32,000 bases of DNA from Ruminococcus albus 7 = DSM 20455. Lineage in GTDB: Bacteria; Bacillota; Clostridia; Oscillospirales; Ruminococcaceae. The position numbers were made by a program, and so were the translations under genes. Positions 1-32,000 of the stretch are shown one piece after another. The notes below the pieces were generated by a model. The model ran no database searches. It had not been told where the DNA came from and saw nothing but the letters and a program-made list of their open reading frames with translations. The stretch lies in assembly GCF_000179635.2 (NCBI RefSeq), contig NC_014833.1, forward strand, positions 360,001-392,000, read 5' to 3'. Each line of letters begins with the position of its first letter. Within the stretch, counting starts at the first letter, position 1.

Positions 1-41
1 AATGCGGTCACGGCTTTTCCCTCCCAGTGAAGTTCTAGAGA

Positions 42-671
42 TCAGATGATATGGTTCATTTTCAGATAGCTGAACAGTATTATCAGCCCCAGTGTGAACA
101 TCACCAGCAGACCTTTGTTGCTTGGCTTGTTGACCTTTATCCTCAGTACGAACAGCACCGATATCAGTACAAGGAATCCCTGAAATACATAGGGGAATAT
201 GTACGAGGGGATATTATGTCTGCCGATATACAAAAGCGGCAGAACTATACAGACGCTTGTAACAGGCAGACCCTCGTACTCCTTGCGGTTCTCCTCCGTT
301 TCACGCTGACGTTCCTCTTCCATAACGTTGAAGTACGCAAGCCTTATAACAGCCGCAAGTACTATCATCAGTGATGGTATCAGCCTCATGGGATAGACTG
401 TAGGATAGTGGTATCCCAGCACAGCAGGGAAAACACCGAAGCACACGAGGTCACACAGCGAATCTATCTGTATGCCGAATACTTTTTCATGGTCTGAGCG
501 GTTCTTCATCGAGCGTGCTATCTTGCCGTCGAATAAGTCGCATATACCCGATATTACCAGACAGAAAAATGCAACGGCATCATGTCCCTCAAATACCTGA
601 GTTATCCCGAATACCGAGGATAACAATCCCACATAGGTGAGTATCACCGAATAATTATAAAAGCCTATCAT
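42..671 (-). CDS. pssA: CDP-alcohol phosphatidyltransferase family protein, phosphatidylserine-synthase-like
   Basis: 209-aa multi-TM ORF with the family motif D-x2-D-G-x2-A-R...G-x3-D-x3-D (CDLFDGKIARSMKNRSDHEKVFGIQIDSLCD) followed by DLVCFGVFPA. Last gene of a 3-gene minus-strand cluster. The symbol is a best guess from family resemblance. Confidence 0.8.
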   Translation of the reverse strand: MIGFYNYSVILTYVGLLSSVFGITQVFEGHDAVAFFCLVISGICDLFDGKIARSMKNRSDHEKVFGIQIDSLCDLVCFGVFPAVLGYHYPTVYPMRLIPSLMIVLAAVIRLAYFNVMEEERQRETEENRKEYEGLPVTSVCIVLPLLYIGRHNIPSYIFPYVFQGFLVLISVLFVLRIKVNKPSNKGLLVMFTLGLIILFSYLKMNHII

Positions 672-754
672 TTGTTATTCTTCCTTTTTCTTATCATAAA
701 TAGTCTGTAACATCATTTTATTTATTGACGTGCCTTTTTCCATGAGCCCTGGTC

Positions 755-1801
755 TTAACGGTGCTCGGGCGGTATGTTCAGCTGCTTGTCCGAACGCATG
801 ACCTTCAGGTGTGCTATGAAAGTCACAAGACCGCCTGCGATAAGTACTGCGTAAAAGGTAAGTCCTCTGCTCAGGAGAAGTGCGGGCTTTACCAGCTCAC
901 GTCCGAATATCTTCTCAAATACCAGCAGGAAACTTCCCTCGGTAACTCCGGCAGCCCCCGGCAGCGGCAGCATCTCAACAGCTATCGCTATCATTATCTG
1001 CATCGTTACGATGTCAATAAAGCTCACACCCGAAAGTCCGTAGGATTTGTATACTATCCACGTCACCGCGAACAGGCAGAGCCTCTGCAGAAGTGTCATA
1101 AAGAATACCTTAGCAACTACCACTGCATTTTCACGCACGTACTTCGAGCCGATAACGTATGTGTCGCAGATACGGTTTATCTTATCTACCAGTTTTTCAT
1201 GGTTCTTTTCTTTTACTATCTTCCAGTCGGTAAGTTTATTCAGTATAGTTATACCGGCACGTCTTGCCCAGTCGGGTCTTGCCACGATGAATGCAAGTGC
1301 TGCTATGAATGCTATGTTCAGTACAAAGCCAAGTGTCAGCAGCCATACCAGACGGCTGCCGTGTTCAGCTACAGCACCGAAATTGAATATCAGCAGCAGT
1401 ATACCCATTATCACCAGCACTGATTTGTATGCTATCGTCACCAGCAGCATTATCAGTGTTGAAAAACCTATCTTTACTCCGTCCTTTTTCATATAGTACA
1501 TCTGTGCAGGCTGTCCGCCCGATGATGACGGGGTTATGTAGCTGAAAAAGAACCCGATGAACGAGTATTTCAGACATCTGACAAATTTTACCTTCTGTTG
1601 ACATACCCTTAGCAGGTAGTGTATGATACAGGATTCTCCTGCCACAAAGCAGAAAGCAAGACCAAGTCCTGCTATCAGCCAGCGGTGATCTGCGTTCCTG
1701 AGGTCTTTGATTATATCGGAAAATTCCTGACCTTTGAACAGCAGGCGGAACGTCAGCAGCATTATCAGTGCAATAAAGCCAACATTAAGGACATATTTCA
1801 A
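755..1801 (-). CDS. Integral membrane protein, lysylphosphatidylglycerol-synthase TM-region / flippase-like (UPF0104-type)
   Basis: 348-aa polytopic ORF. Overall pattern (N-terminal TM, 'RW' after the first loop, SSSGGQPAQ loop, LPLPGAAGVTEG near the C-terminus) matches my memory of the MprF-TM/flippase-like family. No C-terminal aminoacyl-transferase domain is present. Confidence 0.65.
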   Translation of the reverse strand: MKYVLNVGFIALIMLLTFRLLFKGQEFSDIIKDLRNADHRWLIAGLGLAFCFVAGESCIIHYLLRVCQQKVKFVRCLKYSFIGFFFSYITPSSSGGQPAQMYYMKKDGVKIGFSTLIMLLVTIAYKSVLVIMGILLLIFNFGAVAEHGSRLVWLLTLGFVLNIAFIAALAFIVARPDWARRAGITILNKLTDWKIVKEKNHEKLVDKINRICDTYVIGSKYVRENAVVVAKVFFMTLLQRLCLFAVTWIVYKSYGLSGVSFIDIVTMQIMIAIAVEMLPLPGAAGVTEGSFLLVFEKIFGRELVKPALLLSRGLTFYAVLIAGGLVTFIAHLKVMRSDKQLNIPPEHR

Positions 1802-1847
1802 ATATTTCTTTTTAAGCCGTTTTATTGTCTTTCACCAACTTTTATAT

Positions 1848-2879
1848 TTATCCGAGAGATGTAAGTCTGTCGTAGTTAGTAGCCGCAAGATACATTATAT
1901 CTATTACGAGCTGTATTATAGTGAATCTCATCACTACCTGTGTATCCGACCAGCCCTTGTTCTTGCGGGCATGGTCATGGAGGGGAGTGCGTATATCCTT
2001 CATGAAGTTCTTCATTTTAAGGAATCTTATGAAGCTGACCTTCAGCAGGCTAAGACCGCCGTTTAGTATTATAACTATACACATAGGTACAAAGCTGATG
2101 GGGTTTTTGCTCATAAGGAAAAGTATTGCAAGCAGTACACCCAGCGCACGTGAACCTGCATCGCCCATTAGCATAGTAGAAGGCGAGCAGTTGAACCACA
2201 GGTAAGCTGCCAGTGTTGCCAGCATTATAACAGGTGCAAGATCAAGGAATGTCCTGCCGACTGTCATTGTCAGTACACCGCTGAACAGTACCATACAGAA
2301 AAGTACTGCCATTACCAGTGAAGCACACAGCCCGTCCACACCGTCGGTACAGTTAGTAACGTTTATCGAAGTCCATACCAGTACACCTGCGAGTATTATG
2401 AATATTACCGCAGGTACATGGAAATGCAGGTGCAGCAAAGGCAGGTCTATATAGCTGTCATTGAAGTACCAGTAATTTACAGCTGTACCCAGCGATATCA
2501 CCAGATCAAGCAAACCTTTTTTCAGGTTTCCCCACGGTACTTTTGCAGCATCGTCCAGATAGCCTGTCAGCATTGCACCGTACAGCATTACAAGGTATAT
2601 GATGTATTCCATATCCAGCGGGATGAACAGCGCTGCCGAAAGACAGAACGTGGTTATGAAGATAAGTCCGCACCCTCTTGCCTTACCTTGTGAGAGCGCA
2701 CCGTTCACCGCAAATTCTCTGCCCTGATCCTTGGGGAGTATGTTCCTGAGATGTTTCAGCCCCAGAAAACACGAACCGAATGAAAAAGCAAACATCAGCA
2801 GCATGAATACTGAATACTTTGCAGGATTGCCCTCGTCAAAAAAATCATAGACTCTACCGAATAATAATCTGTATAACAT
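1848..2879 (-). CDS. MraY/WecA-family (GT4) polyprenyl-phosphate sugar-phosphate transferase, diverged MraY paralogue
   Basis: 343-aa polytopic ORF with MraY-family motifs GYLDDAAK, NVTNCTDGVDGL and MGDAGSRALG, and the C-terminal box PLHDHARKNKGWSDTQVVMRF (canonical MraY has P-I-H-H-H-F-E-L-K-G-W). It is not in a dcw/mur context. Confidence 0.8.
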   Translation of the reverse strand: MLYRLLFGRVYDFFDEGNPAKYSVFMLLMFAFSFGSCFLGLKHLRNILPKDQGREFAVNGALSQGKARGCGLIFITTFCLSAALFIPLDMEYIIYLVMLYGAMLTGYLDDAAKVPWGNLKKGLLDLVISLGTAVNYWYFNDSYIDLPLLHLHFHVPAVIFIILAGVLVWTSINVTNCTDGVDGLCASLVMAVLFCMVLFSGVLTMTVGRTFLDLAPVIMLATLAAYLWFNCSPSTMLMGDAGSRALGVLLAILFLMSKNPISFVPMCIVIILNGGLSLLKVSFIRFLKMKNFMKDIRTPLHDHARKNKGWSDTQVVMRFTIIQLVIDIMYLAATNYDRLTSLG

Positions 2880-2919
2880 TTACATCTTCCTTTTATATAA
2901 AAATAATCATACATCAAAT

Positions 2920-2948
2920 ATTATACTACATCTTATAAGAAAATGCAA
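2920..2948 (-). promoter_or_regulatory. Sigma-A type promoter for the minus-strand lipid cluster (TTGCAT-17-TATAAT on the minus strand)
   Basis: The reverse complement reads ttgcat-tttcttataagatgtag-tataat, about 40 nt upstream of the ATG at 2879. Confidence 0.5.
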
Positions 2949-3036
2949 ATATTAATACGTGGCATTTTGCACAAATTTTCGGGGTTTGCATGGCAGCAGC
3001 AGAAAAGCAGCGTGTATACTGCTGTGTATATCCGGC

Positions 3037-3045
3037 GGGGGGGGG
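3037..3045. repeat. Poly-G homopolymer (G9) in a divergent intergenic region
   Basis: Direct reading gives ccggc-ggggggggg-atatata. It lies between the divergent promoters at 2920-2948 (-) and 3167-3195 (+). Confidence 0.9.
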
Positions 3046-3166
3046 ATATATACAGTTAGGAGTGCTGTAATGCTGCTAAAAGGGGACTGCATTGTTAAAT
3101 GTATACAATCGGTGAATATTATGTGTTGCTTTTGATGTGCAAATATACGATTGTATCGTGCGGCTA

Positions 3167-3195
3167 TTGACAATACTGTGCAAACTGTGTATACT
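3167..3195 (+). promoter_or_regulatory. Sigma-A type promoter (TTGACA-17-TATACT) upstream of two small ORFs
   Basis: ttgaca(3167-3172), a 17-nt spacer, then tatact(3190-3195). Flanked by repeated TGTGCAAA-n-TATAC motifs at ~3135 and ~3176. Confidence 0.5.
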
Positions 3196-3280
3196 GTATA
3201 CATACAGTTAAGGCTGCAATAACAGTCATTACAGTAACAAAGATAAAGACAACAAATCGTATGCGAAAGGAAGTATAATT

Positions 3281-3442
3281 ATGAAAAACAGAAAAGTACT
3301 TGCACTCAGGATCATAGGTGCGTTGATGCTCGTAATGGGTATCATGGGAACAGCAAGGGGCAGCACAGCTGCAGTGGCTTGTCTGTGCGGTGCAGCAAGT
3401 GTTATAAATGCATCAAACTGGATAGTACGCAGAAGCAGATAA
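3281..3442 (+). CDS. Small hydrophobic membrane peptide (53 aa), absent from the ORF track
   Basis: ATG at 3281 is preceded by gaaaggaag. Translation MKNRKVLALRIIGALMLVMGIMGTARGSTAAVACLCGAASVINASNWIVRRSR has two hydrophobic stretches. It sits downstream of the promoter at 3167. Confidence 0.45.
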   Translation: MKNRKVLALRIIGALMLVMGIMGTARGSTAAVACLCGAASVINASNWIVRRSR

Positions 3443-3495
3443 ATACAGGATAGTATGATATAACAAAACGAAAGAGGATAAAAGGAGCGGCAACT

Positions 3496-3672
3496 ATGAA
3501 AAATAACAATATAAAGAAGATAATAGCAGTACTTGCAGCATTGGCAGGTTTGATCTCGATAATAGTATTTATCCGCATGAATACAGGTGACAGCACGATC
3601 ACCCCTGCGGTAGTGCTGATGGCTGGTATGCTGCTTTTGAGGGTGGGTTTTAACAAGCTGTGCGGCAAATAA
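3496..3672 (+). CDS. Small hydrophobic membrane peptide (58 aa), absent from the ORF track
   Basis: A strong RBS aaaggag (3481-3487) lies 8 nt before the ATG at 3496. Translation MKNNNIKKIIAVLAALAGLISIIVFIRMNTGDSTITPAVVLMAGMLLLRVGFNKLCGK has the same MKN-basic start and two-helix layout as the preceding peptide. Confidence 0.5.
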   Translation: MKNNNIKKIIAVLAALAGLISIIVFIRMNTGDSTITPAVVLMAGMLLLRVGFNKLCGK

Positions 3673-3832
3673 ATACTTTGTCATTATATTAAAATAGTAT
3701 AAAACAAAACATGGCTATCCCTTTAGCACACTGCAAAGTGCTATATAACAAGGAAACATCGTGTTGATGTTATCTTTCCCGCCGCATTATGTGGAAGGAT
3801 GACTGTTAAACAAAAAATATGAGGTGAATCAG

Positions 3833-4585
3833 ATGGAAACAAGAGAAAAGGTTCTTGAAGTCAAGGGGCTTTCAAAGCAGTATAAAAAAGGCGTGTACGC
3901 CTCAGAGAAAGTTACCTTCGATGTTCACAAGGGCGAGATCTTCGCGCTGATAGGTCCTAACGGCGCAGGCAAAACAACTACCATAAGAATGATATCCACG
4001 CTTTTGCAGGCAACTGAAGGCGATGCGGTGGTAAGCGGCCACAGCATACTTAACGAGCCAGACAAGGTGCGTAAGTGCATAACCTATCTTCCCGATGAAG
4101 CAGGCGCTTATAAGAATATGAAGGGTATCGACTACCTGAAATTCATGGCAGAGCTCTATGCTGATAACAAACAGCAGGCTGAAAGCTATGTTGAGCGCGG
4201 AAGAGAGATATGCGAGCTTGGAGACAGGCTGAATGATAAGATACAGAGCTATTCCCGCGGTATGCAGAGAAAACTGCTGCTGGCAAGGGCAATAATGTCA
4301 AAGCCCGATCTTGCCATACTCGATGAACCCACCTCGGGTCTTGATATAATCAATGCGCTGGAGATCAGACGTATGATAAAGAAGCTTGCATCCGAGGGCA
4401 TGAGCTTTCTTCTGTCCTCACATAATATGCTGGAGATAGAGTACGTATCCGACAGAGTGGGTATTATCGCCAAGGGACATCTTCTCGAAACCGGCACTCC
4501 GGAGGAGCTTATAGCTAAATACAATGCCGAAAACCTGGAGGACGTTTTTGAGACCGTGGTAATGAAAAGGAACAAAGAGGTGTGA
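3833..4585 (+). CDS. ABC transporter ATP-binding protein (ABC-2/NatA-like)
   Basis: Walker A GPNGAGKTT, signature YSRGMQRKLLLA, Walker B LAILDEPTSGLD, H-loop SSHNM. The ORF opens at GTG 3824, but ATG 3833 sits 8 nt after GAGG (3821-3824) and is the likelier start. Confidence 0.93.
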   Translation: METREKVLEVKGLSKQYKKGVYASEKVTFDVHKGEIFALIGPNGAGKTTTIRMISTLLQATEGDAVVSGHSILNEPDKVRKCITYLPDEAGAYKNMKGIDYLKFMAELYADNKQQAESYVERGREICELGDRLNDKIQSYSRGMQRKLLLARAIMSKPDLAILDEPTSGLDIINALEIRRMIKKLASEGMSFLLSSHNMLEIEYVSDRVGIIAKGHLLETGTPEELIAKYNAENLEDVFETVVMKRNKEV

Positions 4586-4591
4586 CACACT

Positions 4592-5914
4592 ATGAAATTC
4601 AAGACATTGTTTATGAAAGAGCTTCGTGAGATGCTCAGTTTACAGACTATAATGACTATGGTCATTTCCGTTGTGATACTTTCCTTTGCAGGACAGACCA
4701 TGAGTAAGGCTGCCGAGGAGAGCGCAGAAACTATGATGGATATAAATATCTGCGATCAGGATGATACCGAATTCACAAAGAATATGATAAAATTCCTGAC
4801 AGCTAATCTGGCTCAGCTTGACGGAGAAGTCAATGTGGTGGAAATAAACTCCGATGATTACGCAAAAGAACTGAAAAATGCTGATGTCAAGAACGTTGTC
4901 ATTATTCCCGAAGGCTTCACAAAGAGCGTTGAGAACAACGAGGCTGCCACAGTAAGATTCGTGCAGCGCCTGAATTCTCTGGCTACTATGTCAAACCTTA
5001 ACACAGGCTCACAGGTAGCCGTGGAATATCTTACAGCAGCCGTAAAGGACGTTGTATACAATACTAAGGTATCAAGCGGCAAGCTTACCAATGACGAAGT
5101 CGCATTCCTCAATAATCCTATCGCACTGGAAGAATCCACAGTAGTAGCTGATAAGAGCGCGGATATCTCCGCAAGTGTCATCATGTCACTGTGTTCTGCA
5201 CAGGGTATGATAGTGCCTATAATGATGTTCGTGCTGGTAATGATGTCATCAAATATGATACTTAATGCCATAAGCACCGAGAAGATCGACAAAACGCTTG
5301 AAACTCTCCTTACAGCACCAATATCAAGACTTTCCGTAATTACAGCCAAGATGCTGGCGGCTGCAGTGGTTGCAGCTATGCAGGCAGCGGTATATATGAT
5401 CGGTGCTAAGAATATGATGAGCGGCGTGCTCGATAAGGTCAGCAGCGACAGCGGATATTCCGAGATACTCAAAGACCTTGGACTTACCATGAATGCAGGT
5501 CAGTACGTTCTCGTAGGCGTGCAGATGTTCCTTTCGATACTCATCGCGCTTTCAGTAGCACTGGTGCTTGGTGTACTGGCAAAGGATGCCAAGAGCGCAC
5601 AGACACTCACCCTGCCTATCATGATGTGTACCATGATACCTTATATGCTCTCCATGTTCGTTGATATCAAGACCATGTCACCTGCTATGAGATATGCAGT
5701 ATATGCTATCCCCTTTACACATTCCTTCATGGCATCCGAAAATGCTATGTTCGGCAATTACAGCGTATATACGGGCGGACTTATCTATCAGTTCATTTTC
5801 CTGCTGATATGTATGTTCATCACCCTGAAGATATTCATGAGCGACAGGATATTCACAATGACCATAGGCGGCAAAAAGAGCACAGGAAACGCAGCTCAGG
5901 ACAACAACGAATAA
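4592..5914 (+). CDS. ABC-2 type transporter permease (NatB-like, large extracytoplasmic loop)
   Basis: 440-aa ORF 6 nt after the ATPase gene. It has an N-terminal TM, a ~170-aa hydrophilic loop, then a cluster of about 5 TM helices, which is typical ABC-2 membrane topology. Confidence 0.8.
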   Translation: MKFKTLFMKELREMLSLQTIMTMVISVVILSFAGQTMSKAAEESAETMMDINICDQDDTEFTKNMIKFLTANLAQLDGEVNVVEINSDDYAKELKNADVKNVVIIPEGFTKSVENNEAATVRFVQRLNSLATMSNLNTGSQVAVEYLTAAVKDVVYNTKVSSGKLTNDEVAFLNNPIALEESTVVADKSADISASVIMSLCSAQGMIVPIMMFVLVMMSSNMILNAISTEKIDKTLETLLTAPISRLSVITAKMLAAAVVAAMQAAVYMIGAKNMMSGVLDKVSSDSGYSEILKDLGLTMNAGQYVLVGVQMFLSILIALSVALVLGVLAKDAKSAQTLTLPIMMCTMIPYMLSMFVDIKTMSPAMRYAVYAIPFTHSFMASENAMFGNYSVYTGGLIYQFIFLLICMFITLKIFMSDRIFTMTIGGKKSTGNAAQDNNE

Positions 5915-5923
5915 TTACCGGAA

Positions 5924-5948
5924 GGGCGGTGTGATACCGCCCTTTCTT
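5924..5948 (+). terminator. Rho-independent terminator after the ABC operon
   Basis: GGGCGG-tgtgata-CCGCCC followed by TTTCTT. Confidence 0.75.
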
Positions 5949-5985
5949 CGGCTTATGGGAGTTTTGTAAAAAATCTGTCCGCAGC

Positions 5986-6003
5986 TGTGATATAATTGTC
6001 ACA
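5986..6003. promoter_or_regulatory. Palindromic operator-like site 1 (TGTGATATAATTGTCACA)
   Basis: 18-bp near-perfect inverted repeat (TGTGA-n8-TCACA) containing a TATAAT hexamer. A near-identical copy lies at 6081-6098. Confidence 0.55.
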
Positions 6004-6062
6004 TTATCCCGAACTCGTTTTTGTGCAGTCCTATAAAAGTGATAAATTTATCACTTCCACTG

Positions 6063-6098
6063 TTGACAAATATACTCCGATGTGATATTATTGTCACA
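6063..6098 (+). promoter_or_regulatory. Sigma-A promoter (TTGACA-17-TATTAT, TGn-extended) overlapped by operator-like site 2 (TGTGATATTATTGTCACA)
   Basis: ttgaca 6063-6068, a 17-nt spacer, tattat 6086-6091. The palindrome at 6081-6098 covers the -10, a classic repressor arrangement. Confidence 0.6.
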
Positions 6099-6179
6099 TA
6101 AGGTGAGGAATATATCACCTTTGCCATTATCAAAGCTTTTATAATAACAAAAAGACAGAAGACATACGGAGGCATTATT

Positions 6180-6734
6180 ATGCGCGATAACGAGAAAGTC
6201 AGACAACTGTATAAGGAATATCAGCGCAAAGATATCACACGTGCCGAAAGACGGGAAATGCTTGAAAAGATAGCCCGTGAACGTTATAAGACCGATCCGA
6301 GAAAGTCTATGAGCGTAAAAGGTCAGGCACTGATGAACCTGCTGTTAGGCGCACTGATGATGGCACATGCTGTGATAGCACTGATATCCAGAACATCCGG
6401 CAGTATCAGACAGCAGACACCCCTTTTCCTTTCGGCGATAGCAGTGTATGTGGTGCTTCTGTTCATAATGGGAAGATACAAAAAAGAACCCGAGGACGAG
6501 CTTTCAAAGGATCTGAAACTTAAAGCTGACGCATATACCGCACATGGACTTATAGTTGCAACAATGGTATATGGCATAGTTTTACAGACAGCGGGTAACC
6601 ATGTCCATAAAGTCAGCATAACAGGCGAAATGATAATGTGGTTCGGATATCTTATGATTGGAACATATCATGTGCTGAGGAACGCTATATACTTACGTCT
6701 TGACAGAACTCCCGAGTCTGAGGAGGAAGCATGA
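6180..6734 (+). CDS. Membrane protein (about 4 TM), paralogue A of a tandem pair linked to a small XRE regulator
   Basis: 184-aa ORF with RBS acggagg upstream. Shares RE-x-YK-x-D-x-RK-x-MS, YK-x-EP-[ED]-DE-[LM]-S and an acidic C-tail with the next ORF. Confidence 0.7.
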   Translation: MRDNEKVRQLYKEYQRKDITRAERREMLEKIARERYKTDPRKSMSVKGQALMNLLLGALMMAHAVIALISRTSGSIRQQTPLFLSAIAVYVVLLFIMGRYKKEPEDELSKDLKLKADAYTAHGLIVATMVYGIVLQTAGNHVHKVSITGEMIMWFGYLMIGTYHVLRNAIYLRLDRTPESEEEA

Positions 6735-6737
6735 CCT

Positions 6738-7262
6738 ATGATACAGAATAGAAATATCTCCCCGGATATACTTAGGGAAAACTACAAAAAGGACAAGCGC
6801 AAACCAATGTCATTGCGTGCTCATACCAAACTAAACGCTGTAACAGCGATGTTTGCGGGATCACTCTTCTTTTGGTCAATGGTATCTTCCGATGTGATAA
6901 ATGGTAAGGAAAACCCTGCAGACATCGCGATATTCATAATCCTGGGATTGGGTATGTTCATAAGCGGCTTCATCTGGTGCATGAATCTCACTTCATACAA
7001 ATTGGAACCCGATGACGAAATGTCGGAACAATTGCGGGGCAAAGCTAACGGAATGGCTTTCATTGTATGGTTTCCTTTGGCGCTGTCTGTGTTTTCTCTG
7101 CTGGAACATTTCCACCCGGGAGCAACTTCAGCAATCATGAAAATTTCAAATACTAATTCCTATATGCTGTTGATAAGCGGTATACTCACATATGATTCCA
7201 TAAGGCATTTCCTATTCCTTATGATGGACAAGGATGATAAGTCCTCGGAAAAGGAGGAATGA
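6738..7262 (+). CDS. Membrane protein (about 4 TM), paralogue B of the tandem pair
   Basis: 174-aa ORF starting 3 nt after paralogue A, with the same conserved boxes ([13 protein letters not shown]; [17 protein letters not shown]; C-terminal [11 protein letters not shown]). Confidence 0.7.
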
Positions 7263-7263
7263 T

Positions 7264-7467
7264 ATGCCCGAACTGAAAACACGACTAAAGGAACTCAGGG
7301 CTTCGAGAGATATGAAGCAGGGCGACCTCGCCGAACTGGTGGGTGTCAGGAGAGAAACTATCATCAGGCTTGAAAAAGGACAGTACAATCCCTCTCTGAA
7401 GCTGGCGATGGACATAGCCGCAGTGTTCGGCGTATCGGTGGAAGAAATATTCAGCTTTGAGGATTAA
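7264..7467 (+). CDS. Small XRE-family helix-turn-helix transcriptional regulator (YozG-like size class)
   Basis: [63 protein letters not shown] is a canonical HTH_3/XRE fold signature. The ATG at 7264 is preceded by aaggagg, and the upstream in-frame extension to 7234 overlaps the previous gene. Confidence 0.85.
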
Positions 7468-7523
7468 GGGCGAAAGACTAACTATCAAAAGTCAACCCCT
7501 AAAAATGAAGATTAACAAAAATT

Positions 7524-8699
7524 TCAAACAACAGGCTGATATGGCGAATGAGACTTTTCAAGAGCAAAAATGAGTCTGACGAGTTTCTTGACAGCGTGAG
7601 ATAATGCAACATTGTAATGCTTGCCCTCGGCTCGCTTCTTGGCGAGATAATCTTTGAATGTCTTGTCCCAGGTGCAGACGAATTTGGCAGCGTTGTAGAG
7701 AGCATAGCGAAGATACTTTGAGCCGCGCTTTTCCATCTTGGCATAACAATTCGTCAGCTGTCCCGATTGGTATGTAGAGGGCGACATTCCCGCAAATGCA
7801 AGTACTTTGTCGGGTGTTGCGAAGTTTGAAAAGTCACCGACCTCTGCGAGGATCATAGCGACAGTTGAATAGCTGAGACCGGGAACGGTCAGAAGTGTAG
7901 TGTCGGTTGCATCGACCAGCTTCTTTATCTCGGTTTCTATCTCATCTATCTGCTCGGTCAGGTCAGCAATGAGCTTTATGGTGTGCCTGAGTTCCAGCGA
8001 CTTTGCAGGCATTACAGAGCCGACAGAGCGTCTTGCGGCACCTCTGATCTGAATAGCTTTGTCCTTGCCGTAGTGACCTTTGGAAGTCTCTGAAAGCAGA
8101 TTGGCAAGCCTTGTAAGGTGAGCATTTGCGATATGCTGCGCTGAAGGAAACTCGCTCAAAAGAGTATAGACAGACTTCATGTGCAGCGAAGGCACGAGCG
8201 CTTCAAGTTCGGGAAAGAGAATAGTCACAAGCCTTGATACGGAGGTCTTGAGCTTTGCACGCTCGGAAACCTTGTCAAATCTGTATCTGGTCATTGACTT
8301 TAGCTCTTCGCTCTGATATAATGTATTTGTGTAGGGCTTTAGGTCTACGCAAGACATTAGCATAGAAGCAATCACGCGCGCATCTGCCTTGTCTGTCTTC
8401 GTTTTACGAAGTGTAAGGCTTTTTCGGTAAAGATTAGTGTGCAAAGGGTTCAGAACGTAGGTTGGCAGGCCGTTGTTCAACAGAAATCCCAACAGATTGT
8501 AGCTGTAATGTCCCGTAGCCTCGAGTCCTACTTTTATTATGTCAAAATTTTCGGTAACGGACTTGATGTTATCAAGCAGGATATTAAAGCCGTCAAGAGT
8601 GTTTGGGATAGTGAACACATCAAAGAGTACTGTACCTTCAGAATCAACAATAAAGCAGTCATGCTTGTCCTTTGCCACATCAATACCAACAACGATCAT
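7524..8699 (-). CDS. IS110-family transposase/recombinase (DEDD RuvC-like N-domain plus Tnp C-domain)
   Basis: 391 aa. The N-terminus MIVVGIDVAKDKHDCFIVDSEG and the C-terminal LLTVPGLSYSTVAMILAEVGDFSNFATPDKVLAFAGMSPSTYQSGQ are hallmark IS110/IS116/IS902 motifs. The ORF is full length and uninterrupted. Confidence 0.95.
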   Translation of the reverse strand: MIVVGIDVAKDKHDCFIVDSEGTVLFDVFTIPNTLDGFNILLDNIKSVTENFDIIKVGLEATGHYSYNLLGFLLNNGLPTYVLNPLHTNLYRKSLTLRKTKTDKADARVIASMLMSCVDLKPYTNTLYQSEELKSMTRYRFDKVSERAKLKTSVSRLVTILFPELEALVPSLHMKSVYTLLSEFPSAQHIANAHLTRLANLLSETSKGHYGKDKAIQIRGAARRSVGSVMPAKSLELRHTIKLIADLTEQIDEIETEIKKLVDATDTTLLTVPGLSYSTVAMILAEVGDFSNFATPDKVLAFAGMSPSTYQSGQLTNCYAKMEKRGSKYLRYALYNAAKFVCTWDKTFKDYLAKKRAEGKHYNVALSHAVKKLVRLIFALEKSHSPYQPVV

Positions 8700-8885
8700 A
8701 ATGATACCTCCAAAAATTATTGATGCTGTTTAGATCCACAGAGACTCTACGCTAATGTAACCTCGTTCTAAATAAACCGTCGGGCGGTATCTAACTGATC
8801 AACAAATTGCATAGAGACTGCGGTCGGAGCCTTTCGTAAACCGTCATACGGTAGGAAGATCAAACCAATCCACAGCATCTAAACA
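8700..8885 (-). ncRNA. Candidate IS110 bridge RNA / structured left-end non-coding region
   Basis: ~190-nt non-coding segment immediately upstream of the recombinase. It holds two stem-loops with identical stems (AAACCGTC-ggg-CGGTA at 8774-8789; AAACCGTC-ata-CGGTA at 8838-8853). It also has repeated ATCCACAG (8734-8741, 8868-8875) and complementary TGTTTAGAT/ATCTAAACA (8727-8735 / 8877-8885). The ncRNA assignment rests on published IS110 biology, not on a covariance model. Confidence 0.4.
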
Positions 8886-8953
8886 ATATTATACCATAGT
8901 TCTTGGAGAGGAACTCTAAAAACTACTACTTTTATTATACGAGGAAGATAACG

Positions 8954-9835
8954 ATGGAAGAAACAATGATACAGGAAAAAGGCAGTACACCTGTAACCGC
9001 AGGTGCTGTATTCAGGACCGCAGGCATAGTGATCGGTTCGGCGGCAAGCTTTTTGGTATCCTCTCTGATAGGCGGCATAATATGTCAAAAAGCAGGAATA
9101 TCGGGGTATGCGGCACAGTTCACAACAGGTCTGGTGTCGTTGGCGTTTTATATAGTCATACTTATATTGCTGAAGAAGAAATGTGTGCTCACCACAAAGG
9201 GCAACGGCTTTTTCGGCGGACTGCTTACAGGGCTTTTTATGGTATATTCCAGCGTTGTGGCGCTGGCGAGCGAGCTGTTCGTATCGACTGAGGGCAAAAC
9301 GGCAAAGATAGTAATGCCTTCGGAGCTGCATTTCGGGTCTGAACAGGTGTGGTGCATACTGGCTCTGTTTGTAGCCGCAGGTATCTGCGAGGAACTGCTT
9401 TTCAGAGGCATTATATTCAATGTCTTACGTGATCTTTTCGGCAGGAGCACCGTAAAAGGCACTGTCACAGCAGTGTTCGTTTCGGGCATCCTTTTCGGTC
9501 TTTATCATTTTCTTAACCTGACCGCAGGCATAGGTCTTGATGCTGTACTTCCACAGGTAGTGTCCACCGCAGGACTCGGAATATTCCTCTGTGCGGTATA
9601 TGCAAGGTGGGGAAATATATGGATAACGGTCTTCCTTCACGCACTTATGGATATATGCGTGGTACTTCCCGGAAGTATGAAGAACAATGAAAATATAGTC
9701 GAATCCATAAGCAGCAATATGTCTGACCCAAGAAAGTACATAGGTTTCTTTATCTATGCCGCACTTGCCATATACCTGCTGAGAAAAGACAAAAGACCGC
9801 AGATGTTCACATACAGCGTCAGCGATGACCAATAA
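8954..9835 (+). CDS. CPBP-family intramembrane glutamic endopeptidase (CAAX protease/Abi family)
   Basis: Polytopic ORF with the three family motifs EELLFRG (ICEELLFRGIIFN), F-x3-H (GLYHFLN) and H-x3-D (FLHALMD). The likely start is ATG 8954, after gaggaag; the track ORF opens at 8903. Confidence 0.88.
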   Translation: MEETMIQEKGSTPVTAGAVFRTAGIVIGSAASFLVSSLIGGIICQKAGISGYAAQFTTGLVSLAFYIVILILLKKKCVLTTKGNGFFGGLLTGLFMVYSSVVALASELFVSTEGKTAKIVMPSELHFGSEQVWCILALFVAAGICEELLFRGIIFNVLRDLFGRSTVKGTVTAVFVSGILFGLYHFLNLTAGIGLDAVLPQVVSTAGLGIFLCAVYARWGNIWITVFLHALMDICVVLPGSMKNNENIVESISSNMSDPRKYIGFFIYAALAIYLLRKDKRPQMFTYSVSDDQ

Positions 9836-9998
9836 TTTAAACGTCGATGATCCGTCTCAAATGCTACGGATATGCAATTAAAACAATCATAAACGGTATA
9901 AGGCGCATGGCAGAGTCTGCGCTTGAAAGACCGAAGATCACAGATTTATCGCGGAAGAATACGATCGATATAAACCGCGCAAAACAGGAGGAGCTATT

Positions 9999-10841
9999 AT
10001 GCGAGAGATCAATGTCAATGAAGTAGAAGACCTTATAAGAGAACTTTGTATCAAGGCGAACCTTTATCTGCCCGAGGATATGGAGCAGTGCATAAAGGCA
10101 GGTGCTGAAAAGGAATGTTCACCCGTGGGCAAAAACGTGTTTGATGATATCATAGACAATATCAATGTTGCCCGCAATGAGACCATACCGATATGCCAGG
10201 ATACAGGCATGGCTGTAATATTCATGGAGGTAGGTCAGGACGTTCACTTCGTGGGCGGCTCACTTAACGATGCCATAAACAAAGGCGTATCCCGCGGCTA
10301 TATCGACGGCAGACTTCGCTGTTCGATAGTCAGTGACCCTCTTGACAGAGTAAATACAGGCGACAACACACCACCCGTGGTACACCTTAAAATAGTTGAC
10401 GGCGATAAGGTCAATATCATGGTAGCCCCCAAGGGATTCGGCAGTGAGAATATGTCACAGCTGAAGATGATGACACCTTCCGTAACCCGTGAGGAGATAG
10501 TTGACTGGGTAGTTGGCGTATGCGCGAAAGCAGGTTCAAACCCATGTCCCCCGATAGTTATAGGCGTAGGCATTGGCGGCGATTTCGAGAAGTGCGCTTA
10601 TCTTGCCAAGAAAGCCCTTTGCAGACCTGTCAGCGAGAGAAACCCGAAGAAGCTGTATGCTGATCTTGAAGCTGAGATACTGGAGAAGATCAATAAGCTT
10701 GGTATAGGACCCCAGGGCTTTGGCGGCACTCAGACCTGCCTCGCAGTAAATATCGAGGAAGCCCCCACCCATATCGCAGGACTTCCCGTATCGGTAAATG
10801 TGGGCTGTCACGTAACAAGACACGCACACGGCACTATATAA
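9999..10841 (+). CDS. Class-I (Fe-S) fumarate hydratase / tartrate dehydratase, alpha (N-terminal) subunit
   Basis: 280-aa ORF with the typical alpha-subunit pattern (IPICQDTGMAVIFMEVGQDV; PPVVHLKIVDGDKV; MVAPKGFGSENMS; GGTQTCLAVNIE...HIAGLPVSVNVGCH). RBS aggagg upstream. Confidence 0.88.
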   Translation: MREINVNEVEDLIRELCIKANLYLPEDMEQCIKAGAEKECSPVGKNVFDDIIDNINVARNETIPICQDTGMAVIFMEVGQDVHFVGGSLNDAINKGVSRGYIDGRLRCSIVSDPLDRVNTGDNTPPVVHLKIVDGDKVNIMVAPKGFGSENMSQLKMMTPSVTREEIVDWVVGVCAKAGSNPCPPIVIGVGIGGDFEKCAYLAKKALCRPVSERNPKKLYADLEAEILEKINKLGIGPQGFGGTQTCLAVNIEEAPTHIAGLPVSVNVGCHVTRHAHGTI

Positions 10842-10871
10842 TGACATAAACTGGAAAATCAAGCGGCCTTC

Positions 10872-10906
10872 AGCAGCCTCACCATAGGTGTGAGGCTGCT
10901 TTTTTG
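10872..10906 (+). terminator. Rho-independent terminator after the fumarate hydratase alpha gene
   Basis: AGCAGCCTCAC-cataggt-GTGAGGCTGCT followed by TTTTT. Confidence 0.85.
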
Positions 10907-10968
10907 CCTTATATAGGCACTCCTGATTGTTAATTATTGTAAATTTATTTGTGAATATTTTTCATTGG

Positions 10969-11010
10969 ATACAAAAACAAGACACACACATTGTATATGC
11001 ATACAAAAAC
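10969..11010. repeat. Direct repeat ATACAAAAAC x2 (10969-10978 and 11001-11010) upstream of the giant-operon promoter
   Basis: Exact 10-mers, 32 nt start to start, in a very AT-rich leader 33 nt upstream of the -35. Confidence 0.6.
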
Positions 11011-11042
11011 TAAGTTAATTATTTTTCTTAAATGGTCTAATG

Positions 11043-11071
11043 TTGACAACGGCGCATGACAGTGATATAAT
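11043..11071 (+). promoter_or_regulatory. Consensus extended -10 sigma-A promoter (TTGACA-17-TGaTATAAT) of the giant-protein operon
   Basis: ttgaca 11043-11048, an exact 17-nt spacer, TG at 11063-11064, tataat 11066-11071. It lies about 75 nt upstream of the first start codon. Confidence 0.7.
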
Positions 11072-11147
11072 TATAGTAGATAAGTATCTATGCGTATAGA
11101 GATAATAAAAACACACCCGTTTTCATGGGATACAGGAGGTGAAGCAG

Positions 11148-12305
11148 ATGAATGGTACAAATATGAAATATCCAATAGGCGAATTGGCTGAGTCTGCTTC
11201 TGCAGCTGTCCTGACGGCAGATGACCAGCGTTCTGAGAAAAAACAAGAACGCAACAGATCGATTATAAAGCTGTGTGCCATTGGCACGCTGATACTGATA
11301 GTGATCATCTTTTCTTCTATCGCGTGGTTTACTATGAATAGGGAAGTGGGGACCTCAGGGATGGGGGTGAAGGTGGCTCCTGCTCCGTTTGAACTTGAGG
11401 TCCGTGGCACAGACATTGAAAACGAAGACGATTTTTCAAAAGCTGATGATGAATATGATGATGGCGTGGATTTGGAAGAGCTAGATGCATATCAGACTGC
11501 CGGACAATATGGCAAGATAATCTGGAGAAAAACAGGCACCTCAGCTGACGATGGTCACTATCCTGATGGTTTATCACCTAATTCGCATGGCAAACTCACA
11601 TTTTGGGTTGTTCCAAACAGCACAGGGACACTTGATATAGAATTCAAATTCAAGGTCAGATGTTTTATCGGAACATATACTCCTGCAGCAACAGAAGATG
11701 CAGACCCTTCTTTAAATAATCTGTTTGAAGTAAACGAGAGCATGGAGGTTACAGCGGAAAACGGATTGAAAGATGCGGCAGATCTTGCTAAGAAAAAAGA
11801 TGCATTAAAATATATACAAAGCCACATCTTATTCTTCTCTGATTTTGACGGCACAAACTATTCGGGTTTTCTTGGAACAGGTCGGTCGATTAGATTCGGT
11901 GACTGTATAAATCCTTCAGCAGAGCCAAAAGCAAAGTATAATGCAGGAAATGCTGTGACTGTCACAGAGGGACAAAAATATCAGGTGACTATCTATTGGA
12001 AGTGGGCAAATACACTTGAGCAGATGATATTTGACAGCAATTCCCAATATAGAGACGATCCTTTGTTTGCAACATCAAACACAACGGATCGAAATGCAAT
12101 ATACACATATTTGAAAGACACCACTAATAACTCGGCTTTTTCCGGGGCATCAGACATTGAATCGCTTTTGACAACAATTCAAGGTGGAACAGATATTTCC
12201 ACAGCACTTGCAACGCTTACGACCGCATATGATAATGCCGATCAGATAATAGGTAATAATCTGGATTACATTTTGATTGAGATGATTGCAGAAACTGCAT
12301 CATAA
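11148..12305 (+). CDS. Secreted or anchored protein 1 of the giant-protein operon: N-terminal helix ending S-I-A|W-F, TasA/camelysin-like beta-rich body (hypothetical)
   Basis: The ORF opens at GTG 11139, but ATG 11148 lies 8 nt after AGGAGG (11134-11139). A ~40-aa polar N-tail is followed by the TM LCAIGTLILIVIIFSSIAWF. Later GLSPNSHGKLTFWVVPNSTGTLDIEFKF and YQVTIYWKW strands resemble TasA-family beta-sandwich signatures. Confidence 0.75.
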   Translation: MNGTNMKYPIGELAESASAAVLTADDQRSEKKQERNRSIIKLCAIGTLILIVIIFSSIAWFTMNREVGTSGMGVKVAPAPFELEVRGTDIENEDDFSKADDEYDDGVDLEELDAYQTAGQYGKIIWRKTGTSADDGHYPDGLSPNSHGKLTFWVVPNSTGTLDIEFKFKVRCFIGTYTPAATEDADPSLNNLFEVNESMEVTAENGLKDAADLAKKKDALKYIQSHILFFSDFDGTNYSGFLGTGRSIRFGDCINPSAEPKAKYNAGNAVTVTEGQKYQVTIYWKWANTLEQMIFDSNSQYRDDPLFATSNTTDRNAIYTYLKDTTNNSAFSGASDIESLLTTIQGGTDISTALATLTTAYDNADQIIGNNLDYILIEMIAETAS

Positions 12306-12328
12306 TCATTAAAGGAGGAGGTGCTATT

Positions 12329-13180
12329 ATGAGCAAGGTTTTTAACAAGATAAAAAACTTGAAACTCAAAGAGAAAATACAGCTTATTATGGCACTTCTT
12401 TTAACGTTAGCAATAATAGTGTCAATTCCGGTATACGCATGGTTTAATCATCAAAGACAAATTGCAGAGCTTCAAAGGATTAAAACACCGGACTTGTTAT
12501 ATATCAGCGCTGCATATGCTGAAGATGTAAAGTACTTTCAAATACCGTCCATAGATGTCGCTGATGAAAATAACACTAAGCATCGGCAGGTGTTTCCTTT
12601 TGCTGTAGCAGGTGAATATGTTCCTGAGTTTACTCTTCAGCTTGCTCACACAACAAACATTCCATTCACATATAAAATATACGAGGCGGAATACTATGAT
12701 ACCGAGTCTGCCGCTAGAACAGCGATAAATACTAAAAATCAGAGTATTGCTGAGGAAGCTGATAAACTCTCATATGAATATGATGCAGTAAAGTACGATG
12801 TTAAAGCAAAATGGACGATGCTGGATGAGTACACATTATCTCAGCGAACATTAAACGCAGGTGATACTCTCTATTTGGTTAAAGGGAATCAGGTTTCCGG
12901 AAGCTATTTGAACAGTACAACTTCAGGAAACCGATTAATTGCAAGCAATAAATACCATCCGGAAACATATAAGGATGGGGACAGTACTTATGGTCAGGTA
13001 CAAACATATGCTGAGCCGCTGTATTGGCAAAGCAGAAAAATATCAAGCGTCCCGAATCCTTCTGGATGGGGAGGAAATCCATTTTTCAAAACTTTTGTCA
13101 TAGAAATATCCTGGGATCCGTCTGAGGTGCAGAATGATAAAGAGACGGATATGATTTATATTTCCGCTTACAGGGAATAG
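12329..13180 (+). CDS. Secreted or anchored protein 2 of the giant-protein operon: signal-like helix ending V-Y-A|W-F (hypothetical)
   Basis: RBS aaaggaggagg lies 6-8 nt before the ATG at 12329. N-terminus is MSKVFNKIKNLKLKEKIQLIMALLLTLAIIVSIPVYAWFNHQ. 23-nt gap from the upstream gene. Confidence 0.75.
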   Translation: MSKVFNKIKNLKLKEKIQLIMALLLTLAIIVSIPVYAWFNHQRQIAELQRIKTPDLLYISAAYAEDVKYFQIPSIDVADENNTKHRQVFPFAVAGEYVPEFTLQLAHTTNIPFTYKIYEAEYYDTESAARTAINTKNQSIAEEADKLSYEYDAVKYDVKAKWTMLDEYTLSQRTLNAGDTLYLVKGNQVSGSYLNSTTSGNRLIASNKYHPETYKDGDSTYGQVQTYAEPLYWQSRKISSVPNPSGWGGNPFFKTFVIEISWDPSEVQNDKETDMIYISAYRE

Positions 13181-13219
13181 GCACTATTATCAATAATCAA
13201 AGAAAGGAGCAATGGCGCT

Positions 13220-14317
13220 GTGAAAAAGTCAATCCGGGCTAAGAAGTTTATAAAAAAACACTTAATCACAATATGGTTAGTTATAGCTGCTATTGCTTTC
13301 TGTGGGATTCTCGCTTATGCAAAGTTTAGTGATGGACAGAACTATACCAAGAGGGTTGTTTCAACAGGAACTAATGATAAGGTTTTATTTACTTCGAATT
13401 TGCTCAATACTTCAAATTCCGGACATCCGAAGTCTGTAACAAAAGGTTTTGCTGCTGATAGCTACTATGATATAAATATTTATAATTATGATAAGAATAA
13501 GGTATCAGCGTATTATCCTGGTACAATTAATTATACCTTAAGTGCTATGCTTGTTAAGCCTGATGCTAGTAGTACAGTCTATGATACTACAGTCACGGCA
13601 GACCTTAATGCATTAAAAGATGTTTTGATTGAAACACACGTCGATAATACAGACCCTGATAATCCGGTTACTACATATACTTATCACAAGATATACATAT
13701 ATCGACTGATTGACGGAACACCGGAAGATACGCCCATCGTAACGCTTGGCGCAATAGATCAAGATACAATGACCGCATCGTATGATTTAACGGGAGAACA
13801 GCTGGTGCCGGGAACATCTGGAAGTGCGGTTGAAAGCTACAGGGTGATTTTGCCTAAAGAAGTTATTGATTCAGATGTTCGAGTTAAGATCACAGCTCAA
13901 CCGAACGGACACAGTGATCTTCCTTCATCGATAGGCGGAGTGTTTTATATTCAGTCTCAGAACATAGTTATTACAACAGGATGGAAAGGCGAATTTGTTG
14001 ATAGCCGAACAAAAGCCCCGAGCGAATATGATGCATTTAATTATAGAATATCCGGAGCAGGAACGGCTAATAAGGTACTGAAGTGGAATAGTACTTATCT
14101 TCAGCCCAATAAGCAGGAGATAGCCGACCTTTTCGGTGACGGCTCGTTCTCAGCATCAACAAATCAAGAAACACACAGTTTTCCTTTAAAACCTGATGTT
14201 TATACTTATGATATCCAGTTTTATGTTAAGGATGCTGCAGCTAGAGAATATATCGATGGTTTGACATGGGAACAGCTGATAGCAGCTAATCTTGTCACCT
14301 TGGAAGATCCGCAATGA
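13220..14317 (+). CDS. Secreted or anchored protein 3 of the giant-protein operon: signal-like helix ending A-Y-A|K-F-S-D (SipW-class-like) (hypothetical)
   Basis: GTG start at 13220, 10 nt after aaaggag. N-terminus is MKKSIRAKKFIKKHLITIWLVIAAIAFCGILAYAKFSDGQ. 39-nt gap from the upstream gene. Confidence 0.72.
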   Translation: MKKSIRAKKFIKKHLITIWLVIAAIAFCGILAYAKFSDGQNYTKRVVSTGTNDKVLFTSNLLNTSNSGHPKSVTKGFAADSYYDINIYNYDKNKVSAYYPGTINYTLSAMLVKPDASSTVYDTTVTADLNALKDVLIETHVDNTDPDNPVTTYTYHKIYIYRLIDGTPEDTPIVTLGAIDQDTMTASYDLTGEQLVPGTSGSAVESYRVILPKEVIDSDVRVKITAQPNGHSDLPSSIGGVFYIQSQNIVITTGWKGEFVDSRTKAPSEYDAFNYRISGAGTANKVLKWNSTYLQPNKQEIADLFGDGSFSASTNQETHSFPLKPDVYTYDIQFYVKDAAAREYIDGLTWEQLIAANLVTLEDPQ

Positions 14318-14355
14318 TTTTCGGATTGCTTTGTTGGTAAAATGGAGTGATATAA

Positions 14356-17300
14356 ATGAAAAAACGTTTTAGAAAAAACAAAATTAATAATATAAGAAAA
14401 CGTATCATAAGCTCAGTGATAGTAGTTGCAATGCTTGTGAGTGACTGTCCTATGTCAGAACTTTCCAGAATTATTGGAAAAAAAGTGTCCTCGCCGTTTT
14501 CTCTTGAGGCTTCTGCTGCTGTAACATACGATAGGAGCGAATACACCAAGCATTACATAAATGAAGGGGTTGATACCGGTTACATACTCATCGAGTCATG
14601 GGATGATCTTGTTTGGTATTCTCAGTCGTATCACAATTATTCTCTTGGAACCGTATATACTACATCTGTAGAACACGAAAAAGATGTTCTGTTTATTAAT
14701 TTTGGTGCGAGTCAGGGAAATAACTACAACCTTAACGGAAAGGGCTATGTGCCTATCGGTAATGATTTAAAGCCATTTGAAGGAAGAGTAGTGTTTTCCA
14801 ACTCTTCTGCTGCTGATACATTTAATGTTCCTGAAGCGCTTTTTGGTACCATTTCTGAAACGGTTTCTATAAAAAATCAGGCTGAAACCGCCGTAAAGCA
14901 AATAAAGCTTACACGCACTGGCACAGGAAGCGGTGACGTATTATTTGCAAGAAAGGTAAAATCTGATGATGATAGCACCACTTGTGCGGAGTGGGACATA
15001 ATATTTGACAAGTTCGATAATTCTTCAGCTATTTCATATGCCGGATTGATAGGTGAGATTGAGGCTGGTGCAAATGTTCAGATTACTTATGAGAACAATT
15101 CCATTTTGACAAAATCAAATCTTGAAGCAAATGCAACATCTTCCGATACAGATGGTAAGCCGGTAGATGCCGGTGCCATTTGTGGAAAAATGGGTGCAGG
15201 GGCATCCCTGACTGCGACTTATTCCGGCACAAATACAGATTATAACATTACATCAGCTAATGGAAACGCAGGAGGCCTTGTTGGTTCAATGGAGGTTGGA
15301 TCTTCTCTGACAGTGACAACTTCTAATCTTCAGGGAGCTTCTGCTTGGGTATCTGCATCAAATGGTTATGCAGGTGGTATAGTCGGAAAAAATGACGGCG
15401 GTACGGTGACCATCACCCCATCATCCGGAACAACCTATACTGTTAGTCAGATAATACATGGAAAAGATGGCACAGGCGGATTATTTGGGTACTATGCACC
15501 ACCATCATTAGCTACGGCAGAACTTGATATTAGCAATTATTCAGTAAATTGCAAACTTGAGCAGGCAGTCTCGGAAACCGGCATCGGCGTTGCAGGCGGA
15601 ATAATAGGTGTTATTGAAAACGTTCCCGCAGACCCCACAGGAAGAGTAGGGGGCAGTTTAACAATTATAGGTAAGTCTGATGGTACTACTGTTGTAACCT
15701 CCACTCATGTTTCGCAAATAGATACCGTAACAGGTAAAGATACCGGTTATAAGGCTGAAGCATATGGTGGGCTTATCGGTTCTTATAAAGCAAGTGATAC
15801 CAGTTACTCTTTGAACATTAAGGATGTATCTACTACACCTACAAATACTCTTGCTGCTTCTGTTTATGGCGGAGGTATCGGTAAAATCATCGATGCATCG
15901 TATGTAAAGTTTGAAACCTTTAAGCTCAATAGTGCAGCAGGTGATCGTTCAGGAACATTTGGCGGGTTAGCGGCAGACAGTCCAAATGGATATATTTATG
16001 CAGATGGTTCAACAACAAATTCAAATTGTACAGGTATTGTAATTGGCAGTTCAGTGATTGACGGATTTACAGGTGGCGGTCTTGTAGGAAACCTTGGTGA
16101 CGGAGTTCTTGGAATAAAGGGCATGATTAATGTTTCAAATGCAAAACCTACTGCTGACGATACTAACGGTCATCTTGTCGGAACACGTGACAACGCTCTT
16201 ATCTATGCTGATGGAACTCCAAGCTACACCATGAGTAACATAGAAGTCGATAATGTTGGCTCTTGGGGCGATATTGTTGTTATTGACGGTACTAAACTGA
16301 AAAAGAATGCAACGTTAGATAATCTTAATGTGTTCAGTGAATCCAATCATATAATTACGATTGATAGTGTAACTCCTACAGCGATCGCAAATGCGGCGGA
16401 TTATGCAAAGGCATCACTTCTCTACCAAATTGAAGTTACAAAGAATGATTTTATTGCCAATGCTTCGAGTTTAACATCGAGTACTTCTGCACCATTAAAC
16501 CTTACATTTGGAGCAGATATCAATCTGACTGGAACTGGTCTTCGCGGAATAACCAGAGACAATGGAACCGACAGGGTTTCATATTCAGGTACGATCTCCG
16601 GCGGACATACGATTACTCTGGATATAAAGAATGTTGGCGGAAGCGACAGACCTGTCTATAGAAAGAAATACATCGGAATGCTTGGAATAGCAGATACCGT
16701 AACGATCAATAACACCACCTTTAGTGGTACTATTCTAAGCAAAAATGAAAGAACCACTGATAAAGACACCATATGTTATTTGGGGTCAGCTGCCGCACAG
16801 ATTAAAACAAGCTTTATCGCATCAAATTGCAATACAGCAAGTGGACTTAGTATAACTATGACTGGTTCAAAAGATGTTATTTCTGGCAGGCTGATAGGTG
16901 AAGCTGAGAGTGCTATTGGTACAATAACAATTTCTGGTAGCACATATGATGGAAATATTACCGGAAATAACAAAACGACTGTAGGTGGTACTATCGGCAA
17001 AATTGCCGGTGCTGCAAGCGGAGCTGTTTGGTCATTTAATGGTATCACTCTAAGAGGCAACGTAAAAGGAATACAACATGTCGGAGGCCTTATTTCTGAT
17101 GTTGAAGGTAGCGGTAATGCTACGATAAAACTTGGCAATTCTTCAAGTGTAGTTGCTGATAATAATCTTCATATTGAAGGAAACAGCAGTGACTCAATGG
17201 GAGGCCTGCTCGGTTATAGCTGGTCAAAAGCAGATGTGGAAGTCACAGATGTTGTAGCTTCCGGTCATCCTACAGTAGAACAAAAAAGCAGTGGTGGAGC

Positions 17301-20300
17301 TGCTGGCTTAGTTTATAGCGCTACAGGTCATTGGACTATTACAAAGCTGTACCTCGGCTATACTGACGCAGAAGAAAACTCTCATGCGATCAAAATGCTT
17401 ACCGGTACGGCTGGTTCTGTGGGCATGATCGTTAACAAAGGTAAAATAAGCAGTGACGGTATTTATCTCGAACTGCCTTCGGGATACGATTATAAACTTG
17501 CATATTATACTGCTGAAACAGAAGGCTCTGCTTTCAAATCTGGTGGTGTGTTTGATGAGATCTGCGCATACAGTGCTTCATCTAAAGATGCTATAATGAA
17601 CAACGGTCAGGGTATTGTTTCTATTAGCACGACCGGTCTGACAATGTCAACAACAGCGTCCGACAGCTTGAGTTATAAGAATCAGACTGTTCAGGGTAAA
17701 TATAAAAACGGAAATACAAGGTATTATTACAATTTGGATACTATTGATAAAGATAACACTCTATCTTCAACTGCTTATGCTAAGAAACTAATGAGATGGG
17801 GTGTACGTCAGTATGCCTGTGGAAATATCCAAAAGCATTTCCCCGATCCTTTCAGCAATAATACTATTCCTTCAGGAACATACAATATGCAGGGTTATAG
17901 CTGGTATCCAGTTACACCTCTTAACGCAATGACGGTAAACGGCACGTTTACTTTCTATAATAAGGAATTTGACGATTGCGAAAAAGTCAAGGGAAAGCAC
18001 GCAAATATTTCAGATGCTAGCAATAAAAACATCTGGTCACCGCTTGAGGCTGATCAGCATTACATGATGCAGAACGGCTTGTTTTATGATGTAAATAAAA
18101 ATATAACAATTGATGCAATCACACTTGCGGGTACTATCGGTGCAGTTGACAGTACCTCCGGTACCGGTGCGCTTGTTTACGGAAATGTAAAAGGAACTTC
18201 AACAGCCGTTACAACTATAAGCAATTCCGGAACGATTTCTTTAGCAGGCATCAGAGTATGGAATTTGAGTACTTATCCGGACTATGCGCCGCTACTTATC
18301 AATAAAGCAAGCGATTATGTTACATTTGATATTAAAAATGTATCAACAACGGATGCATATAAGAGAACAACGACAGGTGAATCCCCTGTTACAACGACGA
18401 TAGATGCCGCAACAAGTCTTATTGGTAAAGCCGGAACACGTGATACAGTCACCACAGACAGCAGCGGTAACCAAATACCGATAAGTCAGGGAATTACCGT
18501 CAGTTTCTCTGCAATTAAGCTTGACGGTAGAAATGCTGAAGAAGTTTCTGCCTATGGTACTACACCTGATCGTTATAATACTACAAAATCAATATTTACA
18601 AGGGCAACGCTGCTTGAACAGTTAATTGGTTCAAACGGCATATATAACTATACATTTGATGAGGACTGGGGTACGGGAACTCCTCATAAAGTTACTTATG
18701 GTAAAGAAGTAGGTTATACAACACAGGAACAGTATCCTAATCAGGAATTGTGGTATAAAGACGAAAAAGCAACCGGAGGCAAATCGAGATATACTCATCC
18801 TGACGCTGCGCCGCTCGATTCAGGTTCCACACGGTATACAGGTTTTGACTCATTCCGTCCTTATGTAGCAAGTGTAAGCACAAAAGCTGATATAGATGAT
18901 AAGACAGGGTTTAAGTACCAGCTTATGGTCAACCATCAGCCTTCGGACAAGATAGCCGGGTGCGGTACTTATAACGATCCGTATATTATTACAAGCGCAT
19001 CAGATCTAGTTACCATTTCAAAGTTTATAAACAGTAGTTCCAACCTTAATGGTACGATAAACTATGATGTTGATAAAGACGGATGGTGCGATTCTACAAC
19101 GGTAGGTGAGACAACGACTCTTTATACAGAGCATTTTGAATACACTCTCAATGGAACTTCAGCTGCTACCTGCTCAGGACAGTCTAATGTTACAGCTGAT
19201 GATATGAGAAAGTATCTTGCAAGCGCATATTATCAGATTCGTCTGTCAGGAGCTAATCAGCTTGTACTTACTTCTTCGTCAGGTTTCGTTGGCCTTGGCA
19301 CATCGGATATTCCCTTTTCCGGTGTTATTGACGGCGGACAGAATTCAACAACTACAATCGTAAATGAAACCCAGTACCCGCTGATTAACTACAGCGGCGG
19401 TTGTGTTGTAAGAAATCTAATCGTAACAGTTAATGAAACAGTTACCCTTGACGACGCGACAGATTCATATGATTATATTACGGGAGGAAAATCACACGGC
19501 GCTTATGGTGCCATAATTGCTGTCGTTGAAGGCGGCGATAATATAATCGATAATACACAGGTTACATTTGGCACATCTGTTATAAATGCAAAGGGTAAGA
19601 AAGCACAGTTCCAGCCGATCGGTGGTTATGTTGGTGTTGTTGTTAATGGCGGTGTTATATTCAGAAATATGACATCAGGCAACATTAGCGGTATTTCCAG
19701 TTCAAATGTATCAGCAGTACAAGGAGGCAACTGGCCTCAGATTAATTATTCTGACGGGAAAGCTATAGATACCACAGCCAAGCTGTCTGAATATACCGTT
19801 AATATGACTCAGCCAAATAATTTGCTTTGGCTCTATGTTAATCCTATTATCGGCAGGGTTATTAACGGTTATGCCGTGAACATTGCCTCCGCTTATCATC
19901 CTGCTTATTCAGACTGCATTATGAATAACGGTAATAAGAGTTATTCGATAACGGATATTTCTTTGTCAGGTGGTTCGTTAACAATTTCCGGATCAAATCT
20001 GACTGTTCCAAATGGTCAGGCGCTGTTCTTGACTTCCGTGATCGTAAACAGCGGCATGGGCGCAAATAATACGCTTGGCTATGCAGATACATATACTAAA
20101 CGTACTGCTGATTATAACAATGTGGGATCTAATGCTGTGGCATATACTTTATGTTCGGATTTCAATACCTATGCAAAGAATGATACAACAACTGGTACTG
20201 CGTATATTATTGATAATTTTGCAACCGATGGCAGTACGCTCGGAAGTGGAGGACCATGGAATATTACGCTAACATCGAATGGATCGTTTGTTCTTCCTGA

Positions 20301-23300
20301 TGGCTTCAGAGGTATTGGAAACTTTTATCAGAATGATACGAAGTATCTTCTGAATGTCAGCGATTTTAACGGTAATGGAGAAACTATAACTCAGAATACC
20401 TATTTCTATACATATGACGACGGTAGTGGTAAGTTTGATACAGTATATTATCCTAACACAGGTATTGAGGGGGCAGCGTCATATAGTAGTACAACAGACG
20501 CTGGAATAGGCTTATTTACCAGGCAGGTCCAAAACGGAGCAAATTATTATGATTTTAAACTGTCCGGAACACTTAAAAGCGACGTTATAAATCATAAAAC
20601 TGGTGTACACGTTGAATATACAGGAAATACTAAAACTGCTGGCTCTATAGTTGATGCTGGTAATTCTGATCTAAAACAAGTATTGTCAGCAGGAATGTTA
20701 TTTGGTAATTTTTCAGGAGCAGGAGCTAAAGGGGTTAGTAATTCTGCACCAACCTATATAACTAATGTTGCACTGGTAGATATTGATGTTAGCGCGGCCA
20801 AAATGGCAGGTGGAATGATTGGTATTGTACCTATTGGTGCTGCTAATACAGACGGTTTTACAAATATGGAGATAGAGGTTAATTCCAGCACTTATAATTC
20901 ATATGGCATAAAGGTTCATGGAGGACTAAGTTCAGCCGGTTTAATCGCAAGATATCAGCAAGGTATCTGTAATATTGATTTCCATGGGAACAGATTCGAT
21001 ATAAACGAAATTGTGAGCGACACAAAGTCAAATACAGATAACTATTATTATGGTGTCGGGGGTATTATAGGAACACTTAGAGCTGATAGAAATACCCCAG
21101 CAAGCCCTGTTACAATAAAAAATGTTACGTTGGGTGATAAAAATGCTACAAAAGCTATTGAGGTTAAATGTTCAGAGAGCGGATGCGGCATAAATGCCGG
21201 TGGATTGATCGGCTCACTTAACAGAGCTTCGGCGACAATGGACAATTGTCATGTGTTCAATGTTTCTGTATCTTCCAATGGGTCTTCAACTCATGTTGGC
21301 GGCGCTTTTGGCCATATGCGTACACAATGTAACGTTACTGTAATAGATTCCTCAATAGAATCAAATGACACCGCAAAAGCAAGTATAACAGGTAATGGTT
21401 ATGTTGGCGGCTTCTTGGGCAACTCTCCGATAACCGGTGATCAGGCTCGAACATTTATCGTGGAAAACAGTAGGATCAAAGGGTATACGATATCCGGAAA
21501 TATTTCCGGCGGTATTGTAGGTGATAGAGCTGCTATTAACGCTACCTATTATCTTACCGTTAACAATTTTTCAATTGAAAAATGTACTATCAAAGGTGAT
21601 ACATATGCCGGTGGTTTGGTTGGCTATTTACATCATCCGTTGAGCGGCTATAACATTTTGGCAAAGGATTTAACTTTTGAACCTCATACTGAAGGCGGCA
21701 CTATTGCCAATCTTGGTTATTTAGTAGCGAAAAATGATAGTGTAATCAAATTGGTAGGTTTTTCTCGTCAGGCTGATTCTTCATCAACGATGGTTCAGGC
21801 TATGACCGGCGGAAGCAACGCTACAAATTATGGCAATGGCGGATATGTTATCTTTGCTGATTATATGGGTACGGCATCGTATAACAACAGCACCTTTACT
21901 CCGGGGGAAAACTCGAAGAATGCTTTTTCAGGCATGACAAGCAGTACAAATGTAACGCCTTATGCTCCTTATGTATCGACGAGCCCGTTTGCAAATATTG
22001 CAAATTATAACTCTGTCATGCAGTATCTGCTAAGTGATGGCGCAAGCCCGCTGACGAGTGCAACATTCGGTCGTTCTACACAAGCTTTTGCCAAGATTTA
22101 TGATGATATTGCCAATAACAATAATGGCTACTATGAGATACCAAAAGCATATCTTGATACGGAGGATGAGTATAAGTCGTATACTACAAAAATCTCATCA
22201 TTTAAAACTGAAATGGGCGACAAGCTTGCGAATGGAATAGATTTTCCTGTGCTTGTGCTTGATAAAATTAACAAAGGTGAGATGACTGATTTTATAAATC
22301 ACTATATAAATCTACTTACAAATACGTCAAGCACATATAATTTTGCAACAAGTGCTAATAGTACAATATACGATGTTGATATTTACAAGGTTATATTTAA
22401 TGCTGCCGGTGATGAGATAAGCACTATTACAGATGTAGACACCTGTCTTAAAGTTAATGCTGGAACAAATGCAACTGCCCAGTTCTATATTGAATCCGAT
22501 GATACGGATACAGCTGCCTCGACAGCACAGTTTACTCTGATGGATGTTAAGTTTATGAATCCTTCGGCTACGGGAACGGTTGCATATCATCTATATATTC
22601 CCTGTTATGTCAGAAAGCTTCTTGAATACGATTTTGATATCCATATAGATTCAGGAACGACCTATGACATAAACAAATATACTCAGCTCACTGAAAATAG
22701 TCTTGTTGAGAATATCGGAACACCTATAACTCTTGAATTTGCATTTACCTACCAGCGTAATGCTCAGGAATGGACGGAAGCGGTCAACGGCGGAGACTCA
22801 CTTCTCTCTAATTATCCTAAGAGTTTACTATTTGACAACTCAACTACTGTAACATCTGGATCAAAGCCTCAATTCTCGTCCACAACCAAAATGGTTCTTA
22901 TTGATACGCAGAATTCTTCAAAGGCATATTATCTTGATGGACTCAATAATACTTCGTTCACTCCATCAGGGGATTACAGAACATTGAACTTCAGTAGTTT
23001 TGCTGATCTTAATAGTACTGGATTTACGCCTGTAAGTTTCAATGATATGTTAAATGTTTCTGTAACGCCAAATTCATCCGGAACGCTTGTGCAGGATAAT
23101 AACAATGCTATTGTTAAGGACACTACAACGGGAACAAAATATAGACTGGCGACTGATGCAGATACCGCTCTTACAAAATACACTGCAACTGTCACATTCA
23201 AAAACGAAGGAGATACAGCTCTTTCCGAACATTATTTCCTGACAATATATACTCCGTATTCAACTGCTGATGTTGTTTACCATTATGTTGTTCAGGCAAA

Positions 23301-24615
23301 TAAAGATCTCGGAACCGATCCATATCCTTCAAGAATTACGTCAGAATCAGAAAGCAACGTTGTTCATTTGTATACAGGCTATATTTATAACAACCATGTG
23401 TATATCGATAGTCTCAAGGTTGGTGGAGTAGAAAACTATGAGGAAATAACAGCAGAGAACAACTCCATCGAAGCGAGTATTCATGCAACTATAGGACTTA
23501 CTTCTTCTGGTGAAGAGAACATCAGATCTACCTTATCGGCTACCACGCCGCCTGACATTTTCCAGAGTTTTCTGATAAAACTCAACAAGGATGGAAATGT
23601 TGGACTTGCTGCGGCAAGTTCGGTTACAGTAGAGAATTATAGAATTGGTAATAAGCTTGTGACTGACTCTACCATGAACCCGTCGTGGACTAGTGCTGAA
23701 TACACGGATATGCGCATACCTAATTACATTGAAATGAGAAATGGTGTCCCTCTTGCACGATCTCTTTCTGAGATTCCTGCTAATGGAACGCTTAACGTTT
23801 CAGCGAAAGCGACCATTACCTTTGATAATGACAATGGTGATATCACTGCTCAGTTCTTCCCGCAAACGGCTGAAAAATACACAACGCTCATTGCTTATTC
23901 AAATATTGCATCAAGTAGCGAGAATACGGCTTCGAGTAATGTTTCAGCGTATGCTGATACCACGGTCGGAGGAACCAAACCTCAATATTATACAAAGATT
24001 GAAGAAAAGGCAATACTGAATTATGATGCGCTTGATGTTCCGGCAGACGGAAGCAATTTGCCGCAGCTTGGAATTAATGCCAATGATCCAAATGACATTA
24101 AGAAGCTACCTGCACCTATAAAAACGGTAGCATCATATAATGTTGAAAATTGTCAGTCAGCATGGCAAGTGGCCAATTTCGTCAAAATTGAAATTGAATT
24201 GAAATCAAAAAATGATGGATATACTGCACCTTTAGGTATTTTTGATTACATCCAAGAAAGCACGTTTACAATATTTGATGGTGAGATTGATTCCGATGAT
24301 ATAATAACAACTGGGACTACTGCGAACAAATTGATTTATATTATTGACAAGACTGATTTGGAACAGTTTTATAATGATAAGGTATATCGTATTCCAATTG
24401 ATTTCAATGTTTACTCTGGAAGCGGAGCAAGTAATAATTTTGAATCGGTAAATAAGCAGTATTCTAATTATGGTATATTCATAAAGGTGTCAATGCTTCA
24501 AGCGGCGGATTCCGAATCAGCGGTAAGTGGAACAGAACCGGAGTATAATAACAACAATTTTGTTAAGTATACAAATGCTAGGATATACCTTGAAAAGGTG
24601 AATCCAAACAAATAG
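14356..24615 (+). CDS. Giant (3,419 aa) secreted GLUG-repeat, predicted beta-helical surface/fibre protein without a recognisable wall anchor
   Basis: 10,260 nt with no in-frame stop in AT-rich DNA, and a GGAG RBS before the ATG. N-terminus is basic (MKKRFRKNKINNIRKR) followed by a hydrophobic helix. About 24 GG[LIV][IVF]G-type motifs counted by eye, for example NAGGLVGS, YAGGIVGK, VAGGIIGV, AYGGLIGS, NAGGLIGS, YAGGLVGY. A 'GCGTYNDPYIITSASDLVTISKFI' module head lies at ~nt 18955. Rich in T/S/N/G. Confidence 0.9.
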   Translation: MKKRFRKNKINNIRKRIISSVIVVAMLVSDCPMSELSRIIGKKVSSPFSLEASAAVTYDRSEYTKHYINEGVDTGYILIESWDDLVWYSQSYHNYSLGTVYTTSVEHEKDVLFINFGASQGNNYNLNGKGYVPIGNDLKPFEGRVVFSNSSAADTFNVPEALFGTISETVSIKNQAETAVKQIKLTRTGTGSGDVLFARKVKSDDDSTTCAEWDIIFDKFDNSSAISYAGLIGEIEAGANVQITYENNSILTKSNLEANATSSDTDGKPVDAGAICGKMGAGASLTATYSGTNTDYNITSANGNAGGLVGSMEVGSSLTVTTSNLQGASAWVSASNGYAGGIVGKNDGGTVTITPSSGTTYTVSQIIHGKDGTGGLFGYYAPPSLATAELDISNYSVNCKLEQAVSETGIGVAGGIIGVIENVPADPTGRVGGSLTIIGKSDGTTVVTSTHVSQIDTVTGKDTGYKAEAYGGLIGSYKASDTSYSLNIKDVSTTPTNTLAASVYGGGIGKIIDASYVKFETFKLNSAAGDRSGTFGGLAADSPNGYIYADGSTTNSNCTGIVIGSSVIDGFTGGGLVGNLGDGVLGIKGMINVSNAKPTADDTNGHLVGTRDNALIYADGTPSYTMSNIEVDNVGSWGDIVVIDGTKLKKNATLDNLNVFSESNHIITIDSVTPTAIANAADYAKASLLYQIEVTKNDFIANASSLTSSTSAPLNLTFGADINLTGTGLRGITRDNGTDRVSYSGTISGGHTITLDIKNVGGSDRPVYRKKYIGMLGIADTVTINNTTFSGTILSKNERTTDKDTICYLGSAAAQIKTSFIASNCNTASGLSITMTGSKDVISGRLIGEAESAIGTITISGSTYDGNITGNNKTTVGGTIGKIAGAASGAVWSFNGITLRGNVKGIQHVGGLISDVEGSGNATIKLGNSSSVVADNNLHIEGNSSDSMGGLLGYSWSKADVEVTDVVASGHPTVEQKSSGGAAGLVYSATGHWTITKLYLGYTDAEENSHAIKMLTGTAGSVGMIVNKGKISSDGIYLELPSGYDYKLAYYTAETEGSAFKSGGVFDEICAYSASSKDAIMNNGQGIVSISTTGLTMSTTASDSLSYKNQTVQGKYKNGNTRYYYNLDTIDKDNTLSSTAYAKKLMRWGVRQYACGNIQKHFPDPFSNNTIPSGTYNMQGYSWYPVTPLNAMTVNGTFTFYNKEFDDCEKVKGKHANISDASNKNIWSPLEADQHYMMQNGLFYDVNKNITIDAITLAGTIGAVDSTSGTGALVYGNVKGTSTAVTTISNSGTISLAGIRVWNLSTYPDYAPLLINKASDYVTFDIKNVSTTDAYKRTTTGESPVTTTIDAATSLIGKAGTRDTVTTDSSGNQIPISQGITVSFSAIKLDGRNAEEVSAYGTTPDRYNTTKSIFTRATLLEQLIGSNGIYNYTFDEDWGTGTPHKVTYGKEVGYTTQEQYPNQELWYKDEKATGGKSRYTHPDAAPLDSGSTRYTGFDSFRPYVASVSTKADIDDKTGFKYQLMVNHQPSDKIAGCGTYNDPYIITSASDLVTISKFINSSSNLNGTINYDVDKDGWCDSTTVGETTTLYTEHFEYTLNGTSAATCSGQSNVTADDMRKYLASAYYQIRLSGANQLVLTSSSGFVGLGTSDIPFSGVIDGGQNSTTTIVNETQYPLINYSGGCVVRNLIVTVNETVTLDDATDSYDYITGGKSHGAYGAIIAVVEGGDNIIDNTQVTFGTSVINAKGKKAQFQPIGGYVGVVVNGGVIFRNMTSGNISGISSSNVSAVQGGNWPQINYSDGKAIDTTAKLSEYTVNMTQPNNLLWLYVNPIIGRVINGYAVNIASAYHPAYSDCIMNNGNKSYSITDISLSGGSLTISGSNLTVPNGQALFLTSVIVNSGMGANNTLGYADTYTKRTADYNNVGSNAVAYTLCSDFNTYAKNDTTTGTAYIIDNFATDGSTLGSGGPWNITLTSNGSFVLPDGFRGIGNFYQNDTKYLLNVSDFNGNGETITQNTYFYTYDDGSGKFDTVYYPNTGIEGAASYSSTTDAGIGLFTRQVQNGANYYDFKLSGTLKSDVINHKTGVHVEYTGNTKTAGSIVDAGNSDLKQVLSAGMLFGNFSGAGAKGVSNSAPTYITNVALVDIDVSAAKMAGGMIGIVPIGAANTDGFTNMEIEVNSSTYNSYGIKVHGGLSSAGLIARYQQGICNIDFHGNRFDINEIVSDTKSNTDNYYYGVGGIIGTLRADRNTPASPVTIKNVTLGDKNATKAIEVKCSESGCGINAGGLIGSLNRASATMDNCHVFNVSVSSNGSSTHVGGAFGHMRTQCNVTVIDSSIESNDTAKASITGNGYVGGFLGNSPITGDQARTFIVENSRIKGYTISGNISGGIVGDRAAINATYYLTVNNFSIEKCTIKGDTYAGGLVGYLHHPLSGYNILAKDLTFEPHTEGGTIANLGYLVAKNDSVIKLVGFSRQADSSSTMVQAMTGGSNATNYGNGGYVIFADYMGTASYNNSTFTPGENSKNAFSGMTSSTNVTPYAPYVSTSPFANIANYNSVMQYLLSDGASPLTSATFGRSTQAFAKIYDDIANNNNGYYEIPKAYLDTEDEYKSYTTKISSFKTEMGDKLANGIDFPVLVLDKINKGEMTDFINHYINLLTNTSSTYNFATSANSTIYDVDIYKVIFNAAGDEISTITDVDTCLKVNAGTNATAQFYIESDDTDTAASTAQFTLMDVKFMNPSATGTVAYHLYIPCYVRKLLEYDFDIHIDSGTTYDINKYTQLTENSLVENIGTPITLEFAFTYQRNAQEWTEAVNGGDSLLSNYPKSLLFDNSTTVTSGSKPQFSSTTKMVLIDTQNSSKAYYLDGLNNTSFTPSGDYRTLNFSSFADLNSTGFTPVSFNDMLNVSVTPNSSGTLVQDNNNAIVKDTTTGTKYRLATDADTALTKYTATVTFKNEGDTALSEHYFLTIYTPYSTADVVYHYVVQANKDLGTDPYPSRITSESESNVVHLYTGYIYNNHVYIDSLKVGGVENYEEITAENNSIEASIHATIGLTSSGEENIRSTLSATTPPDIFQSFLIKLNKDGNVGLAAASSVTVENYRIGNKLVTDSTMNPSWTSAEYTDMRIPNYIEMRNGVPLARSLSEIPANGTLNVSAKATITFDNDNGDITAQFFPQTAEKYTTLIAYSNIASSSENTASSNVSAYADTTVGGTKPQYYTKIEEKAILNYDALDVPADGSNLPQLGINANDPNDIKKLPAPIKTVASYNVENCQSAWQVANFVKIEIELKSKNDGYTAPLGIFDYIQESTFTIFDGEIDSDDIITTGTTANKLIYIIDKTDLEQFYNDKVYRIPIDFNVYSGSGASNNFESVNKQYSNYGIFIKVSMLQAADSESAVSGTEPEYNNNNFVKYTNARIYLEKVNPNK

Positions 24616-24911
24616 GAGTAACCTACACACCATTGTCCCCTAAAACCCAATCCATCCTCACAGGGCATACAGGGGATATAGGGTGTGTGGCGAGATAGGT
24701 AAAACTCCTGTCAAAAACTCAAAGCTTTGTCAAAGGATGACCCGCCTTTCCCCCAATCCCTTAAATTTTCCCCTGGCCTTAACCCGGCAAATCCAATGAA
24801 GTGGAGAGTATTAAGAAAGAAGCCGCAGGTTTATGTAGAAAAAGGTAAAGGTAAAGTGGTAGAAAACAAGTAATGAATATCACCGAGTATTAAAACAAAT
24901 TAATATTTCCT

Positions 24912-24974
24912 AATAACACCCCAGGGGAAGAGAAGAGTAATACTTTTCTACTTTACCCACCGGGGTGTTATTTT
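24912..24974 (+). terminator. Long hairpin plus T-rich tail, a possible distal terminator of the giant operon
   Basis: AATAACACCCC (24912-24922) pairs with GGGGTGTTATT (24962-24972), followed by TTAT. The ~39-nt loop has further partial pairing. It lies ~300 nt after the stop codon, so the assignment is weak. Confidence 0.3.
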
Positions 24975-24997
24975 ATATAGTAGGGCACTTTAGTAGT

Positions 24998-25005
24998 GTA
25001 AATGG
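24998..25005. repeat. Target-site duplication (left copy) GTAAATGG of the IS66-family element
   Basis: An identical 8-mer directly abuts both inverted repeats (24998-25005 and 28011-28018). Confidence 0.9.
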
Positions 25006-25115
25006 GTAAGCGTATAACCCCCAGCACCTACCCCACCGAAGTCTAATAAAGTATAATAAACTCCAAGGAACACCATGAAGTAAATTGAATAATCCAAATT
25101 GATCCATGGAGTTCA

Positions 25116-25463
25116 TTGGAGACGATTAGACAAGGAGGTAACAGGTATGGACAAAACAACATCCATCACAACAATCAAAAAGAAATGCAGCTTCAGGAAT
25201 GGTCTGCGCAGATCAAAGCACAGCAGGCAAGCGGTCTGACGATCCGGGAATGGTGCAAAGAAAATGGGATCAAGCCAAACACGTATTACAACCGCCTAAG
25301 AAAAGTTCGTGAAAAGTATATCGAAAATTCTCCGACCATCGTTCCTGTATCAGTTCCTTGCTCAAACGAAAATATCCGCATTGAGAAAAACGGACTTCAA
25401 ATATCTCTTCCGGCAGATATATCTGCGGACACTCTGACCGCTTTGGTGCATGAGCTATGCTGA
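25116..25463 (+). CDS. tnpA: IS66-family accessory protein TnpA (Orf1, HTH); start uncertain
   Basis: MQLQEWSAQIKAQQASGLTIREWCKENGIKPNTYYNRLRKV is the conserved IS66 Orf1 core (ATG 25185). The best RBS (AAGGAGG 25132-25138) serves ATG 25147 in another frame, which would join this frame if the A5 run at 25177-25181 were A6. Confidence 0.75.
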   Translation: METIRQGGNRYGQNNIHHNNQKEMQLQEWSAQIKAQQASGLTIREWCKENGIKPNTYYNRLRKVREKYIENSPTIVPVSVPCSNENIRIEKNGLQISLPADISADTLTALVHELC

Positions 25464-25815
25464 ATGATCTGGCAGCGGACGCACAGGTCTATCTTGTTAC
25501 GGGATACACCGACCTTCGACGCGGGATAGACGGACTTGCGACTATCGTTCAGGCTCAGCTTCGACTTGACCCGTTCTCGAAAGCATTGTTTTTGTTCTGC
25601 GGCAGACGTTGTGACCGCATCAAAGGTCTGCTGTGGGAGGGCGATGGTTTTCTGCCTGTTCGTACAAGCGCCTTGACAACGGAAGATTCCAGTGGCCGCG
25701 CAGTGAGACCGAAGCAGTAATGCTCACATCTCAGCAAATTCGCTGGCTTCTGGAAGGCTTGAAAATAGAGCAGCCGAAGGCTATCCGTGAGGGAAAGCCG
25801 GGGGCGCTGTATTAA
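25457..25815 (+). pseudogene. tnpB: IS66-family TnpB (Orf2), frameshifted as assembled
   Basis: Two overlapping ORF pieces (25457-25720, 25633-25815) together spell the conserved ...LFLFCGRRCDRIKGLLWEGDGF / YKRLDNGRFQWPR...LTSQQIRWLLEGL. One extra T in the T4 run at 25648-25651 restores a single frame. Confidence 0.85.
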
Positions 25816-25907
25816 GGCAATACTTACCGAATATTCAGAATATGTGCTTGAAAAGCCCCTCTTTTCGTGGTATCATTAAAGTATCATAACGAACGGAGGG
25901 GTGCTTT

Positions 25908-27418
25908 ATGTCCGAACCAAATATGACATCGGAAATTGTATCGCTCCGTAATGAAAACGCTGTTCTCAAGGAAGAACTAGCACTTGCCAATCAGCAGTTA
26001 GCGTGGTTCAGAAAGCAGATATTCGGAAGAAAAACAGAGCAGACATCTGTTGTTATGGAAAAGGAGTTCGGTGTTCAGCTTTCCATGTTCGGAAACAATG
26101 AAGAAAAATCCGCAGCTAAATCTGCCGAAACAATTACTGTTCCCGAACACAAGCGCAAGAAAAAACGCACTCACGATGAATGGATGAACAATCTGCCTGT
26201 AAAAGAAGAACATCACAAAATTGACAACCCGGTATGCGAAATATGCGGCGCCGAAATGGAAGAACTGACTCCCGAAAAGGCTTACGATGAACTTATATTT
26301 ACGCCGCCAAAATATCATATCCGCAGGCATATAGTACATAAGTACAAGTGTCCCGAGTGCGGAGAAAAGCCCGAAGAAAGGGACGAACCTTGTCATATCA
26401 TCCGTGCGCCATATCCTCACGCTATGATCCCGGGAAGCTATTGCTCTCCCGAACTTCTGGCTCATATCATCTACGAAAAATATGCAAAGTCAGTACCTCT
26501 GCACCGTCAGGAAAAGGACTTTAATTCCAAAAACATACCTCTGCTCAAAGCGACTATGTCTAATTGGGTAGGCACTGCTGCCGAAAAATGGTGTTTGCCG
26601 ATTGTGGAGAAAATGCATGAGACGCTTATCGCAGGGCAGATGATCCATGCCGATGAAACGACCGTTCAGGTGCTTCACGAGGAAGGCCGAAAGCCTACCA
26701 CGACATCAAGAATGTGGGTCTACTGCAACGGCAAAATGAATGACAGGAGCATCATCATTTTCGATTATCAGCCGACACGAAAGGGTGAGCACGCCTCGAA
26801 TTTCCTGAAAGGATTTATCGGCTATCTTATCTGTGACGGATACGATGCCTACAATGCAGTCGAGGGTGCTAAGCGATGCGGCTGTATGACTCATGCAAGG
26901 CGTGGTTTTATTCAGGCTCTTCCGAACGACCAAAAGCTGCACAGCACTTCTGTTGCGGCAAAGGCAGTAGAATATTTCAACAAGATATATCACGAAGAAA
27001 ATCTGCTTGCCGACAGCTCCACAGAATACAGATATAAACAGCGCCTTGTGAAGGTAAAGCCTTTGCTTGACGAGTTTTTTGCGTGGCTTGAAAATGTTCA
27101 GGTCAGTGGTAAGGGCAAGCTGACAGATGCAGTAAGATATGCGTTGAATGAACGGAAATATCTTTACACGTTTCTTGAAAACGGAGACGTGCCTATCGAC
27201 AACAACAGAGCCGAAAACGCAATAAGACCGTTTGCGTTAGGCCGAAAAATTGGCTGTTTTCAAATACAGCAAACGGAGCCAGATCAAGTGCAACGCTGTA
27301 TTCGATCATTTCAACTGCACAGGCGAACGGTGTTGATGCTGAGAAATACCTGACCGAGCTGTTTTCACAGCCTGCGGGGACGATATTATTACCATGGAGG
27401 GAAGAAAATGAAACTTAG
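25908..27418 (+). pseudogene. tnpC: IS66-family transposase TnpC (DDE), C-terminus frameshifted as assembled
   Basis: The 481-aa ORF has a zinc-ribbon-like CEICG...CPECG and the IHADETTVQV / DGYDAYN / DNNRAENAIRPFALGRK motifs. After GRK the conserved continuation NWLFSNTANGARSSATLYSIISTAQANGVDAEKYLTELF is in the next frame (stop at 27416-27418). The A5 run at 27245-27249 would need to be A6. Confidence 0.9.
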
Positions 27419-27946
27419 TAATGAAGATGCAAAGCTGTTTTATGAACTGTTTTTTCCACTGCTTGACTATGTGAACAGAGAATATCATATACTTCCTGAG
27501 GAAGATTATTTCGGGCAAGGAATGATCGACCCACAGGACGCTGCGGAGGTTGCCCACTTTTTATGGGAACGGACATGGATCATTGATGATTATCTTGAGC
27601 GATCGGATCTGCCCGAAGAACACATGGAGATACTTAAAAGCTGGAAAGGGTGCATCACCGGCAGATTTATCATTGAGCGACATTGGAAAAAGGGATCGGT
27701 ATTTATATCGATCGATGACAATTCTGTTTTCTTGTAAACGGCATTGTCAGCAGTTGGGAGGAAATGCTGAGAAATGCACCGATGCCAACTTTGCTTGATG
27801 CAGCGCTTCTGCCATTTAAAAATGCGATCATTTCCGATGGCCTGGTATCTGTTATGCCGATCATATTCGGTCCGAACAGCAAAGCTGATTTCAAAGAAAT
27901 ATACATGGACGCAAAGAGAAATGGAGAAATCAAAGCCAGAATATGA
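27408..27946 (+). pseudogene. IS66 passenger ORF of unknown function, split by a frameshift as assembled
   Basis: ORFs 27408-27737 and 27764-27946 read through as ...SVFISIDDNSVFLVNGIVSSWEEMLRNAPMPTLLDAALLPF... if the T4 run at 27727-27730 were T5. It lies inside the IS between tnpC and the right inverted repeat. Confidence 0.55.
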
Positions 27947-28010
27947 TGTTACGGCCGGGTGTTATCTGCCCGGCTGTTTGCTTTTATGATGCGGGGGGTT
28001 ATACGCTTAC

Positions 28011-28018
28011 GTAAATGG
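28011..28018. repeat. Target-site duplication (right copy) GTAAATGG
   Basis: See the left copy at 24998-25005. Confidence 0.9.
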
Positions 28019-28178
28019 GTGGAGTACAAGGGGAGGAATTTCTGAAATTCCCCCATTGACTGCTGAACGCCACAGCCCTTATAATAGAACTTGCCCTTTC
28101 TGCATGGATTACGGAGAGAGTACCTTATTCATTAGTGACTCCTTTTCTTCGGCTTCTTGTCTACCTTACAGCTGATGA

Positions 28179-28370
28179 CTGATTGTAAAGGAAGTTCCGC
28201 TCTTCTCTGAGAATATCGGTGCGAAGATACCGGAGCTGGATATCACAGCTCTGCCCCGTGATCAGGGCGAGCTGGACAATATGGATGATTATGGAGATAC
28301 ATATGAACCCGAAGACCCGTCAGTTTTGGCGGGCTTTTTTGATCTGGATAAAGGAGGTGTCGGCGATTGA
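28179..28370 (+). pseudogene. 3' fragment of an unknown gene, translationally coupled to the SNF2 gene (mobile-element remnant)
   Basis: 63 sense codons with no plausible start, ending ...EPEDPSVLAGFFDLDKGGVGD-TGA. The stop overlaps the TTG start of the next ORF (TTGA), and two in-frame stops lie immediately upstream (28173, 28176). Confidence 0.4.
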
Positions 28371-29284
28371 GGTTTAATCCACACGATTATCAATCGTTCT
28401 GTATTGAATATATCAAAACACATCCCGTTGCAGCCCTTCTCCTGGACATGGGCCTGGGAAAGACTGTGATCACACTGACTGCTTTAAATGATCTTATATT
28501 CGATGACCTTCTTGTTTCCAAAGTTCTGGTCATTGCACCGCTTCGGGTATCCCGCGATACCTGGCCTGCAGAGGTGAAAAAGTGGGATCATCTGAAAGAC
28601 CTGGATATTTCCGTTATCGTCGGCGACTTAAGGACAAGAAAGGCGGCAGTAAGTGCTTCGGCACAGGTTTATGTCATCAACCGGGAGAATATCAAATGGC
28701 TGGTGGAATATTACGAGAAAAACGGACTCAGATGGGATTTTGACTGTGTTGTTATCGACGAACTGAGTTCATTCAAGAACTACCAGTCGCAGCGTTTCAA
28801 GTGGCTGAGGAAGGTCAGACCTTTCGTTCATAGGTGGATAGGCCTCACAGGAACTCCTACCTCCAACGGCCTCATGGACTTGTGGGCGGAGATCGGTATT
28901 CTTGACGGTGGCGAGAGACTTGGCAGGTTTATCGGACGTTTCCGTGAAAGTTATTTTAAGCCCGGTTCCATGAATCCGAGTACAGGTGTTTTGTTCTCAT
29001 ACATTCCCCGCCCCGGAGCGGAAGAGCAGATATATGACAGGATTTCTGATATTACCATATCCATGAAGGCACTTGACTACTTACAGCTTCCAGATTGTAT
29101 CTATGTAAATCATGAGGTGGAGATGAATGACCAGGAGCGAAGGCTTTATGATCAGATGAAGCGTGACCTCATAATTCCAACTGATGACGGTGACATTGAT
29201 GCTGCGAATGCGGCATCGCTTTCCAACAAACTGCTTCAAATGGCTAACGGTGCTGTAATGCAAGGCTGGAACCAACCGTTATAA
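28367..29284 (+). pseudogene. SNF2-family helicase, N-terminal ATPase half only (3'-truncated; phage/ICE-type)
   Basis: HDYQ, LLDMGLGKT (motif I), VIDELSSFK (DExx, motif II) and GLTGTP (motif III) are present. The reading frame ends at ...LLQMANGAV-MQGWNQPL* with no helicase C-terminal domain. TTG start follows the aaaggagg RBS. Confidence 0.8.
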
Positions 29285-29293
29285 ACTGATAAC

Positions 29294-29332
29294 AAAAAAC
29301 GAGATACAGACAAACTCTGTATCTCGTTTTGT
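29294..29332. terminator. Bidirectional rho-independent terminator
   Basis: AAAAAA-CGAGATACAG-acaaact-CTGTATCTCG-TTTT, between convergent genes. Confidence 0.8.
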
Positions 29333-29353
29333 TATATGCCGTATATTTTCTCA

Positions 29354-29851
29354 TCACCTTTTATCCCTATCCACTTTTTGAATACTGCGCACATGATCTT
29401 TTGCATTCATCACAAGCATAAATGCACATACAGCCGTCAGTAATAAAGGCACCGCAACAAACACCGCGCTCAGCCTTATGCCGCGGGTGATCATTATGAT
29501 TATGGCTATGGTGTACCCGCAGCAAAGCATCTCCGAACCGAATAGTATCATGCCCCTGAGTATAGCCTGCTTTTTCTGTTTGTCGGTGTAATCCGCCACC
29601 ATTGTCAGAGTTTCTTTCACATCCTTGTTCATGTCCTCACTCTTCCTTTCTCCGTTCAGCAGTTCACGGATGTCGATACCGTAATAGTCAGCCAGTTCGA
29701 TAATAATACTGATGTCCGGCATAGTCCTGCCGTTTTCCCATCTTGAAACAGACCTCGATGAAACACCGAAGACCTCGGCAAGCTTCTCCTGAGATAGTCC
29801 TTTCTCATTCCTCAACTGTTTAAGGAATGCCCCGATCTTAACCTGATCCAT
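29354..29851 (-). CDS. Membrane-tethered XRE-family HTH regulator (N-terminal HTH plus 2 C-terminal TM helices)
   Basis: IGAFLKQLRNEKGLSQEKLAEVFGVSSRSVSRWENGRTMPDISIIIELADYYGIDIRELL is a canonical XRE HTH. The C-terminal half carries the hydrophobic segments ILFGSEMLCCGYTIAIIIMI and AVFVAVPLLLTAVCAFMLVM. Confidence 0.85.
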   Translation of the reverse strand: MDQVKIGAFLKQLRNEKGLSQEKLAEVFGVSSRSVSRWENGRTMPDISIIIELADYYGIDIRELLNGERKSEDMNKDVKETLTMVADYTDKQKKQAILRGMILFGSEMLCCGYTIAIIIMITRGIRLSAVFVAVPLLLTAVCAFMLVMNAKDHVRSIQKVDRDKR

Positions 29852-29871
29852 AGTGACCTCCTTTCTGTAAT

Positions 29872-29886
29872 ATATGATAGCATATC
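29872..29886. promoter_or_regulatory. Palindrome ATGATA-gca-TATCAT just upstream of the XRE-TM gene (possible auto-operator)
   Basis: Perfect 6-bp arms about 20 nt upstream of the start codon at 29851. Confidence 0.35.
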
Positions 29887-29990
29887 ATCTGCCAAAATAC
29901 CACGACATAGAGTGAGAACTGCCGCTTTTCCCGTGTCTGACAGATGTGTCCTGTTAGAAAAATTATAGCATACAGGCGGTTTTATGTCAA

Positions 29991-30013
29991 TAAAAAGGGG
30001 CTGCAACAGCCCC
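29991..30013 (-). terminator. Rho-independent terminator of the LytTR/membrane-protein operon
   Basis: The minus strand reads GGGGCTG-ttg-CAGCCCC followed by TTTTTA, about 65 nt downstream of the stop at 30079. Confidence 0.7.
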
Positions 30014-30078
30014 TCCTCCGGTAGTTATCATAAATATTCTTTACGGACACTGCCCTTACGAGCGGTGCCTTTTGTTTA

Positions 30079-30813
30079 TCAATACCCGTGTTCGGGGTAG
30101 GACATATCAAGTTCGAGGGTACCTTTTATCTGAGCTGATTCGTATGTTTCATCCCAGCTCAGATGTTCAAACAGGAGTTCTTCGTCAAAGCAGAATTCTT
30201 CCAGTTTTATGGTGCCCTCAAAATTGTTGCAGTCTATGGCGTACATATAACATTTTCCTCCGCCGCCAAGATCAAGTTTGCGTTTGCCTTCTCTTGCATA
30301 AACGTGGAATCCGTATTCCAGATCTGCTGTGTCTTTTGAAGTTTCAGTTGCGATTATCAGCCTTGGCATAATACCCAGCATATTGTCCTTTACTTTATAA
30401 TAGTAGAATGTTATATCTCCGTTAGTCTCCGTGAATTTTTCGTATCCTGCTATATCATCACCCGTTTTGTATCCCTCAAAAAAGCTGTCATCCATATCGT
30501 CTTCGCTTATTGTGCGTATGTGTATCAGTGATTCACCGTCAAATCCGCCGTGAGATCTTCCTGTTGAAACGATGTTTTTGCCTACAAAAATAGCAAACAC
30601 TATGACCAACAGTGTTGTTACTATGCTAACACATATCATAGTCACCAGTATAAATACTATGGGCGGCATCATTGGTCTGCCTTCTCTTTTGCCTGATATA
30701 TTTCCCTTCGCAAGTCGTTTGTTTATCTTTCTGCGGTAATAAAACATATATATAAGCACTGTTATGCCAATCACCAAAGGTGCCACAAATATTACTGCCA
30801 AGATCGGTGTCAT
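30079..30813 (-). CDS. Membrane protein (2 TM plus ~170-aa extracytoplasmic domain), partner of the LytTR regulator
   Basis: 244-aa ORF with RBS aaggag. TM1 is ILAVIFVAPLVIGITVLIYMF, followed by a basic loop and TM2 PIVFILVTMICVSIVTTLLVIVFAIF. It starts 18 nt after the LytTR gene. Confidence 0.7.
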   Translation of the reverse strand: MTPILAVIFVAPLVIGITVLIYMFYYRRKINKRLAKGNISGKREGRPMMPPIVFILVTMICVSIVTTLLVIVFAIFVGKNIVSTGRSHGGFDGESLIHIRTISEDDMDDSFFEGYKTGDDIAGYEKFTETNGDITFYYYKVKDNMLGIMPRLIIATETSKDTADLEYGFHVYAREGKRKLDLGGGGKCYMYAIDCNNFEGTIKLEEFCFDEELLFEHLSWDETYESAQIKGTLELDMSYPEHGY

Positions 30814-30831
30814 GATCGTCAGCTCCTTTCT

Positions 30832-31278
30832 TTATATTCCCAGGAATTCCTTGAATATGTAATAGTATGTTCTTGTTACATCGACTTTGCTGCCGTCTGT
30901 AAGGGTGAGAAGATATTTCTGTGACAGGGCAGGACGTATGCTTTTTATATGGTGTACTGCCACTATCGCTGAATTGCTGACCCTTATGAATTCCTTCGGA
31001 TCAAGTATCTCTTCAAGACGGCGCAAACGTTCATTGAGTTTGTATTCCGAACCTCCGCTGTATGCTATTATGTCGTGAGCAAAACTTTCGATATGAGTGA
31101 TATCCTTAACATCCAGCCTGAATATATCCTCACCCTTTCTGCCTATAAGATGTTTTACACAGACATTGTTCTCTGAAAGGATAAGATCAGCAGTATCATC
31201 TATCTCTATGCCTGCTGCAGAAAGCTGTTTGTAGATCATGGAATAATTTTTTTCACTGACCAGCAATCTGATCTTCAT
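30832..31278 (-). CDS. Stand-alone LytTR-domain DNA-binding regulator
   Basis: 148 aa. The C-terminal ~100 aa (IFRLDVKDITHIESFAHDIIAYSGGSEYKLNERLRRLEEILDPKEFIRVSNSAIVAVHHIKSI...) matches the LytTR pattern. There is no full receiver domain. RBS ggagg. Confidence 0.85.
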   Translation of the reverse strand: MKIRLLVSEKNYSMIYKQLSAAGIEIDDTADLILSENNVCVKHLIGRKGEDIFRLDVKDITHIESFAHDIIAYSGGSEYKLNERLRRLEEILDPKEFIRVSNSAIVAVHHIKSIRPALSQKYLLTLTDGSKVDVTRTYYYIFKEFLGI

Positions 31279-31302
31279 TTCGCTCCGCCTCCCCGATTTA
31301 TT

Positions 31303-31316
31303 GATAAGCGCTTATC
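31303..31316. promoter_or_regulatory. Perfect 14-bp palindrome GATAAGCGCTTATC upstream of the LytTR gene
   Basis: Read directly, 25-38 nt upstream of the ATG at 31278. Confidence 0.35.
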
Positions 31317-31461
31317 TTGTACACATTATAACCGACAAGGTGCAAAAAATCAATAGCCTGTGCACAACTTACGCACAGGCAGTCATAATACGCATATACG
31401 GGATAACGGAATTACAGGCAGATAAGGGCACATAGAAAATTCTTGTATAAACTGTACTACG

Positions 31462-31475
31462 TGCTAACGTTAGCA
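31462..31475. promoter_or_regulatory. Perfect 14-bp palindrome TGCTAACGTTAGCA in the divergent intergenic region
   Basis: Read directly. It lies between the LytTR operon and the lipoprotein gene promoter. Confidence 0.3.
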
Positions 31476-31559
31476 TTGTGCAAATATACAAAAAACGATT
31501 CGTTGTTTTGTCGGCATTGTTCATAACGAGGAATTTTTATCACAAATGTGTTTTGCCTC

Positions 31560-31588
31560 TTTACAAGCTGTCCGCAGTATGATATAAT
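31560..31588 (+). promoter_or_regulatory. Sigma-A promoter (TTTACA-17-TGaTATAAT) of the lipoprotein gene
   Basis: tttaca 31560-31565, a 17-nt spacer, TG 31580-31581, tataat 31583-31588. Confidence 0.55.
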
Positions 31589-31685
31589 TCGTGATACAGA
31601 AAGTTAGACAGTTCAAAAAATAAGACACCACCCGCAGGTGAAGGTGGCAGGCACATGGTTTTGCCGAACGGAGGATAAACAGAGT

Positions 31686-32000
31686 ATGAAAAAACAGATG
31701 GTACTTACAGCGGTATGCTGTGCGCTCGCCCTTGCAGGCTGCACAAAGACCGCTATGCTGAATGAGAATGAAAAAAGTGCTGCAGCTAATGATATAATAC
31801 TGGCTACCGAGGCAGAGGATCTGACCACAGCAGATCAGGATTCCTCACACGAGGGTTTTGCTGAGATACCCAATGATGCCGAGGATCCATTTGACCGCGT
31901 GATAAGATCCATAGACAAGAACTTCCCCAAGGAGAAGAAGAATGTAAAAAGATACTACGGCTATCTCGGTGAGAAGCAGGTAGACGGCACCCTCTGCTAT
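31686..32000 (+). CDS. Putative lipoprotein (5' part; runs off the window)
   Basis: ATG follows GGAGGA. MKKQMVLTAVCCALALAGCTK contains the lipobox L-A-G-C. The frame stays open to the window end. It is absent from the ORF track because no stop is present. Confidence 0.7.
   Translation, partial: MKKQMVLTAVCCALALAGCTKTAMLNENEKSAAANDIILATEAEDLTTADQDSSHEGFAEIPNDAEDPFDRVIRSIDKNFPKEKKNVKRYYGYLGEKQVDGTLCY

Follow-up and report, generated by a model that had tools for sequence, protein, structure and literature searches.

Introduction

The donor-strand principle is well exemplified by TasA, whose mature N-terminal segment acts as the donor strand; the signal junctions of TasA and camelysin read TWA↓AFND and TFA↓YFSD, respectively. 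For the Clostridium perfringens BsaA/BsaB/BsaC-SipW operon (PMC11580942), a SipW peptidase is described together with two fibre-type subunits, BsaA and BsaB, which are remote TasA homologues, and a larger co-exported accessory protein, BsaC, a vWA domain protein of ~70 kDa whose export depends on type IV pilus genes. According to that study, the Bsa oligomers are membrane-anchored and not wall-anchored (PMC11580942). CoCoPALM systems were named in one paragraph of a 2024 eLife paper, with their description deferred and no cargo given (PMC11090510). Their hallmarks are a McrB-like GTPase with transmembrane segment, coiled coil and N-x-D-D, a coiled-coil DUF2357 homologue of McrC, and proteins of the signal-peptidase family (PMC11090510). 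No follow-up description of CoCoPALM was found in the literature searched.

Here we analyze a cassette of four genes in a 32,000-nt stretch of Ruminococcus albus 7 chromosomal DNA (the window). It encodes three smaller proteins, P1, P2 and P3, and a giant protein; all four are previously undescribed.

The four genes form one operon-like unit

The four ORFs are co-directional on the + strand, separated by 23, 39 and 38 nt, figures that agree with those of a preliminary description made from the sequence alone. That description had also proposed a shared promoter and ribosome binding sites throughout, and both were found: the promoter-like site matching the consensus in full (Table 1) was the top-scoring one across 10700-25300, and a binding site lies ahead of every start (AGGAGG for P1, GGAGGAGG for P2, AAGGAG for P3 and GGAG for the giant). 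As it had likewise stated, no strong terminator-like site occurs in the three intergenic gaps. The four genes form one operon-like unit, whose left boundary is the strong terminator at the upstream fumarate hydratase gene and whose right boundary is an IS66-family element, itself outside the system. GC content is 37-41% within the cassette vs. 44-47% in the flanks. In R. albus 7 the cassette is flanked by IS elements.

All four products have the basic N-region and single hydrophobic helix already attributed to them. Beyond the cassette, the window ORFs of 80 aa or longer were scanned and included no sortase, SLH, dockerin, type I secretion or accessory Sec genes, in line with the earlier reading; the window also lacks a peptidase or ATPase gene.

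Table 1. Coordinates of features in the window (arrow, junction).
Feature	Position	Strand	Details
Intrinsic terminator, upstream fumarate hydratase gene	10872-10900	+	11-bp stem, 7 GC pairs, then T-run
Promoter-like site	11043-11071	+	TTGACA-17-TATAAT with TG extension; 12/12 match
P1	11148-12305	+	385 aa; alternative GTG start at 11139 gives 388 aa
P1 hydrophobic helix and junction	11271-11339	+	Residues 42-64, LCAIGTLILIVIIFSSIA↓WFTMN; W60 conservation
P2	12329-13180	+	283 aa; ADU20909 / WP_013497101
P3	13220-14317	+	365 aa; ADU20910; GTG start
Giant protein	14356-24615	+	3,419 aa
First GG[LIV]x[GA] patch of giant	15253-16095	+	Residues ~300-580
GCGTYNDPYII segment of giant	18958-18990	+	Residues 1535-1545; most conserved part
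Second GG[LIV]x[GA] patch of giant	21043-21630	+	Residues ~2230-2425
IS66-family element	25116-27353	+	orf1, TnpB-like orf2, DDE transposase; Pfam HTH_Tnp_1, TnpB_IS66, DDE_Tnp_IS66

The cassette is conserved across two families

The cassette has been kept as a unit in ~30 species of Oscillospiraceae and Lachnospiraceae. Recurrence as a unit in other genomes was one of the points on which the preliminary description had offered itself for refutation, and it was seen in many of them. Among the species-level loci with at least 3.5 kb of DNA downstream of the P1 homologue, the giant was present in all 20, P2 in 18/20 and P3 in 16/20. Relatives with just 26-27% identity in P1 have the same four-gene order and giants of 3,495-3,507 aa, and the cassette occurs at 100% identity on assembly GCA_000621285.1. 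All four genes are real, as each has homologues. The giant ORF had been judged intact; over its full length it aligns collinearly with homologues of 3,237-3,507 aa (26-42% identity), and it is 90% identical to that of Ruminococcus sp. YE71.

None of the four proteins gave a match in Pfam, NCBIfam, PADLOC or PDB sequences, so that the labels "GLUG" and "TasA-like" are both without profile support. The list in PMC4300822 of genes raised more than four-fold on cellulose does not include the cassette genes (locus-tag numbering inferred).

The cassette is linked to SipW/McrBC-like machinery

In 8 of the 19 species-level loci with at least 6 kb of upstream DNA, spanning two families, the cassette has ATPase and SipW genes no more than 10 kb away. 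At adjacent loci the machinery is mostly co-directional and directly upstream of the cassette (the orientation is divergent in one, L010). The conservation of a cassette that adjoins such a machine in relatives from gut and rumen suggests that it is probably cargo of a little-known surface-fibre assembly system. About half of the cassettes do not adjoin machinery, and three sampled machinery loci had no giant within 10 kb, indicating that the link is genetic and not obligate in cis. The machinery of R. albus 7 is at a separate locus, with ATPase P0190 on the 3,685,408-bp chromosome; this ATPase is also encoded on GCA_000621285.1, the assembly with the identical cassette. In Ruminococcus sp. 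YE71 and R. flavefaciens YL228, machinery and cassette are on different contigs, and machinery was present in 3/3 detached-cassette genomes checked. Within the same genomes, identities were 76-81% for the ATPase vs. 24-42% for the cargo: a conserved motor with fast-evolving cargo.

Cassettes and machinery that are functionally unrelated could also be brought together if mobile islands of surface-protein genes had inserted repeatedly into one variable region, and the differing context of the cassette between genomes and the IS elements around that of R. albus 7 are consistent with this. We nevertheless consider it extremely improbable, given the proximity seen in 8/19 loci of two families, mostly with the cassette co-directional and directly downstream, the machinery found in every detached-cassette genome checked, and the N-terminal module that P1 and P2 have in common with the machinery-encoded X332 family (see below).

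The machinery operon encodes an EAL protein, small exported proteins (X332 and X239), two SipW-like signal peptidases, a McrB-like GTPase and a McrC-like DUF2357 protein that is often fused to the second signal peptidase; EAL, GGDEF and PilZ genes are found inside or beside it. Against TIGR02228, whose cutoff is 51.85 bits, the two archaeal-type enzymes reach 93.8 and 82.4 bits. Their catalytic motifs, (G/D)SM(E/K)P and NTHR(I/V), are intact in both paralogues at most loci, the Ser motif being matched in 17 and the His motif in all 19 of 19 distinct sequences. As they retain the catalytic Ser and His, they resemble genuine peptidases and not simply chaperones of assembly. A genome search for an archaeal-type (SipW-like) peptidase had been recommended with the preliminary description, and such enzymes were located in R. 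albus, apart from the cassette. Genomic context thus bears out the SipW idea itself, as many species have TIGR02228 peptidases immediately beside the cassette and R. albus has them at another locus. The model for SipW-cognate signals, TIGR04088, was not matched.

In the ATPase, a transmembrane segment and a coiled coil accompany Walker A (GISGTGKTS) and Walker B (LLDEMN) motifs and the sequence GTANNDDST. It matches McrB weakly, and its relatives are mostly restriction or defence proteins; its partner matches DUF2357 at 41.5 bits (cutoff 23.3) and has a long charged coiled coil. McrBC ancestry raises the alternative of a conflict system, for anti-phage defence or toxin delivery, with the giant as effector or sensor and not as adhesin. 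We view this as very unlikely. The ATPase does match the PADLOC defence-candidate model PDC-M26A (9e-39), in addition to its weak McrB matches, the cargo is hypervariable, and the cassette is of low GC and flanked by IS elements. However, the PDC-M26A match is limited to the ATPase core (residues 205-323), PADLOC gave no match for P1-P3, the giant, the peptidases or the McrC-like protein, and no nuclease or toxin domain and no phage or plasmid copies were found. Moreover, all of the cargo proteins carry export signals, and the c-di-GMP enzymes of the operon are typical of surface and biofilm control.

P1, P2 and P3 have a common junction but unrelated globular parts

A junction motif at the end of the helix, recognized early on in the first three proteins, is real and kept across their homologues: SIA59↓W60F in P1, VYA37↓W38F in P2 and AYA34↓K35F in P3. 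Position -1 is always A, G or S in all families. W60 is invariant in 76 P1 homologues, with F61 and N64 at least 90% conserved, and the predicted signal-peptidase site of P1 lies just before W60 (nt 11325).

The architecture of P1 comprises a cytoplasmic N-region of ~40 aa, the hydrophobic helix, the junction, and then a β-sandwich plus helices (AF2 model pLDDT 89.6). It has 108 homologues in a word-indexed search and 1,621 cluster representatives in a profile search, with no Pfam, NCBIfam or PDB match; P2 similarly has no family match in Pfam or NCBIfam. Past its junction, P3 has a conserved KRVVST...FxSNxL segment and then two Ig-like β-sandwich domains (AF2 model pLDDT 82.9). Its Foldseek matches are to generic two-domain Ig-like adhesins and pilins (E 5e-5 to 2e-3, TM ~0.2), and include FimH, FimA and CfaE because the Ig-like fold is a generic one. 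As modelled, P3 is a generic two-domain Ig-like protein of the sort found in pilus and adhesin subunits. HHalign linked P1 to X332 (96% probability), X332 to P2 (94%) and P1 to P2 (90%), in each case over the N-terminal ~55 residues only. P1, P2 and the machine-linked X332 family therefore share just this N-terminal module, with its small-x-small↓WF junction, and the globular parts of P1, P2 and P3 are mutually unrelated.

Taken literally, the preliminary description would make P1-P3 TasA-like subunits, polymerizing by donor-strand exchange into a shaft or platform that carries the giant, the set being self-contained save for a SipW peptidase. The P1-P3 junctions do resemble those of the TasA and camelysin signals (A↓xF), and the monomer models have low confidence in the post-junction segment (68-75 in P1, 34-53 in P3), as expected for an exchangeable N-terminal strand. 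The top Foldseek match of P1 was also the TasA fibre 8aur, but at E=0.022 and TM 0.14/0.22 it is not significant; neither Peptidase_M73 nor TIGR04088 was matched, and no relationship links the globular parts of the three. The proposed TasA/Peptidase_M73 likeness of the small proteins thus has no profile support, and a shaft built of P1-P3 is in our view unlikely. The X332/X239 proteins are better candidates, and are the likeliest shaft subunit: their signals are of the typical cleavable kind, they occur as several paralogues, and their genes lie within the machinery operon, outside the window.

The hydrophobic segments of P1-P3 (KD 2.3-3.0) exceed those of X332 (1.7-2.0) in hydrophobicity and might be permanent anchors. 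P1-P3 would then be uncleaved bitopic proteins in a membrane platform or export-holding complex, with WF as an interfacial motif and the machine serving only X332-type substrates. The long cytoplasmic N-region of P1, the unbroken helix that runs through the junction in its AF2 model (residues 17-65) and the roughly half of the cassettes that are far from machinery would all fit such an arrangement. We think it improbable nonetheless, since only small residues occur at position -1 in every family and the last charged residue precedes the junction by 18-21 residues, as it does in X332 and in TasA. The N-terminal module is, in addition, shared with X332 in particular, a family whose signal is of the typical cleavable kind, and adjacent cassettes usually follow the machinery directly and co-directionally, like one transcription unit (L010 being divergent).

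The giant protein is a candidate solenoid

The giant begins with a Sec-type signal (basic region and 13-residue h-region), an AxA site following only ~25 residues further on, and is without a WF-type junction of the P1/P2 kind. It has no further hydrophobic 19-mer, no LPXTG and no C-terminal anchor. Display had been proposed to be sortase-independent, and in agreement with this neither a sortase-type anchor nor one of any other known kind was found. Searches of Pfam, PDB, PADLOC, phages and plasmids were all without significant match, and self-BLAST revealed no sequence-level internal repeats. The "GLUG-repeat" label was not sustained, as Pfam matched neither the giant (E<=1) nor any of 16 homologues (E<=0.1).

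The protein does contain 13 GG[LIVF]x[GA] motifs in two patches, several at 34-residue spacing. Those of the first patch are at residues 306, 340, 374, 414, 471, 536 and 574, and their glycines are invariant in 17 homologues; the sequence suggests that this patch may form solenoid rungs. Motifs of the second patch are at 2235, 2282, 2351, 2385 and 2419, and it was here that the sole PDB profile match fell, a non-significant one to 3n6z, a putative IgA1 protease (E=0.43). Conservation is highest across residues 1100-1900, where G1535, C1536, G1537, T1538, Y1539 and P1542 are invariant.

Proposed mechanism

We favour the explanation, and think it somewhat probable, that the cassette supplies an orphan cargo or tip module to a CoCoPALM-type SipW/McrBC-like surface-fibre system whose machinery lies outside the window. 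Sec would insert P1, P2 and P3 with the N-terminus inside the cell, and the SipW-like peptidases would cut them at the small-x-small↓(W/K/R/A)(F/Y) junction. The new N-terminal segments, in P1 and P2 common with X332, may let the three proteins join an X332/X239-based fibre, in which they would act as adaptors carrying the 3,419-residue giant. The giant, probably rich in solenoid, would be the displayed and presumably adhesive element. The McrB-like GTPase would belong to the assembly machinery, and the c-di-GMP enzymes in or beside the machinery operon may control the system.

Comparison with known systems

The GG[LIV]xG motifs of the giant, at ~34-residue spacing, recall GLUG β-helix proteins (PF07581; 3n6z). 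The giant differs from these in being non-repetitive in sequence and conserved in length, with the 3n6z match at only E=0.43 and the Pfam GLUG model unmatched.

Chaperone-usher pili, with their FimA shaft, FimF/FimG adaptors and FimH adhesin, offer a working analogy without homology. In both cases, divergent small subunits sharing a polymerization segment would connect a shaft built from a different subunit with a large adhesin at its far end. R. albus, however, is a monoderm, with no usher or chaperone.

With TapA-SipW-TasA of B. subtilis and camelysin/CalY, the system has in common a dedicated archaeal-type peptidase and substrates with small-x-small followed by x-F, and the mature N-terminal segment of the cassette proteins may, as in TasA, be a donor strand. 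Sortase-independent display and a tie to biofilm regulation would be further features of both. There is no sequence or profile similarity between TasA or camelysin and the cassette proteins, and fold similarity is non-significant. In contrast to the TasA system, the machinery here has two peptidases, a McrBC-like GTPase pair and c-di-GMP enzymes, the cassette proteins are unrelated to one another outside their N-termini, and the 3,419-aa giant is without counterpart.

The Bsa operon is a clostridial operon of similar type, with a SipW peptidase, two fibre-type subunits and a larger exported partner. It differs in that the cassette has no TasA or vWA signal and a McrBC-like GTPase stands here in place of type IV pilus genes.

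Finally, the window itself is without the genes that define CoCoPALM; it has just the cassette, whose link to those genes is in cis elsewhere and in trans here. The cassette-linked machinery nonetheless has all of the stated hallmarks of the text definition (PMC11090510), so that the earlier view of a system unmatched by any characterized one does not wholly hold: the linked machinery fits the named CoCoPALM systems.

Organization of the four-gene cassette

The preliminary description held that three small exported proteins (P1, P2 and P3) and a giant protein of 3,419 residues are encoded by four closely spaced, co-directional genes with a single consensus promoter. Our checks of the ORFs, gaps, promoter, Shine-Dalgarno sequences, N-termini and context confirmed this observation. 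The gaps between the genes measured 23, 39 and 38 nt and contained no convincing terminator, the promoter is a sigma-70-type 12/12 site with a TG extension, and a Shine-Dalgarno sequence lies before each of the four starts. Each of the four products has a basic region and a single hydrophobic segment at its start, and the window ORFs scanned included no sortase, SLH, dockerin, type I secretion or accessory Sec genes, as originally reported. The giant lacks both LPXTG and a second hydrophobic segment; neither LPxTG, LPxT[AGSN] nor a C-terminal hydrophobic segment was found in any of the four proteins.

Positions of features in the window and in related loci of other assemblies (L-numbers are locus handles; L042 is scaffold KK211249.1)
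Feature	Locus	Position	Strand	Size or remarks
IS110-family transposase	window	7524-8699	-	upstream of cassette
Fumarate hydratase alpha-subunit gene	window	9999-10841	+	stops at strong terminator
Strong terminator	window	10872-10900		ends fumarate hydratase alpha gene
Cassette promoter	window	11043-11071
P1	window	11139/11148-12305	+	388/385 aa
P2	window	12329-13180	+	283 aa
P3	window	13220-14317	+	365 aa
Giant	window	14356-24615	+	3,419 aa
Giant N-terminus	window	14356-14520		residues 1-55
IS66 element	window	25116-27353	+	directly 3' of giant
Truncated SNF2-helicase ORF	window	28367-29284	+	after IS66 element
HTH (Cro/C1-type) gene	window	29354-29851	-	165 aa
X332-like gene cluster	L042	1-7400		next to machinery operon
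C-terminal end of one X332-like copy	L042	131-451
Two large serine recombinase genes	L042	647-4271		between X332-like copies
Silent X332-like copy	L042	4308-5387	+	5'-truncated
Full X332-like copy	L042	7018 to 5488	-	scaffold gap inside
Orphan signal-peptide fragment	L042	7341 to 7132	-
P-loop protein	L042	10001-11581
Accessory genes around machinery	L042	15323-16963
Accessory genes around machinery	L025	2-1123
Accessory genes around machinery	L010	7310-8074
Accessory genes around machinery	L007	6050-6727

P2, P3 and the fumarase are identical to ADU20909, ADU20910 and ADU20907 of R. albus 7 (ATCC 27210 / DSM 20455), and the cassette-bearing DNA recurs at 100% identity in GCA_000621285.1 and in several read-set assemblies. 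In one of the latter (L003), the giant gene appears to be split, but the cause is a pair of indels, more likely errors of sequencing than real differences; the rest of the sequence is 99.98% identical. Among species-representative genomes, our scan revealed no near-identical copy of the cassette, the closest being that of Ruminococcus sp. YE71 (77% identity in P1).

The cassette has a GC content of 37-41%, compared to 44-47% for its flanks. Upstream lie housekeeping and membrane genes (CAAX protease, fumarase), with an IS110 transposase further out; downstream there is a complete IS66 element (orf1, TnpB-like orf2 and DDE transposase), followed by the SNF2 fragment. The flanking IS elements, together with the dip in GC content, suggest that the region is a variable or acquired island. 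No gene for a fumarate hydratase beta subunit (Fumerase_C) was seen among the window ORFs scanned; the beta gene may lie elsewhere, or insertion of the cassette may have separated it from the alpha gene. Counting locus tags onward from the fumarase gene without a gap, a numbering we inferred, the HTH gene further downstream would be Rumal_0360; Rumal_0360 was reported to be up 10-fold on cellulose vs. cellobiose (PMC4300822). The cassette genes do not figure in the list of cellulose-induced genes of the same R. albus 7 transcriptome study (PMC4300822).

The cassette is conserved as a unit

A word-indexed search yielded 108 homologues of P1, and an exhaustive profile search 1,621 cluster representatives at E<=1e-3 (clusters at 50% identity). 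Scanning one genome per species with a P1 alignment of 35 sequences identified 29 loci, in Ruminococcus, other Oscillospiraceae, Eubacterium xylanophilum, Acetatifactor, Coprococcus, Schaedlerella and Hominimerdicola. Where at least 3.5 kb of sequence was available downstream of P1, the giant was present in 20 of 20 loci, P2 in 18 and P3 in 16, in agreement with the proposal that the four genes form a single system. Relatives with as little as 26-27% identity in P1 show the same gene order, with giants of 3,495-3,507 aa. In a Hominimerdicola/Ruminococcus clade (L020, L022, L025 and L026) the order is P1-giant-P2, which probably accounts for the loci that seem to lack P2 or P3. In three Lachnospiraceae MAGs (L032, L034 and L040, from Coprococcus, Acetatifactor and Schaedlerella), the giant gene lies upstream of P1, and L040 has a second giant after the small genes, so that two giants flank the small genes in some Lachnospiraceae. 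Cassettes can thus be tandemly duplicated.

The cassette proteins fall outside curated families

The giant had been labeled a GLUG-repeat protein and the small proteins TasA-like. Neither label was supported by profile searches against Pfam, NCBIfam, PDB and TIGR04088. The GLUG model PF07581 matched neither the giant at E<=1 nor 17 members of its family at E<=0.1. Similarly, neither Peptidase_M73, the Pfam family of TasA and camelysin, nor TIGR04088, the model for SipW-cognate signals, matched full-length P1-P3 at E<=1, and TIGR04088 remained without a match at E<=10 for 60-100-aa N-terminal fragments of P1, P2, P3, the giant and X332, an exported protein described below. More generally, Pfam and NCBIfam gave no match at E<=1 for the four cassette proteins, the few listed hits being far under their cutoffs; no Pfam model matched 17 giant homologues or 11 X332 homologues, and PADLOC matched none of the four proteins. 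Profile searches of PDB with P1, P3 and X332 returned only chance matches at E<=10.

P1, P2 and P3 show no mutual similarity by BLASTP. An AF2 model of P1 (76 sequences; pLDDT 89.6, pTM 0.78) consists of a long N-terminal helix, a low-confidence linker (68-75) and a beta-sandwich with helical inserts. Foldseek found nothing in PDB at E<=0.001 with this model; its top match was the TasA fibre 8aur_A, a weak one (E=0.022, probability 0.23, TM 0.14/0.22). The P3 model (pLDDT 82.9) comprises a helix, a disordered stretch (34-53) and two Ig-like beta-sandwiches, with generic matches to two-domain Ig-like proteins (Vpr fibril, FimH, CfaE, RbmA and FnBPA; E 5e-5 to 2e-3, TM about 0.2). That P1-P3 themselves form a TasA-like shaft, as first proposed, remains an alternative: the top-ranking fold match of P1 is of this kind, and the profiles of the TasA family are silent.

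Sequence searches of PDB with the giant gave no match, and the best match to its family profile was a putative IgA1 protease (3n6z) at chance level (E=0.43). The giant contains 13 GG[LIVF]x[GA] motifs in two patches, several of them spaced 34 residues apart, and its family shares invariant segments such as GCGTYNDPYII. No internal repeats were detected in the giant by self-BLAST, nor tandem DNA repeats in the cassette. Homologues are collinear over the whole length at 26-42% identity (90% for the YE71 homologue), with fairly even conservation that peaks at residues 1100-1900. This repeat-free, collinear protein differs from the usual giant adhesins, which vary in repeat number. The N-terminus of the giant is atypical, with a short h-region, then a conserved P(M/L)(S/A)(E/D)(I/L)S segment and, about 25 residues further on, an AxA conserved in the giant and its homologues. 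We discarded a lipoprotein reading of this N-terminus, a lipobox-like LIGC being found in two homologues only, and a phage or plasmid origin of the giant, for which tblastn gave no match in phage and plasmid collections.

A machinery operon with SipW-like peptidases lies next to the cassette in some related genomes

In 8 of the 19 species-level loci with at least 6 kb of upstream DNA, the same block of genes was found within 10 kb upstream of the cassette, and it recurred in several shorter contigs and metagenomic loci. It lies mostly directly upstream on the same strand, and is divergent in L010. In order, the block encodes an exported protein of about 330 aa (X332), an EAL protein, a small membrane or exported protein (X239/X244), a peptidase of about 220 aa, a P-loop protein of about 525 aa, a protein of about 700 aa, a second peptidase of about 220 aa (in some genomes part of a 986-aa fusion with the 700-aa protein), and two small proteins.

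The archaeal-type signal peptidase suggested by the preliminary description has two candidates here: both block peptidases matched TIGR02228 (93.8 and 82.4 bits, cutoff 51.85), with SipW as the next-best model. Their catalytic motifs are kept in most loci, with the Ser present in 17 and the His in all of 19 distinct sequences. Peptidase genes adjoin those of their possible substrates in 8 of the 19 related loci, with TIGR02228 scores of 82-94 bits, and not in the window. The P-loop protein has a transmembrane segment (residues 46-87), a coiled coil, Walker A (GISGTGKTS) and Walker B (LLDEMN) motifs and the sequence GTANNDDST. Its similarity to McrB is weak (E=0.018), and PADLOC matched an McrB-like candidate over the ATPase core; in plasmids, the ATPase matched distant McrB-like AAA proteins only. 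The 700-aa protein carries DUF2357 (PF09823, the McrC N-terminal domain; 41.5 bits vs. a cutoff of 23.3), a long, charged coiled coil (about 370-590 in the 986-aa fusion), and transmembrane segments. The McrB-like matches of the ATPase would also fit a conflict system of McrBC descent, and this reading remains an alternative.

The EAL gene lies inside the operon in most genomes, one locus has PilZ, and R. albus a divergent GGDEF gene; the link to c-di-GMP looks systematic. A radical SAM/SPASM gene upstream of the machinery in one clade may be coincidental.

The R. albus 7 chromosome encodes, outside the window, an ATPase 81% identical to the cassette-adjacent one of a Ruminococcus MAG. The same ATPase is found on scaffold KK211249.1 of GCA_000621285.1, together with EAL, X239, a first SipW-like peptidase, a fusion of the McrC-like protein to the second, X151, X74 and the divergent GGDEF gene. 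Machinery and cassette are likewise on different contigs in Ruminococcus sp. YE71 and R. flavefaciens YL228, and around three of the machinery loci sampled, no giant lies within 10 kb. From these detached and giant-free loci, the cassette appears to be an accessory module that the machinery serves either in cis or in trans. An accidental linkage of the two remains an alternative; the recurrence of the block upstream of the cassette speaks against it.

Where a genome has both components, its ATPase shares 76-81% identity with the R. albus one (46% for the two most distant loci), compared to 24-42% for the four cassette proteins. Such a pattern fits a conserved motor whose exposed cargo evolves fast.

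P1 and P2 share an N-terminal module with X332

We compared the end of the hydrophobic helix, hereafter the junction, in about 30 P1, 26 P2, 25 P3 and 11 X332 sequences. A small residue (A, G or S) closes the hydrophobic segment; next comes WF in P1, P2 and X332, and (K/R/A)(F/Y) in P3. With a slash at the junction, the consensus reads ATYA/WFTMNKEV in X332, xIA/WFTMNREVxxSGMGVK in P1, xYA/WFxxQRxIAEL in P2 and AYA/KFxDxxNxxKRVVST in P3; W60 of P1 is invariant in 76 sequences. These junctions resemble those of TasA (TWA/AFND) and camelysin (TFA/YFSD). HHalign related P1 to X332 (96%), X332 to P2 (94%) and P1 to P2 (90%) over the first 55 residues or so, and P3 more weakly (40%); the mature parts are unrelated, apart from X332 with X239 (96.5%). 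In the reading that we favour, P1-P3 are exported and probably cut at the junction by the peptidases of the system. That P1-P3 are instead permanent membrane anchors forming a platform remains an alternative; the small residues at the junction speak against it.

Next to the machinery operon of R. albus, L042 contains a cluster of genes resembling X332, the putative major subunit. One 5'-truncated, silent copy begins exactly at EYAWFTMSKEVEVTGIK, and the conserved segment that encodes the junction carries an inverted repeat of 92 nt with 77% complementarity. In three strains, the sequence from the signal-peptide segment through the promoter and EAL operon is 90-98% identical, whereas the mature part of the X332-like gene diverges sharply. 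Taken together with the serine recombinases and the inverted repeat, this suggests cassette replacement or inversion, i.e. antigenic variation of the subunit. These signs of cassette swapping, along with the conserved motor and fast-evolving cargo, suggest selection on the surface structure by phage or host.

Discussion

The reading with the most support takes the four genes for an orphan cargo or tip module, belonging to a surface-fibre system of the SipW/McrBC-like (CoCoPALM) type. In it, P1 and P2 would serve as adaptors, sharing with the machine-linked X332 its module for polymerisation or recognition; the giant would be what the fibre displays, and control of the system would fall to c-di-GMP. 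The analysis shows the structure of the operon, its conservation, its linkage to the machinery, the occurrence of both in one genome, intact motifs in the peptidases and a common N-terminal module; cleavage, the formation of a fibre, and what the single proteins and the GTPase do are inferred. A fuller version of this reading is tentative, and we consider it rather unlikely to hold in all its parts: the cassette would be the first identifiable cargo of an uncharacterised monoderm fibre-assembly machine, in which a membrane-anchored McrB-like GTPase ring and an McrC-like plunger fused to a SipW-type peptidase couple hydrolysis to cleavage and polymerisation, with P1-P3 as adaptors loading the domain-less, solenoid-like giant of about 3,400 residues. 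If true, a restriction-enzyme motor would have been turned into a pilus or secretion motor in a cultivable, cellulolytic rumen organism. Should the McrB-like GTPase drive fibre assembly or export, a restriction-type AAA+ motor would have found a new use, and Gram-positive bacteria would have a further, new route of surface display that does not depend on sortase.

Four proteins, one of them 3,419 residues long, lie outside every curated family, and the P1 family alone numbers more than 1,600 cluster representatives from gut and rumen metagenomes, pointing to a large unannotated share of surface biology in Ruminococcus and Lachnospiraceae. R. albus 7 provides a cultivable type organism with a genetically defined pair of loci; its adhesion to plant fibre, on which its ecology centres, has so far been explained only in part.

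The cassette differs from three known kinds of surface system. Sortase-anchored pili and adhesins have a C-terminal sorting signal and a sortase gene; no such signal was found in the four proteins, and no sortase among the window ORFs scanned. Type IV pilins and pseudopilins carry a class III signal, with a short leader to G, then F/M and E5, before the helix, whereas the conserved motif of the cassette proteins, as read from their sequences, follows the hydrophobic helix and includes no G/F...E. Type I-secreted giants of the RTX and Bap-like kind combine tandem repeats (Ig-like or RTX) with a secretion signal at the C-terminus and ABC/MFP genes nearby; the giant has no Pfam repeats and an N-terminal Sec-type signal, and the sole ABC transporter of the window, 9 kb upstream, belongs to the ABC-2 type.

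The linked machinery fits CoCoPALM, named in 2024 in one paragraph by Bell et al. (PMC11090510), who deferred its description to a future paper. Two of its hallmarks, a DUF2357 McrC homologue with a coiled coil and proteins of the signal-peptidase family, occur in the linked machinery and not in the window, where phmmer with the ATPase, McrC-like and SipW queries found no defining gene over 32 kb. A third is an McrB-like GTPase with a shortened NxD signature and an FtsB-like N-terminus, combining transmembrane segment and coiled coil; the N-N-D-D of the P-loop protein can be read as NxD plus D or as NxxD, and Pfam detected no FtsB homology. Our literature searches found no CoCoPALM paper after the 2024 naming, nothing beyond it on SipW with McrB, SipW with Ruminococcus or the Rumal locus tags, and no experimental work on cassette or machinery. 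The machinery type is already named and SipW-dependent fibres are known, whereas the cassette and its link to the machinery appear to be undescribed, and with substantial probability assembly itself proceeds by a categorically new mechanism. This link provides a concrete candidate cargo for the CoCoPALM system, so far merely named.

Follow-up and report, generated by a model that had tools for sequence, protein, structure and literature searches.

A conserved helix-end junction in three dissimilar proteins beside a giant surface-protein gene of Ruminococcus albus 7, with putative SipW-type leader peptides

Three neighbouring ORFs (F1, F2 and F3) that adjoin a giant surface-protein gene (BIG) in Ruminococcus albus encode proteins sharing a small-residue/aromatic junction at the end of an N-terminal hydrophobic helix. 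The junction and the gene module are conserved, the module is linked to archaeal/ER-type signal peptidases in other species, and the bodies of F1 and F3 have predicted beta-rich folds. On balance we favour, with some reservation, the view that F1-F3 are exported proteins and that their helices serve as divergent SipW-cognate leader peptides. The module is unannotated in Pfam and NCBIfam, yet it is conserved with its giant secreted protein in many fibre-degrading, gut and rumen Clostridia. Should the junction prove to be cut by a dedicated peptidase, it would represent a second, divergent class of SipW-type leader missed by current models and would supply the first concrete substrates for the McrBC-linked signal peptidases of CoCoPALM; it would also point to a strain-variable surface structure, likely relevant to adhesion, biofilm formation or phage/host recognition.

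Genomic setting and the four-gene module

The window, by which we mean the whole stretch of DNA analysed, comprises 32,000 nt of Ruminococcus albus 7 = DSM 20455 (NC_014833.1, positions 360,001-392,000, forward strand). All four genes lie on its + strand: F1 (11148..12305, 385 aa), F2 (12329..13180, 283 aa), F3 (13220..14317, 365 aa) and BIG (14356..24615), which encodes a secreted protein of 3419 aa. The start codon of F1 is the ATG at 11148, with an AGGAGG ribosome-binding site 8 nt 5' of it; the GTG at 11139 is merely the first in-frame start codon of that ORF. A promoter-like site of the module (11043..11071, + strand) combines TTGACA, a 17 nt spacing and a TG-extended TATAAT (12/12 match), and is preceded by a strong terminator at 10872-10900. 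Profile scans of all four proteins returned no Pfam or NCBIfam match, PADLOC did not match F1-F3, and a search of the literature on SipW, Ruminococcus, giant surface proteins and Oscillospiraceae TasA found no description of the module.

F1-F2-F3-BIG is conserved as a four-gene module in the Oscillospiraceae and Lachnospiraceae and was found in nearly all of 80 species loci, with BIG directly 3' of F3 in most; its hosts include R. albus, R. flavefaciens, Ruminococcus-like gut lineages, Eubacterium xylanophilum and Lachnospiraceae. EAL genes adjoin the module in 16 of the 80 species loci. Comparison with other R. albus strains delimited a strain-variable cassette (11346..24890, + strand), these strains being 96-99% identical on both flanks and non-homologous inside; its left breakpoint is F1 codon 66, five residues past the junction.

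The junction motif and its conservation

Codon counts placed the three junctions on the + strand at 11319..11330 (F1, I-A↓W-F, residues I58-A59-W60-F61; the arrow marks the proposed cut), 12434..12445 (F2, Y-A↓W-F, Y36-A37-W38-F39) and 13316..13327 (F3, Y-A↓K-F, Y33-A34-K35-F36), the codon counts agreeing exactly with the positions given in the preliminary description. Aligning 57 F1 sequences gave a mean column identity of 28% and just 10 invariant columns, W60 and F61 among them. The F2 alignment shows W38 without exception, with conservation of 90% or more at each of P34, A37 and F39; in that of F3, A34 likewise reaches at least 90%, and all 26 sequences have F or Y at position 36. The F1 and F2 junctions in the 80 species loci were located by a regex already demanding [AGS][WFY][FLYW], so that the counts at -1, +1 and +2 are largely preset (for F1, A/G/S in 74/74, W/F in 74/74 and F/Y in 73/74; for F2, A/S in 80/80, W in 78/80 and F in 75/80); the counts at -3 of F1 (T/S in 65/74) and -4 of F2 (P in 52/80), together with the three alignments, are independent of it.

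Over ~75-80 species the -1 residue is always A, G or S, followed by W-F in F1 and F2 and by x-[Y/F] in F3. A small -1, a small or aliphatic -3 and an aromatic +2 residue are conserved in all three families, in support of the site that had been read from the helix ends in the window. Conservation continues from +2 F/Y into the putative mature N-terminus, and the motif is unchanged between loci with and loci without a neighbouring peptidase. The K/R-rich n-regions point to an N-in topology and hence to a motif on the outer face of the membrane, at the extracytoplasmic end of the helix, which is the position at which type-I and SipW-type peptidases act.

The three proteins had been called otherwise dissimilar, and at the profile level they are: hhalign aligned only the helix plus junction, both for F1 and F2 (probability 58%, 27 columns) and for F2 and F3 (probability 16.5%). 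Judged from its conservation within each family, the junction motif is far beyond chance. The notion that the tetrapeptide is a fortuitous likeness among three membrane-helix ends, which could appeal to the shortness of the motif and to how common small-then-aromatic sequences are at membrane interfaces, is scarcely credible, being already refuted by near-invariance in 74-80 orthologues per family against a mean column identity of 28-39%.

Protein architecture and predicted structures

Residues 1-41 of F1 form a cytoplasmic tail of variable basic/acidic sequence, followed by the hydrophobic helix, the segment S-I-A↓W-F-T-M-N-R-E-V (57-67), a disordered linker (66-80) and a predicted beta-sandwich with helical elements (AF2 pLDDT 89.8). 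The N-terminal tail of ~40 aa remarked on earlier was thus confirmed, and in homologues it ranges from ~10 to >100 aa; an n-region so free in length and sequence is as expected of a discarded leader. In F2 a K-rich n-region leads into the hydrophobic helix and the segment P-V-Y-A↓W-F-N-H-Q-R-Q-I-A-E-L-Q; its family comprises ~557 clusters at 50% identity, all without annotation, and when its profile was searched against a representative library the matches listed were all strong family members and gave no tie to known families. F3 likewise has a K-rich n-region and a hydrophobic helix, then A-Y-A↓K-F-S-D, a disordered linker (38-56) that includes K44, conserved to at least 90%, the R45-V46 pair, which never varies, and most of an F..SN.L motif, and predicted tandem Ig-like beta-sandwiches (AF2 pLDDT 82.9). 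In the AF2 models of F1 and F3 the order is helix, low-confidence linker and beta-rich body, and the helix extends 1-5 residues beyond the junction.

BIG is rich in T, G, S and N, carries 15 GG[LIVMFA][LIVFA]G repeats in two arrays and has an ordinary Sec signal peptide; it has no A↓WF motif, no LPXTG and no C-terminal helix. As BIG lacks an anchor of its own, something must tether it to the cell. An LPXTG sorting signal with a hydrophobic tail is absent from the C-termini of all four proteins, and for want of LPXTG we rejected a sortase-assembled pilus or LPXTG surface proteins.

Similarity to TasA and the SipW-cognate model

The N-termini were checked against the SipW-cognate model TIGR04088 (cut-off 19 bits), and here the result went against the earlier proposal of a TasA/SipW-type site: at E<=10 there was no match for F1, F2, F3, BIG or one homologue from each of the F1-F3 families, and the TasA control was positive at 38 bits. 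Two peptidase-adjacent paralogues were likewise without a match; since the model misses these F1 paralogues too, it may not cover the variant. The Pfam and NCBIfam models for TasA, camelysin and BsaA (PF12389, NF046066, TIGR04090) did not match F1-F3 either, and sequence-profile searches of the PDB returned noise only.

In Foldseek searches the top match to F1 was the TasA fibre 8aur_A, a weak one (E=0.01, probability 0.23, TM 0.15-0.22), and F3 matched generic tandem Ig-like adhesin or pilin domains. Alignment of F1, F2 and F3 to TasA by hhalign was not significant (probability 0.04-1.3%); that of F2, also not significant, was the longest of the three (78 columns, with the junction in register), and the family nearest TasA, if any, would be F2. 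For F1, in which TasA-like beta-sandwich signatures had been noted, a beta-sandwich with helices is predicted, and the similarity to TasA itself is not significant by Foldseek or hhalign. The ectodomains are predicted to be beta-sandwich or Ig-like behind a disordered linker, a result that leaves the proposal standing.

SipW-type peptidases and the McrBC-like block

Upstream DNA of 3 kb or more was available for 57 orthologous loci, of which 18 encode archaeal/ER-type (SipW-type) peptidases just upstream and in the same orientation, in most cases two of them. Split by the length of that DNA, the loci with a SipW-type peptidase directly upstream number 14/46 where it spans 7 kb or more and 4/11 where it spans 3-7 kb, and roughly two thirds of the loci have no cis peptidase inside the fetched DNA. 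The upstream peptidases passed the TIGR02228 cut-off (83 and 93 bits, cut-off 51.85) and had E-values of 3e-32 and 8e-26 against the B. subtilis SipW model. That the window holds no signal peptidase gene was borne out by a SipW profile that was negative on all window ORFs. A SipW gene was not found within 10 kb beyond either window end in related R. albus strains, nor was an R. albus SipW gene found by tblastn against plasmids; in R. flavefaciens-type loci the peptidase is not adjacent to the module. The proposal of a SipW-type site is supported in part: the conserved junction and the cis peptidases of other species favour it, and the lack of a TIGR04088 match, of significant similarity to TasA and of a peptidase in the window counts against it. 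A CAAX/Rce1-type protease (8903-9835), considered as the processing enzyme, was rejected; it stands beside the module only in R. albus loci.

The peptidases belong to a block that adjoins the module in about a quarter of the orthologous loci (e.g., L058, 3220-8680) and consists of a McrB-like GTPase (N-terminal membrane helix, coiled coil, Walker A GISGTGKT and N-N-D signature), a DUF2357/McrC-like protein whose coiled coil is E/R-rich, and genes of the signal peptidase family. When the search was run in reverse, from the McrC-like gene of the block, 27 of the 35 loci of 15 kb or longer carried F1-type genes. The F1 paralogues next to the peptidases carry the same motif as F1 of the window, at the end of a textbook short signal peptide (S-x-A-T-Y-A↓W-F-T-M-N-K-E-V). 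PADLOC matched only the McrB-like ATPase of related loci, to the candidate family PDC-M26A. By gene content the block fits the description of 'CoCoPALM'.

Proposed processing and alternative explanations

In the scheme that we infer, the hydrophobic helix of each protein would insert N-in, and a SipW-type peptidase would cut after the small residue (S-I-A↓W-F, V-Y-A↓W-F and A-Y-A↓K-F). The freed, conserved N-terminus (W-F-T-M-N-R-E-V and its equivalents), joined by the linker to the beta-sandwich or Ig-like body, would then act as an assembly element, possibly a donor strand as in TasA, and F1, F2 and F3 would assemble with BIG, or attach it, to form a strain-variable cell-surface structure. 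The candidate peptidases are encoded in the same operon in many related species, inside the CoCoPALM block; in R. albus they would necessarily be encoded elsewhere. We cite Bell et al. in support of reading the helices as SipW-cognate leaders, and the junction being kept while the surrounding sequence drifts argues for it as well.

The hydrophobic stretches of ~18-21 residues, together with the 40-aa tail of F1 and its conserved juxtamembrane R...LIK, also fit uncleaved type-II signal anchors. F1-F3 would then be a membrane base complex holding BIG, which has an ordinary signal peptide and needs a tether, and A-W-F would be an aromatic belt at the membrane interface, or else a motif for helix-helix contact or for recognition of a partner. 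The AF2 helix, continuous through the junction, the unmatched TIGR04088 and the lack of a cis peptidase in R. albus (window plus 10 kb either side, related strains) agree with such anchors. However, they leave unexplained why the -1 and -3 residues are strictly small in three unrelated ectodomain families, and why there is a strong reciprocal linkage to two SipW-type peptidases; the peptidase-adjacent F1 paralogues, moreover, have the motif behind a short classical signal peptide, and the length of the F1 tail is unconstrained. We regard anchors as unlikely, though worth serious consideration. Cleavage of ordinary Sec signal peptides by the housekeeping type-I peptidase, with W-F as a functional mature N-terminus and the SipW-type genes elsewhere serving other substrates of the neighbouring block, appears to us improbable. 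An AXA-like rule is generic, most loci including that of R. albus have no cis SipW, and BIG has a plain signal peptide in the very same operon; but conservation across the cut site is a hallmark of substrates of dedicated peptidases (the TasA class) and not of general signal peptides, and no secreted proteins other than the motif-bearing ones are conserved partners of the peptidase block.

Returning to SipW-cognate leaders, a more speculative extension, possible but in our judgement doubtful, is that F1-F3 and BIG are the structural cargo of the CoCoPALM machinery, which would amount to a new type of Gram-positive surface-appendage system. A membrane-tethered McrBC-like GTPase pair, peptidase-fused in some species, would be coupled to the two archaeal/ER-type peptidases, which would cut the leaders at [A/G/S]↓W-F; the freed N-termini would join three beta-sandwich subunits into a base or adaptor carrying a fibre of 3000-3700 aa, and the entire exposed part of the system would be exchanged as a cassette between strains.

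Comparison with known systems

Type IV pilins resemble F1-F3 in having an N-terminal hydrophobic helix before a globular beta-rich body (the helix proline is conserved in F2) and a strain-variable exposed part behind a constant N-terminus, but F1-F3 have their conserved motif where the helix ends on the outer side of the membrane, not at its cytoplasmic end. We rejected a type IV pilin with a class III signal peptide, as neither the N-termini nor the family consensus has G↓F-x-x-x-E and the motif is at the wrong helix end; the module also contains neither a prepilin peptidase nor an assembly ATPase. Archaeal bundling pili (AbpA) and other TasA-like donor-strand fibres reportedly undergo processing of the signal-peptidase-I type and then assemble via the new N-terminus. 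F1-F3 would share this sequence of events in the scheme proposed here; they gave no sequence match or significant fold match to such fibres.

The block beside orthologous modules matches the published description of CoCoPALM in its McrB-like GTPase, McrC-like protein and signal-peptidase genes, all three of which are absent from the R. albus window. The CoCoPALM paper merely names the system and defers its analysis, and F1-F3, the junction motif and the giant protein are not described there. The C. perfringens sipW-bsaABC operon is likewise clostridial, with a SipW-type peptidase, three secreted matrix proteins and a polymerising subunit, BsaA, whose export is SipW-dependent (PMC7395162). It differs in that TIGR04090 is not matched by our proteins, in the size of BsaA (~23 kDa) and in lacking a giant protein and McrBC-like genes.

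In B. subtilis, SipW cleaves TasA and TapA, and the donor strand is formed by TasA residues 28-38, with which the mature protein begins (PMC9674648). The module departs from tapA-sipW-tasA in having no match to TIGR04088, NF046066 or PF12389, W at +1 of F1 and F2, no G-G-G-T c-region, larger proteins (283-385 aa) from three unrelated families, a 3400-aa partner protein, cis genes, in other species, for two peptidase paralogues and a McrBC-like pair, and no peptidase in the window. What it has in common with that operon is a leader ending in small-x-A followed by x-F-[N/S/T], conservation past the cut site, an archaeal/ER-type peptidase in the operon (for the module, in related species), several substrates per operon (F1-F3 being putative ones) and a beta-sandwich body, predicted in our case, behind a flexible N-terminal segment.

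Conservation of the junction motif

Three neighboring genes on the forward strand of the window, F1 (11148–12305, 385 residues), F2 (12329–13180, 283 residues) and F3 (13220–14317, 365 residues), encode proteins in which the outer end of the N-terminal hydrophobic helix carries a common motif, and codon counting confirmed the positions given in the preliminary description for IA/WF of F1 (11319–11330), YA/WF of F2 (12434–12445) and YA/KF of F3 (13316–13327; the slash marks the proposed cut). As also claimed there, the proteins are otherwise dissimilar, since a profile-profile comparison of the families aligned the helix and junction only. The motif common to the three is real. Homologs number 92 for F1, 607 for F2 and 25 for F3, and the family alignments exclude chance: W60 and F61 are among only ten invariant columns in F1; W38 is invariant in F2, with P34, A37 and F39 each at least 90% conserved; and in F3 conservation of A34 reaches at least 90% and every sequence has F or Y at position 36.

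Junction residues were also counted in 80 loci, at species level, that the F2 profile had retrieved. The junction-finding regular expression pre-selected positions -1, +1 and +2, for which the alignments are the independent evidence, and at these positions we found A, G or S (-1) in every F1, A or S (-1) in every F2, and W-F (+1/+2) in more than 90%; at -3 there was T or S in 65 of 74 F1 proteins and V, T, A or S in most F2 proteins.

The gene module and its variation

Together with BIG (14356–24615), which encodes a secreted protein of 3419 residues, these genes form a run of four ORFs in the same orientation (11148–24615) that follows a strong terminator (10872–10900) and a perfect sigma-70-type promoter (11043–11071), with an AGGAGG site preceding the F1 start codon (ATG at 11148). 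A scan of all four proteins against Pfam and NCBIfam identified no match to any model. BIG proteins have ordinary signal peptides with AXA-like ends, without the W-F motif; that of the window lacks an LPXTG sequence and a C-terminal helix and contains two arrays of GG[LIVMFA][LIVFA]G repeats. In the window the module is flanked by genes for a fumarate hydratase subunit and a CAAX-type protease, an IS110 transposase and an IS66 element. The fumarate hydratase gene (9999–10841, alpha-type), alongside which we noticed no partner subunit ORF, is directly followed by the terminator and module both here and in the related R. albus strain L011.

Nearly all 80 loci, which represent Ruminococcus, other Oscillospiraceae, Lachnospiraceae, Eubacterium xylanophilum and further taxa, retain the module, with a permuted order, F1-BIG-F2-F3, in a few gut Ruminococcus-type loci. 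Among assemblies with this order, gene calling splits BIG in two in some (839 and 2355 residues; L001 and L003, 235–9974) and gives a single gene in another (3246 residues; L002, 234–9974); the difference could be due to phase variation, to a frameshift or to an error in assembly. A gene for an EAL-domain protein (c-di-GMP phosphodiesterase) lies beside the module in 16 of the 80 loci (e.g., L080, 5154–6830, minus strand; L039, 3478–5160; L045, 4626–6278; L058, 1551–2336), a hint that c-di-GMP may regulate it, as it does structures for biofilm formation or adhesion.

Other R. albus strains are 96–99% identical to the window up to 11345 and again from ~24891, and carry a non-homologous allele in place of the intervening 13.5 kb (11346–24890). 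On the left the break falls at F1 codon 66, five residues past the junction, and several database proteins are the same as F1 over its first 64 residues and 36–39% identical beyond them; thus promoter and leader stay constant and all that is exposed can be exchanged, which is what diversifying selection on a surface structure would be expected to produce. In a relative with an F1 that is 75% identical, two tyrosine-recombinase (Phage_integrase) genes directly upstream of F1 (L174, 493–2756) may be relevant to cassette exchange. Compared with strain L011, the window carries an inserted IS110-family element (7477–8941; transposase gene 7524–8699, minus strand). Compared with strain L012, an IS66-family element (25008–28010; three ORFs, 25116–27353) has inserted ~400 bp past the stop codon of BIG; the two flanking alignments overlap by ~10 bp, possibly a target-site duplication.

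SipW-type peptidases and an McrBC-like block

A profile seeded on a peptidase adjoining one module identified SipW-type ORFs, usually two paralogs on the same strand. Of the loci that extend at least 7 kb upstream of F1, 14 of 46 had them, as did 4 of the 11 that extend 3–7 kb. In Huintestinicola butyrica (L058) the operon runs from an F1 paralog through the EAL phosphodiesterase, a 261-residue membrane protein, a first SipW-type peptidase, a membrane-anchored McrB-like ATPase, a DUF2357/McrC-like protein, a second SipW-type peptidase and a 144-residue membrane protein to F1, F2, F3 and BIG; the two peptidases score 83 and 93 bits, respectively, against the archaeal/ER-type signal peptidase model TIGR02228 (cut-off 51.85). 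The two small membrane proteins (2405–3190 and 8246–8680) have helices ending in a small residue followed by aromatics (AIAYA-VSYF and FVFAG-LYF) and may be further substrates or partners.

Many orthologous modules adjoin a block, conserved among them, of two SipW-type peptidases, a membrane-tethered McrB-like GTPase, a DUF2357/McrC-like coiled-coil protein and the 144-residue membrane protein. It occupies 3220–8680 in L058 and 1166–7276 (minus strand) in L006, where the McrC-like protein and the second peptidase form a single fusion. A metagenome search with the McrC-like protein retrieved 79 loci carrying the same block; among the 35 of at least 15 kb, 27 had F1-type genes and 19 had F2. The McrB-like ATPase has an N-terminal membrane helix and coiled coil, a Walker A sequence GISGTGKT and an N-N-D signature, and the block fits the description of CoCoPALM, a McrBC clade named by Bell et al. 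with its analysis deferred (PMC11090510); our literature search found no follow-up paper on CoCoPALM. Through this link the module could plausibly prove to be something newer.

In F1 paralogs adjoining the peptidases the signal peptide is short and classical and ends in ATYA/WFTMNKEV. This second class (~330–430 residues; L058, 401–1414; L013, 7352–8575; L080, 7292–8497; and many others) usually lies just upstream of F1 and has no member in the R. albus window. As the preliminary description stated, there is no signal peptidase gene in the window, where the SipW-type profile found none; nor was one found in related R. albus strains within the 10 kb fetched past either end of the window, or adjoining R. 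flavefaciens-type modules, which counts against the SipW reading. Loci with a peptidase in cis and loci without one have the same junction motif.

Proposed processing and comparison with TasA

The helices of F1–F3 would lie N-in with the motif at the outer end, where a SipW-type enzyme would cut at A/W-F and A/K-F, the products then assembling with BIG. We consider this sequence of events somewhat probable, as the -1/-3 rule is obeyed in three unrelated families at the outer helix end, searches from either side tie the motif to dedicated peptidases of the archaeal/ER type, and a conserved segment and flexible linker follow, as in the layout of TasA. The main competing explanation, that the helices are uncleaved anchors that hold BIG, strikes us as rather unlikely, and cutting by the general signal peptidase as less likely still.

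The SipW-type link proposed in the preliminary description is well supported by comparative context; homology to TasA is not supported. None of the N-termini tested matches the SipW-cognate signal peptide model TIGR04088, which TasA does; this is weak evidence, because the model also misses the peptidase-adjacent F1 paralogs. In hhalign comparisons none of the three families matched TasA significantly, although the best local alignment was at the junction in each, in register for F2 and F3. Confident AlphaFold2 models predict for F1 (pLDDT 89.8) a helix (14–65), a disordered stretch (66–80) and a beta-sandwich with helices, and for F3 (pLDDT 82.9) helices spanning 2–37, disorder at 38–56 and tandem beta-sandwiches. 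Foldseek gave no PDB match to the F1 model at E ≤ 0.001, the best being the TasA fiber (E = 0.01, TM 0.15–0.22), and only generic tandem Ig-like matches to that of F3 (e.g., FimH, FimA, CfaE and RbmA; TM ~0.2). The likeness is one of layout: in TasA the donor strand consists of residues 28–38, with which the mature protein begins (PMC9674648), and in F1–F3 a conserved segment and flexible linker likewise follow the junction. There is a resemblance, too, to the sipW-bsaABC operon of Clostridium perfringens (PMC7395162).

Follow-up and report, generated by a model that had tools for sequence, protein, structure and literature searches.

The open reading frame (ORF) at positions 14356-24615 of the 32,000-nucleotide stretch of Ruminococcus albus 7 DNA analysed here (the window) encodes a giant protein that, with a probability of roughly 60%, is a sortase-independent surface fibre, probably an adhesin, working together with three small membrane or secreted partner proteins, U1, U2 and U3. 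The Sec pathway would export the giant protein to the cell surface of R. albus 7, where it would be displayed without sortase anchoring. After a leader of ~54 residues some ~2,400 residues are predicted to form a long right-handed parallel beta-helix stalk, in which two GLUG-like solenoid blocks, homologous to each other, are combined with a highly conserved central module and a second capped helix, and the last ~820 residues would constitute a row of Ig-like beta-sandwich domains such as Gram-positive adhesins and pilins have in their stalks. The partner proteins, through N-terminal hydrophobic helices of 20-22 residues, are most likely embedded in the membrane or wall and may hold or assemble the fibre, whose function would most likely be adhesion. 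The colinear family and the operon linkage described below are new; an earlier sequence-only reading of this DNA covered the ORF alone.

The giant gene is real. The ORF lies on the + strand, starts with an ATG that is preceded at a distance of 8 nt by GGAG, and encodes 3,419 residues (~360 kDa) annotated as "hypothetical" (WP_013497103, Ruminococcus albus 7). The earlier reading had named frameshifts or an assembly collapse as what would refute it. Since the identical protein is present on 15 contigs from separate assemblies, which include a draft, an independent assembly from a read set and the complete genome of R. albus 7, and since colinear homologues exist in more than 100 clusters, the ORF is not a mis-assembly. 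Comparison with the orthologue of Ruminococcus sp. YE71 (89.8% identity) gives a dN/dS of 0.137, with values of 0.08-0.28 in all eight segments of the gene, which bears out the purifying selection proposed for the 10,260 nt and, together with the identical copies and the colinear homologues, rules out a pseudogene. The decaying IS described beside the ORF is an IS66 element with its tnpB split between two frames.

Does the giant protein belong to a known family? Pfam, NCBIfam and PHROGs yielded nothing significant for the protein, whole or in pieces, and the Pfam and NCBIfam profiles assign it to no characterised adhesin or enzyme family. Neither the whole protein nor profiles of its central module, tail and GLUG-like blocks found a real match among PDB sequences, and across these and the U1-U3 queries chance or low-complexity matches appeared, such as the FtsN SPOR domain, nanobodies and an FG-nucleoporin. 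A phmmer search with residues 1-1200 retrieved 327 representatives of 50%-identity clusters at E <= 1e-3 (218 at E <= 1e-30), all of them without a match in Pfam, NCBIfam or PDB. The hosts are Ruminococcus, other Oscillospiraceae and Lachnospiraceae from rumen and human gut, the family being common in human-gut Ruminococcus. Full-length members mostly measure 3,200-3,960 residues, and conservation is colinear over the entire length. Glycine (142) and tyrosine (66) are prominent among the 461 strongly conserved positions, which points to structural conservation. Literature searches on GLUG, on the accession numbers and on giant Ruminococcus proteins found nothing on this family, and a paper on the R. 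bromii amylosome makes no mention of it.

The modular layout proposed earlier, consisting of a leader, a first head, a GLUG-like block, a middle part, a second head, another block and a non-repetitive beta-sandwich tail, agrees overall with the following parts of the giant protein:

14356-14517, + strand: leader (residues 1-54), with a 16-residue basic n-region and a 13-residue h-region (residues 17-29)
14518-15225, + strand: N-terminal region (residues 55-290), with head 1 and a conserved PFEG motif
15226-17355, + strand: GLUG-like solenoid block 1 (residues 291-1000), with ~12 conserved GGxxG coils, homologous to block 2 by profile comparison
17356-18945, + strand: central module (residues 1001-1530), the most conserved part of the family
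18946-20775, + strand: second beta-helix (residues 1531-2140), beginning with head 2, predicted by AF2 to be an all-beta right-handed beta-helix
20776-21705, + strand: GLUG-like solenoid block 2 (residues 2141-2450), with 8 coils of 33-36 residues
21706-22140, + strand: linker-like segment (residues 2451-2595), with pLDDT < 50 over most of its length
22141-24615, + strand: tail (residues 2596-3419), modelled as a small alpha/beta part followed by ~5 Ig-like beta-sandwich domains

Strict GG[LIVMF][LIVFAM]G motifs occur 13 times in the giant protein, whereas 2,000 shuffled sequences contain 0.27 on average and never more than 3. Seven sites belong to block 1 (residues 306, 340, 374, 414, 471, 574 and 949) and six to block 2 (2152, 2235, 2282, 2351, 2385 and 2419), often with a spacing of ~34 residues. 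If relaxed sites and family-conserved GG positions are included, block 1 contains ~12 motifs (306 to 984) and block 2 ~8 within residues 2141-2450, with 2-3 more within residues 1717-1765; the two clusters of about 12 motifs each that had been noticed by eye, and the motifs quoted at their ends (nt 15265, 17293 and 21604), were judged right. The extent given for the second cluster, nt 19490-21640, stands in part, as nt 20776-21705 is GLUG-like, whereas nt 19490-20775 is a beta-helix of a different type that is weakly related to the GLUG-like part (hhalign 71%). Block 2 aligns coil by coil with residues 291-620 (hhalign 98%, E 7e-14), residues 621-1000 are homologous to residues 2141-2450 (hhalign 97%), and in the family alignment eight invariant GG coils are in register between the blocks. 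Profile comparison thus makes the two blocks homologous to each other; self-BLAST of the giant protein revealed no internal duplication, and the relationship is visible only at the level of profiles. The term GLUG repeats itself has to be qualified: the GG-coil motifs and the resemblance to a beta-helix hold, but Pfam Glug (PF07581) stays below its cut-off, so that GLUG-like describes a likeness only. The Pfam model had no match at E <= 1 in the whole protein, matched 400-residue pieces once (E 0.35, 11.8 bits versus a gathering score of 20.5 bits), and matched five of 18 block segments from nine family members at E <= 1, the best at 2.3e-4. The sole M26-related match was Peptidase_M26_N in one homologue segment (E 0.22).

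The AF2 model of residues 1530-2450 is nearly all beta (pLDDT 77, pTM 0.85) and takes the form of a right-handed parallel beta-helix. Its top fold matches among PDB and viral structures are all right-handed beta-helices, namely EspC, Hbp, SepA, IgA1 protease, PL6, GH110 and tailspikes, and 3n6z ("putative IgA1 protease") matches with a probability of 1.0 and a TM-score of 0.46, although these matches are weak and none reaches E <= 0.001 against the PDB. The matches to tailspikes and to phage "right-handed beta-helix" proteins, together with one short relative lying near phage head-tail genes, could be taken to mean that the ORF encodes, instead of a surface protein of the cell, a tail fibre or tailspike derived from a prophage or tailocin. 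Such an origin is extremely improbable, given that no PHROG matches, that the INPHARED phages, PLSDB plasmids and IMG/VR contigs contain no relatives of the giant protein, that the giant proteins carry Sec-type leaders and that the loci are flanked by housekeeping genes, e.g., uvrA/B and fumarase.

The solenoid is accompanied by two head sequences, both of which had been recognized in the sequence-only reading. The head before block 2, AGCGTYNDPYII at residues 1534-1545 (nt 18955 onward), contains the stretch GCGTYNDPY (nt 18958-18984), which varies little or not at all among 61 family members, and the looser head 1, GYILIESWDDLVWYSQSY at nt 14578-14631, is conserved in the family as a looser motif. 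Moreover, the PFEG motif of residues 55-290 parallels a PFSG motif downstream of head 2. The idea that the heads mark the starts of independent modules did not survive, as a conserved unit passes uninterrupted through head 2 from residue ~1150 on. Adjacent to head 2, residues 1547-1580 resemble half a dockerin (18.9 bits versus the 22.9-bit cut-off of Dockerin_1), with a loop that is poorly conserved and of low pLDDT; since two calcium-binding repeats are required and this is a single sub-threshold half-site, a cellulosomal dockerin-bearing protein is ruled out.

The central module carries the invariant motifs VFDE, RYYYNLD, GYSWYP, QHY, YAPLLIN, LDGR and VTYGKE, and a profile search of PDB sequences with it gave no meaningful match. 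Its invariant polar residues, D1067, E1068, R1122, H1235, D1390, R1392 and E1451, could, judging from their conservation, form a catalytic or ligand site. Could the giant protein then be a surface-displayed carbohydrate-active enzyme, with the beta-helix and/or the central module as a polysaccharide lyase or glycosidase whose substrate is plant fibre or glycans, and with an Ig-like tail that serves only as spacer? The invariant acidic, basic and histidine residues would fit such a role, many polysaccharide lyases and hydrolases are found among the fold matches of the beta-helix (PL6 alginate lyases, chondroitinase, GH110, GH28 polygalacturonases, fucoidan lyase, PL3, C5-epimerase), and R. albus degrades fibre. 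However, the fold matches never reach E <= 0.001 and have TM-scores of 0.1-0.3, no Pfam or NCBIfam model of a CAZyme or of pectate-lyase type matches even at E 1-10, the prevalence of glycine and tyrosine among the conserved positions speaks for structure, and the family also occurs in human-gut Ruminococcus and in one species of Lachnospiraceae, bacteria whose diets differ. An enzymatic function of this kind is therefore considered quite unlikely.

C-terminal to the solenoid, residues 2451-2595 are probably a linker, to judge from the low model confidence, and contain the conserved motifs GGYVIFADY and PYV. The tail that follows was described earlier as repeat-free, in agreement with the absence of GG motifs after residue 2423 and of internal repeats in self-BLAST and hhalign, and as a stack of beta-sandwich domains, which is what the AF2 model suggests: at medium quality (pLDDT 69) it is mostly beta and shows, after the ~150 low-confidence residues of the linker-like segment, a string of Ig-like beta-sandwiches. 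Foldseek matched this model to the Ig-like domains of PrgB (8beg, E 1.3e-13) and to 3qe5, 5dza, 4ofq, 9lty, 8w5b and 4hss, and its matches also include integrin leg domains, antigen I/II C-domains and the pilins EbpC, LrpA, PilA and SpaD. A likeness of the tail to the three upstream proteins, suggested on stylistic grounds, is not detectable by phmmer or hhalign. Conserved residues of the tail, K2754, K2822, D2718, D2730, E2785, E2958 and N3371, are candidates for isopeptide or ester bonds, and the extreme C-terminus is conserved as YSNY ... YTNARIY. A homologue search with the tail alone found 4 relatives by word index and 9 by profile, numbers that understate the family as compared to an exhaustive search.

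A very large protein with a beta-helix stalk, as in TpsA/CdiA, with fold matches to EtpA and Hap and with a tail module whose relatives are also encoded by separate genes or stand in other contexts, might also be imagined as an interbacterial weapon or toxin-delivery fibre in the manner of CdiA or polymorphic toxins, the C-terminus being the effector. Against this notion, which we regard as very improbable, the C-terminal region is colinear and conserved family-wide to the last YTNA motif and is not variable, the tail is modelled as Ig-like domains, and neither a toxin nor an immunity domain was detected in Pfam or NCBIfam. In addition, there is no consistent small immunity-like gene 3' of the ORF, the neighbour being the IS in R. 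albus 7, a WYL regulator in YE71 and U2/U3 in gut Ruminococcus.

How is such a protein exported and retained? The 16-residue basic n-region and the lack of a nearby A-x-A noted earlier are found as described; the h-region measures 13 residues and not 12. It is followed by S-D-C-P-M-S-E, ~20 more residues and then A-S-A at 52-54, which is the only A-x-A in the leader and lies 23-25 residues past the h-region, an atypical distance for signal peptidase I. This pattern is common to the giant family; of 104 members, 99 have a basic n-region followed by a hydrophobic h-region. The sequence-only reading considered an uncleaved anchor; a putative cleavage is suggested at least as well by the shortness of the h-region and by the A-x-A that the family conserves near residue 52. 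Long (22-residue) hydrophobic helices sit on the three partner proteins, in contrast to the short h-region of the giant protein. The VSDC sequence, with Asp at -1, is no valid lipobox, as had been stated, and Cys31 is not conserved, being Phe in the 89.8%-identical orthologue; a lipoprotein is thereby ruled out. Motif and domain searches also agree that the giant protein lacks any known Gram-positive anchoring signal: neither LPXTG nor YSIRK nor KxYKxGKxW is present, LPxT[GANS] is absent, and no SLH, WxL, LysM or choline-binding domain or full dockerin was detected, and the C-terminus carries no membrane helix. LPxT[GAS] within the C-terminal 80 residues and a membrane helix at the C-terminus are likewise absent from all 103 full-length relatives, and a sortase substrate is ruled out for the giant protein and these relatives by the lack of an LPXTG-type sorting signal.

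The genes of the partner proteins precede the giant gene downstream of a terminator (10872-10900) of the fumarate hydratase gene:

11043-11071, + strand: sigma-70-type promoter serving all four genes (12 of 12 matches: TTGACA, 17 nt spacer, TG-TATAAT)
11148-12305, + strand: U1 (ADU20908, 385 residues), with a 22-residue hydrophobic helix ending in invariant A-W-F
12329-13180, + strand: U2 (ADU20909, 283 residues), with a basic N-terminus and a 21-residue hydrophobic helix ending in P-x-x-A-W-F
13220-14317, + strand: U3 (ADU20910, 365 residues), with a basic N-terminus and a 20-residue hydrophobic helix ending in A-Y-A-K-F

Intergenic gaps of 23-39 nt and the common upstream promoter sequence mark U1, U2, U3 and the giant gene, in last position, as one operon. 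The hydrophobic stretches of U1-U3 have a median length of 22 residues; in U1 the helix is preceded by a charged extension of ~40 residues and followed by an extracytoplasmic domain of ~320 residues. U1 has no match in Pfam, NCBIfam or PDB, and profile searches of the PDB with U1, U2 and U3 gave no real match. U2 (conserved motifs TTN-PF and KETD) has 241 relatives in metagenomes, and all of those with sufficient flanking sequence adjoin a homologue of the giant protein; U3 (KRVVST and LFTSN) is co-conserved with U2 and the giant gene (G). Rumen loci have the order U1-U2-U3-G, ~65 human-gut Ruminococcus loci the order G-U2-U3 and Anthropogastromicrobium the order U3-G1-G2-U1-U2. U2 and U3, with or without U1, thus stay linked to a giant homologue in three gene orders. 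One partner-protein cluster comprises 1,196 member sequences, one exact sequence occurring on 415 contigs.

Three small secreted or anchored beta-rich proteins and one large adhesin-like protein in a conserved cluster could alternatively represent a heteropolymeric fibre or pilus, in which U1-U3 are the polymerising subunits, by TasA-like donor-strand exchange or pilin-like, and the giant protein sits at the tip or base, an arrangement comparable to that of PilY1 and the minor pilins or of TasA and TapA. The junctions A·WF and A·KF/AY of the U proteins (the dot marks the junction) resemble A·AFND and A·YFSD, the junctions of TasA/CalY. Furthermore, the U2 profile aligned with a provisional TasA sequence over 77 columns (hhalign probability 10%, pairwise E 0.003), and its only PDB match was the N-terminal helix of an archaeal flagellin (E 1.3), but in statistical terms this is no better than chance. 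Of 27 U-family members, not one matches Pfam Peptidase_M73 (E <= 1), no NCBIfam model of a SipW-cognate signal or prepilin motif matches U1-U3 of the window at E <= 10, and the motif G·FTLxE is absent. No gene for a SipW signal peptidase, prepilin peptidase, sortase or assembly ATPase is found in the neighbourhoods examined. With neither a Peptidase_M73 match nor an adjacent signal peptidase gene, U1-U3 are not placed in the TasA/camelysin family. As type IV pilins or pseudopilins they are rejected, their helices being preceded by K/R and then [IVL]-Q-L, where -1 lacks Gly and +5 lacks Glu, in agreement with neither the class III signal G·F/M-T-L-x-E nor the archaeal cleavage motif [KR][GA]·. 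On balance polymerising subunits are improbable.

Tentatively, and with more doubt than belief, the giant protein and U1-U3 can be seen as a sortase-independent apparatus, not recognised before and conserved in Oscillospiraceae and Lachnospiraceae from the rumen and the human gut, which assembles a surface fibre and keeps it in place. A fibre of roughly 50-60 nm is envisaged, with U1-U3 as its dedicated platform in the membrane or wall, or as a short donor-strand polymer, and this platform would capture one end of the fibre, possibly by way of the conserved leader-proximal region or the conserved C-terminal YTNA strand. The unusual leader of ~54 residues might belong to this mechanism as well.

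The attachment of bacteria to particles, to hosts and to each other depends in large part on giant fibrous surface proteins. The family described here, at least 327 clusters, has no Pfam or NCBIfam model and no sequence-detectable relative of solved structure. Since the giant protein has no known Gram-positive anchoring signal and yet is always encoded together with two to three small proteins bearing hydrophobic N-terminal helices, the operon may reveal a new way in which Clostridia attach very large proteins to their wall, and the family offers candidate adhesins for fibre- and starch-degrading gut bacteria. If the giant protein is merely another adhesin, the value of the analysis lies mainly in annotation, with four new protein families and their domain boundaries.

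How does the giant protein compare with known systems? The Pfam Glug proteins and 3N6Z (BACOVA_03286) share with it the coils around a G-G-[LIV]-[IVF]-G turn and the cap G-x-G-T-x-x-D-P-Y-x-I, and 3n6z, the best-probability PDB match, corresponds to the predicted right-handed beta-helix. Unlike these proteins, the giant protein has a far longer solenoid that is interrupted by a conserved module of 530 residues, it stays below the Glug cut-off, and it is devoid of a protease domain, HExxH and LPXTG. GLUG beta-helix regions are also found in the non-catalytic parts of streptococcal M26 proteases. Because neither HExxH nor HxxEH is present and Peptidase_M26 does not match, the giant protein is not an M26 IgA1-type zinc metalloprotease (ZmpA/B/C), as the sequence-only reading had concluded from the missing HExxH. 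With antigen I/II, PrgB and the pilins SpaD, EbpC, LrpA and PilA it shares, according to the tail model, tandem Ig-like stalk domains of DEv-IgG or CnaB type and presumably the role of a rigid extracellular stalk or adhesin; however, there is no detectable sequence similarity, LPXTG, pilin motif and sortase gene are missing, and the Ig-like string is C-terminal to a beta-helix and not located below a lectin-like head. The very long right-handed beta-helix body is reminiscent of the Gram-negative EspC, Hbp, Hap, EtpA and FHA, which are among the top-ranked fold matches. Ruminococcus belongs to the Firmicutes and has no outer membrane, so export and retention must differ from those of autotransporter and TpsA adhesins, and neither a barrel translocator nor a TPS domain is found by Pfam and NCBIfam in the giant protein or its neighbours, which rules out autotransport and two-partner secretion. 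Finally, fimU-pilVWXY1 and tapA-sipW-tasA clusters combine small secreted or anchored proteins with one large extracellular protein. Similarly, the csc clusters of L. plantarum encode a large surface protein alongside small anchored ones (PMC1534035). Unlike csc clusters the giant operon has no WxL, DUF916 or LPXTG, none of its four proteins having a Pfam match, and unlike the other two it has no prepilin motif and no Peptidase_M73/TasA match. What the giant operon has in common with all three is a conserved cluster of small secreted or anchored proteins and a large one, an analogy of organisation only, which suggests a multi-protein complex at the cell surface.

The open reading frame at 14356-24615 (+ strand) is a single uninterrupted frame of 3,419 codons with a GGAG 8 nt upstream of its ATG, and its product, here called the giant protein, is on record for Ruminococcus albus 7 as "hypothetical protein" (ADU20911 / WP_013497103). 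The identical protein is found on 15 contigs, among them a 3.69-Mb chromosome, the draft assembly JHYT01000072 and an assembly made independently from run SRR097527. The orthologue of Ruminococcus sp. YE71 shares 89.8% identity and aligns with gaps in only 13 columns. Nei-Gojobori comparison with this orthologue yielded a dN/dS of 0.137 overall and of 0.08-0.28 per segment in eight segments. Exact copies, orthologue and low dN/dS together exclude a pseudogene as well as mis-assembly, a concern that the sequence-only reading had raised for the repeats, and the purifying selection supposed in that reading acts along the full length of the gene.

An exhaustive phmmer search of 1.84 billion representatives with aa 1-1200 as query found 327 relatives at E ≤ 1e-3 (218 at E ≤ 1e-30), and complete members mostly comprise 3,200-3,960 aa. 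When 61 full-length members are aligned, the entire length proves conserved (occupancy 0.56-0.97 per 50-residue window) and 461 positions, chiefly Gly and Tyr, match the query with ≥80% identity. Members with a named source (R. albus, R. flavefaciens, Ruminococcus sp. or MAGs carrying the label Oscillospiraceae, Clostridia or Lachnospiraceae) are annotated as hypothetical throughout, and no precomputed Pfam domains were found on family members. The extreme C-terminus is also conserved (YSNY ... [DH][HY][IL]IYTNA[KR][IV]), with neither LPXTG nor a membrane helix there in any of 103 members.

How is such a long chain organized? Two blocks of about a dozen GLUG motifs each had been seen by eye, and counting bears this out. 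The strict motif GG[LIVMF][LIVFAM]G occurs at 13 sites versus 0.27 expected from shuffles (maximum 3); the sites group at aa 306-949 and at aa 2152-2419 with a spacing that is often ~34 aa, and there are ~12 coils per block once relaxed and family-conserved GG positions are counted. Self-BLAST detected no internal duplication in the giant protein. Comparison of block profiles built from the 61 full-length relatives matched aa 2141-2450 to aa 291-620 (98% probability, E 7e-14, 228 columns) and to aa 621-1000 (97% probability), and eight invariant GG columns line up between the two blocks across nine lineages. By sequence profile, blocks 1 and 2 are homologous. The previously assigned start of block 2 (nt 19490-20775) does not belong to it, being a different kind of beta-helix whose relationship to the GLUG-like blocks is only weak (71%). 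Pfam Glug remained below threshold on the giant protein (E 0.35, 11.8 bits vs. a cut-off of 20.5 bits) and touched five of 18 family segments (best E 2.3e-4); "GLUG-like" is a fair label for the resemblance, whereas Glug membership goes beyond the evidence. Both proposed head motifs are retained: head 2, at the start of the second beta-helix (GCGTYNDPY, aa 1535-1543), is invariant across the family, and head 1 (aa 75-92) is kept in the looser form [IV]x[IV]xSxx[DE]LxxYSxxY. Just past head 2 lies a Dockerin_1 half-site (DVDKDGWCD loop, aa 1547-1580, window 18994-19095; 18.9 bits vs. a cut-off of 22.9 bits), in a loop that is poorly conserved and modelled with low confidence; it is probably just a calcium-binding-like loop.

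AlphaFold2, with an input alignment of 25 homologues, modelled aa 1530-2450 as nearly all beta (pLDDT 77, pTM 0.85). The leading Foldseek matches were all right-handed parallel beta-helix proteins, namely the autotransporter passengers EspC, Hbp, SepA and IgA1 protease as well as PL6, GH110 and GH28 enzymes, a fucoidan lyase and tailspikes of phages. For the Bacteroides ovatus protein 3n6z, recorded as a "putative IgA1 protease", the match had probability 1.0 and a target TM-score of 0.46, and a viral structure library returned the same fold class. Since no PDB match reached E 0.001, the predicted right-handed beta-helix is an assignment to fold class only. The main rival to an adhesive function is that this beta-helix or the central module (aa 1001-1530) is catalytic. 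Polysaccharide lyases and glycosidases are among the matches of the beta-helix. The central module is the most conserved portion of the protein, with the invariant motifs VFDE, RYYYNLD, GYSWYP, QHY, YAPLLIN, LDGR and VTYGKE; it has no meaningful match among PDB sequences. A motif scan of the giant protein agreed with the sequence-only reading in finding no HExxH, nor LPXTG, YSIRK, KxYKxGKxW or a valid lipobox. Cys31 is Phe in the YE71 orthologue.

The model of the repeat-free tail (aa 2440-3419; alignment of 12 sequences) is weaker than that of aa 1530-2450 (pLDDT 69, pTM 0.57), with ~155 residues of low confidence followed by a small alpha/beta part and then mainly beta strands. It matched the Ig-like domains of PrgB with E 1.3e-13, supporting the earlier guess of stacked beta-sandwiches, and in addition integrin leg domains, the C-terminal domains of antigen I/II and EbpC, LrpA, PilA and SpaD, which are pilins of Gram-positive bacteria. 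The supposed likeness of the tail to the three upstream proteins failed, as phmmer and profile comparison found none. At one further locus the tail is encoded as a separate gene. Two stand-alone tail relatives (one of 772 aa, one truncated) lie among DNA methylase/helicase genes (locus L005, 2-2107 and 9980-12298), and another of 1,201 aa lies directly 3' of an ECF sigma factor and a 63-aa ORF (locus L007, 979-4584).

Three small partner genes, U1-U3, lead into the giant gene in the same operon with gaps of 23-39 nt:
10872-10900, terminator upstream of the operon
11043-11071, perfect promoter TTGACA-17-TG-TATAAT ahead of U1
11148-12305, U1
12329-13180, U2
13220-14317, U3

None of the partners has a match in Pfam, NCBIfam, PHROG or PDB; a pattern scan with the U2 alignment found 241 U2 relatives in metagenomes. 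A giant homologue adjoins U2 and U3 in 71 of 80 fetched loci, that is, in every contig with sufficient flank. The order is U1-U2-U3-giant gene in rumen-type loci and giant gene-U2-U3 in ~65 loci of the human gut whose UvrB places them in Ruminococcus, where the giant homologue (3,240-3,260 aa) shares 27% identity and stays colinear over residues 3-3410. In Anthropogastromicrobium aceti (Lachnospiraceae) the giant gene is in two parts, G1 and G2, and the order is U3-G1-G2-U1-U2. Because the linkage outlasts rearrangement across two bacterial families, there is strong evidence that the giant gene and its partners are functionally coupled.

A pilus-like polymer, a toxin-delivery fibre and a phage origin are less likely readings. 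Phage tailspikes are among the structural matches of the beta-helix; in the neighbourhoods examined, neither a sortase nor a signal peptidase, prepilin peptidase or secretion ATPase is consistently close by, and phage, plasmid and viral-contig collections held no relatives of the family. A short system of a U2-like, a U3-like and a 1,113-aa beta-helix protein (locus L008, 8188-13342) adjoins phage-like head-tail genes (HK97 gp10-like, Phage_HCP). At two loci (L009, 8977-10014; L090, 1721-3151) a DUF4869 protein and a P-loop ATPase-like protein lie immediately 5' of the system and may be unrelated neighbours.

The leader of the giant protein has a very basic n-region (family median 7 Lys/Arg) and a short h-region (13 residues in R. 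albus 7, family median 18), near the end of which 68 of 99 members have a Pro, usually followed by an acidic residue. In 65 of 99 an A-x-A comes after a median of 18 more residues, near residue 52, too far from the h-region for textbook signal peptidase I. This architecture is a family trait. The hydrophobic stretches of U1-U3 (median 22 residues) end in an invariant A-W-F (U1, U2) or A-[AK]-[YF] (U3), and in U1 a charged extension of 30-130 residues precedes the helix. These features fit single-pass membrane anchors; alternatively, they could be cleaved TasA-like signals. The U2 profile matched an approximate TasA sequence with only 10% probability.

Insertion sequences lie on both sides of the operon, an IS66-type element (25116-27353) being directly downstream of the giant ORF:
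7524-8699, - strand, IS110-family transposase, 5' of the operon
8903-9835, CPBP/Rce1-like intramembrane protease, 5' of the operon
25116-25463, tnpA-like ORF of the IS66 element
25457-25720 and 25633-25815, tnpB of the IS66 element, split in two overlapping frames
25908-27353, tnpC of the IS66 element, C-terminus apparently frameshifted
28367-29284, SNF2/DEAD helicase N-terminal fragment, 305 aa

Between the operon and the two genes 5' of it (IS110 transposase and CPBP protease) lie fumarate hydratase and a terminator. The draft JHYT01000072 stops ~485 nt past the giant ORF, at the IS66 element, and between this element and an HTH regulator sit the helicase fragment and several short broken ORFs; the stretch downstream of the operon resembles a patch strewn with remnants of mobile elements. 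Within 11000-25000 the G+C of the operon is lower than that of its flanks (0.37-0.43 vs. 0.43-0.47), which could stem from a composition rich in Thr, Ser, Asn and Tyr or from horizontal acquisition.

In the most likely mechanism, the giant protein would leave the cell through the Sec pathway. With ~30-34 residues and 0.48 nm per beta-helix coil, the ~2,400-residue helix would span ~35 nm and about five Ig-like domains a further ~20 nm, a combined length that would suffice to traverse the Gram-positive wall and project outward. As none of the known wall-binding or sortase signals is present in the giant protein, the co-conserved U1-U3 would be the prime candidates to retain or assemble it. For a protein combining these folds, the default, putative function is adhesion. 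What had been observed in the sequence is confirmed, and its interpretation is supported in part. In its tail, the modelled Ig-like domains resemble those of PrgB, the C-terminal domains of antigen I/II and Gram-positive pilins. The giant protein is of a kind already known, a giant beta-solenoid/Ig-like surface protein, and not categorically new; what goes beyond this kind is a large unannotated family with conserved partner proteins of its own and an unexplained leader.
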